A stretch of 63,999 bases of DNA, the filler included, from Folioceros fuciformis (taxonomy: Eukaryota), in assembly GCA_049999805.1 (NCBI GenBank). It is 10 parts of 10 records of this genome, joined end to end, with 100 filler letters (N's around TTAATTAATTAA, not from the genome) between each part and the next. Parts side by side here need not be neighbours in the genome. Positions count along the whole stretch, not along the records: positions 20,686 to 34,651 come from JBNGIO010001610.1; 9 more parts are not named here. One strand, 5' to 3'. How positions within the stretch are numbered: position 1 is the stretch's first letter; each line of letters opens with the position of its first letter. Under the pieces are notes generated by a model. It was not told the DNA's origin and searched no databases. It saw nothing but the letters and a program-made list of their open reading frames with translations. A program made the position numbers and the translations under genes. This document shows positions 1 through 63,999 of this stretch, piece after piece.

Positions 1-589
1 AATTCCAAGACTCAGTTAGCGGGGTCGAATTCTTCTTTCGTGCAAGCCTCTGAAGGTGAGTAGGCACGCGCAATGGGTGATGAGGAGATGGAGACGCAAC
101 TCCGTCACGTCTGTCACCGAACACACACGTGCCGGTGATGGGAGCGTCGACCAGGACCCATTTCACAGCGGGCACAGAGGCAGAGGCTGCTGTTTCTAGC
201 CTTTCTTGTAGCCCACCGGGACTTGCTGAGGAAGGATGCTTAAGCATGTTCATAGGCATTGTTGTCATTAATTATTCTTATTATGTTCCTCGGTTTGTTT
301 GTTATTTTTAATGATTAAAAAATTATATTCAAAAGAAAGTTCTATTTCAACAATGGATTTTAGTAATATGAGCCATAGCGACGAGATATGAAAAATGAAA
401 ATATTCGTACTTCCTTCTCCTTTGATGGAGCAAGCTGATTGGTGTGGATAACTTGGAAGAAAATGATTATATTTTTTGCTAAAATATTGAGTTATTTCTG
501 GCTACCACTACGATTAATATGGAGTTAATTTTCTTGAGTTCCTTATTACGCTACCGTGGTATCAAGTGCATGGTGCATACTTGGGCACT

Positions 590-3563
590 ATAGAGGATAT
601 GTTATATAAACTATCCGTCCAAACAAGATCCTCACATTATAGAATTAATGTAGCTTTTTAGAACTCTGTCACCTCCAATACAGCTGTACTTTGGCATTGT
701 AGATTAGGACATCCTATTAGCCAAAAGCTTGTACAAATGTCTAAGGGTAACCTTTATAGAAACCCTTCCCTTACTAAGATAAAATCATTATCACGGTTCC
801 AAAATAACTCTCCCCAGAGAACTAACATTTGTGACCCAATTTCTGCACCATCCTTTAGTGGTTGCAGATACTTCATTACCTTCATTGATGATTTCTCCCA
901 TTTTACCACAACATACATCTTCAAGCACAAAAGTGAAGCTTTTTAGTACTTTAAGGATTACATGATATGGGCGGAAAGACTTACAGAGAAGAAACTCAAG
1001 ACCCTCAATTTTGATAATGGATGCGAGTTTATATCAAATGCTTTTACTAATTTTTGTCGAGCTCAAGGTATAGCTCAACAACTTACAGTGGTATATACAC
1101 CTCAGCAAAATGACGTAGCAGAGAATAAGAACCTACGACTTCAAGAGATAATAGGTTGCTTGCTTTCCCAAGCTAGATTAATTAAACCATATTGGGCAGA
1201 AGCAACGATAACAACAACATATTAACAACAACAAACCTCAGCGATTAAAGGTATGACACCTTATGAAGCATTCACTGGAAGAAAGCCTTGCATCGACCAC
1301 CTTCGGGTGTTTGGCTGTATGATGTATGTTTATATTCCTAAACCATAGTGCAAGAAGTTAGATGATAAGTTTGCCAAATATACTTTTATTGGTTATACAG
1401 AAGATATCAAAGGATACAAATTATTTTGATCCAGCTACTAGGAGACTCATTTACGCCCACATCGTTACTTTTCATGAGTCTCCCATATTATCTCTAGTGA
1501 ATTCAAGATCTCCTGTTTTTGTTCCAGACAACAATCATCTATCCTCATCCTTTGGTGATGACAAATTTATTAGCCTATATTACTCTCCTTCCTCTCCTTT
1601 GGTTGAACCTATATTGCAGGAGGAGGAGGAGCCACCTTCTCCACGATGACCCACTACTCGAGATCCAGATAAGGAAATTCCTCAACACCTTGACGATGTT
1701 CATGATATCTCGGATGATGACTTTTCTGAGCCTGAATATCTGGATGCAGATGAGCCGGTTCCCCCTATAGATGAACCAGCTCCTGAAGCATCTGAAGAAG
1801 AGAACTCTTTAGAATAAGTCATCAACGAAGATGCACAACTTGCACCAAGGTACAACCTAAGAACCAGACCTGTTGTCTCTAGGCCTGTAGGATGGAAGGA
1901 ACCACCTTTAGGATACCTTACTACTTTTGATGATCCCTCCTCACCTTTCTCCCATTTTCATCAAGCTGTTTATAAAGCTACAATTGATCCTGAAGAGCCT
2001 CTAACCTTGAAACAAGCTCTTTCCTCTCCCGAGAGTATTTATGGAAAGCCGCAATAGACTCTGAGTATGATTCCCTAGTTAAGAACTCTACATGGGAATT
2101 AGTCAAACCACCTAGAGGGAGAAAAATAGTAGGAAGCAAATGGGTCTTCAAAATTAAACATAAGGGCAATGGTTCCATTGAGAGATATAAGGCAAGACTA
2201 GGAGCCAGAGGTTTTACCTAGATACTGAGTTTAGATTACATACCCTGGGCTACCTATGCTCCAGTAGCAAAGTTTGCCTCCTTTAGAATGATAATTGCAT
2301 CTTCATATGATGAATGTCAAAACTGCTTATTTGCATGGATGCATCCAAGAAGAAATATACATGAAACAACCTGAGGGTTATGAGGTAAAAGGCAAAGAAG
2401 ACATGGTATGTAGGCTAATCAAAGGTCTCTATGGCCTAAAACAATCTGGAAAGGAATGGAACAAGGATATATGACAAGCTCATCAAGTATGGCTTTATAT
2501 AAAGCAAAGCTGATGCAAGTATGTATATTTTAAAATCAAAACATAACACACTTTACCTCTTACTTTATGTGGATGACTTATTTTTAGCATCATCATCACT
2601 TTCCCACCTAGCTAAAGTTAAAGCTTGGTTAAGAAGCCACTATGAAATGACGGACTTGAGAGAACTCAATTATGCTCTTGGCGTGAATATTGTAAGGGAT
2701 AGAGGTAACAAATTCATTTCCTTAGTTTAGACAAAATATATGAAGGAAAGTTTAGCCAAGTTTGGACTTGAGGACGCTAAACCAGCAGCCACACCATTTC
2801 CTAGTGGCACAAGGCTCACTTCATACATGAGCCCCAAAACAAATGCAGAAAAAGAAGAAATATCAACAATACCATATAGACATGTTGTTGGTACCTTAAT
2901 ATATTTAAGCAACTTCACAAGACTAGATATATCTTTTGAAATTAGTGCAGTCTCACAATTTTAGAGAATCCTAGAAGACAACATTGGCAATGTGTCAAGA
3001 GAATATTCAGGTATCTAAAGGGGACTATGTGCACAGGATTGATGTACAAGCACACACCTAGCATATCTAAGTTAACCTTAAAAGCGTATGTTGATGCTAC
3101 CTACGCCGGAGACCCAGATAGCCGTAAATCTATATCTGGCTATGTCCAACTGCTAGGGAGAACTCCCATCTCATGGTCAAGTAAGAAACAACCAACCATT
3201 TCTTTGTCAAGTACCGAGTCAAAGCAGAGGGTCCTAACCTCAGTCTCCAAAGATATAGACTGAAGTAGGTTAGCATTGAGTAAGCTAAACTATCCTCAAG
3301 ATGGACCCACACCTCTCTTCAGTGATAGTCAGGGCGCTATAGCTTTAGCAAGAAACCCTATTTTCCATTCTAGGACCAAGCATATAGCAGTGGAATATCA
3401 TTACATACGAGAAATGTTAGAAAATAAAAAAATAGATATAAATTATATACAAACCCAAGACAACCCAACTGACCTATTAACCAAGTCATTAGGGAGGGAT
3501 TTACATTCAAAACATATGAAAATGCTAGGTATACAAGAGGTCAAAAGTAGCTTAGCAAGCTAG
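590..3563 (+). mobile_element. Degenerate Ty1/copia pol remnant (GAG-pre-integrase, integrase, RT, RNase H)
   Basis: LWHCRLGHP at ~690; RYFITFIDDFSHFT and DNGCEF...YTPQQNDVAE integrase motifs; WELVKPPRGRKIVGSKWVFK and LLLYVDDL RT motifs; YVDATYAGD...WSSKKQ and RTKHIAVEYHYIRE RNase H motifs. Copia domain order; many stops and frameshifts. Confidence 0.93.
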
Positions 3564-5166
3564 CTAGTGGAGATAACTAAAAATCCTATAATCCACAAAG
3601 CTTGTCAAGCATTGAAAGTTCCTCTTCTAACTCTAAGAAGTCTTCACAGTACTACTTAGTCTCTCTCTCTAAAGCCCAGTAGGATCCTACAGTAAACACT
3701 AGATGTTAAGTGATAAAATGATGTTGAATAAAATGTCTTTTACGTAATTAGAAAACTTACTATATAGGTGTTTAGTGTGTCCATCATATTCCTCACATGG
3801 TGAAGCACCTAACCACATCATTTTTATTCCTTTCTTGTGACACATATTCCATGGGAGCTTCATGATCATCTGGTTTCCCTTGGAGTATCAAGTAGGTGGG
3901 CTTAAATAGATTCCCAACTAGTAGGTAGAAATTTGGTATTTTCTTTTTTGTACTTGCTTTCTTTTGAGTGGCTTGTAGTGGGACATCAAACCTCATATGG
4001 CTTGTGCCTACACATTTATTTACATCTGCAATAGAAGTAGAATTTTTATTAGAATAAAATGCTAGCTTTTAGCTTACATATATAGGTATCTCTACCTATC
4101 TTCCTGTCCACTTTTTTTTTTTGGTGAAGAAAAAATCTGATTATTCACATCCTAGGGTGCCGCAAGGGTACAGTAGTTATGCATGCAACTGAATGAGAAG
4201 TTAGCATGCAAGCTAAATGTACTCTGCAAAAACGAGTACACCTGATCTATCCTACGGACGGGAGATACCCGGTGCTAATGGTGCTTGCCTGCCTCAAGGG
4301 CAGGCGTGGTCCCACTGGCCATTGTGCTGGAGGAAGCCTACTAGCTTCCACTCTTTTCTTCTGAACTTAGAGTGGGCGGAACCCATTGGCAATCAGTGCC
4401 CGGGGTTTTGCCTCCACAGATGGCAGAGGAGGTGAAGCAAGTGCTATTACAGCACGCCCAGGTGGGCATCAATATGTGGGGGGCTTACCCCATGGAAGAT
4501 AGGTCATGCGGTTCCGACCAGGAGGTAGATGGACCCCTACCAGACTTTGACAAAGCGGATCTTGTGTCTAAACCCTAAACAGATGATAAAGGAAATCTCT
4601 CTTATAGGTCTCTAAATATAGAGGGGTTTCTGGAGGAGAGAGGTAGAGAGGAAGAAGCAATCGGTGGAGTAGCCCTGAGAGGGATTACTATGCTCTATAG
4701 GGCTAGGCGGGCGGGTCACTAGCTTACACAGGAAGGGCAAGGCAACAGGAAACAGACCCTACAACAAAGTCCAGTAAGGTGTTGGTCTCGCTTGAAGGAG
4801 AACCGAGAGTTAGTGATGCGTCCTAACCTCTATACGTGGCCTGGGAGCTCAGGAAGTAAGCAAGAAACCGCGAAGTCACTCTTCAACTTTTCGTCGGCTG
4901 TCATTTACCTCTGGCTGGTGCGTGTGCAAAAATCTCTTCGGCGAAGTCAACTGGCCCCTAGGTTGAGGCTGTCCCAGGGTCGGCAAAAGGGAACACACTC
5001 CCCTCTTGGATATCTTCCCCCACAACCTTACTCGACACCATGAGACATGGCCGGCCTCCAGCACTTGTCCAAGCAAGGAACAAGAGTGGACAGGTCGAGA
5101 GAAAGACACATCCTTTACAATCAAGAGCTAGGGGCAAGCCCCTACACCCTGGTCATTACACCTTGT

Positions 5167-5330
5167 GATCCTACCAGACACTATACAACCGGCAACACGC
5201 TGCCCGCGATCCTACCAGACACTGTATAGCCGGCAACACGCTGCCTGCGATCCTACCAGACACTGTACAGCCGGCAACACGCGGCTTGCGACCCTACCAG
5301 ACGTTGCACAGCCGGCAACACACTGCAGGT
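5167..5330 (+). repeat. 41-bp tandem repeat, ~4 copies
   Basis: GATCCTACCAGACACTGTAYAGCCGGCAACACGCTGCCYGC-like units at 5167, 5208, 5249 and 5290. Confidence 0.9.
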
Positions 5331-5360
5331 CCTAAACCAAGCAGGGACAGACCACAAGAG

Positions 5361-5460
5361 NNNNNNNNNNNNNNNNNNNNNNNNNNNNNNNNNNNNNNNN
5401 NNNNTTAATTAATTAANNNNNNNNNNNNNNNNNNNNNNNNNNNNNNNNNNNNNNNNNNNN
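5361..5460. other. Artificial contig-joining spacer (44 N + TTAATTAATTAA + 44 N); identical spacers at 10317-10416, 15401-15500, 20586-20685, 34652-34751, 40083-40182, 45936-46035, 54481-54580, 60035-60134
   Basis: Nine identical 100-nt blocks; TTAATTAATTAA places stop codons in all six frames, a standard concatenation linker. Confidence 0.98.
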
Positions 5461-6253
5461 GAAGTTGTCTTCGAAGAGCTGAGATTTCTTGAGTGAGGAG
5501 AGCTTCTTGCTTCTCCATCTGTCGGAGTTTCTTCATCCAGTGAGCATTGGAGGGTGTAGCCTCGCGCTTAACCCGTCTCAGCCCACTTGAAGCGTTGTCG
5601 TGATGAAGGCGAAGAGGTGCAGCATTTGGACGGTAGTGTGTGGCAGCTTGTGCAGGAACACCGTCTTCGACAGGAACAGCTGTTGGAGGAATAGCACGAG
5701 CAGCCACCATAGCAACAACAACATGTCCAAGGACCTCAGACTTCTCTATAGCAGGCGGACTCGGACTGATCTCGAAGCTGGAACCTGGCGCCAAAGCTGG
5801 TGCCACAACTGGCTGTCTCAAAGACCCTAGCGCAGCTCCAGATGGATCCATCTCATCGAGCTCTTGGAACCTGAGACAGAAGATGGCGTCTTGTATTCCT
5901 GAGCTGAGATTTTAAGCCAAGGATTCGATGTTGACATGCGTGAGTGGGAGTTGAAGTACTGTTTTGCAACTCGTGTACGTACTGCGCTGGCGAACAATTA
6001 ATTTCAATTCGATTAATAAACATTTATAGAGTACCTAAGCACTTCGCAATGAGTGGGAGTGTTGAGTAGTTAATTAGTGGTTAACTTACATTGCTACTGT
6101 GCTTAGGGTTAGAACCTCAGGCAGTTAGGTTAAGTTGACAGTTATAACTACCTGTGCTATTTAGAGACTCGGGCAAGACCCAGATACTATCCTTTCTTTT
6201 TCAATTCTATTCTTCCTGGATGTGAGTGTAGAATACACTTTAATATGTGAACA
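5461..6253 (+). mobile_element. 3' end of a + strand copia-type element: 3' extension, polypurine tract (6051-6059) and ~194-bp LTR (6060-6253)
   Basis: GAGTGGGAG is followed directly by TGTTGAG; the segment ends ...TGTGAACA at 6253, where the minus-strand integrase sequence resumes. The PPT closely matches the one at 45651-45659. Confidence 0.65.
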
Positions 6254-8169
6254 CTCACTCTTTGCTGGAGTACTCTTAACAGTACTCTCCCTTATGGGTT
6301 CATCATAGGGTAGTACAATTGAGTTGCTATACAAGGAGGCGAACTCATCAAATACCACATCCCTGCTTATTAGGATCTCAAGTGTGGATGACACATAACA
6401 CTTATATGCTTTCTTATTTCGTGCATACCCCCTCTTCACTGCTTTAGGATCCAGCTTCTGATGCTTCTCATCAGGTACATGCACATATGTAATGCACCCA
6501 AACACTTTCAAGCGCCTAATATCCGGCTTACAGTCATATAGTCTCTCAATTGGTGTAGCATCATGAATTTTTGCCGTAGGAGTTTGATTCAGTACATACA
6601 CTGTTGTCATCACTGCTTCTGCCCAATAATCATTAGGTAAGCAATTCTCATTCAGCATGGCCCTCGCTGTTTCCATGACTACCCTGTTCTTCCTCTCTGC
6701 AACATCATTTTGCTGTGGTGTGTATCAGCAAGTCAACCAACCTTTCCACAGTAGTAACACTCCTTGTCTCTATTGGAATGGTCATGAGATGGAAAAGAAC
6801 CATCTCTTCCTCCTGTGGCTCTACCTGCGCCTCTAAAACTTCCAGATCCTCTCTGGCCTTGCGCATTTCCTCCACTCCAATTGTCTTGCTGATTCTGCGT
6901 GTTCCGAGCATCACCTTGTCCTCAGAATGAACCACGACCTCTGTGGCCTCTCCCACGCTGGTTAGAAAACAAAACAGTGTCTCTCCCTTGAGATATACCT
7001 GAACCTGTGTTCAAACCAAGCTTAACTTCCTCATGCAGCAACAAAGCCACCAATTCATCCCAACTTGGGGACTCATCTCTCACAAAGATTGATGTGTCAA
7101 AGGACTTGTATTCCTTGCCAAGTCCGTTCATAGTAACTGCAACCATGTCATCTTCCGTCACACTTGCACCGATTGTAGCAAGCTGATCACCTATGGTCTT
7201 CACCTCTGTTGTATACACGAGTATGGATATGCTACCTCGTGACAAGTTGTTGAACTGCTGCTTCAACTAGATTTTCCTAGCATGTGTGACATTCCCATAG
7301 TTCCTCATGAGTATGTCCCATGCATCCTTCGGAGACTCACATCCCGTGATCTGTATGACCATAGCATTTGAAATACTTAAGGAGAGCCAATGTAACACTT
7401 TACATGCTCTCTCAGTCCAATGCTTGTGTGCAGTCTTTTGCTCCTGTGATGGAGTACAATCCATCTCCGGTTCACTCTCATCACTTGTGCAGAGGTCCCA
7501 ATAGCCTCTACTTGTCAAGAAGTTCTTCATCCTGAACGTCCACAAAGCAAAATTCTTGTTATCCAACTTCTCTCCCACAACCTGAGAGATATTGTCTGAT
7601 CCCTGCACATTAGCCATGATTCAGGCTCCTTTACGCACCAACACTTGTTCTGCACCTCAGTTCAGTTGCATTCTCTTGTTTGCTGTGCCACCAAGTCCCT
7701 TGTGGACAAATTGTCAAAACACTTTCATGCCTCTTCCAACAGATGTTTTTGACAATCTTGAGTGCAATTCCTTGCACTGCTGTAGAGTTCTAGCACTCCA
7801 CAAGCCTCAATCAAATCTCAACAATTCCTGAATGTGTAGCTGACTCTTAAGCAAAAACAACCTTTGCTCAAGCTTTCAAAAAACAAAAAAAAACAAAACA
7901 CTGTTTGCCAAGTTCAAGCCTTCCTCCTCGCAAATCCTGGGCCTGCTGTGGCTTCCACGGCCTGGTTGCCTCCAGTAGTTGCTGCTCCTCTTGAGTCTCT
8001 CTCCCTCTCGCGCCTCTCACGCGCTCTTGCACCTGTGGCGCTTGTTGTGGCTTCCTACGTCGCCTATGTCGTTGCGCCTCTCAATGGCTTGCGTTGCCAG
8101 CCACCTTCACGCTCACAGCCATAGCCTCAAACCCCCACCATAGCCACCATGGCCGCCGGCGCTCTCTCT

Positions 8170-8182
8170 GGCTCTGATACCA
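8170..8182 (-). other. Primer-binding site complementary to tRNA-iMet
   Basis: Reverse complement reads TGGTATCAGAGCC, immediately after the LTR end ...TTTCAACA. Confidence 0.92.
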
Positions 8183-8433
8183 TGTTGAAATAGCACCACT
8201 TGCTTTGATGGACTCCACAGTCCATTACTTATGGTGCACAGGATGCTACATATATAGTCTTCAGGCAGGGCATCCCTCGATAAGGTAAGCCTTAGTCTTG
8301 AGGGTGCCATATCCTGGTATATCCTGATAACACTTAGGTGGTAGATACCTACGAGTTCAATATGGGATAATCTACACTATCCTAAGTGTTGTATACTCTT
8401 AATAACAATTCAGTTAGAGCTTGATTTCTAACA
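8183..8433 (-). repeat. 5' LTR (~251 bp) of the minus-strand copia element
   Basis: Minus strand starts TGTTAGAAA and ends TTTCAACA (terminal inverted repeat), abutting the PBS. Confidence 0.8.
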
Positions 8434-9079
8434 CGTGCTCGTTTCCATTCTCCCGTCCCTTTTTCCTTTTCTCATTTTTTTTCCTTTTTTATCTTTTTCC
8501 TTTTTCCCACTTAATTCTTCTTCATTCTTCCTTTTTTCCCTAATTTTCCTAGAATTTCCGGCTCCACTTCATCCTTAACTTATTTGACATGCTTGTCAAT
8601 TCAAGGACTATCCATGCACTTTTGGGCCAGACTTTGGTAGTCATGTAAGCCTTTTCATTGATCCCATTGTCGCCACAAACATCACTATTTTTGTGTTTCT
8701 CTTCCATTATTGGGTTCTTGCTCTCTCCAACCCTTTTTCCTACTGAGCTCATTGCTCTTACTAGCACTGTGGGGCTTTGGCCACAAGGTTGTCCAAGAGT
8801 GAAGTTGTTCAACTATCTTGTGAAAATTTACCAATTTTGTTGTCATGTCGGTTAATTAGATCACTTGCTTGCTTGTTATTTTAATTTCTCAAATTGTAGC
8901 AAAGATTAGCAAAGGCACCTTCCCACTAATACTTATGTTGTATTCTTCCTGGTGTGAGAGTAGCTTACCTTGCGTCAGTTATACTTATGGTTCTTAACTC
9001 AATACAACATTTTTTATGATTGAAGAAGTTAGTATGAGGACCTAAAGATTTGTCTCAAGGGAAGGCTATAAAGCAATTG

Positions 9080-9480
9080 TTGTGGGAACTAATGGAGATG
9101 GTTGCAAGTAAAATGGAGGTGATTGTCGGGAATAGATCACAAATGAAGAACAAGAGAGTAGCAACCCAACACTCAAGAGGCAATGCCCACTTGATCTAAG
9201 ATATCTCATATGCCAGCATTCAATGGCTTCAAAGAAACTAGTAGGCTGCAGGTACTTTTGTTAATGGGGAAAAATACTAAACTTTCATGTTTTACATTTG
9301 CTCAAAGGCAAGCATTGTCAATCTTATGGAGGGAAACAATAATATTGAAGATCCAAAGGTAGTGCACCTTTATGGTGTTTACATGGAGTACATATCAAGA
9401 CTCATATCTAGTTCAATTGCATACTCATAAACCAAGTGTGGAAGCCTAAGCATTTTGAAGGTTAAATGCCCTTCAAAACT
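9080..9480 (+). pseudogene. Possible degraded YqaJ/lambda-exonuclease-like nuclease fragment
   Basis: Scattered frames give GTNG..WLQVKWR*LSG, MPAFNGFKET and KCGSLSILKVKCPSK, resembling YqaJ W...R...LTAS, FxGN and G.LEVKCP motifs; heavily interrupted. Confidence 0.3.
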
Positions 9481-10487
9481 CTATTTGTAGGTGAGCATGT
9501 AGCGGGAAATCATTCTTTTCAATTTTTGTTCTTAGTGTACACCATTTGCACTACGATACAATGCTTTAAAATGCACATTTTTTAAAACATGTAACCTACA
9601 TGTGAATATATGGAAATACAAATGCAATGAAACCAATGGTTTTTAGCCTTTGTAGCTATAGCAAAAATTGGTCTCAAGTTTTGGGGGAAGCCATTGTACA
9701 TGACGACTCTTAAAATATTATGTTGTTAAGGGTTATTTCATCAATGGCCATTGATTTTGAAAAGGGAAAAATAGTACTACAATTGTACCATAAGCTTCTA
9801 ATTGTAGAGCTAGTTTCTTACATGACACACCACAAATATGAGGGCACCCATGATAGATAAAGCAACAAAGGTGAGTGAAACCATGCACAAAATTGTTGTT
9901 TGCATGAGGAACATCAACAAACCATGCAAGAATGTGGTGTGATGGATATTGAGAATAATGGCAAAGTAAGCCATCTTTTTGGCATGGAAGAGAAGCTATG
10001 TCTATATGTGTGGAGGCAAAACCCCGGGCACTGATTGCCAACAGGTTCCACCTTTAGTGGCCACACTTCTCCCACTGTCGTTGAGACATTGGGTTTCGTT
10101 CCCAAGAAGGAGCGATGGGGTTCCTTGCTGCTGTGGATGGAGGGTCGGACTTGATCGACTCGATGATGGATTCGAGGGCTCCCCTCCAGCTCCGATCAGG
10201 CGTAGGACAGGCCTCGCTGTCTGGTGGTCAGCTGCACCTCTCTCGGTGCCCACAAACTCACTCCAGTCACTACAACGACCCTAACCTCTTAGATCTGCGA
10301 CTTCCCTCACTCACTTNNNNNNNNNNNNNNNNNNNNNNNNNNNNNNNNNNNNNNNNNNNNTTAATTAATTAANNNNNNNNNNNNNNNNNNNNNNNNNNNN
10401 NNNNNNNNNNNNNNNNCCGTCTCTACGATGAATTGAAGCCACGTTTGTCACCTGAGAGTTGTGACATTGTTTCTTCAGCTGTCGAGA

Positions 10488-13400
10488 ATGAGGAATCTCG
10501 CAGTCGTGATTGAGCAGGCGGCGCAGGTCAGGTTGGGAAGCTTGGAGGAGAAGCTTGTCGCTGCAGCCTATGATTCGCACCATGGACGATACTTTTTTGC
10601 TTCGGATGCCTGCACTGTGTACTGCTTGCCAGGAGATGGTTCTTCTGAGGTACGGTTTTGTTGCTTTGGTTGGGGTTCCAGAGTGTGGTGTCTGGGTGAT
10701 TGACGGATAATTGCGTTGCCATGTCAGGCAGTGTGGAGTGTGTCGCTGCTGGGCCCGCAGGAGAGCTGTGAGGTGCTGGACTTGCAGGAGGGGGATAGGG
10801 TGATAGGGCTTGAGTATGTGGTGGAAGAAGAGGCGTTGTTGGTGGCGATCGAGGCTGGGGATTTGCTGCTTCTCCGGCTGCCCGCGAGAGAGGTGGAAGT
10901 GGTAGGGCGGGTGGACGGAGGCCTTGTCAGCCTCGCTGCTAGTCCGGATGGGGATTTGCTGGCGTTGGCAACGGGTTTGGGACGGGTGCTTCTCATGACG
11001 CAGGATTGGGATGTGCTTTACGAGATTTCTGTGGACCAAGCCAGTGGCGATGCTGCTGTGAGTGAGTCTCTGCAGTGATTTTGAGGTTGGATAGGTTTTC
11101 AGGGAATTTGATTTGAGGCGGGGGTTCTGAAAGTCGGGTGGTGTGAGGTGACTGCAGGGGAAAGTTGACGGTGGTGCAGATGGCAAGGGGCTGTCTGGAG
11201 GTGGGGTACAGATGAGCTGGCGTGGGGATGGGAAGTACTTCACGACTTTGGATTCTAGAGGCGCAGGGGATTTGAAGATCTGGGAAAGAGAGACTGGCGT
11301 ATTGCACGCATGTGGTGAAAAGAGCGAGCTTCCATTGACGGCCGTCGAATGGTGTCCCTCGGGTGCAAGAATTTGCAGTTCTTGTACCAGGACGAGCATA
11401 GGGAGATCGCCTGGTGTGGTCTTCTACGAGAAGAATGGGTTGACAAAGGAAGGGTTTGACGTTGTCGGCCCTCCTGAAGCATGGGTTGATGCACTTAGGT
11501 GGAATTGTGACTCCAGTGTCTTGGCTTTGGTGCTGAGATGTGGTGATTGGGATGGAGTTCAAGTTTGGAATTGCAGGAACTATCACTGGTATCTGAAGCA
11601 GGAGTGGCGCTTTTGTGGGAGAGACTGTGTTCAAATATTGTGGGATCCTGAGAAACCTTTGCGGCTGATTTGCTGGACGGGTTCGGGAAAAGTGCATACT
11701 CTCGATATGTGCTGGAAAACTGCTGTGCTCTGCGGCAGTCTGGCATTTGTCATCGATGGCAAAGATCTCCTGGTCACACCTCTTGCTCTAACTTTAATCC
11801 CTCCACCCATGGCCCTTTTTAAACTGAGATTTCTGGCTCCAATCCAGACTGTCTGTGTGAATGTTCGCAGTTCAAGCAAGACTTTGATTGCTACATATCT
11901 ATCAGATGGGAACCTAGGTATGGTGACCTGCCTGGGTGTTGATGAGTGGGTTGAACTTGAAGATCATGTCTACTCTGCTCATGTTGTTCAGCATGCACCC
12001 TCTTTTCCTCCTCTTGGTCGCCTACGACATCTGCTATGGCTTTACGATGATACTTTACTTGGAATCCAGCTCTGTGATACCGCGACAGTGGTTGGAGATG
12101 GATCCGTACAAGAGTATCAGAATACTGATGTGTTTGTGGAGCTCAAACTTTCAGCAGCAGGAAGTGTGCATAGCCGCAGTACCATGGACCTGGGGAATTG
12201 GTCTTTGAGTGCAGTCAAGCGAGTCCCTGCAGATCAGAAAGTTGTAGCTATGGTTGTTGCAGATGCATACCAGAGAAGTGGTCAGGAGCAGGCATCGAGC
12301 ACAATTTTCATTCAATTTGTTGATGGCTCTGTTCACTTCTACGTGACGAATGAGCAGTCTCGGAAAGCTAGTACAGTGATCAAAAGCTTTGGGAGGAGAT
12401 TTGGTTCACTCTCACTGTGGATGAATGCTATTACACTGTCTGCGAGACCTGTAGTGATTGGTCTCAGTGAGAATGGGGACCTACAAGTGGAGGACAAATT
12501 AGTTTGCAGAGTCGCTACAAGCTTTGCCTTGCATCACGGTTCTGTGGCAGGTGGGAAAGAACCTGCCGTTAACTTGGTCTACACCACAAGAGCAGATCAA
12601 CTGCATGTCACGAATATTCATGAAGTGTTAGCTCGAGACGACTCTCACGTCCAATCTCTCGTCGTCTCGCAGGTTCTTCCTGCACCCACGAAAGGCAGCA
12701 GGAGTACCTTAAAGGCTGTGCCCACAGGCACTATGAATGTGTGGGAAAGGGGAGCAATGCTGGTTGGTGTAGTCTCTGACAGAGATGCGAGTGTGATACT
12801 GCAGACTGTCCGAGGAAACCTTGAGACTTTGTATCCTAGAAAACTTGTTCTCGGTGCCATAGCATCTGCGCTAGTGGCGGAAGATTTTGGGGTGGCAATG
12901 TCATTAGTTAGGAGGCATCATATTAACCTAAATGTGATTGTGGATTACAAAGGATGGGAATCCTTCGTACCTCTTGCAAATGCATTTGTCAAGCAAGTCA
13001 ACAATCTGAGCCACATTACGGATTTTGTGTCGTCCCTAAGCAGGGACAATGTTATGCGTAGTCTTTACCAAGATCTCGTGCCAAGGGGTGAAGTAGGAGA
13101 TGAACAGGCGCGCTCTGGGAACAAGATTCAGGGAGTGCTGGCCGCTGTACGAGCTGCTGTGGCGAAAGAGCTAGCTCCCAGCCCAGCCAGGGAGTTGTGT
13201 ATTCTAACTACGCTAGCATGTGACGATCCACCTCGACTTGAAGATGCCCTCCGACTCGTCAAAAACTTGAGAGAGGGTGAAATGAATAGAGCAAACCTGC
13301 CCACAAGTTGCAATGGTGGTGATACGCCTTCACCAGAATCACTTTTACCAACGGGGTCCAAACTGGTTGCTGCTCGGGCTGTGAAACATTTGATCTGGTT

Positions 13401-14931
13401 GACAGATGCTGACAAGGTCTACTATGCTGCATTAGGGCTTTATGACCTACATCTTGCAGCTATGGTCGCTTCTGAGGCACAAAGGGATCCCAAAGAGTTT
13501 CTCCCTATTTTGGAGGAGCTGGAAGGGATGCCAGAGCCATTGATGCGTTATACCATAGACTTCCGGCTGGGCAAATTTGACAGTGCACTGGAGAATCTTG
13601 CAGCCGCAGGAGATGATCACTTTCAGAACTCCTTGAAGCTGGTACAGAAGAACCCCCAGCTCTTCCCACTCGCCCTTCAAATCTTTAGTGGGACTGGCAG
13701 GAGGCACGAGATTATGGCTGCTTGGGGAGACCATTTGATGTCAAAAGAGAAGTTTGTTGATGCTGCTGCTGCTTTCTCTGCCTCGGGGCAGCTGGATAAA
13801 GTGTTGCTTGCTTACCGTGCCGGTGGTGTCTGGGAAGGGGTTTTGTCTGTCACTACACAGCTGAGAATGACTCAGGCCCAGGTAAAAAGTCTGGCGTATG
13901 AAGTTTGTGAGGAGCTTCAGGCTTTGGGAAGGCCAGGTGACGCTGCCAAAGTTGCTCTGGAATACTTCAAGGACGTGGACCTGGCAATAAAGCTCATGGT
14001 CGATGCTCAAGATTGGAAAGAGGCTGTGAGAGTGGCCAGCCTGCACGACAGAGCAGACTTGCTGGCACAGGTTGAAAATGCTACCTTGGAATGTGCAAAC
14101 AGTCACGTCAGAGACTTTGAAGAAGGTTTGGAAAAGATTGGGAAGTACTACACTAGGTATGTGGCGGTCCGCCAAAGAAGATTGCTGTTGGCTGCCAAGC
14201 TGAAGGAGGAGACGGAGGAGGAGGAGTTGAACGATGCCGCCTCAGACACAAGCAGCACTGTCAGTGGCATCAGTGGCTTGAGTATTTACTCACGAGGGTA
14301 TGCTTCCCTGTCCATGTTGAGGCCCTCTTCTTTCCAACCTCTTCGCTCACTCCTTACGCTCATCAAAACTGCTGCACTAACGCATTTCATGTCCGCAGTA
14401 CGCCCTCAGGACCATCGGGTACTTCTATCAATCCTTCCACGAGGCCCAGCACACGCAAGCAACAGAAGCAAGCCCGACAGAAATCACGAGGAAAGCTTCG
14501 AGCTGGCAGGTAACACACTTTCGTACGAACAACTTGTTTGTCGCCTGTAAGTCTTAAATTACTTGGAGCTAACAGGTTGAATAATATCCTGCAGTCCCTG
14601 TGAAGAATTTGCTCTACTGGAGCATCTTAAAGACTTGGCCTTGTCCACACGCACGAAGGAGGAACTCGGTCGCTTGCTGCACGTGCTGCTCTTTCTTGCC
14701 CACGAAGATTTGGCCAGGAGACTGCAGGATGCTGCCTCACAATTTGCGTGCACACAGCTGGAAGCTGTGAAGCTAGCTGAGCAGAAAAGGGCCGAGGAAG
14801 AACCTCGGAATTCACAAGCTATCCCAGACAGTATGCCGTCTGTCAGCCAGGTGGAGGAAGTCAGATGGAAGTTGGAAATTTTAAGTCCACCTCACAAAAT
14901 CCAACCTGCGAGTTTTTTGTCTGTACAATAG
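10488..14931 (+). CDS. ELP1: Elongator complex protein 1 (IKI3 family), 5 exons: 10488-10649, 10728-11057, 11158-14297, 14399-14509, 14595-14931
   Basis: SPDGDLLALATG, SWRGDGKYF, VVFYEKNG, NYHWYLKQ, RGNLETLYPR, QRDPKEFLP and RGKLRAGSPCEE motifs; all GT-AG junctions keep the frame. Confidence 0.95.
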
Positions 14932-15500
14932 TGCAATAGACACAACGACTACGTAGTGCTGCGGATCCTTTTTGCACGAAACAGTGACTAGTTTTATTCA
15001 TTCGACACATCAAAGCACACGTCTCCGGTGTTCCAAATCAGCTTCCAATCTGCTGATGCGTAGGAGGTCGCACACATGCAACCAAAATGCAACAGGAGTT
15101 AGAATCCCAGCACTTCATGCACGCAGAGACGACACCGCCTTTAACTAAAAATTCTCAAGACATGGTTCAAGACATATCACAGCTCCTCAAACCTTCAAGC
15201 TTCTCATTTCCAGTGCCTGCATCACACGCATTTCCAGCTCCGCAACACCAGCGCGAACTAATTTTTGCTCCTCCATGTCTCCTAACCCTCTACACTTGAC
15301 GCACGACAACCCTAACCCTGCGACAGATTGCCAGCGAAGGCAATCTCGCTTCAATAGGGCACCCGGTCTCCCTCCTCCAACTCCCCGGCCGCCTCCAGCC
15401 NNNNNNNNNNNNNNNNNNNNNNNNNNNNNNNNNNNNNNNNNNNNTTAATTAATTAANNNNNNNNNNNNNNNNNNNNNNNNNNNNNNNNNNNNNNNNNNNN

Positions 15501-16922
15501 CTGCGGGAGGAGAGGGACTGGATGGCCAGGGAGAGGGATCGAATGGAGGAAGAGTTGGCAAAGATGGAGATTGAGAAGGAGGGGCTGGGGGTGGAGAGAG
15601 ATAGAATGGAGGATGCTAAGGAGAAGATAGAAGGTGAGCGAGATCACATGCAGGTAGAGAGGGACCGGATTCGGCGTGACAGGTATGCGATGGAGTCGAA
15701 AGTTCGAAACATCTACAAGCAGATGGAGGTGGAGAAGGCCATGGCAAGGGCGAAGTGGCAAGAGCTCAAGGGTGAGATGGATGAGATGATGACCACGAAA
15801 ACCGAGCTGGAGGCTCTGTTGCCCAAGGTGAAGGCCGAGAGAGACGAAATGGAAGCTGAGAGAGATCGGATGCGAGCCAACGTGGATGAAATGGACCGAA
15901 GGATGGCAAAATTGGGAGCACAGGAATGGGAAATGGAAGTTGAGTTGACGCAGATGAAGAAAGAGATGGTTCAAATGAAGGCTGCTTTGGTCAAGGAGGA
16001 GATTGAGAAGGTGAGCATGCAGGCCGAGCGTGACAAAATGCAGGCTGAGATAGCCGAACTTGGAGGTAAGGGAGATGAGATGGCGGCTCTGATAGATCAA
16101 ATAGAAGCTGAGAGGGGGGAGATGGAGGCTGTGTTGAGTGGAATGAAAGCGCAGATGGATAAATCAACCGCTGCCTTGGTTGAGAAGGAGGCCGAGAGGG
16201 CGAAGATGCAGGTCGATCGTGACCAGCTGCAGGGTCAGAGAGACGAAATGGAAGCTGAGAAAGAGGCGGTGGAGGCAGAGAGGGACCGCCTGGAGAGTGA
16301 GAGGGATCGGCTGGAGGTAGAGAGGGACAAGATGGAGGCAGAGAGAAACGAGATGGAGATACAGAAAAACAGGGCAGAGATCGAGAAAGAGAAGATAGAG
16401 CTTGAAAACGTCAAGCTGGAGAGCGAGCGGCAGGCTGAGAGAGAAGAATTGAAAGCCGAGATAGGTCAGCTGGAGGAAGAGCGGGATCAGATGAAAATGG
16501 AAAGCGATGAGGCGAACTCTGCCATGGATCGAATAAAGCAGCAAGAGATCGAGAGGATGAACAAGCTCCTGGGTCTCCTGGATGCCCTCAAGAACAAGCA
16601 AGCACTGCAGGAAGCAGCAGCAGCAGCGGAACGTGCAAGGTTCGAGTCGGAGAGAGCCCTCCTGGAAGCTTCAGTCCGTGATGCGGGCTTGGTTGCAGCA
16701 GCAGATCGTCTCAAACTCAAGACCGAGATAGCCAACATGAAAGCTGCAGCCCGTGCCGAACTCTCATGCAAAATTTGCATCTGCAGGCCACGCAATGTCG
16801 TGCTGTTGTCCTGTTACCATGCCCAGTACTGCAGCGAATGCATCGACGCTCACCGTAAAACGAGCGCCCATTGTCCCAGCTGCAGTGCTCCAATCCATGG
16901 ATACGTTCCCTACATAGTGTGA
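15501..16922 (+). CDS. Long coiled-coil protein with C-terminal RING-HC (C3HC4_3/IAP-BOI-type) finger, putative E3 ligase; may be 5'-truncated
   Basis: 466-aa ORF (15522-16922) of E/K/R/M heptads (MEAERDR) ending CKICICRPRNVVLLSCYHAQYCSECIDAHRKTSAHCPSCSAPI; the frame is open to the contig edge. Confidence 0.85.
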   Translation: MREERDWMARERDRMEEELAKMEIEKEGLGVERDRMEDAKEKIEGERDHMQVERDRIRRDRYAMESKVRNIYKQMEVEKAMARAKWQELKGEMDEMMTTKTELEALLPKVKAERDEMEAERDRMRANVDEMDRRMAKLGAQEWEMEVELTQMKKEMVQMKAALVKEEIEKVSMQAERDKMQAEIAELGGKGDEMAALIDQIEAERGEMEAVLSGMKAQMDKSTAALVEKEAERAKMQVDRDQLQGQRDEMEAEKEAVEAERDRLESERDRLEVERDKMEAERNEMEIQKNRAEIEKEKIELENVKLESERQAEREELKAEIGQLEEERDQMKMESDEANSAMDRIKQQEIERMNKLLGLLDALKNKQALQEAAAAAERARFESERALLEASVRDAGLVAAADRLKLKTEIANMKAAARAELSCKICICRPRNVVLLSCYHAQYCSECIDAHRKTSAHCPSCSAPIHGYVPYIV

Positions 16923-17239
16923 CCCGGACAGCAAGGTTGCTTGCATTATGGCAGCGGCTTGTTGAGCTTCTTGGAGCAGCGCCCAACAAATCTGGATCTG
17001 AAAGTTGGATGAACGAGCCTGCAGCGACGTAAGTGCATCGATCTCCTTCTGCTGCGTACGTGCATATACGTGTATATACATATGTTTGGCTCCTGGGCCT
17101 GTGTGCTGGCACAAAATCCGGGGAGTAAAGTTGGCCAGTCTTTCCAACTGTCTATCTCGCTCACGTCACGTGCTGGCTGGGTGGCAGGCTGCAGCTGCCA
17201 GCCAGTCATTCTGTCTCCAGATGTGATAGGGACTTCTTA

Positions 17240-18400
17240 CTCCACTATCTTGGAGAATCCTCAAGACGAGGGCACTCCTACCCCGTCTCTACGTTCACAG
17301 CCAAACCGAATCACTTGGAGGCATGTGGTTGAAGCTTTCAAGTCAATACGTGATTCCCACAGACCATTCCCTTGTTCCCTAATCCCGCTACCCACTTTGT
17401 GTTTCGACCGCTATTCATCTTTGGCGATGGTGATACGTCATGGTCAGTGAAGATAATAATGGACTCCTCTCCTTGAAGGTGAATCCTGTGAAGGTAGCTA
17501 ATCCGTTGATGAACTTGAACATTTCATCTGTGGCAACTGAATTTCCACCAGGTTGTGGATGTTTGTTGCTCATCAAGAGTGATTCTGTTCAGGTGGCTCA
17601 GGCCATTTTCGTCTCGGTGTGTGTCCTGGAAGTCCAAGTTCCAAAGTTCAGAGAGGGACGCTCTACTTGCGCTGTGCTTCCTGTGCAGAGGAGGAGAGAG
17701 AATCACAGGAATCGTTACAATCGGATGGAGTCTTCAGTGCAGTAAGTGAACACTCTTTGCGCTTAAAGAGAGTACTACTAGTCCTCCATTTCCAGGGTGA
17801 ATCCCTGCTGTACCAACGGAGACCATCACCTGTAGCAGGACCTGATGGCTTCGGACAGTGGGCATGAATGTTTCAAGAGAAGAGATGACTGAAAGGGAAA
17901 TCGTTTTGCACATGGGTGGTTGAAACTATGTTCACTCTTCTAGATAAAGGTGTGACTATGGTCTGCTTCCCGATACCGTCGAATCGAGGAATTCCGATTG
18001 GGTCGAAGTTGCGGGCAATCTAGATCATGGTGAGGTTCGTCATCATACGGAGGAGCTATTCCCAAACGACCACACAGCGACGAGGTTTACAGAGGGGGCC
18101 GCACCTGAAGCAGATCCTGCCTTTTCGGTTCGCTAGCTGGACGCTAAAAGATGGCCCACAAGACTCTCGGGTGAGTTGTCGACCAGACAGAGCAGATCGG
18201 AGAACAACATTGCTTGTTCCTGTGGGACCTTAACTTGTTGGCCAGTCAAGGCACAACAGTAGTTCTCCCTGGATATAGAGATTTGATGAAGCCAGAGGTG
18301 TTCTATTCGCAATGGGGATTCTATCTTCAGATCATTTCTCAAGTGGTGAAGCTGTTGGGATTGCGCAGAACTGAGGCCCACAGACTACAAGAATGACAAA
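17240..18400 (-). pseudogene. Possible decayed LRR-protein fragments
   Basis: Weak LRR-like strings (IEHLWL, IPRFDGIGK, LSHLNRITL, GVPSS*G) in shifting frames; no continuous ORF. Confidence 0.2.
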
Positions 18401-18728
18401 TCTGCAGAAGAGAAGAAATCAGGGAAAGGCAGTAGGAGCCGGTTTATGACCTTTGTAGATTACAAAATCTCAACAAGCAGACTAAGATTCACGATTGGAC
18501 TAAAGTATTTTCCTTTCGACAAGTAGATGCCTGGCGCCGTGATGTGGGGCCTTTCACAGTATCTACATGCAGCTGGGAGTCACCATGCAGCAGCGGCCCT
18601 TAGAGCATCTTGTCCCACAATCATTTCCGTCAACGGCAGCAGGGCACACGAAATGGTGAAACGCGGCGAGGTGTACAGCATCTACAATGGGCCAGATTGG
18701 TCGGGCCAGAGCAATGGTGAATCACAAT

Positions 18729-19775
18729 TCACTTGGAGAAGGTGTCAAAGATGGTAGTGTGGAGAGGGTCACTTAGGTGCGTCGCCCAGTTGTCTAGTGG
18801 CCCGGTTCCAGTGGCAGCAGCTTGCACAGCAAATCCTAAGGCGGACACCATGGCCAACCTAGCATGCTTGATCTCTGCCAGCTTCAGCACCTCCTTTTTC
18901 TCGGGATCGGCAGCCAAGCCGAGTGGATCGAAGTACTTGCCTCCCGGGTACAGACGCTTTTCGCTGTCCAGCTCCGCATTCCTCTGGAACTCAATGTAGC
19001 CGATGACCAGAACCTCGATCCACACCAATGCCGTGATGGAGAAGGGAAGGGGAAGGCCGAAGTAGGAGGAGCCGTCATCCAGCTCAACCTGCCGGGCAAG
19101 GAAGCATGGATTCACATCAGGTCAGTCTTCACCCGCTCACGCCAGGGTTGAAGTCATCAGTCTCCGAGTTTCCAAGGCAAGCAGGTCTTTCGTAAACGAC
19201 GTGAGACAGTGCCTTCGGGAAGCGAGAAGGAGCATTACCTTTCCGGCATCCTGCCATGTGACTCCAGTGAAAGCCTCCACGGCGAGAGCTCCGAGGACGG
19301 CGAGCATGGCCCATCGGCCGTGGATGAGCTCGCACTCCCTAAATCTTTGCAGGCCGAAGACCTCGCTGTAGGGTTGGAAAGGAGTAGGGTTGATGTCGGC
19401 CTTCTTGTCGAGGCGAGAGCCAATTATCTCGCCGGCCTGGTTCTTGGCCAGGTTCTGATTCAAGGAGTCCAGCTCGAATTGGAGGTATTCCGGGGGCTTG
19501 CCGAGGGAGAGCGGATCGAAGCCGTAGTCGCCGACCAGGGTGCCGTCCAGCCAGAAAGGAGCCTTGGCGCCGGGGAACCAGAGCGGGCGGTCGGAAGAAC
19601 TTCTAGACTTCCTGGCCGGGGGCTTCACCTTCTTGGTGCCACCGAAACGGGCGTACAAGCGCGAGCCATTGGAAGTGCCGAGAGCACGGCACGCCGCGGC
19701 CTCCAGCGAGCCCAGTTCCCGCCCGGCGCAGAAGGGCGATGCCAGGGATGCGGCGGCGAGAGTGGAGGCCGCCAT
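18729..19775 (-). CDS. LHCB4: Chlorophyll a/b-binding protein CP29, exons 19775-19239 and 19088-18729 (298 aa)
   Basis: DRPLWFPGA...[16 protein letters not shown]29-specific [29 protein letters not shown], and [11 protein letters not shown]; phase-0 GT-AG intron; transit peptide. Confidence 0.97.
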
Positions 19776-20317
19776 AGCCAGCCAAGAACGCGAGCTACAG
19801 CGCACGGAAAGATGCGCGTCCTTCGCTGCGTGTTGCTTCGGCGGGGACGCAGATGGAGTGGGAATGCAGAAGCGCTCGGGAGAAGGAGACTCCAGCCTCG
19901 CCCTCCCTACCCTCAACGGATAGGGTAGCCGAGGCCTGTGATTGGAGCGCGTCCAGCCGAACCAACGCTGCCATTGGCTGCCTCAATCCAATGCCGATGC
20001 TATTGCCGCCGTGAAATATAACGTTGCACACGATTATCCCTCGTTCCATGTGTGTGCTGAATATCATCGCTCATATTATCACCACTAAACCCCACCGGTT
20101 TGTTTTGTCACACAGCAAAGTTCACGCCTTCGCACTGTGGGAAGTCGGGGCAAACGAACGCACTGAGCATTTCTGTTTAGGGGCGTGTGGTGGGAGTGCA
20201 ATGTAATACGTACCGTCTTGGATGGAAAAATGCGAATGCACTGAGCATTCTGTACAGGGGCGTGTGGTGTGAGTGCAGTGCAATGCGTACCCCTCGTTGG
20301 AAGAATGAGAAGCAGAA

Positions 20318-20585
20318 GAACGAAGGAAAGAAACAACAAGCAGCTTGATACTTGAATTAAGCTCTTGTGAAAGGAAGCAATCGTCTTGATCAATGACAAA
20401 GCGGAGGCAATAAAACACAAGGCATTCAGAACAAGGATTCCAGACTCCAAATCTTAGCGAACGAAGGAAAGAAACAACAAGCAGCTTGATACTTGAATCA
20501 AGCTCTTGTGAAAGGAAGCAATCGTCTTGATCAATGACAAAGCGGAGGCAATAAAACACAAGGCATTCAGAACAAGGATTCCAGA
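20318..20585 (+). repeat. 141-bp tandem duplication running into the contig end
   Basis: Near-identical units starting GAACGAAGGAAAGAAACAAC at 20318 and 20459. Confidence 0.92.
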
Positions 20586-21887
20586 NNNNNNNNNNNNNNN
20601 NNNNNNNNNNNNNNNNNNNNNNNNNNNNNTTAATTAATTAANNNNNNNNNNNNNNNNNNNNNNNNNNNNNNNNNNNNNNNNNNNNGTCATACTCTCCTCC
20701 TGCTCCTCCTCCTCCTCCTCCCACTCCCACTCCCACTCCCACTCCTCACCTGCATCAGCTCCCGCACCAACACTGCTCACTCACACCACCCGCCGCTGCT
20801 GCATGCAACAGTGCCAGCCAGGGTCCTCATTCCCATCCCAGACTTGCTGGGCGGCATGATATACTGCCCTCCCGCACGTGAGACCTCCCTCTCATATCAA
20901 GCTACTGTAGGCCAGAGCCATTCATGTTGCTGTGCGGTGAGCATCGGGAACTGCCCACCCTCAAGTGTGAGTACATCACGCACCCAGGCTGCCAAAATGC
21001 TCCACAGTCGGCACTAAAAGAACACAGCGTGGTGATGGAGGGCACAATCGTGTGGTCCAGCTCGGGTACGGTGGCCCTTCTCTCGCCGTGCTTTGGGGAG
21101 CCATGGCACGGTCGGGGTAAAACAAGGCACGCATCATGCACCCCTCTTGTCCAGACGTTCTGTTTTCTATCTCAGGGCACGCCGGAAAACTCGCCCTCAG
21201 ACGAAATGTCATCCACAATCTGGGAGACGCCGCTGCCATGTGCAAATCTGCAACTTGTCATAAGATCACGGTCCCTCGGACTCCCGGCTTCACCATACGT
21301 GGCTGGCGGATACCATCCTTGCGCACAGGCCTGGCTCGGTCACCCCCGGACCCACCCGCAGTTTTACAAACAGTAGCCGACTTGTCATGAATCTCTACAG
21401 TACAGCCTCCATCCATTGGATTCTACCGGGACGATTCATCAACGACGACTGCCACTCGCATCATGTTCCTCCTCCGGCATGGATCCTTAAGCGCACAACA
21501 TTCTACATTGCATGATTTTTCTTTCTTTCTTTGAGATAGATCTCGCTGAAACGGACAAGGCGCAATCATGTCCACTAGAATCCTGCATCTGTTTTTTCTT
21601 TCCCTTCCTCTCAACGTTCGTGCTCCTGCATCTGTAGGTCAGTGTGCTTCCTTGTTTTTAGCAGCCGGTAGGTGGATCAATCCTACGTCCACCAAAGGAA
21701 ATGGGCGACAATAAGAATCTGTCAGGATGACTGTAAATAAAATTAATATTTGTAATATAATATACCATTTTAATTTAATCTTACCGTATTCGTAATCCGT
21801 ACATGAAAAATCATTTTTTGATTTATTTTAAAAAACGAGAGGAAACCCATCTAGCCTAGAGAGATAAATTAAAGCATGATAGGGATA

Positions 21888-22011
21888 GCTACCTTAAAAT
21901 CTAATGATTACCAATACTACTTTTTAAAGTCTAATGATTACCAATAGCAGCTACTTTAAATTCTAATGATTACTAATAATAGCTACCTTAAAGTCTAATG
22001 ATTACCAATAG
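21888..22011 (+). repeat. ~30-bp AT-rich tandem repeat, ~4 copies
   Basis: Recurring CTACCTTAAAGTCTAATGATTACCAATA-like units. Confidence 0.8.
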
Positions 22012-22277
22012 CACTTAAATTATCATGATCAAGGAGGACAAAGGGTCCATCCACCACTGGAGTTGTTAAGGCACCTCTCTTTTTCAATGTTGCCAATTGA
22101 GGTGATTCTCTTTTTCAATGTTGCCTAAAAATCAAATGACAAAACACAAACCTCACCATTCTATTATGTTTGCCTTGAGTGTTTAGGGTTTTGTCCTTTT
22201 TTTCACAAAGCAATGAAATGGGTTTTGTCCAACACAGTTTGAATGGGTTTGTGTGGCTAATATAGTTATCATCAACC

Positions 22278-22490
22278 CAACTAAGGATTTGATTTGTGAT
22301 CACGTCATCGTCCAACTAGGGACTTGATTTGTGATCACGTCATCTTCCAACTAGGGATTTGATTTACGATCACGTCATCGTCCAACCAGGGATTTGATTT
22401 GCGATCACGTCATCGTCCAACTAGGGATTTGATTTGCGATCACGTCATCGTCCAATTGGGGATTTCATTTGCGATCACACCATCATCAAC
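22278..22490 (+). repeat. 35-bp tandem repeat, 6 copies
   Basis: CAACTAGGGATTTGATTTGCGATCACGTCATCGTC consensus, units at 22278, 22313, 22348, 22383, 22418 and 22453; no unique spacers. Confidence 0.93.
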
Positions 22491-23128
22491 CCTTGATGGG
22501 TGGCAGAGGGTTGTGCGAGTGCCACAGTCCATAAGTATTCTCTTTTATGCTAGATAGGTATATTTTCATTTCCTAGTCTAAAGAGCCATGGACAAAGACT
22601 TTCAAGGTCCATGAAATAGTCATGGGAATGAGGTTCTTCCTCTTTTCTCAATGGTGGCCTTCTTTCAATAACGCATATATGGCCATTGCTTAAGAACAAC
22701 TAACATGTATCTATTGCTTTTCTCGGCTTCTTCAACTTTTATGTATCTATTGCTTCTTCTCGCCTTCTTCAGGTTTTATTATTCAGCATCAAGACATTTA
22801 GGGAGCATGAGGTACTTTTGATCATGACACATTCGAAGGGACTAGTATCTTCTGGCTTTGGCCCTATTCGAGTTGTTTCTCATCTTTGGAGTGGATTGGA
22901 TTTTTTGTCTCTTTCTCAATAATTTAAAATAATCATTTTTGTTTGCCCTTCAAGATAAATGTTTAGGGTTGATTGTGGTCCTGAAGTCTCGTCCTTTTTA
23001 TCCCCATTTGATTCCTTGGGACAGGATCAATCTTGTATCTTCTACATAGAGGGTGAAGTTGTTTCTCCACCTTTTGAGTGTTGGTGTTTTGGTGGGCCCT
23101 ACCTTTATGCAAGAGGTGGAAAGAAACC

Positions 23129-23262
23129 GCGGGCTCTTAATTCTTCTGGCACGTTCATGCATCAAAGCGGAAGCGAAAACAAGATGGGCTCTTAACTTTT
23201 TTGGCACGTTCATGCATCAAAGTGGAAGCGAAAAAAATGATGGGCTCTTAACTTTTTGGAAC
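23129..23262 (+). repeat. ~57-bp tandem repeat, 2-3 copies
   Basis: GGGCTCTTAACTTTTTGGCACGTTCATGCATCAAAGYGGAAGCGAAAA-like unit repeated. Confidence 0.75.
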
Positions 23263-23578
23263 ACCCATAGATCCAAGCTTTCCGCATTGCGTCAGCAACT
23301 TTCGAACAGGAACATCCCACAGCCACCAGAAACTCAAGGACTATGTGTGGGTGATTCACAAATTGGAAAAGCTCATCCCCACGCTATTTGGGTGGAAATG
23401 TGTGTGTATCAAGGATATATTTAGCGGTGGTTGTACCGGATGGATTCCTAGGTACCGGACACTGCGATACCTCCAGTCCTTGAGGGTTGTTGAGATCTTT
23501 GTAGAAGACAGAGCACCTACTGCAGTGCTGTTGAGGACTATTGTGACAATACTGTGACAGTATAGCAGTATTGTGACA

Positions 23579-24150
23579 ATGGATGCAGCCGCTGCATAGC
23601 TCAAGGAGGAAGTGTGCCTTCTGAGGGGTAAGTTCACGGTGTGCATTTGCTTTTTGGGTTTGGTAATCTCTCAGAGACAAGTGTTTTGTCGACCAACCAA
23701 CAACGATGACAAAAATTATAAAAAAGATGTTGCCGCCCGACATGCGGGTTGCCAAGGATGCGCAAGAGCTACTAGTGGAGTGTGCTGCGTAGGTAGAATC
23801 GTCGTCCCCTACGTGTCGTTGGCAAACCCTTCGGTCTCCCTTGTGTTCCCCGCCCCCTAAGCCACGCCACGCTCTGGTTTTGCTATTTCCTTTTCAGAGT
23901 TCATCAACTTGGTTTCTGCCGAGTCTTATGAGATATGCAACCGAGAAGAGAAGAGGACCATAGCTCCGGCGCATGTAGTGAAAGCGCTTGAGGCAGGATC
24001 GGCAGCTTTGGCAGCCAATTTGTGGTTAAAGTGATTATCCCGAGTGGCGACAACATGGCGTGTGTGTTGGGATTGTAGGATCTAGGATTCGGGGATTACA
24101 TCCAGGAGGTTCGGATGGCTTACCAGCAGCACCTGGAGCCCTGGCGTTAG
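23579..24150 (+). pseudogene. DR1: NC2beta/Dr1 (negative cofactor 2 beta) pseudogene, 4 exon remnants
   Basis: ATMTKIIKKMLPPDMRVAKDAQELLVEC, EFINLVSAESYEICNREEKRTIAPAHVVKALE and DLGFGDYIQEVRMAYQQH. Defects: TAG at 23597, acceptor AA instead of AG at 23699-23700, 2-nt insertion near 23781, GC donor at 23993, truncated C-terminus. Confidence 0.88.
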
Positions 24151-24479
24151 CGCTGAACCAGATAAGCCTGAACCTGGCAGGCGTGCGGGATTGGAATGGG
24201 CTCCAGGTGCAGCAGTCAGTGTAAACGGGCTGTGGTTCAACGACAGACGGCCCAGTTACGGCCGCGACTGTGAGCCTGTCAAAGCGGGGGCGGGGGAAGC
24301 TTTCTGGAGCCCTGGCGTTAGCGCTGTCATACTCTGTTTCTTCTCAATCTTTTGCACTGTGCTGAAACTGTGTACAGCTAAGAAGGATGTCTTGCGGGAC
24401 GACGAGTTCTTATTCCACTGTCAACCTGGGGCACCACTAGAATGCACAACACGATGTCTTTCTTGCGAATGAATGAATG

Positions 24480-25280
24480 CATGTCGAGGTAGACTGCAGG
24501 AGTCCATGGGTGTGTCCACCAGGGTGCGCATGCCACATTTCTTCATGTGATTTTCCATCATCTCTGCTTAGGCCTTGGCCATAATCTCATGGTAGAGTTG
24601 TATGGCCTCGTTGGGTTTCCCATTCAGGGGAGACCCAATGGGGCCACATAACTCCAGCATGAGATGCGTAGGTCAGGTGTGAAGGCTGATGCACCTGTCT
24701 TTGTTGCTGCCCTTCAAGCTCGTGCGTTTGTCCCCAACTTGTAAGCTGGCAGCAAAGTTTGCTGTAATGTGGTGCAGACTACCGCACTTTGCTGGTTGGC
24801 TACTACTTGGTGTACTTGTATGCCGCCGAAGGTCGCAAACTGAAGGATCCTGGCCTAATGGATCTGACAGCTTATCCTCATTACATATGGTGACATGACG
24901 GTGCTAACAACTGGTTATTCCGAGCAATGGCCCGTAGAAGATACTCTACTTGCGTGTTGGACAAGTGAAGCAGGAGGGGCTGGTTTCGTCTAACGATGTC
25001 CCTTGGGCTTGCCTTCTCAGGGCCTTGTATGTGCTGGTGCTAGCTTCCAAAACGAAAGGCCGATGCATTCACTGTCTGTACAGCGACGATCGCCTTGCAC
25101 TGTTGTTGATCACCTGCTTGGCGGACATGATATGGAAGAGAACAACTGGAAGATGTAAGCAAGATTATTCACGGCTGGGCCACAAGGGATGTGGTGACAT
25201 GGAATGCCTGAATCGCCTGATGTGCACATAGGCTATAGGCGCAGCACCTGCGTGACGTGGTGGCTCTTTGCCCGGTGGAC
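24480..25280 (+). pseudogene. Degraded PLS-class pentatricopeptide-repeat (PPR) gene fragment
   Basis: CRGRLQES...F*SIISA*A, MRRSGVKADA...VAALQA and QVKQEGLVSSNDVPWACLLRA motifs with stops and frameshifts. Confidence 0.6.
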
Positions 25281-25360
25281 ATTTAGCAGAATGAGGTGAG
25301 CCCACACGAATTCTTCAAAATTTTGTTTCCGTTCTATTGATACATGTGGAATATCATAAA

Positions 25361-26494
25361 TCACTGGTCTTTCAGTCGCTTGACAGCATTAGCCAAAGGC
25401 ATTGCAGACCGCTTTCCAGTCACAGGGTCGACCTGTTCGGGCGGATTTGTAGCATCCACTGCGATGGTTGAAGCTCCCATGTTAGCTGGGAGGGGTGGTG
25501 GTCGGGGTGCAGGTGGTAGCTGGGTTCCAATGCACATTTCATTTCCACTCAATCCTCTTCCTCCGCAAGGATGTACAAGCAGTAGAAAATGGAAATGATC
25601 AAGAAGATACCGCACCTTCCGCAAGACGGTTGTGAGGATCTGATCGATTCTGAGAACCTCTTTCACATCTACTTTGGCTTCATCTTCTCCACTTTTGAGA
25701 TCTTGCTTTGCATCGGCGCTTTTGACATCTGCGAAGCAATACCAGTGACCCACAAGATTGCATCACACCCCGCAATCCCTGACATGGGAGGCGTACCATG
25801 AACCCATTGCAAGCTGGGAAGCACCAGGAACCCACTATTACTCACCATACCCAACCTTCTCAAGCTTCGTAGCAGCTATCCTGTAGGCCTTGTTTATATG
25901 ATACAGGGCTCGGGCCTGCAAAGACTTTCCATTCAGATGACGAACAAGGTAACTTCCGAAGGCAAATGCTCGCATCGATCTCTCCTCCCAACCGCGATAC
26001 CTAAGCCCGCGGAACTCATCAACTGCAAACTCACCACACGGGAGCCCAAGACATTCTGCAGCTGAGGGGCTTGGTATATGGACCCGTCCAAGATGTAGTA
26101 CGCAGCAAGTGGCGTCGTCTTCTCAACCCCGTCCCTCTTCTGCTTCCGAATCACAAACAGGTTGGGCTCCTGAGCTTCAAGCAGAATATACTCCAACCCT
26201 AACATCTTCCTGTGAAACCAACAACCCCCAAACCCTGTGTCTGAGCACTTCTTACGGACAAGCGTGCTCGACAACCCTACAACACCACACTCACTGGAGA
26301 TTGGCCATATCAAGAGGGTGGTTGCCGCGCATCCGCAGCTGCTCGTTATTGCACGACCGGTCGTAGAAGGGCGAGAGAGCGAAGTAATCGAACACTAGGC
26401 CACGGTCCAAAGGAAAACTCTTGAGCCACATCTGGTCTCGAAAACTGATGCTGGTCATGTCCGTGCCAGGAGGACTCCCATCTGGCAAGGCCAT
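25361..26494 (-). CDS. MED6: Mediator subunit 6, exons 26494-26295, 26209-26035, 25915-25846, 25728-25616, 25519-25361
   Basis: [36 protein letters not shown] and GLEY....[14 protein letters not shown]....[17 protein letters not shown]; all GT-AG junctions keep the frame. Confidence 0.95.
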
Positions 26495-27984
26495 CCCTCT
26501 CGCAGCTACCAGATCCTCGTCGGAAGAAATGCGCCGTATCTGGCCCAGTAGAGAACAAATAAATGGCCGTCGCGGATTTCGGGATCAGTTTCCTTGCCTG
26601 CTGAGACAATTCTCACACCGCCCTACCATCGCAGCTCCTCATAACACTTCCTTGGGAACCGTCAAGAGCCGCTCTTTCCTGCCAGCGTCGTTGCGAGGTA
26701 CTGTGACTGACTGATTCCGCCAGCTTAGGCTGCTGAGCAGCTCCTTGCCTTGTCCATAGCTGTAGGTCATGGTGTCTCCCTTTCCAAGCCCCAGCCCTCC
26801 GAGCGAGCCTCAACCCCTGGAAGCAAGCGAGGCATACAGAATCGGAAACTGGCCCAGGTTCAGAAGAGAGGAGAACTCCGCTTTGCACAGATCTTCCCTT
26901 TCACTTCATCAATCAGAATGTAGGAACCCAGCACTGATGACCAAAGAAGTGACTTCGCAGTTGGCATCTAGCAGTAAAGAGACCTAAATTCCCCTGCCAA
27001 TCAACCTATGTACTGTATTTTGGGACCCATCAGTTTAAAATGGGGCCCACCACCAAAGCACTCGCTTCTGGCGTTCTCGGTGTTCCTCCATTGCCCACGG
27101 CCATATGGGATACGAGGCGGCAAGGTATGTGCTGTCACAGCAAAGAACTGTGTTGATGAAGCCGCTTTCTCGCAATCGCAAGATCTGCATGGACAAATGC
27201 CTCCTGCGTACGTAGAACGTTGCAGCAGTTTCGAGAGGTAGGCATGTAGACGTACACATCGATGCGATTCGTCGCCTATCCTCGGCAGCTGTCACCGTGG
27301 GATGCTGAAAAGACGATGAACGATTGTCCCAGCTATGTGATGCGAGCAGGAACGCCGACGTTGTTTGCACACGGACAGGAGGGGCGGTAGAAAGGAGCAG
27401 CTGCCTGGTGGGCATGCGATCGTGAATAGTTTTACCATCCCTGGTGGGCACCATGAACTGGAGTCCTTAGACGTAAATGTGGCGAAGTGGAATCGGTGAA
27501 AGCTGGGCCTGGCCATTCACGGTTTGCACTCAAAACACGTCCCGGACGACCTGTAACCTGTTAGTGAATCCTTCCATGTGGTTCCTATGGGAGACCTGCC
27601 GGGGTATCGTGCAACCTGGTACATTGCTGGAGAATCAGGCGCAGAGAAAGAAAGAAGGTCTTCAATTATTGTACTGGAGGTTGATGCAACAGAGATTGTA
27701 GAATTCGGAATTCGAGCGAGCAAGGTTTCAGAACTCCATGCTGTTTGAACACTCACGGCATGATGTGCTCGCATTCCTACCTCGATAGTGAAGAGCACAA
27801 GCAGAATTGTGATAATGGAGTCGATGGTTACCCCTAGCCTACCGATACTCCAAGGAGGGTCGACAGAAGTCATGAAGTCCTTCTTCCCCAGAAGCGTCGT
27901 CCTACCTATGGTTTCCTTCCAGCTTCTTCTGACACCCAGCTACATAATTATGTCCTTTGTCGGTCCATGTGTAGTACCAGAGCT

Positions 27985-29051
27985 CTAGTCCACTGCTGGC
28001 AGTTCGCACTGTTGGAGGAAGGGAAAAAGTCGTTCGATGGTCCCTCTTACGTGACGAGACTCTACGGCTCGGTTGATTAGAACCCTTCCAGAGACAAAAA
28101 CTGTGGCATGCACCATGCGGTCCTCCACAAACACTTCAACACGAAAGCCTCGGTAGCGGTGTGGCTCATACTTACGGACTAAGAACTGCGCATGCCCAGC
28201 GGCGACCCCGGCAGCATTGAATCGTGTTGCCTGCTCTTCCTTGAGAATGTTGTTGAGTTTCCCCAAGTCAACCAGAAAGGGCAGCCGGCCATATGCTAAG
28301 AGGTTGTTAACTCTCAAGTTGTGCGACGCGGCTCCAAGGTAGCCCGCAGCACGCACCACCTCCACGATCTCGCTGGCTACAGAACGCGCACGACTAACCT
28401 TGGAACCTCCCATTAAGGACACCTTCCCTGTCCTGAACACGAAGGCCACGTACCCCCACCGCGCGCGCCAGGGGAGCGCTAGCTTGTTCGGGTAAAGTTC
28501 CCTGGGGAGAATTGAGTCGGGGGCGAACTGGGCCAACCGCTGTAAGTCCACTTCCACGCCCAGGTCCAGTGTCGCGCTAACATTTTTTTGCACGAAAGAT
28601 TCGAGCAAGAGACTGATCGGCGTGGAGGTCGAGCGCTCCGCATTCGCATTCGCATTCGCGCTGGGCCGGAGTGCGCTATCGCCGACGGCGCTGGGGCCGG
28701 CTCCGTCCGGAGTGCTGGATGGATCCCTGTCACTCGACTCAGGCATGCCCTCCATCTGTTCCCATTCCGAGCACACACACATTCGCATTCACACAGCAGT
28801 GAGAAGCTGCAGCCGGTCGTGCAAGACATCAAGACTGCGAGAAAGCAAAAGCTTGAGACCTCCAACATCCCAAGATGAAACACCTGCACTTGCACATCCT
28901 CGTCTATGGCTGACGAAGCATGGGAAGCCGCGCCGTCGCCATGGCCAGGCATTTGGTAAGAGCCTCTTGGCAGCCACTCTTCTCCCTCACTCAAGTTCTC
29001 AAAAGTGAATGTTTGCAAGGAGCCCGCAGCAGTATATAGTCCTTTGTGCAT
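27985..29051 (-). CDS. Highly divergent TATA-binding-protein-like factor (two TBP repeats); proposed exons 29051-28884 and 28755-27985
   Basis: Repeat 1: QKNVSATLDLGVEVDLQRLA...AFVFRTGKVSLMG. Repeat 2: LRVNNLLAYGRLPFLVDLGKL...YEPHRYRG...ATVFVSGRVLI...TIERLFPFL. These parallel TBP QNIVSTVNL..LDL...ALIFASGKMVCTG and FKIQNIV...YEPELFPG...LIFVSGKIVI...ENIYPVL. The upstream exon joins by a phase-0 GT-AG intron (less certain). Confidence 0.82.
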
Positions 29052-29455
29052 TTAGGATTTATGCACTTCTGAACTTCCGAGCTCATCAACTTCTCAACAT
29101 CTCAGCTTCTCGGCGTATCGTCTTATCAAGTTCTAACTTCGCAACTTATACTTATCAACTTCTAAGCATCTCAATTCCTCAGCTTCTCAACTCATCAAGT
29201 TTTTGAAAAAGAATTTGTGTGATTCTCTCTGCCGGCAGTTAGCATAACGTGATTCGATGACAAAGGAGGAGATAATGTGGATCTGTTGGCTATCTTCTTG
29301 TGGCGGCCACTGCGAATCCCCTGTCACACTTTGGCAGCACAGCATTCCTTCGAATCCGGTCGTGAAAGAAAGCGAGCTGCGCTGCGGGCCAGAATGGTTG
29401 AATCTGACGCCAAGTAGAAGGGGGGGGGCGTGGTGGAAGGTCTGTCTGTAAAGGG

Positions 29456-30262
29456 ATGATGATCAGCGCAGGCTCACGGGAGCTGGCAGGCTGTTGCTCT
29501 TGCAAATCACCGAGCCTGCCGTCATCTACTGCGCAGCATCCCTTGCCACGTTCGTCTTTCTGTGCTATTTTCCTCAGGGACGCCGTGCCACTCTGCTCAC
29601 GTCTCCGGCATTGCCATCTGGTTCAGTTGGCTCTCTCTCGAGATGCCTCCTTGGAGACCTTGTCTTACGGGGGGAGGCCGCGCCGGAAACGCGCCTCAAG
29701 CTCAGTCTGTGGAGCAATGGATGGCTGGCTGTCAGGGATTGTGCTCCTGGACATCGATCCTCCAGATGTCCAGACCATCATCCTCAGTGCCAGTGTGTTG
29801 GCCGCCACATCTGCGTCGCTCTACTTCGGACTGAAGGTGAGAGCTACCTACGGCTTTGCAGCTTCTTGCGTCCTTGAAGGTGGAGCTAACACATCGTTGT
29901 GGAAAATGATTTGTGCAGGGCGAGCCGATATCGTGCGAAAGGTGTGGCGGAAACGGTGAGGATGGAAAACCTGAACCAACGTATTCCGCGTAACAGCGCC
30001 AGACTAACCATTTTGTATCGTTGGAGCAGGTGGTACAAAATGTGTGTTTTGTGAAGATGGGAAAATGAGAACAGAAACAGGACGTGGCGACTGCCGAGTG
30101 TGCAAGGGTGCAGGTACGTAGTATCGTATAGCTGTGTTGAAAATGCACAGTGAGGACCATTACGCTAGAAGCCTAGCAATGGTAACAAATGATTGTCCAC
30201 AACTCGCAGGTCTCATTCTCTGCAAAAACTGCAGGGGTTCCGGCTACTCCAGAAAGCTGTAG
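29456..30262 (+). CDS. Plastid-type DnaJ-like cysteine-rich zinc-finger protein with one TM helix; exons 29456-29836, 29919-29955, 30030-30113, 30210-30262
   Basis: Ser/Arg-rich transit-like N-terminus, hydrophobic [19 protein letters not shown], then [23 protein letters not shown] and CKNCRGSG repeats; in-frame splice sites. Confidence 0.88.
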
Positions 30263-30522
30263 CTACTGAGAGGAGTGCAAGGCACTATCCTATAACCTGA
30301 GCGGCCACTCAATTCGCATTTTATCAGTGCGCTACCCCATTAACGCTTTCCAAGATATTTGTCCCGAAGACAACCCGCTAGGATTGAAATGGCAAAATCT
30401 TCACGAATCTCTGAGGTAAACCATGTCTTCGATGGGCATGAAAGACCCAATCCAGATTCCTCACATAGTGGAAACTGCAGGATAGATCAACAATCAATCT
30501 GCACCCTGAAGAGGGGCACAAA

Positions 30523-31902
30523 TCAATCATAGCTTGCATTAAGAAATTTGAGAAGTTCATTCCGGTTACTCTCTGCCAGCTTGTCCTCTTTGGTCTTCTC
30601 CACTTTCATCTGGATCTGCAACCAGCCATGTCATCAAATACAGTTGTCTAACCGGAACCAGGCCCACAATGCTATGCAGTAGTACGCGACAGATATCAAA
30701 CCTTCTTTCCCGAAACAACGCTTCGCCGTACCCTGTCATCCTTACTCCCTCGACCGAGGAACTGAAGGGACATACATCGACCAATAAATTCAGTAGAACC
30801 AAAGCCACAATGAAAAGCCACTTAAACTGGACGAAGGTAAGAAAAATGATGAGGAAAAAAACCTTGGAGAGCTGTACAGGCCCAGTGCTATCTTTGCTCG
30901 ACTTCTATATTGTCAGCTCCATAGTTGCAGATAAGACCCATTGACGAATCACATCCATCAGCAACAATCCAACAATCGGCCAGCAACAACGGGCCCGCCA
31001 TCCCATGAGTTTATAATCCAGGTTGCAGACCGCGGCTCCAATTTCGAAGGGCCCAATCCACATACAGGCAGCAGATACGAATCAGTACCATACTTACTAC
31101 ATGCTTGGCAGGGGTTCACAACAGGCCCGGACATGCTACATTGGCCATGCACGAGCTTCACAGCCACAGATCCTCAAAACATCCAGAGACTAGAAAAACG
31201 GGTTAAAGAAGTCTACCTCCTTCTGTTTGTGAAGCTTGTGCTTATGCTTGTGAGTTCTTTCACGACTCCGTTCCTTGACATCCTTATCCTTCCCTTCCTA
31301 CACGTCCAGCCCAATAAAAATCCGCACACAACGCAGTGCAACACACAACAGATGCAAAACCTGGTAGGCCAAATCAAACCTTCTTCCGGGATCGGGATAT
31401 GCGCCTGTGCTTCCTCGACCGATCCGAACTGTCAGCCTCACTATCACTGCTGGACGACTCCTCCCTGCACAAGAATATGTCGCCGTCAGTACAGCTCCCT
31501 CCACACAAGGAGCTCAACATGTCAGCTAAACCCCTTGCGGCTCACGTTCCACGCCACAATTCACAGACAGAGATCTGTCTTACACCAACACGCACCTGCT
31601 TCACACATAAACCCTGTCATCAAACCCCATGCTCACCTGGACCTACGCTTGCCAGCCCGTCGTTTCTCAGCTCGCTCGCCCCCGCTCAAACTGTCCCCGG
31701 CACTCCTACTGTTGCACTCGCTGTCCGAGCCGCCGCCACCAGTACTACAGTCGCTGCTGCTCACAGCGCTCTCACTTGCGACCTTCTTGTCCCGCTCCCC
31801 CGTCCTGTGCCGCCGCTTGCTCTTCCGCAGCCGATCCCGGCTCCGGCCATGGTGATGCGAGTCCCCGCCCTCCGACGACGACGACGAGGAAGGCCACACC
31901 AT
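30523..31902 (-). CDS. Multi-exon Ser/Arg/Lys-rich protein of unknown function
   Basis: Exons read MVWPSSSS...RRSR, EESSSSDSEADSSDRSRKHRRISRSRKK, EGKDKDVKERSRERTHKHKHK, STGPVQLSK, FLGRGSKDDRVRRSVVSGKK and IQMKVEKTKEDKLAESNRNELLKFLNASYD*, with mostly clear GT-AG boundaries. Confidence 0.75.
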
Positions 31903-32645
31903 CTCTTCCGGTCCTTTCAGCTGCCCTTCCCACCTAGCCCTTCCCGCCCTCCTTCAGCTCCCAATCCACCACAAGTATGCAAAACAAATTCCTCCCAGCC
32001 TCTCCGCCCAAACCTGCTCGCTGCCACAGTGTGCCAAGCCAGCAGCAGCACCGAGCTCCGCTCCCTCCAAGCACAGCTACTCCACCTTCCGCTCCCACGC
32101 CTGTGTAGGTCTGCTCTCGATCCTTCTCAGAAGCACAAGAACAGAGCGTGCGAGTGCCCCGAGATTCGGCGGGACCCCGAGGCCCGCGCTACAGCTGCCC
32201 GCCCCGAGTAACGGAACGGAACGTATCGTCGTCAGATGGTGGCAACGAAACGCGACAGGACGGAACCCCAAAGGACAGAGCCCTGGTGGGTGGGACGCAC
32301 GACCAACGACGCGGGCCACACCGCAGTTGGAAACTCATTTTCAGACCCATTTTAAAACGCTTGATTCCAAAGAGGGATAGGTTCGTAATGCCAGGAGACT
32401 CAATTTCAGTCTTTGATCCAAGATCACTGAATAACAAAATCAAAAACAGCTGGAACAGATTCAAAAAGAGACGTTGGCATAGGAATGGGGAAAGCCAACA
32501 AACTTCATTCCTTTGCAAAATGGTCTACTTCTTTGATGACTATCAAAACAAAAGCAAGATAAAGAAAGACTGTGTCATTATTATCAAGTGTTCTTCGAGT
32601 TTGAAGCTTAGTCCGAAGAACTTGTGGCACAGAAGCACCTAGGCT

Positions 32646-34139
32646 ATGTTAGCAGAAATCATGGAGGCTACTGCAACACAAACCTGCTTCATGGATTACC
32701 TTCCAGACAGTACACTAGAACAAATTCTGAGTATATTACCCTTTGTAGCTCAAGCACGAGCCCGATTTGTATGCAAGAGGTGGTACAAGATCATCACATC
32801 GTTGTATGAAGATAACTACATCGATACTTCTTTGGAACAACCTTGGCTGATCCTCATTAGGTGGAAGTTTTCCATGACAGATTCTTCAACTAGGAACATT
32901 CCACATAAGTGGGAACACATTTGCCATGCCTTTGACCCAAATTCCTTTAGATGGTTCACGATGCCTCTTCCCACAAGCCTAGGAAGCCATGTGAAGATAA
33001 GCAAAGGCAGGGTAGGTAATGCAGGTTTAGTGCTATTGAAGGAGCGTTTTTATGAACACTCTGATTATTCAAGGTTTTGGGTGGGCAATCCCATTGAGAA
33101 TAGTTGGCAAAGCGTGGATATCCCATATGAATACACTAAGTATGCTTATAACAAGTATAAGAAGTATAACATGGATGAGCTGATTGCAGATGAGAGGACC
33201 AAGAGCTTCAAAATCATGAGAATTCAAGTTGATTTTCGTCATTCATTTCCAACTCCAACTTGCAGAGCTTATATCTACAACTCCAAGGAGTCTAGCTGGA
33301 CCAAAGGAGATAGATCACACATGAATATTCGCTTACCTACATATGATAATATGGACATCACCCATCTTAACGTTGGATTTCTTAAAGGAGGAGGAATAGT
33401 AACCAATGACACTGTCTACCTTTTGTTCAAATGTTCATATGACCTAATGAACAATGGAAGAAGAATTTACTATGGTGTAGGTTTTCATATCGCTACCTAC
33501 TTAGTGGAGCAAGATCAGTGGGCCTTGTCTCCCCCAATTACTTGTGGTCTATTGGATCCTGGATTTTTACATAGTTGGGATTCGCTGTTGGAGGATGACA
33601 ACAATATTGAGCCTTTCAACTTTGTTGCACGCTTCACATTTCCTTTACTTTTTGAGTCTAGGCGTAATCTATCCTTGAACATACCCAATAACCTTCGCTT
33701 TGTCTATCTCCGCTACATGCTTACTTCAAATGATCCTACCTATCCTCCCTTCAACTATCGTCTCACGATGACTACTTTACTGAGCCATGTAGTGCTAAAA
33801 CATATCAAGCACTATTCTAAGAAACTTTATGATGTCCTCCTACATGAGAAATGTCTCAAAGCTGCAGGAAGTTTGAAGACGTTTTATATTGCTGCGAATA
33901 ATAAGTTTGCACAGATCAATGCAACATTTGTAACATTCAAGAATGGCAAAATAGAGTCGAGACAAGTGCTTGAGGATCCCACAACAAATCTCTTTGATTC
34001 AACAGATTTCGAATTCCCAAGCACATTGCAAAACTTGAACTCGGAAGCACGTCGTACTTACTATAACTATTCTATTACAAGTCTTCAACCACGATTTCAC
34101 GCGTTTCCTTCTTGGTGGGTTATAAATCCTAAGAAGTAG
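32646..34139 (+). CDS. Intronless F-box protein with divergent FBA/kelch-like C-terminus
   Basis: DYLPDSTLEQILSILPFVAQARARFVCKRWYKII F-box; AFDP...W, GLVLL and WVGNP...W motifs; 497-aa ORF. Confidence 0.88.
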   Translation: MLAEIMEATATQTCFMDYLPDSTLEQILSILPFVAQARARFVCKRWYKIITSLYEDNYIDTSLEQPWLILIRWKFSMTDSSTRNIPHKWEHICHAFDPNSFRWFTMPLPTSLGSHVKISKGRVGNAGLVLLKERFYEHSDYSRFWVGNPIENSWQSVDIPYEYTKYAYNKYKKYNMDELIADERTKSFKIMRIQVDFRHSFPTPTCRAYIYNSKESSWTKGDRSHMNIRLPTYDNMDITHLNVGFLKGGGIVTNDTVYLLFKCSYDLMNNGRRIYYGVGFHIATYLVEQDQWALSPPITCGLLDPGFLHSWDSLLEDDNNIEPFNFVARFTFPLLFESRRNLSLNIPNNLRFVYLRYMLTSNDPTYPPFNYRLTMTTLLSHVVLKHIKHYSKKLYDVLLHEKCLKAAGSLKTFYIAANNKFAQINATFVTFKNGKIESRQVLEDPTTNLFDSTDFEFPSTLQNLNSEARRTYYNYSITSLQPRFHAFPSWWVINPKK

Positions 34140-34751
34140 TTAGGATAAGAAGCTCTTCCTTCATTAGCTTTTTGATTGGCACTACAATATCTCACAATGG
34201 AACTGTATAGATTTAAGCTTCCTTAGAGAGCTATGACACTCTTTGAACATGGATGAAGATTGGGTGTATGAAATGAAGCTTTGGATAGGTCCTTTTCTTC
34301 TCCAATTTGATATCTTAGCTGTAGTACGTAGTGACAAAATAGGCAAAACAAGGAAGATTTTGCGCCCTCTTTCAAGGGTTTCTTCCCCTCTCTTCTGATA
34401 TATTAATGTATCCCATCTTTCTTTTGTAATAAAGTCAAATCGTGACATGTATGTATCACCGAAATTATAATTCTTACTACTTCCAAGCCAGAAATGCCTG
34501 CGTGAAGAGGCGTAGTTTCGTGATGAGGACTTCGGCGATGGAGGCAGAGCGTGGCTTGTGAAGCCGAGCGAAGCGACGATGCAAATGCAGCGGGTTTGGA
34601 CGGGATCTCGGCGTATGCTGCGGCTGCGCGGGGGAGGTGGCGGCGGAGGATNNNNNNNNNNNNNNNNNNNNNNNNNNNNNNNNNNNNNNNNNNNNTTAAT
34701 TAATTAANNNNNNNNNNNNNNNNNNNNNNNNNNNNNNNNNNNNNNNNNNNN

Positions 34752-36137
34752 TTGAAGGCCGTACCCAAACCTACTCGATCCAAGATCATTATCCAGCCCA
34801 TCATCAATGAGCAACAACGCCACATCACCTACGGAAAGCGCACTAAGGGTGCCCTGAAAAAGGCGATTGAGTTGAGTAAACTATGCGACTTGGAGTTATG
34901 TATGGTTTGTTACGGTACCGGTGTCCAAACTGAAAAGAATAAAAGTAATGTCAATATATTTTGGGGACACCCGAGTGTGGAGCATGTTCTTCACCGTTAC
35001 AAAGCGGTTTCCAACGAACAACAAAAGAAGAAGAAATTGGACGATATGGCATTCATGCAATCCATCATCGAGAAAATGAAACCAGACCTTAAGCAAGTAA
35101 GCTTATTTTACGTTATGTTATGTTTCTTTTTATTGTCCATGTACATGTGTTATGGCAATCAATTTGGCACTGCACATACAATGGATAATGGTTATGCATC
35201 ACAACACTATTACTTTATATTGTTTGTTCTTCAACCATGTTTTGGTGTGTGTTTCCTTCTCTCTTTTTTTAACTTAGGGATACGTTGTTTGTCTATTTTC
35301 CTTTAGTTGCAACACTCCAATAGTGAGACCCAAACAAGGATCAATGAAGCAAAATACAAGTGGAAGTCTGCTTTTCTAGCTCAAAGGAGTCCGATTGAGA
35401 TAAAGAACGCTATCCGTGAGACAGAGAAGAAAATGGAGATGGTGTCTACAAGGCTAGGCCAGCTGCGCATAGAGGATGCCAGCCGTGCTGGATCTCTAAC
35501 TCAGTTGATGTGCGGATGGGGACAAGACACGGCATATGACATACCTCAAAGTTACCCTCAAGTAGAACAAGCTGCGGGAATTCAACAATGGGGACAAGAC
35601 ATGGTGTATGACACACCTCAAAACTACCCTCAAGTACAACAACTTGAAGCTGCGGGAATTCAACAATGGGCACAAGACATGGTGTATGACACACCTCAAA
35701 ACTACCCTCAAGTAGAACAAGCTCCGAGAACTGAACAATGGGGACAAGGACAAGGTATGGCGTATGATATACCTCAAAATTGCCCTCAAGTAGAACAAGC
35801 TCCTAGAATTCAACCAGCTTTGGAAATTCAACAACAACAAGTTCATGGGGTTCAGCAAGTTCCCCATGTCAATGAATGGGACCCTATATCTTTTAGTAAC
35901 TTGGAGGATTTCATGATGAATATGGGTGAAGACCACCATCCACAACAACAACAACTTCACCAAGACAACAACTCGCAACCGCAACAGTTACTACATCATC
36001 AACAACATGAAGTTGATGAAGGACACATAATGCATCAACAAAGTTTGCATTTTCAATCTCAACCCAATTTGAAACGTGTTATGGAAGAAGAAATACAATC
36101 TCCTTCTAACCCCAAGCGTTCAAAATTAACCAAGTAA
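34752..36137 (+). CDS. Type I (SRF-like) MADS-box transcription factor with Gln-rich repeats; 5'-truncated; exons <34752-35096 and 35307-36137
   Basis: RSKIIIQPIINEQQRHITYGKRTKGALKKAIELSKLCDLELCMVCYG and WGHPSVEHVLHRYK; phase-0 GTAAG...TTTAG intron; no MIKC exon pattern. Confidence 0.87.
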
Positions 36138-37333
36138 TTCTCAAAATAGCATCTACATTGGAAAGAAACTCATGTGCTAACCATTTACGACACGTAATCT
36201 TAGATTATAGGACTACATAGACTAATTATAGGACTACATAGACTAATTAAATAGATATGAAAGAAGAATAAGTACATACGGGCTCTTGCTATTTACCCAT
36301 AAAGTTAAAAAAATAAAGAAAAATGTATTTTTTATGTCATGACGCAGAAAGTCTGTTAGAGTTTTGCATCTGTGAGAACTTTCTATGCAGGTTGCAACTG
36401 CGACAACTTTCTATGCAGGTTGCAACTGCGACAGCTGTTTGCTTGAGACAAATACGCTAGCATAAAGGGTAAATCCCTTACATTTTGACTAAAGAGATAG
36501 TTGGTAGGCAAAAGTTCTTGCAAAGGAACGATTGAAGAATCGGGTTTTTTATGGATAACAGTAGACAATTGGTAACGGTTTAGAAATGACCATTCAGGTC
36601 GTTAGTAATGGTGTGTTGTAGGTATATAGGGACGGAGAAAGAATGATCAAACATTCTTTTGATAGTTGGCTTAGAAAGCTTGATGAGTAGTGACGCACTT
36701 AGTGTTTTTTGCAATGAGCAATTGTAACCAAGCAGCTTGTAGCGAACTGAAAAATTGAATCAACGGTTCTGTTTTGTCAATCAGCGCTTGCACACGTTAG
36801 AGAATAGGAAAGTCTTGCAATGGCATGACACGGAGCATCATCGGACTCATATCTTAAAACTATTAAAAGAATGATTTTCTGCCTCCTTGGAACATGGCAC
36901 AAATGAGAGCAGTTTTGAGTAGAAGCATGTGTAGAGTCAGGTGCAAGAGGTGAGGTAGGGTGAAAGGTGCATCAGGGTCAAACAAGTACAAGTGTTATTA
37001 TGCTCCAAGAAAGAAGAACTTTGAGTAAATCAAAAAAGGGTGAAAGTTTGTAACACCTATGCTCAAGGGCAATTGCTAAGTGAGCTGTGAGGGTTTAGCC
37101 AAGTTGTAGGTGAGTTGAGGTGTGAGGAGTAGTCAAGATCTTGGAATTTGTTGCTGGAGTAGGGAGAGCTTAAGGCAGAGTGAGTGTAAGGAGCTGAACT
37201 AAGAAATTTTTAATTCTGAAAATTCGTTCTTTGAATTCGGCACCCATGGAGTGTCATAAGGGAGCAAGCTGTAGAGTGGCAAGGGTTTCTAGGAGAGCTT
37301 TGGCAAGAACGTAGAGCCAGGAGTTCGGCGAGG

Positions 37334-39081
37334 ATGGCAGGCAAGAAGAAGGAGCGGGTTGCGGTGTCAGAGGCTTCTAGGGCGCGGGCGAAGGGTCTGG
37401 TCAAAGACAGCATATTGAAACCGACCCTTTGGCTCACCAAGGTTCAACTGTGCGACAGCCCCAGGAGCTAGCGGAGGAGTTGGAAAGACTGACAGGCGGT
37501 CTTAACCCTCAGCTGGAGCGGCTCCGGGATGCTGTAGCCAACGTCTGTGGGTCGCCCGTTTTGCCTCCACCACCATGCTGTGAGCTGCCACCAGCGGGTA
37601 GCGTTGCTGATCAAGAGGAAGGCAAGGAGGATGGAAAAACGGTTGTGTCAAAGGTCGAGGTGAACAAGGCGTGGAGCGGCAAGGAGGCGAGCACGGTGGC
37701 AGCGGACGTGGCTGAAATTTCGGTTGAAGAGTTTGTGGAGGCAACGAGTGCGTTGGCAGCGAAGAAAGTCGCGGAGGCTGAAGGAAAAAGAAACGAGGCT
37801 AAGCTTTTGTCAGCGATTCAAGAGGGAGGTGAGGCGGTTGACGAAGGCAGCGCTAATCTGATTTTCAGAGTGTTGGGGAGGGAGCGTCCAAGACGCAGCC
37901 GTCTGTCCCAACAGTCGCATCAGCAGAGCGGGAAGAAGCGGGTGTTGAGAGTGGGAGAGCCAGTCCTCTGGCGGGTTTGTCTCTGGCGAGGTGCGAGAGG
38001 GAAGATGCTGAGAGTGGGAAGGCAGGCTCAGCGTTAGGCAGAGCCTCTGTGGAACGCCAAGAATTGAAGGAGAAGGGGGAGGCAGACAGAGACAACTATC
38101 GATAGCAAGAGAGGAGGTGAGGAGGAAAAGAAGGGCGGCGACAGGAGGGCATACAGGAGGGCAGCGACAGCTTTTGGCAGTTTTGGGTGCTGGAGCAGGT
38201 GCAACGTCGACGGATCAGTCAGAGGAGGTCGCCACGTTTGTGCCTAGGCCCAGGCGCGGATGGTTATTCACCTTCAGCTCTTCTTCCCAGGAAGAAAGCG
38301 GTTTAGGGAAGAAGGCGGGCAGCGAACCAGCAGCGGTTGAGAAACCGTTTGGTGAGAAAACAAAAGACCGAGTCGTGAGGGAAGAGGAGGAGGTGGAAAG
38401 CGAGGAGCAATGGGGAGAGTTGCCTGAGGCAGGTGCTGAGGGCTTGAAGGCGGGCGGCGAGTTACAATGGAATCTCGTAGAAGCTCATACGTTTTCCAGG
38501 GAAGAGTTGGTTCAGTTGCAATTAAGGTGGAGAGGAACGTAGACAGGTTGAAGGAAGAAATTGCGGTGCGAACTGCTGAGAGGGCAAAGCTTGCTGTCAT
38601 GTTGAAGAATCTACGAGCTGAAGAGGTGGAGCAGCGCCGTGCTCTGGAGGAAATAATTTCCACATAACTGCTGTGCGGAGAAGGGGCTACAGTTGTTTTT
38701 GGTACTCTGAAGGGGAAGCAGCTGGACGTGGCGTATCAAGTCCTGACGCGCCAGTACCACCAACTCAAGAAAGGTGAACAAGCGCAGTTTGAAGGTTGTC
38801 CTGGAAACAAACGAAAAGGCAGCGAAGGGCTAAGGAGTGTGGAGGATTACCATGAGCAGGATCCTCCCAAAAGGAGTTCTAACTACCAGGCAGGAAGAGG
38901 CAGGACTTATAGACAGGGTTTCACACGATGGAAGGTTGGTGAGGATGTCGTGATGGGAGATCTGCCAGTTAGGAGGTCCGATAGGCTAAATTTAGAGAAG
39001 CTGTCTTCTGGAATTGCTTTCGTTGGAACTGGCATAGGAGTGGTGAGCAGTGATAGTGAGGAGAATGCAGTAGTGAAATGA
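37334..39081 (+). pseudogene. Frameshifted charged/coiled-coil coding-like region, probably transposon-associated
   Basis: Purine-rich overlapping ORFs (37429-38037, 38117-38542, 38467-38667, 38728-39081) rich in E/K/R, starting near MAGKKKERV; no family motif recognised; flanked by tandem arrays. Confidence 0.35.
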
Positions 39082-39262
39082 CTTGGTTAAGTTGATACAT
39101 TTAGAACTGTTTTGAAGAGAGTGTGATAAGGAAGCAGTTTGTAATGAATTATGACTGAAGTCTGTTTGTAAAATTGTTAAAGGCTGATAAACGAGATTGT
39201 TGCTGGATGTTGGAAAGCAATTAAAATGTTAAAAATGTTGTGAGATAAGTGTGCGATGCAGG

Positions 39263-39451
39263 AGGAACTCAACAGGGTGAGGAGATTGAAGGAACTCAAC
39301 AGGGTGAGGAGATTGAAGGAACTCAACAGGGTGAGGAGATTGAAGGAACTCAACAGGGTGAGGAGATTGAAGGAACTCAACAGGGTGAGGAGATTGAAGG
39401 AACTCAACAGGGTGAGGAGATTGAAGGAACTCAACAGGGTGAGGAGATTGA
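39263..39451 (+). repeat. Perfect 27-bp tandem repeat x7
   Basis: AGGAACTCAACAGGGTGAGGAGATTGA repeated 7 times. Confidence 0.97.
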
Positions 39452-39905
39452 ACTAAAGAGAGCAGTTTGGAGAAAGTAGGGGAGAAAAAGGAGTTGGGCG
39501 AGCGAATTTCGAGGGAGGATCAAGAGCTTCGCAAGAAGGAGGAAGAGCAAAAGGAAAGAAGACAGCAAAGTTTGTGGGGCCTCATAGGGTGTTCACAACC
39601 AAGTAGTTGGAGTCAACGTGAGGCATTCTGTGATGATGTGATAGTGCTTGGGAGACAATTTCAGATGTGAAAAGTTTAGTGGTGTGCTTAGAAAGAAAAG
39701 AGAAGTAAACTTAGTGTGGAATGCCACCAGGTGTCCAATTTTTGAGCTAGTGTATTCCACACTGTATCCATGCTCGTTTGGATATAAACTAGTGTAAGAC
39801 TTGATTAGTTGTAAAAGTTATCACACTTTGGCGTGACAATTTTCATTTGAATTGGTGCTTAACTTTTAACATGAGGAGACCTATGATCAAAGGTGTCAGA
39901 GTGAC

Positions 39906-40082
39906 GCGGGCGATTGTTAAGCGAGCTGCGGGCGATTGTTAAGCGAGCTGCGGGCGATTGTTAAGCGAGCTGCGGGCGATTGTTAAGCGAGCTGCGGGCG
40001 ATTGTTAAGCGAGCTGCGGGCGATTGTTAAGCGAGCTGCGGGCGATTGTTAAGCGAGCTGCGGGCGATTGTTAAGCGAGCTG
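39906..40082 (+). repeat. Perfect 22-bp tandem repeat x8, running into the contig end
   Basis: GCGGGCGATTGTTAAGCGAGCT repeated 8 times. Confidence 0.97.
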
Positions 40083-40182
40083 NNNNNNNNNNNNNNNNNN
40101 NNNNNNNNNNNNNNNNNNNNNNNNNNTTAATTAATTAANNNNNNNNNNNNNNNNNNNNNNNNNNNNNNNNNNNNNNNNNNNN

Positions 40183-43100
40183 GCGCTATGCACCCGATTT
40201 GCTGTTGAGTGACAGTTTAGCGGTTATTTTCCCTGCCATCTGCGTGTCACACGAACACCCTTTCAGTTTTAGGGCACGTTTCTTTTTAGGTAGGTTTTCC
40301 TAATTAGATTTTAGGGCACCCTTTATGAGGGTATCTTAGACAGTTATTCTAGATATGAATCGACACATACATGTTTTCACATACCTTCCCTGTCAATTGA
40401 CATTAGCCACAATAGCTACGTAACTGTCTTGTAAACATCTCTCCCTTGTAGCAGTCCCTTGTCCTGCACCTGCCATGGCAACTCCTTCATTCACATCTGA
40501 CATAAAGGATAAAGACCGCTTCAATGGGACAAGATTTGATATTTGGAAGGTTCGCATGAAAACTACCTTGGTAGCTCGTGGTGTCTAGAGTGTTGTTGAT
40601 GGCTCCTACCCGGATCCTGGTGTACCTGGTGCGGCAGGAACTACTAGTGCAGGCTTCACTCAAGTTGACAAGGACAAGTGGGATGGCTTCAATTTCCATC
40701 GCCATTGCTCTCTTGGTCAACGGCTTGGACGCTGACCTTATTCCTCAGACTGAATACCTGGTGAAGGCTAAAGATATTTGGGATCAATTGACAAATACTT
40801 ACAAGGTTCAGAATATGATGACCCTCTGTCAAGTTCGCTTCGAGCTCTGCAGTTTGCAAATGAGAGATGGTGAGTCTGTCTCACATCATATCAGCAAATT
40901 TTGACGCTTGCAATCGCAACTCAATGTACTTGGGAGCACCATGACTGAAGCTGATGCAGTGGCACAATTTCTGGTCAGCCTCCCTGCAAGTTATCAGACC
41001 TTCGTCACCACTCAGAATATGCCTATTGCCCTTCCCGGCCAAGCTCTTCCCGCTGGTGCTCAACAACCTTCTCTGGAGCATGTGGTGGCAGCCCTCTACC
41101 AAGAAGAACAAACACGCCTTATGAGAGGGCAGCAGAAGCCAAACAAAACTGACAAGGTTTTCTTTACAACCAAAGGCAGAGGCAGAGGAAGAGGGCGGAA
41201 TCTGAATCAACGTGCTGTTCTCGGTTCCTATACACCTGGCAACACTGGTTCATCTTCCTCTGCTCCGAAACGATAAGGTACATGCAATTGGTGTGGTACT
41301 CCAGGACATTGGGCACGAGAATGCCGGAAAAAGAAAGCTGGGGTGCCTCAACGAGTTTCTTCTCGACCCTCTGCACATACAACCACACATCAAGTTAGTC
41401 AAGACAAACAGTCCTCAACAACATCCACAAATTCAGGCAAGCCAGTAGTGAAGATTCTTACTGTCTGTCTTAATAACACTTTGACGAGTGAGGTGGATTG
41501 GTGGTTTTTGGACTCAGGGGCAACAACCCATATCTGTCGGGATGCGTCTCTCTTCACTAGTTTAACACTCTCAGCAATCGCTGAAAAGGTATACTTAGGT
41601 GATGAGAGCATAGGGAGTAGTCTTCAGATCCTTGGTAGAGGAGTCTGCAAGTTTCCCTTACACGATGATAGCGTGTTAGTCCTCCCAGATGTCCTGTATG
41701 TACCAAAGATGGCTAAGAACTTGATGTCACTTAGCAAATTGATGAAAATGAAGGATCTAGTCCTTACCGTATCAGAAGACACTTGTTGTTTCTCTAGATG
41801 TAGTGCTCCAGCTATATGTATCTTCAAAGCTTTTGTAGATTCAGAATTATATCGTCTAGACATTTTCTGTCTCCGTCGACAGCAAGCATGTTCTACTACA
41901 GTTGGCAGCCTTACAGCTGTCCAGCAGGCCAAGCTGTGGCATGCACGCCTGGGCCATGCTAATAGAACTAAATTGATTGATACCTCTAAGCAGGATTGCT
42001 ATCGGGAGCCTCTCCCACGTTGTTTCAAGGAGTTGCCTATTTGTGAAGTTTGCACTCTTGCTAAACAATGGGAGACTCCTTTTCCACGAGCACCTGCACA
42101 CAGGACAACTTCAGTCCTCGACTTGGTGCACTCAGACATCTTTGGCAGGCTACAAACTCAATCATTAGGAGGCGAATCCTATTATCTGACGTTAACTGAC
42201 GACTATAGCCGGTATACGTGGACATACCCTATGCATCATAAGAGTGATACATTTCCTATCTTCAAGGATTGGTTGACCATGGTGCAGCGTCAAACCGGTT
42301 GTTTACTCAAGCTCTTCAGGACCGACAATGGTGGCGAATTTGTCAGTCATGCCTTCACGGAGTTCCTGACCAGCCAAGGGATTATTCATCAGCTCATTGT
42401 TCCATATACTCAGCAGCAAAATGGGGTGGCCGAGAGAAAGAATCAAACATTAATGGGCATGACGAGATCAATGCTCTTGTGGTCAAGATTACCTTCCCCA
42501 TATTGGGCAGAAGTAGTGGTGACAGCCACATCCGTCACAGTCTGTTCCAGATAGTACACCTTTCGAGAGATTCTGGAAGCGCAAACCAAGCATTCTTCAT
42601 CTTCGCGTTTTTGGCTCGAAAGCCTTTGCATACATACCTGTTGAGAAGAGGCGTAAACTCGACAATCGCTCAAAGGGGTTAGTATTTGTTGGCTACAGCA
42701 AAATTGCCAAAGGCTATAAACTTATTGATGTAGATACTTTACAGCCAACTGTAGCAAGGAGTGTTACTTTCCTAGAGACATTGGAGCCACCAGTCACAGG
42801 GGACAACATACTGGTTGAACGACATGAAGGCCCTTTGATGTTCACAGAGGAGCATTTTGACTACCCTGATGACGCTGATGGAGATACTGTCCCCGCTATT
42901 CCACCCTTGCCACCTGCACAGCCTGTTATGGTACCTGTACAACCCCAACAGCAGCCCCAGAATCCGCCAGTCCTGGCTCCTATCGAACCACCTGCCCCCA
43001 TTCCATTAGCAATCCCTGATCTTGAACCTCCAGCTGGTGACACACAAGTAGAAGTACCTGCTGCAGATCTTGTTCCACATCCAGAAAATCCAGATAGTCA

Positions 43101-45889
43101 GTCAGATACAGATTCCGAATCTGATCATTCTTCCCAAAATTCTGATTCTGCGGGTGAAGGAGAGCCATTACCTGTCCCAGCAGTTGATCCAGTTCAGCCT
43201 GTTCGTCGATCCACACGTGTTCATCGCCCCCCTTCTGAATGGACAGAACCTCATTATACTTCTATTGATTTTCGCAAGTCAGTGGGAGTCTGTACTCCCA
43301 CTATCCATTCTGTCTCCCTGCCTGTCATTCCTCCTGAACCTGTTACACTCAAGGAAGCTTTTTCAGGCCCAGACAAGGACAAATGGACATATGCTGTGCA
43401 TGATGAATACAATAGTTTAATTCAGAATGGCACCTGGAAGTTGGTTCCCCGTCCTGAAGGCCGTAGACCCATTACGTGTAAGTGGGTCTTTAAACACAAG
43501 CTCAACTCTAAGGGGGAGATTGCTAGATATAAGGCTCGCTTGTGTGCAAGGGGGTTCACCCAAATTCCAGGCCTCGACTTCCAGGAGACCTTCTCTCCCG
43601 TAGTCAGATCCCAGTCTATCCGTCTCATTCTTGCTTTAGCAACTGAACATGATCTGGAGCTTGAACAAATGGACGTCAAGACTGCATTCTTACATGGTGT
43701 TTTGGAGGAAGAGTTGTACATGGAGCTGCCCGAGGGCTACGAGGACCCTGCACATCCGGATTGGGTTTGCCAGTTAATCAAGTGCATTTATGGTTTGAAA
43801 CAATCAGCAGAACGCTAGAATGCTAGACTAGACACTTGCCTGCGTGCACTTGGCTTTCGCCAGAGTCCTGCTGACCCCTCAGTTTACATCTATGATGATG
43901 GCTCCTCTTATGTGCTGCTAGCTGTGTATGTGGACGATGCTATATTTGCAGCCAACGACAAACAATTGTTAGCCAAAGTTCAAGCCATGTTACGCAATGA
44001 ATTCGAGATGACTGATGTTGGTGAGCTGAAGTTTTGCCTTGGGATTCAAGTGCTGCGAGTGAGAGAGAAGGGCATGATTATTATACATCAACACAAATAT
44101 CTCTCTGAAATTCTGCAACGCTTCAACATGGATTCAGCTCACCCTGCTGCCACACCTGGAGCAACTGGTGTGCGACTTTCAAAACTGGACAGCCCTACCT
44201 CTGCCATGGACATTGCCGATATGCAGGATGTTCCTTACAGACATGCTGTGGGAAGCCTTCTTTTTGTGAGTAATTGGACATGTCTAGACATCACCTTTGC
44301 CGTGAATACTGCTTCCCAATTCTTGGATTGTCCAGGGAGAAATCACTGGACAGTGGTTAAACGTGTATTTCGCTACCTTAAAGGTACTCACTATTTGGGC
44401 TTATGCTACAAGCGAGGAGGCTCACATTCTACCTTGCGTGGTTTTGCTGATGCTGACTGGGCCTCTGATGGCGATTCTCACAAGAGTCTTTCGACTTATG
44501 CCTTTCTTCTATCCTCTGCTGCTGTTAATTGGAGCTGTAAAAAACAACCAAGTATAGCTTTATCTAGCACAGAGGTGGAATATAAGTGCTTGACTGATGC
44601 GGCCAAAGAGGTGGAGTGGGAGAGAGCTTTCCTGGCTTCAGTACACGCAAAACAGCCAGAACCTACCATCCTTTTTTGCGACAATCAGTTTGCTCTTGCT
44701 CTTGTTGAACGCCCTCGCTTCCACGCCCGTACTAAGCACATCGAGATTCAGCATCATTATGTTAGAGATGTGAAATCCAGAGGTATTGTTTTGCCTACCT
44801 ATATACACACAGACTCCAATGTTGCTGACATTCTCACAAAACCCTTGCCCAAACACAAGCATCAGGCACACGTAGAAGGCCTGGGCCTTGTGGATTTCTC
44901 ACAGTACTTTATTGCATAACTTAGGCTTACATGCGTGGCAGTCCTAGCGTACCTCCAACATCCCTAGTGGTCTTGCCTCATGTTTCCTACTGTCTGTATA
45001 CCTACACACACAAGCAGGCAGACATGTATTTTAGCTTTGTCTTTCAGCTTGGTCTGTTCCCCTGCATACTCTGTATGGCTTCAGTGGGAGCCGGCAAAGT
45101 TAGACCAGCTGTCCATTTTCCCTGTGTTTAGAGGATGAAGCCCCACGTCTATCCAAGCCTAGCACATGGAAACATAAGAATAAGTCGACAATGTTACCTC
45201 TAGAGTTGCGCGCTGCCTCCATCTTTTAGCGTGTACAATCCCTGTGCAGCTAGCTCCGTCAGCAGATCCCGATACTCATCCGCCGTTAGCTCCCTGTCGT
45301 CCTCTCTCATTTCCACGCCTGCTTCGGCCTGTTCTTTCAGCTGGGTTGTTCGAGCCTTGTGATCCTTCTTCCTGGCCTCGAGTCTTGCCTCCCTTCGGTC
45401 GCTTCTGGCTGGATAGCCCCATGCTCACAGACCTGACCTTCTTGAGGACAAGCTCAAGCTGTATGACTGATGGTGCAATGAGGAAGACGAGGAGAGCGAT
45501 TTCCAGCAGCAACAGACAGAGCGCGAACCATGGAACGAAACCGTCCATCCTGTTGGCGCTTACTCCAAGGTGCAGGAATCCGAAGCGTCGTGCCAGCTAG
45601 GGTTTACTGGATAAGTTTCAATTAGCTTTCTACTTTAACCCGTCGAGGTTAAGTGGGAGTGTTAAATAAGTAACCATATAGGGTTAAATATCTCTAGCAA
45701 TCTGGGTTAAATGCGTTGTACTATAAATACCTTTTTGTTCTTCATGTTTACTCTCCTTTTAATAATTCATTTCTTCTATTCTACCTATCCATTAGCCTAC
45801 ATTACTAGCAAGCAACCGATGCTCTGCGGATCGGATCACATAATCAGCTTATTAGTTAATTAAATACCCTGAAATACATATAAGTAACA
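40183..45889 (+). mobile_element. Near full-length Ty1/copia element: gag-pol 40475-44919 with several stops/frameshifts, 3' extension, PPT 45651-45659, 3' LTR from 45660
   Basis: DRFNGTRFDIWK gag; CNWCGTPGHWAREC zinc knuckle; WFLDSGATTH protease; LWHARLGH and DNGGEF integrase; MDVKTAFLHG and VYVDD RT; ADADWA...RTKHIEIQHHYVRD RNase H; AAGTGGGAG then TGTTAAA. LTR end at ...TAACA 45889 is tentative. Confidence 0.95.
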
Positions 45890-46830
45890 ATGCTGGTTTG
45901 AGTGCCAAGCAAGTAAGCTCCATGCAGAGGCATGTNNNNNNNNNNNNNNNNNNNNNNNNNNNNNNNNNNNNNNNNNNNNTTAATTAATTAANNNNNNNNN
46001 NNNNNNNNNNNNNNNNNNNNNNNNNNNNNNNNNNNCTGACACCATGTTCCGTCCAGGACACTGGCCTGGCCGCGTCTCTGCCACTGTTTACATAGTCGAG
46101 GGAACTGTTACTGTTTTATTATACAGTATGTACAATGCAGTATGTGAGTGTAAGAAGGGGAGTGTGGGGTCACGATCGCCCATGTGCTGCCATGCCCTCC
46201 CCCGGACCACACCGGGCCTGGCCTGGGGCTGCTTAATCCCTGTTGGGAGGCAGGGTTAGCGTGCCCTAATCATGTCGGAGAGGAAAGGACGGAAAAGAAA
46301 GGAAAAGAAAGCGGGCAGGCCGGGCCGGGGATTTGGGCACTCATTGTGACCAGGGTCCAGGACAAGGAAAAGCGGGTGTCCTGCAGCCGGTAACAAATGT
46401 ACAGAGAGAAAGAGAAAGAGGCAAGAGAGATGATGTCAGAGCCGGACGACTCGGAGCGTGCGGAGTGCGCCATCACGACTTGGAAGTTGGACTCACTGCG
46501 GCTGCTGCAAACTGCAGGCCGCGAGCTGCGAGTGACGAGAAGGGGTGGGTGGAGCGATGGACTGGAATGTTTGCTGCAATCGCTGATTCTCCTCTCTTCT
46601 ATTCCACTTCCAGTACATTGTCTCGGGCGACATTGCCATGGAAAGATGGGGGAAAGAAATGGCACGCGATTACCGCGCCCAGCACCCGGGGCGGTAGCAT
46701 GGCTGGGCTGTTAATAAGCTCAGTGCTGCTGCTGGAGCTGGTGAGAGCGTGGTCTTGATCTCGAATAGACCTTGCTTGCCCTGCTACCCAGGCACGTGCA
46801 GCCATCTTCCGCTTGCCCTTGCATCTGCTC

Positions 46831-46893
46831 GCCTCTGCCTCTGCCTCTGCCTCTGCCTCTGCCTCTGCCTCTGCCTCTGCCTCTGCCTCTGCC
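46831..46893 (+). repeat. (GCCTCT)10 microsatellite upstream of the pectate lyase gene
   Basis: Ten perfect hexamers; a TATATAA lies at ~46960. Confidence 0.95.
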
Positions 46894-47228
46894 CGGTTTC
46901 CTACCGCAATTCTGTCCTCTCTTACCACCCTTTTCTTCTCCCGGTCTGCCTCCTGGGTGTATATAAGCTCGGGCTGGTGCGAGTCCTTGACAAGCAGTGC
47001 AGCAGCACCGGCCTCCTCCTCGTCGTCCACCTCGTTCCCTCTTCCTCTGCTTTTGTTCGCCCTGCCTCCTTCTGCTGCGTGCCTGTTGCGCTGTGTGGGC
47101 ACAGCTCTTGCTCGCTGTCCTGCAATTCCTGTTCTGCTGCAGTAGCGTTGGAGCCTTCCCCCGCCTGCTGCTGCTGGCCAGCATCCCGCCCGCACGCAGC
47201 ATTATTGTAGCTCCACCACCTTCTTGCA

Positions 47229-48935
47229 ATGGCGGCCTCAGCTTTCACCCGGATGCTCCTCTTGCTGCTGCTCTCCTCGTCCCTGCTCGCCATTGCGGGC
47301 AGAGTGCTGCAGGAGCCCCAGCAATCTCAGGAAGTAGGTGCTGAGGTTGAGGAGGTTCTGGAAGGCGAGGATCTGGAGGATGAAATTTTTGACGAGAGCC
47401 TCGTGCCCGAGCACCGGTACGGTCCTGGGCTTCTCTACAGGCCTTGCCTTTGAGTGCATTGCTTCTTAAGAGCCTTGCCTGTGCGTGCATTGCTGCTTCT
47501 CTGAGCTGAATGTAGAGTCTTGTTTGTCTGCGTTTGCAAGAGGCTTGCTGTTTTCTTTGCTTCCCCCTCTGCTCCTCATTTGGGGGTGAAAATGCTGCTG
47601 CAGCAACTCCACCTCGTTAAGGCGGGAGCTGGGGGGATCTTGCAAGACCGGCAACCCCATCGACGACTGCTGGAGGTGCAACAACTGGAGGAAGCACCGT
47701 AAGCAGCTGGCTCACTGCGCCATCGGCTACGGCAGCAAAACCAGGGGCGGCTCCAGGGGCAAGTACTACGTCGTAACCGACTCCAGCGATGACAGCCCCG
47801 CCAATCCCAAGTACGGCACCCTGCGATGGGGCGTCACCCGCAATGCGCCTTTGTGGATCGTCTTTGCCAGGGACATGACCATCAAGCTCTCCATTGAGCT
47901 CATCGTGAATAGCTACAAGACCATCGACGGACGAGGAGTGCACGTTCAGGTCGCTGGTGGAGCCTGCTTCACCATCCAGGATGTGAAGCACGTTATCATT
48001 GAGTCCATCAGCATCTACAACTGCAAGTCCGCTGGACCGGGCGTGGTCATGAGCAACGAGAATCACGTTGGCCACAGGCAAACCTCCGATGGAGACGGTG
48101 TTTCCATCTTCACTGGCACCAACATCTGGGTTGATCATTGCTACGTTTCCAGTTGCGCGGACGGCCTCATCGACGCTATTCACACCTCGTCGTACATTTC
48201 CATCACTAACAATCATTTCGAGAATCACGACAAGGTGGGAGTGCGCACTCTTGTCATGGCGCGCTCCTGTTCCAACTACGGCCTGCTCCTTTTCCTGAAA
48301 CGTTTTCTTCCGTCTCTTCGCAGGTCATGCTTCTAGGACACAATGACGACTACTCTGCGGATAAAGCCATGCGTGTCACAGTTGCTTACAACAAATTTGG
48401 ATCTGGTTTGGGACAGAGAATGCCAAGGTCAGTCACTGGTCACTCTGGCCTCGCCTCACTTCTGCCGCCTGTCTCTTGGCAACCTGCTCACCATTAAGAG
48501 TTTGTTGAACAGAGTCCGCTTTGGAGTGGTCCAAGTGCTCAACAATGACTACACCTCAGGCTGGGCAGTCTATGCAGTTGGAGGCAGCGCAGATCCCACT
48601 ATCTATAGCGAAGGCAACATTTACGCTGCAGGGTCTGTGAAGGAGGTGAGAAGCGTCCTCGTGAATGCACCATGAGGTGCCCGAACTTGACGCAGTCCAC
48701 GTCCCTGGATTTCCACCTCACCTTGACTGTCGAATGTTGGTTTTCCCAGGTCACAAAGCGAGACGCGAGCGGAGGCTGGAGCAGTTGGGTATGGAGCAGC
48801 ACCGGTGACGAATTCCGGAATGGTGCTTACTTCGTTGAGTCCGGTGGTTCTCGTTCCACTGCTGCAGTGACGGGCGCTAGTGCCCTCCCTGCTGCCCGTG
48901 TACCGGCCATCACCGCCTACGCGGGACCCTTCTGA
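47229..48935 (+). CDS. Pectate lyase (PL1), exons 47229-47416, 47604-48234, 48324-48427, 48513-48645, 48750-48935
   Basis: Signal peptide; [51 protein letters not shown] and QRMPRVRFG motifs; in-frame splice sites. Confidence 0.96.
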
Positions 48936-49772
48936 AGGTATTCGACGTGAAAGGCTGGTTCCTCCATAACCTCGTTCCAGACCACCTGTGGGTAACACAT
49001 GCGCAGGTTGTACACTAAGCAAGCAAGTTTCAACAAAGGTTTTCCATGGAATCAGAGGGACCACTGAGTCGGAGAAGGCGGTGGGAGATGGTGGCTGGAC
49101 GAAGTAGCCGCACTTGTTTCGGTGCCAAAGGCTCTGGTCCAGGTGGTTCTTGTACACTAACTTCTGCTCATACCATTGCTCCTCTCTTGGCAAAGATTTG
49201 GATTGTAGATAACAGTACAATTTGAGCCTGTGACCTTTGTATTGAGGGACACAAGAGCTTATTTAGCAAGCAACCTCGCACTTGAGCTCTGGCAGCTATT
49301 TACTGCAGCCAGTGTGAGAGCCAGTGCTGATGCGTTGGTAGTAGGGTACAGTTTCTAGTATGTGATACACCTTGGACACGCTTCGTTGCATGCGAGCGCA
49401 AGATCTTGGTTACTGGATGTTGTTGAAACTGTTTCGTGGCAATAATAGGAGCACCACTCCCCCAGGTAGCCCCTACCCTGCGCTTGGGGAGGGACAACGA
49501 TTTATGAATCACTTTCTTTGCACTGGGACCCTCGCAACTACGATTCTGAATACACTTCCATGTCCAGTGTCAAACTTCTTCACCCTTCTGCCTTTACAGG
49601 CAGCTTCACAAGGTTTATTCATCTTCACAACTGTCCCATAGGACTCTACTGTGTACACCGGACCTTTCTCTACGAACAACAAACCGGCTCACGCCTGGCA
49701 CGCTCGGCTTAGCCTCCATCTCCAATCCTTCAACCAATGGGTTAGAGATTCCTCCTTCTAAACCTAAACAGC

Positions 49773-50111
49773 CTAATCGTTGGGAACTGCAACTCTTTCC
49801 TCCTGCCTTGTATCCTGCTGATTTTCCCGCTCAGTTCTCTCCTCATCGTTTTCCTCGCCCAGCTTGGGGGCGGGCAAGTTCACTAAGTCGGGAGGAAGCT
49901 CATTTTTCACTTCTTCCAACGCCTCGTGGTCCCACTTGTTCTCGACTGGAACCCCTGGAGAATCCTCAGTAGCAGCAACTGGTTCCGAGATTGGGCCTTG
50001 AACTTTGTCCGTGGCCATGGAATATTCTGTTGGTATTGGCGGCTCGGCGCCGGGTGGCAGCATACCACGGAGGCCCGACATGGCTGGTTTTACTCCAGTG
50101 TCTGTGGCACC
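49773..50111 (-). CDS. Possible terminal exon or small gene for an acidic, Pro-rich disordered protein
   Basis: Acceptor-like CATCCAG then an open frame GATDTGVKPAMSG...EENDEERTERENQQD...PND*; no family recognised. Confidence 0.3.
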   Translation of the reverse strand, partial: GATDTGVKPAMSGLRGMLPPGAEPPIPTEYSMATDKVQGPISEPVAATEDSPGVPVENKWDHEALEEVKNELPPDLVNLPAPKLGEENDEERTERENQQDTRQEERVAVPND

Positions 50112-50594
50112 CTGGATGCATACACAGGTCACAGCACTTTTCAGCCGGCAACAAGGAAAACCAAGAGACGATCAACTCTCGTCATCGAACCTTTCTTGAA
50201 TGAGCTGGCCAACAGACCCTTCCGGGCTAGCCCCTGAGACTGAGATGCCGTCACCTCTCGTCTCCAAGTTCTTCCTGGAGGACGTCTTATGAGGCGTGGC
50301 AGATTTCTCACGTGACGTGGAAGGCTGAACGGGAGTACTCTTGTGCCACCTACCCTACTTTCCTTGTTCGAAGTCGTTCATAATCTGCACTGAGTGACTA
50401 GACAACTCTCTGATACACGTCATGCTTCCTACAAACCTGCTGGGCATGCGGAAAGTTTGTGGTGGATGTGGCGTACGAAATAGGAACTAGAACAGGAGAC
50501 TGCACTTCGTTACTAGCAGACCATCAGCTACTGGAACTGCTTCGGCAGGAGCTGCAGTTTTGAAGACAACTCGGTACATTCCACGGCCTACAGT

Positions 50595-52041
50595 TCAGAG
50601 ACCACACTGGAAAGTTTTCTCTACAACAAAGGCAGACAATAACGAAGCATCTGCTGACCACAAAAACATGCCAGGGATGCCGCCATTCTGCTGATTAAGA
50701 ACCTCCAGAGCAGAGAAGAAATCCTGGCCCTGAAGACCTCTCCCTCCGATCTCTGTGCTGGTCAGCAATTTCTCTCGGGGGAAGGTCCTGGCAATCTTGT
50801 TGTAGCCATGGACATACATCTCGACAGTTGTGAACCCGGAACCATAAAACTGGTAGTTCACGTAGTCAACATATTTTCCATATGTCCGCAGCAGATGCTT
50901 GTACGGCACAATGCTCTGGATGTAAGGGGCCACTGTGACGAAGTTGATGGCGTTACTCTCCTTGAGCGTCTTGATGACTTCCCCGATGGCATACGGAAAC
51001 GTTGAGGACTGATTGAAGTTCTCGTAATCGATGTCGATGCCGTCCAAGTGATATGTTTTTGTGATGTTGGTGAGCGACTCCACTGCGTTCTTAACCCACA
51101 GCTTCAGGTCTTTGGGACTGTACCAGTACACGATCTGCGTGTAGTTCTCATTCACGTACTGGCTGTAGCCTGCCAGGCTGACAGTGACCTTCACTCCGGG
51201 ATTGGCAGCCTTGAACGCAGCAACATCATCAGGGGTGATGGTGCCCAACCAGTTTGGCCGGAAAATCCCATTCTGTACTCTGCCCTGGATGTCAGTATCC
51301 AACGCGAAGGAAAGAATGAACACCTGCTCCACAGTGTCACGGACTGGGATTTTCTTCAACGCAATGGGCATCCCCGTGGCTCCCAGATAATCTATCAGCA
51401 CCTTCTTTTTCCCCCAGTTCTTCACCGCCACCCTCTTTTTCTTGTCATTCCCTGGCACAGGTGCGGAAGCAGAAGAATGAGATTTCTGACAGGGGCCGAC
51501 GCAGATGGGCTGGCCAGGTTTGGGCAGGCTGGAGCAGTTCAAGTAGGGATTGAGGAAGGCAAAAGTGGACGATGAAAGGTGGAGGGCCTTGATGATGGAA
51601 GCACAAGTGTCCCCCACTTGAACGTTATACAGCTTCCCGCAGGTGCTTCTATCAGGGGGCAGCCCAACACACACAGATTCGCCCACGTACAGGTTGGTGC
51701 ACGCCAGGCTGGGATTGAGGTCGTAGAACTGCTGCAGTGTCAAGGCGAATTTCTGTGCTATCAAGTAACACAAATCCCCTTCCCCGACAGTGTAAAACTG
51801 GGTACAGCTGGATGGAGCACCTGCAACACAGATGTGGCATCAGATTCCCAGCTCACAGTAGGAATGTATGCTGAAGCTAGTGGGCGAGAGGTGCAACCTG
51901 CCATTTCTTTGTGCAACCACCACACTTACTTTGAGCATCTGCACCCGCTGGTGTTGTATGCAGCAGGGCAACCACCACTCCAAACAGCAACACCAATCTA
52001 GCAACTCCACTGACCCACTTTAGTTGGGTCCAGGTCTCCAT
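50595..52041 (-). CDS. Secreted 2xLysM-GH18 (class IIIb/narbonin-like) chitinase, exons 52041-51930 and 51820-50595 (445 aa)
   Basis: Signal peptide; Cys-flanked LysM1 CTQFYTVGEGDLCYLIA...LNPSLACTNLYVGESVCV; LysM2 CGKLYNVQVGDTCASI...LNPYLNCSSL..GQPICV; catalytic LDGIDIDYE; DYVNYQFY; FLWSAD. Confidence 0.93.
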
Positions 52042-52608
52042 TTCCTTCAATGACGAAGGCTTCCGTTGCAATCCAATAACCGGGAGGTTCTAGCTGCTTT
52101 CAAATACTTGCGAGAAGTGTCCTGCCGCGAGGCTTTATCGGGGGGATCTGGAATCTCTGTGGGAGACTAGTTTAATTGGTCTCTCTAGTTTAATTGCAAC
52201 TCTTATCTCGTGGACTCAACTGAGAGTTGTTAATTATTTGGAGGAAAGCGACGACCAATATTCAATCACTCCGTTTATTACTTCTTTCACCTCGAAGGTA
52301 CGAAGATTTGGGCGGCCGAATAGGAAATTGGTCGTCGTTTGTCTCACAGCTGGCCGGCAGTGCATTGGGTTCCCCGGCCCCCCTTATTACTCCAGGTGGC
52401 GGCCTTTAGACTCGCCAGTGCTGTTTTTCTCTGACGATTGTCTGTATTGGTGTACAACACATGGAGACCAAGGACAGACTTGACAAGGACCTGTTGGCAG
52501 GAAACCTGCTGCCTCGAATTCTAACGAGCAAACCACGTCGTGGCAGCAGAGTTGTCAGGGCTTGCGGCAACGTCGTTTGATTGTGTCTTACTTCGCAGGC
52601 AAAACACT

Positions 52609-53715
52609 ATGGCATTCAACCATCGATTGTTTGCAGGGACTATTCTGCTTTGGCTTACTCTAGGGGAAACATTTTCTCCAGCTTCAGGCCGACCTCAGGG
52701 CCTGTCCATCACATACTTCGACAGAGCGGGTAGGGAGCTTTGAGTGCTTGGGTTGATTGGGGCGATTAGGGTGGTTGGATTTCAGCCTTGGAGTGTAACC
52801 TTGTGTACATATCTGATGTTTTGCTTTCTGCCTGCAGTCGCCATCAACACAACCCAAGCAAAACCGGTGCTCGTGGAGTACGTCGGGGCAACAGGAGAGC
52901 CAGTGTACCTGGAGGATATTCCTGTCACAACCCCCGATGTGCCATACTACCTGCTTCTCAGCTTCGCCATTGATGCTCATCCGAACGGAACCTACGCTAA
53001 TGGTGTGTTTTCTGCGTACTGGACCGACACGCTGGTACCGGAATCCATCCTCGCCTTCAAGCGAAAGCATCCAAACGTGAAGGTGCTGGCCAGTCTGAGT
53101 GGGTGGAGCCTGTACATCAGCTCCAACAAGAGCAAGACGCTGGCTTGGTACGACCCCGAGAACCAGACGGAGTGGATCCAGAACGCATACTCCTCGCTCT
53201 CTGGCCTGGTTCAACAGTACGGGTTGGACGGTATCGACATCGACTACGAGAATTTCCCAAAAAACAACACCTTCTCCTACTGCATCGGTACAGTGATCAG
53301 CTTACTCAAGTCCAACGAGGTGATCAGCATCGCCAGCATCGCCCCGTTCAGCCTCACAAGCAAGCACTACTTGAAGCTGTATCAAGAATTCGGGTCGGTA
53401 TTCGATTTGGTGAACTACCAGTTCTACACAGACAGGGTGCCCAATGCCGCGGCCTTCGTGTCGATCTTCAATTCCACTGGCCAGCTGTGGGGGTTCGACA
53501 AATTGTCGGCCAGTTTTGCGATAAACGGGCCGGGCGTGAGTGGGGAAAATTTCTTCCTGGCGGTGCAGAGAATCCAACACTTCCTTTGGACTGGAAAGAA
53601 ACTGCTCGGCCCTAGCTTGATGATATGGTGTGTGGAGGATGGTGCAACTCAGGGATACAAATTTGAGAAACGAGCGCAAAGCTTTCTGCACAACATCACT
53701 GTCCAAACCTTTTGA
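52609..53715 (+). CDS. Secreted GH18 class IIIb chitinase without LysM, exons 52609-52729 and 52838-53715
   Basis: Signal peptide; EYVGA, LLSFAID, HPNVKVLASL, LDGIDIDYE and DLVNYQFY; phase-1 GT-AG intron keeps the frame. Confidence 0.92.
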
Positions 53716-53988
53716 TATTCAGATGCATGGCCACAAGATTTTGCAGAGGGGCGGACATGGCAGCTTCACGTGTTTTGTCCAAGGCTTTTCTGTTGTTTTC
53801 GCAGTGGTTGGAGCGCAGCATAAGTAATATATCTATTTCCATTTTCTTTACAATCGATACTATAAGACAAACCTGCTCACATTATCGGCAAGACGACACC
53901 GGGACGTTGGAGACAGAAAAGCCAACCCTCCACAACGGGCAGAGCGAATCTGATGCACCTCGGCAGAAGCATGGTTTCAGAAAATCTC

Positions 53989-54480
53989 TCAGTCGTCTGT
54001 GACGCAAACACCTATCTGGGTGAGCCTGCCCTGAGTAAGAGAAGTGACATCAGCTGCCCCGAAAAAGCCAACGATGTGGCCCTCGATTAGAGGAGACTGG
54101 AAATCGGTGCGAAGGGGATCAGGGTTGAAAGGATCTGGATCTCCACCCCAGACGTAGAAATTATTATTGGAGTCTGTGAAAGTGATGGAATCCAGGCCAG
54201 AGTCCGTGTAGGTCCCCCCGATCCGCCGAAATATAAGAGTATCCTGGGGGTTTTGCAAGTCGAACAGGAACTGCGAGCGCCAAGCCAACCGGGGATCGTC
54301 AGTCGGAATCACCATGAAATGCAAACCCCAAAAAATATGAGCTGCTCCGAGAGCCGTGACTTACAGTGAAATTTCTCGGGCCCTGGACTCCATGCTCTAC
54401 GCTGTAGAAGGACTGATCCGTGGATCCTGCCCGGAAATCGAAGTACTCCACGAGCAAGCCATTGACTTCCACGTCTGAAA
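53989..54480 (-). CDS. Jacalin-related lectin domain protein, 5'-truncated; exons <54480-54365 and 54270-53989
   Basis: VNGLLVEY...VEHG, RRIGGTY...LDSITFTDSN...VWGG and GHIVGFFGAA...LTQIGVCV match the jacalin beta-prism pattern; GTAAGT...CGCAG intron. Confidence 0.7.
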
Positions 54481-54580
54481 NNNNNNNNNNNNNNNNNNNN
54501 NNNNNNNNNNNNNNNNNNNNNNNNTTAATTAATTAANNNNNNNNNNNNNNNNNNNNNNNNNNNNNNNNNNNNNNNNNNNN

Positions 54581-54803
54581 ACAAGAGAGTGCAGGAAGGA
54601 AAGACTCCATCTGGCCCCGCCTCCAAAGTCTCCCCAACCCCGATCTCTCGCGTCCCCGTCACCAACCTTTGCTCATCCACCGGAATCCCTGCTAGAGCAT
54701 ACACTCGGGACTTCAAATCCTCGTCGGTTACACTCCTGCAAGGGACCTGCAAGCAACGAGTCTTGCCATCGAGGAATTTCACCAAGACCTGGTAGGCAGA
54801 CAT
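54581..54803 (-). CDS. SDE2: N-terminal ubiquitin-like domain, most likely splicing/replication-stress regulator SDE2; 3'-truncated
   Basis: MSAYQVLVKFLDGKTRCL...LKSRV..LAGIPVDEQRLVTG...CTLL; the diagnostic GGKGGFG would fall just beyond the contig edge. Confidence 0.6.
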
Positions 54804-56723
54804 GGCGACCCAAGGACGCAACCCGCTGTGTCAGATCGCGAATGCTCTGCCAACCCTAATTTTTTCGTGCGTCAACTGCGACTAGGTTGAGTCGAGTGTC
54901 GACAACACAGATCGCTGTGAGAGCTCTACTCCAGAAGGCACCAATAGCTAAAGACCGGCCAAAGCTCACCTATGTCTTTATATACGAAAGAGCGTGGCTC
55001 GTACTCTAATATTTTAGATGCATAAGCCTATATAAGTCTATTTTAAGCCTTACGACACCAAGCCGAAATAGCCACAAGCGAGACCCGAGACCCGAGACTA
55101 CCTATGCCTTGATGTAAGAAAGAACATCGATCCTAAACTATTATTTTAGATTCACATAAATGATATATATAGTATGAACAATCTCATAAAATAAAATATG
55201 CATGTGAAAGTATTCAATGTTTTAAATTAGGGTTAAATTATGGTTTTAAATTATCATTTCCTAGCTTTCAAGGAGAAACAGCTTCAATTTTCTTCTTTAG
55301 TTTAGTTAGATATGCTTTTATTGGAATGATAAGAGGGTTTTAATACTCTAAGTGTCTAATGATACATATAATCGATATAATTTCCCATTTTTAGTATTAC
55401 AGTTTTTTAATAATATATTAAATTTTTAAAAATTATTTATAAGATACTCTAAAAAAACAAAATCGAATTCAGAGATCAAGCCGGAAGTATTATAATATGC
55501 TTATTCAAAACCATGGACATGATATTTTAGGGTTTTAGGGTTTAAACCCTAAACCCTATTTATTAATATTCTCAAATATGCATTATATAAAATATATATA
55601 TTATAAATTAACAGTTTGAAGTTACAAGGTAAAGAATTATATTTATGTATTCAGAAAAATATGGCTATGGAATATGACTCGTATGTGGAAAGAGGAGAGA
55701 GAGAATAAATTGGTGTGATTTAATCGTAACCAAGATATGATATAGAGGTATAAATGTAGAATTTTGATGTACAACACATGTGGTGTATAGTGGGGTGAGC
55801 ATAGCTTGACATAGCATCGCAGGCGCTTGGCTCAGTGCCCTGCTGACAGACAGTCACACGCGACACTACAGCCAAGCCATCGTCCGAAGATGCCCGTGTC
55901 TGCTTTCAGGACGCTTTCACCGTACCATGGAAGCCCTGCTGGAATCTGCATTAACGGGGAACCAACCTACACCGTCCACGACCGTAACATCTATCCCGAC
56001 GCAATCAACCTGCCAGGAGGCAAACAAGCTGTATTCCATTACAACTGCCATCCTGCCCCACTCAACAATTCCAAATCCAGTGGGAACAACAACCAATACC
56101 TGCCCGAACTTGTCAACAAGCAAAGGCGGCGACTCACACTTTTCACTGTTACCAGCACCACCCACGCATTTGCAGTGCCCAACACAACTGGAGCATGGGA
56201 AACGTTTGCAGAGCCGGAATCCAATGTTCTTCATTCGTCTGCAGTATTAGACATACAATATAGCTACGCCGCGAAACCATCGAAACACGCTGACAACCCT
56301 ACAGAGAGCTACAGATCATGCCATTGCATACACCCTGAAGGGCAGATCAAGGTCGGATTGAACAAAGAAAAATGGCGCACTACCTGCAACCTACTCAAGC
56401 TTTTGGAACTGATGGGTAGGGGCACCCCTTACCACCAATCTGATCCCCTCTAGGGGCACATAATCACTTGACCACACTCTCCACGTACTCAACAGAGGGT
56501 GTGGTAAGCATCCAACACTGTCTGGCCAACATGACCTCGCAAAAAATTAACAGACCCCTTCATTCAGCTGACGGGAATACAATACAAACGACGTCTGAAG
56601 TGAAAGAGCCAAAGGCGGGAACAGCAACAGCTTATTGAAAGTAATCCCTCATCCAGATGCTGCACAATGATCCATGTACACCAGCACCGCAGCTCTCTGA
56701 TTGAACATCTCAGCTTAAAAAGG

Positions 56724-57695
<972 letters not shown>

Positions 57696-58338
57696 TCACC
57701 TCGGATCTGCTAACCTTCTGCCGCACCGCACAAAAAATTTGTCACTCGATCTCTTCTCCGCCGCCGCCGCCTCCCCTGCTTTACCTGGCTGCTGAGGTCG
57801 TCACAAGCGCCATGCCAGCCGCTGCGCTGCTTGAGAGTTCGATGCCTAGCTCCTGCTCCCGCGCTGAGAGAGAGAAAGTAGGCTAGACTCCCCGCACTAA
57901 AGTCCCCCGAATGAAATGAAAGCGAAGAATGATAGTTACAACGTATTTTGCCAGCTTTGAGGCCCGGGCGGCCCGGGTGCCTCCCGCTTCCATTGCACTG
58001 ACTCGCTAACAGCACCAATTATAAAAATCACTTTGCACCACGTATCAGTTCGTGACATGAGCCAGTTTTGAAACAGCATCTCGAAGCTTTTGCTCTCAGT
58101 AACTGCTTAAGGCATTTCGAAAATTTCGGGCACATGGTAAGCACGAGACAGTTGAGAAACAAAGGAATCTGGTGATACTAATGGGCAGCCTTCCTGCTCT
58201 AACGCCATAAGGTACACTAGATCAAAAGCTGCCTCTTCTCAAAGTATTGGAGACCAAAAACAAAAAAAAGGGAGAACGAATCCCAGTGCAACAACTCACT
58301 GCCGATCCACAAAAGGTGAACGCGGAGGACCTTGGGCA

Positions 58339-60034
58339 TCAACGATCGTAAGGTGCATACTGAGGTGACAGAGAGCGGTCCCGCTGCTGACCACGATACG
58401 GGGAGTATCGAGGAGACCTATCACGAGCTCTGGAGGAAGAATGATGGTCACCATGGTGTCGAGGGCGATTATCACGTCCAAAACCGCCATTCCCGCCTCC
58501 TCGTCTGTAAGACTGACTTCCTGCAGATACACGGCAAGTGCATCAGACAACGGAGATACAAAAAACGGGAAATCAGATTAGTGGGCTCAATGCTTCCTGC
58601 AGCATTGCGTTGAGCCTACCTCTTGCACCCAAGTACTGCCCGGGAGTAGGTGTGCGAGCACGTTGCCTCCGAGCCTGCATTGAGAAGCACGTTAGAAGAC
58701 GAGCTTGAACATTCCAAAAACTAGTACCAACCTCCAGGCTATGGCCCGCAATGTGAGGACAACAAAAAGCCTGCAAAGCCAAAGCAGCAAGTAGATAGGC
58801 AACCATACAACTTACTGTGTTACGCAAAAGCAGCAGCAGAATCATGGCAAACCCATTGGTGTGAAAGAATGTGCGGCAACATGGATGCAGGTTATCCAAA
58901 AGTGAGTGTGGCTCCTACACGGCATCGAAACCCAGGCAGCTTCCAACTCAACAAGGTCTAGATGCCTCTTGCCAAGAGCTGAATGCGAACTTGCAGACAT
59001 GGATGGCATGGGAATCAACATTCAGCCGCAGGGTGCTCGATTCGCTGCCGCAGGTCTCTCATTCATTAGCCTAGGAGTTTGACTCAGCTAGTCATACGTG
59101 ATGAACAAGCTGTGGTCAACAATTCACGTGGAGATGGCTGGCGTTTACTGAGTTTACAGCTGATCTGCAGCCCCTAGGACCTGGGCAGTGTGCCACCACG
59201 CGCGATGGGCCAGGCTGCGATGCAGTAGTTAAGGATAGGCATGTTGGTGGCGCAAAACAAGGCGCATTCTGGATGACCAAAGGGTCAACGATAGCATTAG
59301 CAATGACGAGGCCAAATTTTCTGAGATGGGATGGTAAATAGCCAGCATGAGTGCCGAGCTTGAATACTAATCCTTGAGATGCAGCCACGTTCCTCACACC
59401 ACCCAACAAGGCTTACCTTCTCTACCGTAATTGTTCGGCCTTCAAGAATTGATCGGTTGAGGTACTTGATACAGCGCTCAGCCTCATCCAAGTGCTTCAT
59501 AGTTACGAAGCCAAAGCCACACGATTCCTTGGTACGTGGATCTAGGATAAGCCGACATTCCAGAACCTGACACACAAAAGAGTGAGCACGAGTTAAACAC
59601 ATGTTGCCACGAGGAAATCGTCCAATTCTTTAAGCAGCACATGATCATCCTCGTCTTCCAACCTTTCCCTCCTGAGAAAAGTGGTCTTGAAGGAGTCTCT
59701 CATTGACGCGAGTCGACAGCCCTGTCACATACAGGTCATTACCAACGTTGGCAGCATCATCTCTTGTCTTCCCACGATCAGTTCCTCTTTCACTACCCCT
59801 TGCGCTTTCATCACCTCTGTCACTACTCCTGATGCTTACATCACCTCGGTCACTACCCTTGATGCTTCCATCACCTTTGTCACTACCCTTGGTGCTTCCA
59901 TCACCTCTGTCACTACCCCTGATGCTTCCATCGCCACTTCGATCACCACCCCTGATGCTTCCATCGCCACTTCGGTCACCACCTCTGTCGGCCCATCTGT
60001 CGCCACCTCTTTCACCACCTCTGTCGGCCCATCT
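58339..60034 (-). CDS. SR45a: SR45a/Tra2-like RRM splicing factor, 5'-truncated; exons <60034-59663, 59566-59417, 58674-58620, 58520-58339
   Basis: NVGNDLYVTGLSTRV...HFSQEGK, VLECRLILDPRTKESCGFGFVTM...AERCIKYLNRSILEGRTITVEK, ARRQRARTPTPGQYLG and RDRSPRYSPY; in-frame splice sites. Confidence 0.9.
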
Positions 60035-61059
60035 NNNNNNNNNNNNNNNNNNNNNNNNNNNNNNNNNNNNNNNNNNNNTTAATTAATTAANNNNNNNNNN
60101 NNNNNNNNNNNNNNNNNNNNNNNNNNNNNNNNNNCTACAGCTGCCCACCGCTTTGGGACGCATCACTTCTACGTGGACGTGCAGGTTTGTTTTGCCTGCA
60201 TGAATTCGCGACGTTTGAATGTTTTTGTTGTGTGACTTTGTGTCGATCGTTTTTTTTTCTAATTCGCGTTGGAAAAGTAGGCAAGAATGCTGCAACGACA
60301 CTCGCTGGTTGGAAGGGCTAGGGCTGGTTCTCAAGAATTAGCAGAGAATACAGCCATGTCAGCATGAGAATACAGCCATGTCAGCATGACGAAGGATGGA
60401 GCACCGGTTGCGTGATATCTTGAAGCAAAACGCTTCCTCGCCAATTCTAGAGCAACTTGAGGTTTGAGTCTAGACATTGGGCAATGCCATGTAAGTAGGC
60501 ATATTGTATCCATTAGATACTCATTCTTGTCCATTGCATTATTGTAGGAGGCTTTATTTGCCAAGTGGACCGAGAACGGCCATGGCTCTCTCGTATTTCC
60601 TCTAGATGATTCGTTTCACCCAATTTTACTACGCAGATTGGCTTAGGTATAGTTTGCACTCCTTTTTAGGGTTTAGGGTTTGGGGTTTGTCCACATGTTG
60701 TGATATATTGTTTTTAAAAACCTATTTAGGTGTATAGTCTCACCAATCTCAAGTGCAGTTTTGTTTTGTTATTAATTTTTAACTTTTATCTATTGATTGA
60801 TTCATGTAGTTTCACAATTTCAACTGCATGGAGTCTGAAGTAGATCCCTCCGCGCTAGGCTTGAGACCCAAACGTGGTCATGATGGGGCCAATGCAGTAC
60901 ACTTTTGCTTGGTGAAGTTTCTACGACAATTGCGGACTCAGTGAAGTGTTTGCAACCTAGATGTGGTCAAGATGAGACTCATGCACAATGTATGAAGCTT
61001 TTACGACTTAGATGTGGTCAAGATGAGGCTAATGCACAATACTTCATCTTGGTGAAGTT

Positions 61060-61370
61060 TGAGCGAAGCTCGTACTCAATTGATGAAGCTTCTAAGGGAG
61101 CCTCGTACTTAATTGGTGAAGCTTCTAAGGCAACATGTTACTTAATTGGTGAAGCTTTGAAGCTTCTAAGACGGCCTCGTACTTGATTGGTGAAGCTTCT
61201 AAGACAACATCCTACTTAATTGGTGAAGCATGTGATTGCTCATTTGCTCTAGACGTTGACTTGAGATGACCTTGTAGTTGGTGAAGCATCTAATTGCTTA
61301 TTTGCTTTGGAGGTTGGCTTGAGGCAACCTTGTACTTGGTGAAGCTTTTAAGGCAGCCTCGTACTTGATG
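61060..61370 (+). repeat. Degenerate ~33-bp tandem array
   Basis: Recurring CCTCGTACTTAATTGGTGAAGCTTCTAAG-like units. Confidence 0.75.
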
Positions 61371-61639
61371 AGGTTTCTACAATGGAGCTCGGGTCTATAG
61401 TTTTGTAGAAACTTATGTTTTATGTAAGTGTCTAGTTTTGTAGAAACTTATATGTTCTATAATTTTATGTTGGATATTTATTTACTCCCTAGTAAAGATT
61501 AAGTTGACTAGCCTTTACACCAGGTCAAGTTAAGTGAATGGTCACTTGATTAAGTATTTCAACACATATTCAAATCTGGCCATTTGTTTAAGGGTACACT
61601 AGATGGTGAAATATTATTCTTTTGCTTTGCATGTAGAGA

Positions 61640-61900
61640 AGTGTCCACTCAACCTTGAAATGCAATATAATTGTTCTACTTTGTATGCAAACTTTTTGCT
61701 TGCAAGGCATGCAGCACACAAGTGTACACGCAACCTTGAAATGAAATATAATTGTTCTATTTTGTATACAAACTTTTGCTTGGCCTATAGACAAGTGTAC
61801 ACTCAACCTTGGAATGAAATATAATTGTTTTGCTTGGCCTACAGACAAGTGTACATGCAACCTTGAAATGAAATATAATTGTTTTGCTTTGTATGCAAAC
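61640..61900 (+). repeat. Degenerate tandem repeat (units ~55-80 bp)
   Basis: CAACCTTGAAATGAAATATAATTGTT-like core recurs 4 times. Confidence 0.75.
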
Positions 61901-62329
61901 TCCCCCTTTATGCATGGTATCAAAGCTCTAGGTGTTGTGTGGTATTCATGATGCTTTTTAGGCTATGTGTTTAAGCCTTTCTAGTTGCTAGACCAGATGC
62001 TGTGCATGTAGTGAGCTAGGGTTGAGTTCCATTAGCCTAAGCTAGGTTTGCGCAAGTGACTCGCTCTCTCTAGATCGAGTACTTTGTCTTTTGGTTAAAT
62101 TGACCCCAATTCGAAACTAGCTAAGGGTTATGTTTAGAAACGAGAAGGTGAGGCCGACCCAAGATAACCACACGGTTGCAATACACTACATGAAATACCT
62201 TCCATACATTTCGGATGGTATTTTATCTCCCGTATTCTCATTTCATGTTCAACTATGCAAAGGGATTGCATTGTCCCAAAGCCTCTTGAATTTTGGATCT
62301 CATGCGGAGATGCTTGCCCTATGATAGGA

Positions 62330-62940
62330 AGCAAATGGTTTGATGAACCACATTTTGCTCATGATGGATTATCGTTTGCCATGCTTTCCGTAGACGAATA
62401 CAACCCAAAAGTTTTGGTACCCTTCCAATAGGGTGCCTGGTGCATCAAATTACGGGCGCCATGGTGTTGGCCAATTTATGAGCCATATGTTATTTGTGGA
62501 TGGTCATAGGTGTTTCAAGAACTTCACAAAGTACCTGCTTGCTACTTTCCAATACATTTGTGGTCTCGTATGGGACGAACTTGAGTCTATGGTTGTACCA
62601 AGTTTTTTCTCAAGTCGTTGGCCAAATCATTCTTGTTCAAGAACAAGCGGCAATGCCTCTCCATCATTTGGCTTCAGGGCATTCCTACAAAAGCTTGGGG
62701 CAACACTTTGGTGGAGGTGCCACTGCAGCAGCAGTCAATTGTGTGTTCGTAATTTCATTCGTGTACTATTGAAATGTGGTGGACACCACCAAAGATGGCC
62801 AAATTTGGCACAAGAAGAAGCAAGACAAAGGGGATTTCGAGCTCAACATGAGTTCCCCAATTGTCTAGGAGCCATTGACGCTACTCACTTTTTCACGCAG
62901 TGGCCAATGAGGGAGCAAAAGTTTACTTGGTATGGTCAAA
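62330..62940 (+). mobile_element. PIF/Harbinger transposase remnant (DDE_Tnp_4-like)
   Basis: FKNFTKY..ATFQYICGLV, LHHLASGHSYKSLGQHFG and RWP......GF....FPNCLGAIDATH; frameshifted and truncated after the first catalytic Asp. Confidence 0.82.
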
Positions 62941-62949
62941 AGTTTACTT

Positions 62950-63262
62950 GCAACATACTTTGTTATAAACATGATGCATGTTTGCACATAAATGAAATTA
63001 TCGTAATTGGAAACTACCATCAAAGTGTACCATGAACTATTTTACTATTGATGAAAATTGCAACCATATTTGTGAAAATGCATGTTTTTGGAGAGCTAAA
63101 TCATATTTATCCTTCAACAAGTTCTAAGTTTTCTAAACAAAAGTGCAGCATACTTTGTTATAAACATGATGCATGGGCCCACATTCATGAAATTATCGTA
63201 AATAGAAAATATGATCAAAGTGTACAATAAACTATTTTGCTATTTTATGAAAATTGCAACCA
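62950..63262 (+). repeat. ~195-bp-period duplication at the transposase truncation point
   Basis: GCARCATACTTTGTTATAAACATGATGCATG...TGAAAATTGCAACCATAT occurs at ~62950 and ~63145. Confidence 0.75.
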
Positions 63263-63706
63263 TATCTTTAATTAAATATACTAGACCCATTCAATGCGCC
63301 ATGGCGCCAAACCCCTAAATCCATTCTACTTCGCCATGTTGCTAAACCATTCCGACGCCGCTCCACTATACCATTCCTACAGCACTCCTACCCCATCCCT
63401 ACACCACTCATACGGCTGATGCAGACAACTCTTACACCACATAATCATATTGCCCCTACATCGCTCAATCATACCATCCTTACATCACTCCTGCGCCCAT
63501 CGTTTCACACCGCTCTTTACTGTTCTACCATCATTCCTCCACACCACTCTACCCATCATTCCTCCACACCGCCCTACGTCCCACACCACTCTACCATCAT
63601 TCCTCCATACCACTCTACCCATCATTCCTCCACACCGCCCTATGTCCCACACCGCTCAACCATCACTCTTGCTCTACACCGCTCTTGCTCTACACCACTT
63701 GCACCG

Positions 63707-63825
63707 CTAGGGTTTTGAGCTGGGTGTTTAGAGTTTAGGGTTTAGTGTTTAGGAATGAGTATTTAGGGTTTATTGTTTAGGTTTTATTGTTGAGGAATGA
63801 GTATTTAAGGTTTATTTTTTAGGGC
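63707..63825 (+). repeat. Degenerate telomere-like TTTAGGG repeats; similar short patches at 55525-55558 and 60664-60688
   Basis: TTTAGGG, TTTAGTG and TTTAAGG variants clustered together. Confidence 0.55.
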
Positions 63826-63999
63826 TTAGAGTAAGTCCTAGCCCAGTGACTCTATACAAAGAGTATTGTAGAGAAGTCTTGTCATTATGCTCGAGCTTCT
63901 TTCGGCTTGGATGCGAACTTAATGTTTGAGCCCCTTGCCAAACTTTATGTTTCAGCCTCTTGTGGCAAGACTTCATTGCATACGTTAGGCCTCCAATCC

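Follow-up and report, generated by a model that had tools for sequence, protein, structure and literature searches.

Specialized paralogs of the TATA-binding protein (TBP) are best known in animals and some protists. Does a land plant carry one as well, and, if it does, what has such a protein kept of the ordinary TBP and what has it given up? These questions are raised by a single open reading frame (ORF) in an assembly labeled Folioceros fuciformis (GCA_049999805.1), from which we analyzed a stretch of 63,999 nucleotides, filler between its joined parts included, here referred to as the window. A TBP-family gene with a very divergent product lies at positions 27985 to 28788 of the minus strand. 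Our overall reading, to which we assign a probability of roughly 0.55, is that the gene encodes an intact, lineage-restricted TBP-related factor that was selected for its fold and whose specificity for DNA and for partner proteins would be altered; this reading is built from sequence comparison and structure modeling.

Gene model

The ORF is complete. Its 267 codons are followed by a TAG stop (27985 to 27987), an in-frame TGA lies immediately 5' of the first ATG, further in-frame starts are found at M3, M12, and M15, and the start contexts are weak. The coding sequence is apparently intronless, its frame running unbroken while the adjoining genes are spliced, so that the intronless core of the original prediction is borne out. 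The assembled bases agree without exception (0 differences) with the covering DNA contigs from sequencing runs X1 and X2; one of the X2 contigs (24359 to 28612; record 14) spans from the MED6 gene into the ORF, and DNA k-mer depth is the same over the ORF as over its unique flanks. GC content at third codon positions (GC3) is 0.65, where the values for eight other ORFs of the window range from 0.41 to 0.73. No further copy of the ORF was seen at a likeness of at least 90%, and tblastn found no other TBP-like sequence in the whole window.

The gene had originally been extended to position 29051 through an upstream exon (28884 to 29051, minus strand) and an intron (28756 to 28883), and this part of the prediction found no support. 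The hypothetical intron is 128 nt long, has a GC content of 0.51 and GT..AG ends, and would keep the frame; however, positions 28789 to 29051 belong to a reading frame other than that of the TBP homology and are joined to it only via this unsupported intron. We therefore do not count the upstream segment (28756 to 29051 with its intron) in the gene. Farther along, in the spacer between the ORF and a divergently transcribed plus-strand gene, positions 29058 to 29201 are occupied by about 14 copies of a degenerate 8-bp tandem repeat, TCAACTTC.

Family membership and fold

The Pfam TBP model (PF00352), for which two matches had been expected, aligns to the 267-residue protein in two stretches with an E value of 4.4e-15 and a score of 55.7 bits, where the gathering cutoff is 22.9 bits. 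The same model scores 137 to 182 bits for the proteins P0005, P0009, and P0015 and 75 to 82 bits for two other very divergent TBPs. Among PDB sequences, 35 distinct TBPs match at an E value of ≤10, the best being the human TBP core (6.4e-5), followed by yeast, microsporidian, archaeal, and Arabidopsis TBPs; together with matches from NCBIfam, from 31 library proteins, and from the ESM Atlas, these provide independent lines of TBP kinship. The homology covers residues 66 to 260, and the stop codon comes 7 residues farther on, as it does in ordinary TBPs.

An AF2 model computed on a 62-row TBP alignment (pLDDT, 82.7; pTM, 0.73) has the saddle fold of the family, in which four helices lie over a ten-stranded sheet. 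Local pLDDT values are 89 to 98 over most of the core, falling to 76 in the first stirrup and to 59 in an insertion described below, and a model from the single sequence was unusable (pLDDT, 34.8). Because the better model was built on a TBP alignment, it shows that the fold can accommodate the sequence but does not count as evidence separate from the homology. When it was compared with the PDB using Foldseek, the human TBP core (1cdw_A) came first, with an E value of 4.9e-15, a target TM score of 0.86, and 20% identity, and the ranks listed consist exclusively of TBPs down to rank 44. Thus, the profile, PDB, and structure comparisons uphold the central claim of the original prediction, namely, an intact and highly divergent TBP-family protein whose uninterrupted ORF contains both TBP repeats.

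Domain layout and residue changes

Residues 1 to 65 (28594 to 28788, minus strand) form a low-complexity N-terminal region that is acidic (pI 4.1; 10 acidic versus 4 basic residues), rich in Ser, Pro, and Ala, and predicted to be disordered, with pLDDT values below 50 over residues 1 to 41. A CGCATT hexanucleotide microsatellite of 3.5 copies (28639 to 28659) encodes a run of ANANANA in this region. TBP repeat 1 follows at residues ~66 to 155 (28324 to 28593, minus strand) and contains N69, Y99 (or L103; see below), F118, G121, K122, and G127, with three additional residues in the S2-S3 stirrup region. TBP repeat 2, at residues ~156 to 260 (28009 to 28323, minus strand), contains N162, Y207-E208-P209, H210 in the place of a Glu, Y212, F231, and S233-G234. 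Between helix H1' and strand S2' of this second repeat, residues ~183 to 203 (28180 to 28242, minus strand; KEEQATRFNAAGVAAGHAQFL) make up an insertion of ~17 to 21 residues that is a gap in all other rows of two alignments, one of 13 TBPs (A1) and one of 61 TBPs and the query (A2; 62 rows). In the AF2 model, helix H1' is extended (residues 175 to 192) and then gives way to a loop, with a mean pLDDT of 59 over residues 191 to 200. Both the acidic, low-complexity N terminus and the repeat-2 insertion of about 20 residues had been anticipated from the sequence.

The Asn residues of the minor-groove surface are kept in both repeats, as N69 (KNVS) and N162 (NNLL), in columns that are invariant or nearly so in A1 and A2, and so are the distal Phe residues of both intercalating pairs, F118 (VFRTGK) and F231 (VFVSGR); all four had been named beforehand. 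The accompanying proposal that the first Phe of each pair is replaced by Tyr is sound for repeat 2, where Y212 (HRY) occupies the position, and only partly so for repeat 1, where MAFFT alignments place Y99 (RELYP) there but HMMER, aligning the query to human TBP, pairs L103 with the first Phe. The repeat-1 assignment is uncertain because the stirrup has three extra residues and a lower model score. On this count, the protein keeps two of the four intercalating Phe residues that characterize a TATA-binding TBP proper. The groove Thr is replaced in both repeats (by M126 and N239), and the saddle shows the further changes V71S, L116F, V164L, L229T, and V237L. From the pair of Glu residues that contacts TFIIB, one is kept (E208) and the other is H210; beyond it come the substitutions F212Y, P213R, and L215F, and the neighboring Leu-Phe-Pro is Arg-Tyr-Arg. 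The core is strongly basic, with a pI of 10.57 and a net charge of +12; the corresponding medians of 60 TBPs are 9.69 and +10. In assigning these positions, we take the N-terminal stirrup to be the TFIIA-binding one and the individual residues named to be DNA contacts.

Divergence and search for relatives

Alignment A2 contains 27 of the 31 library hits described below and 34 of 120 listed canonical TBPs; P0002, P0004, P0006, and P0012, which are long multidomain or extended proteins, were omitted. Identity of the query to the 61 other TBPs, those of Klebsormidium, Oldenlandia, Fragaria, and Malus included, is 19 to 29%, and structure alignments to cellular TBPs give 16 to 21%. The canonical TBPs of Klebsormidium and Oldenlandia had no tblastn match to the ORF at an E value of ≤10.

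HMMER, run exhaustively against 1.84 billion representatives, returned 31 proteins at an E value of ≤1e-3, a mix of TBPs of the archaeal type, ordinary eukaryotic ones, and unnamed divergent ones. The best had an E value of 6.9e-8 and 30% identity, none reached 1e-10, and no ortholog was found among the representatives. No relatives emerged from a k-mer search of 5.8 billion proteins, a metagenome protein scan yielded 143 stretches of which none was confirmed, and two scans of viral contigs, with 17 and 37 candidate stretches, confirmed none of these as relatives. The sole match to a degenerate DNA pattern for YEPHRYRGF (L001) proved to be a chance occurrence in the antisense frame of a bacterial oxidoreductase-like ORF.

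Divergence is unevenly spread. Positions conserved in archaeal and eukaryotic TBPs together are kept at 20 of 37 sites (one of them the start Met), versus 7 of 59 for positions conserved in eukaryotic TBPs alone (Fisher P = 1.4e-5), a comparison to be read with the caveats that alignment favors matches at conserved columns and that 8 archaeal rows are among the best hits of the query. With 19 to 29% identity, no green-lineage tblastn match, and 7 of 59 eukaryotic positions, the protein is not a canonical plant TBP, in agreement with the original prediction.

Genomic context and host

The ORF is surrounded by ordinary nuclear genes. One flank carries ELP1, a RING protein, a chlorophyll a/b-binding protein, and MED6, and the other carries an F-box protein, a Copia element, and two GH18 chitinase-like genes, one with LysM domains. 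The ORF itself lies in a 2.4-kb spacer between MED6 (minus strand) and the divergently transcribed plus-strand gene, a zinc-finger neighbor. Contigs from an RNA-like run with the same species label (X4, available as contigs only) include a spliced minus-strand MED6 transcript that reaches position 26953 and a spliced transcript of the plus-strand neighbor that begins at about 29323, both with 0 mismatches and canonical splice joints. None of the contigs from this one RNA run lies over positions 27231 to 29096, and an uncovered stretch of this kind is evidence neither for nor against expression; no RNA run is among the sequencing runs listed as containing positions 27700 to 29300. Neither terminal inverted nor long direct repeats flank the ORF, no transposon structure was found, and examination of 20 large ORFs in the window showed no viral gene near it and no TFIIB-like gene beside it.

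To place the host, we used the neighboring ELP1, which is 38 to 44% identical to named land-plant ELP1s and 42 to 44% identical to those of gymnosperms, liverworts, mosses, and lycophytes. In an ELP1 tree that leaves out streptophyte algae, it forms a deep branch of its own in an unresolved polytomy with liverworts, mosses, Selaginella, and euphyllophytes. A land plant host, as originally proposed, is plausible on this basis, and the placement within a tree of that composition is approximate only. ELP1 also served as a control for the searches above. Its best match in the same protein collection is only 54% identical, which indicates that the collection is without a close relative of the host organism; the absence of an ortholog of the TBP-like protein is for that reason weak evidence of lineage specificity. 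The restriction to one lineage that was originally proposed is tentative and draws on this absence.

Selection, decay, and origin

Could the open frame be an accident? That the ORF arose by chance or has been misread, and has no kinship with TBP at all, has a negligible probability in our view. A GC-rich region does lengthen random ORFs, and folding from the single sequence failed; yet, the Pfam score is more than twice the gathering score with both repeats matched, the PDB, NCBIfam, the 31 library proteins, and the ESM Atlas each provide separate matches, and the Pfam, PDB, and exhaustive-search results refute this reading for practical purposes. We give more serious thought to a silent relic, that is, a once-functional TBP paralog or retrocopy that is now unexpressed, recently inactivated or drifting, and whose frame happens still to be open. 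Several features would suit it, including the missing ortholog, the first ATG directly after an in-frame stop with weak start contexts, the position in the 2.4-kb spacer of two divergently transcribed genes, and a Pfam score that is low for the family (55.7 bits versus the 137 to 182 and 75 to 82 bits given above). We nonetheless consider it unlikely, since all 267 codons are open, the protein ends 7 residues past the TBP core as ordinary TBPs do, and the residues kept cluster at universally conserved positions of the fold and the DNA surface. In a simulation of drift by substitution only to 25% identity, just 2 of 300 runs were stop-free (median, 7 stops), and insertions and deletions would lower that fraction further. 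Furthermore, the uneven retention of conserved positions is unlike uniform neutral decay from a canonical TBP. Taken with the basic core, the retained Asn, distal Phe, and structural Gly, Pro, and aromatic positions, and an open frame that is improbable under drift, it leads us to infer that the divergence arose under selection for the fold and for nucleic acid binding; the same evidence is compatible with a recent inactivation.

Three origins had been suggested for the gene, a retrocopy, an ancient paralog, or a viral capture, and these are not separable in a TBP protein tree (a quick search over all 62 rows of A2 and 209 columns), because the query branch is saturated. The end branch of the query reaches the maximum length of 10, its composition is odd, it joins three other long branches, and no strongly supported clade contains it; its position is weakly on the eukaryotic side. 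Capture from a giant virus (Nucleocytoviricota) or another DNA virus with a divergent TBP, whether domesticated or not, strikes us as quite improbable. It would agree with the nearest ESM Atlas cluster by features (score, 0.95), a cluster of TBP-domain proteins in which viruses, mostly Nucleocytoviricota, account for 76% of the known members, with the intronless gene, and with the missing eukaryote-specific signature (7 of 59), and viral TBPs are described as often being without the TFIIB-contact residues (PMC7221094). However, the two viral-contig scans confirmed nothing, structure matches in BFVD reach only 7 to 16% identity and TM scores of ≤0.70 where cellular TBPs reach 16 to 21% and up to 0.87, both neighbors are spliced host genes with no viral gene nearby, and GC3 is in line with that of host genes. 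Transfer from an archaeon or some other nonplant cellular source is very hard to credit, even though the best hit of the exhaustive search (P0001; E value, 6.9e-8; 30% identity) is archaeal-type and finds the ORF by tblastn when green-lineage TBPs do not, archaeal NCBIfam TBP models match with an E value of 3.1e-11 at scores far under their cutoffs, and the gene is intronless. All of those NCBIfam scores fall far short (43 versus 181 bits), and the architecture of a disordered N-terminal tail and a C-terminal core is eukaryote-like. In its basic core, the protein resembles eukaryotic TBPs and not the archaeal-type hits P0001 and P0010, which have acidic pI values of 5.0 and 4.25; the tree placement is weakly eukaryotic, and PDB scores do not favor archaeal TBPs.

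Proposed function

If the gene encodes a lineage-restricted TBP-related factor selected for its fold, as we favor, the concave sheet of its saddle would most likely bind DNA in the minor groove, a property that the saddle itself, the two Asn residues, the two of four intercalating Phe residues, and the positive charge all suggest has been kept. Its sequence preference may be altered and its bending of DNA weaker or different, given the proximal Tyr, M126 and N239 in the groove, and the V71S, L116F, V164L, L229T, and V237L changes. The canonical contacts with TFIIB and TFIIA are probably not used, to judge from H210, the Arg-Tyr-Arg sequence, the remodeled N-terminal stirrup, and the insertion of ~20 residues beside the C-terminal stirrup, and the residues that eukaryotic TBPs conserve for their partners appear to be nearly all lost. 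One study describes the contacts with TFIIB/TFB as two Glu residues of the C-terminal stirrup (C.L3.2 and C.L3.4) that are conserved across archaea and eukaryotes (PMC7221094). Regulation by NC2 and Mot1/BTAF1 may have been lost as well, because the Phe pairs are reported to have coevolved with these regulators (PMC6672047).

The most likely role would be that of a specialized TBP-related factor with a partner of its own or that of a competitor at promoters. Recognition of a non-TATA core promoter, or the decoy role put forward in the original prediction, is what we infer from the residue changes alone. We offer only tentatively, and regard as doubtful taken whole, a bolder version in which a deep-branching streptophyte lineage evolved, or acquired and domesticated, a TRF of its own, independently of the animal TRFs. 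In it, the saddle would have been kept, both stirrups rewritten, and an insertion placed beside the TFIIB site, and the factor would support a private, non-TATA mode of initiation, possibly with a plant-specific TFIIB-related partner, or would antagonize TBP by occupying promoters, perhaps only at a particular stage such as gametogenesis.

Comparison with known systems

A full-text literature search, in the parts of the sources that it covered, turned up no description of a divergent TBP-related factor from plants or streptophyte algae; the supplementary alignments of two studies, which may list plant paralogs, lay outside its scope (PMC4180970 and PMC7221094). One of these states, without more, that TBP paralogs occur in plants (PMC4180970), and the plant paralogs met in the portions of the literature searched are near-identical duplicates or passing mentions only. 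Should the gene prove to be expressed and to be conserved within its lineage, it would represent an independent diversification of core-promoter factors among plants and a natural test of which TBP residues are free to vary in an intact saddle, a significance whose weight is limited by the fact that the gene is a single sequence.

The TBP-like proteins of giant viruses (Nucleocytoviricota) and the TBP paralogs of protists resemble the query in having a similar degree of divergence, in losing host-type TFIIB contacts, and in keeping a nucleic acid-binding signature (PMC7221094). Unlike the giant-virus proteins, the query lies among spliced host genes, and the viral-contig scans and BFVD comparison showed no specific affinity to viral TBPs in either sequence or structure. 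Two proteins from Logan assemblies, P0017 (33% identity over 126 residues) and P0028 (24% over 202 residues), share with it an inter-repeat linker motif, AGY..AA..N..V.N, that is missing from canonical TBPs, and they group with it in the tree (SH-aLRT, 91), where the three long branches make the grouping possibly artifactual. They differ in having no repeat-2 insertion and in carrying a CNITG motif that the query does not. The linker motif should be taken only as a pointer to a wider family.

Like canonical eukaryotic TBPs (plant TBP1/TBP2 and the human and yeast cores; PDB 1cdw, 1ytb, and 1vok), the query has a C-terminal two-repeat saddle behind a variable, disordered N terminus, and it shares their groove Asn residues, distal Phe residues, structural Gly and Pro positions, and basic core. 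It is unlike them in overall identity (16 to 21% by structure and 19 to 29% by sequence), in keeping 7 of 59 eukaryotic positions, and in having a proximal Tyr, Met and Asn in the groove, a His at the second TFIIB Glu, a remodeled N-terminal stirrup, the ~20-residue insertion, and an apparently intronless coding sequence.

The remaining comparison is with the animal paralogs TRF2/TLF/TBPL1, TRF1, and TRF3/TBPL2. TRF2 is reported to have lost DNA-intercalating Phe residues and not to bind TATA (PMC10005294), and TBPL1 to have a Trp at one universally conserved Phe (PMC7221094). Since TRF2 is reported to have arisen in bilaterian ancestry (PMC4180970), the query cannot be its ortholog. The TBPL1 cluster in the ESM Atlas appears only at rank 25 (score, 0.92), and the two TBPL2 rows of our tree, which is without TBPL1, group with canonical TBPs and not with the query. 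The likeness lies instead in the residues themselves: changed intercalating Phe positions lead us to expect an altered promoter preference, as in the animal TRFs, and the query would be a second, divergent TBP-family protein in which these positions have changed.

Genes and repeats flanking the TBP-like ORF

On one flank of the TBP-like ORF lies the MED6 gene (minus strand, 25300-26953), with RNA-supported introns at 25520-25615, 25729-25845, 25915-26033, and 26209-26293 and a 5' UTR of ~490 nt. The MED6 mRNA contig extends to 26953, a point ~1 kb downstream from the stop codon of the TBP-like ORF. In three short stretches (22255-22565, 24121-24742, and 25054-25364), k-mer depth was 10- to 25-fold higher than in the flanking sequence, both in every DNA run and in the run that behaves as RNA, and many partial contigs and loose ends were found there; these stretches are probably dispersed repeats lying within the 3' portion of the MED6 region or next to it.

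On the other flank, an expressed, spliced gene is transcribed divergently from the TBP-like ORF (plus strand, 29323-30700; intron at ~29835-29916), and a degenerate 8-bp tandem repeat (TCAACTTC, ~14 copies) occupies 29058-29201 between the two. When translated, this gene shows a hydrophobic segment at the N-terminus along with several CxxCxGxG motifs, and its predicted product, identified by eye only, resembles small DnaJ-type zinc-finger proteins.

Other features of the window

A Copia-type retrotransposon pol region (integrase and RVT_2; plus strand, 41277-44919) is spread across three frames and is therefore probably degraded. Farther along, a GH18 chitinase-like ORF with two N-terminal LysM domains (minus strand, 50595-51839) neighbors a second GH18 chitinase-like ORF (plus strand, 52744-53715).

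Nine pairs of N runs, each run 44 bases long with a within-pair gap of 12 bases, occur at 5361-5460, 10317-10416, 15401-15500, 20586-20685, 34652-34751, 40083-40182, 45936-46035, 54481-54580, and 60035-60134. Successive pairs are 5 to 6 kb apart through most of the window; wider intervals of 8.5 and 14 kb also occur. The pattern resembles masking or scaffolding rather than biology.

Other divergent TBP-family proteins

Two other very divergent TBP-family proteins, P0017 and P0028, both from Logan assemblies, scored 75 and 82 bits, respectively, against the Pfam family. Both share with the window's TBP-like protein an inter-repeat linker motif that is absent from canonical TBPs, and they may point to a broader group of divergent TBPs that is as yet undescribed.
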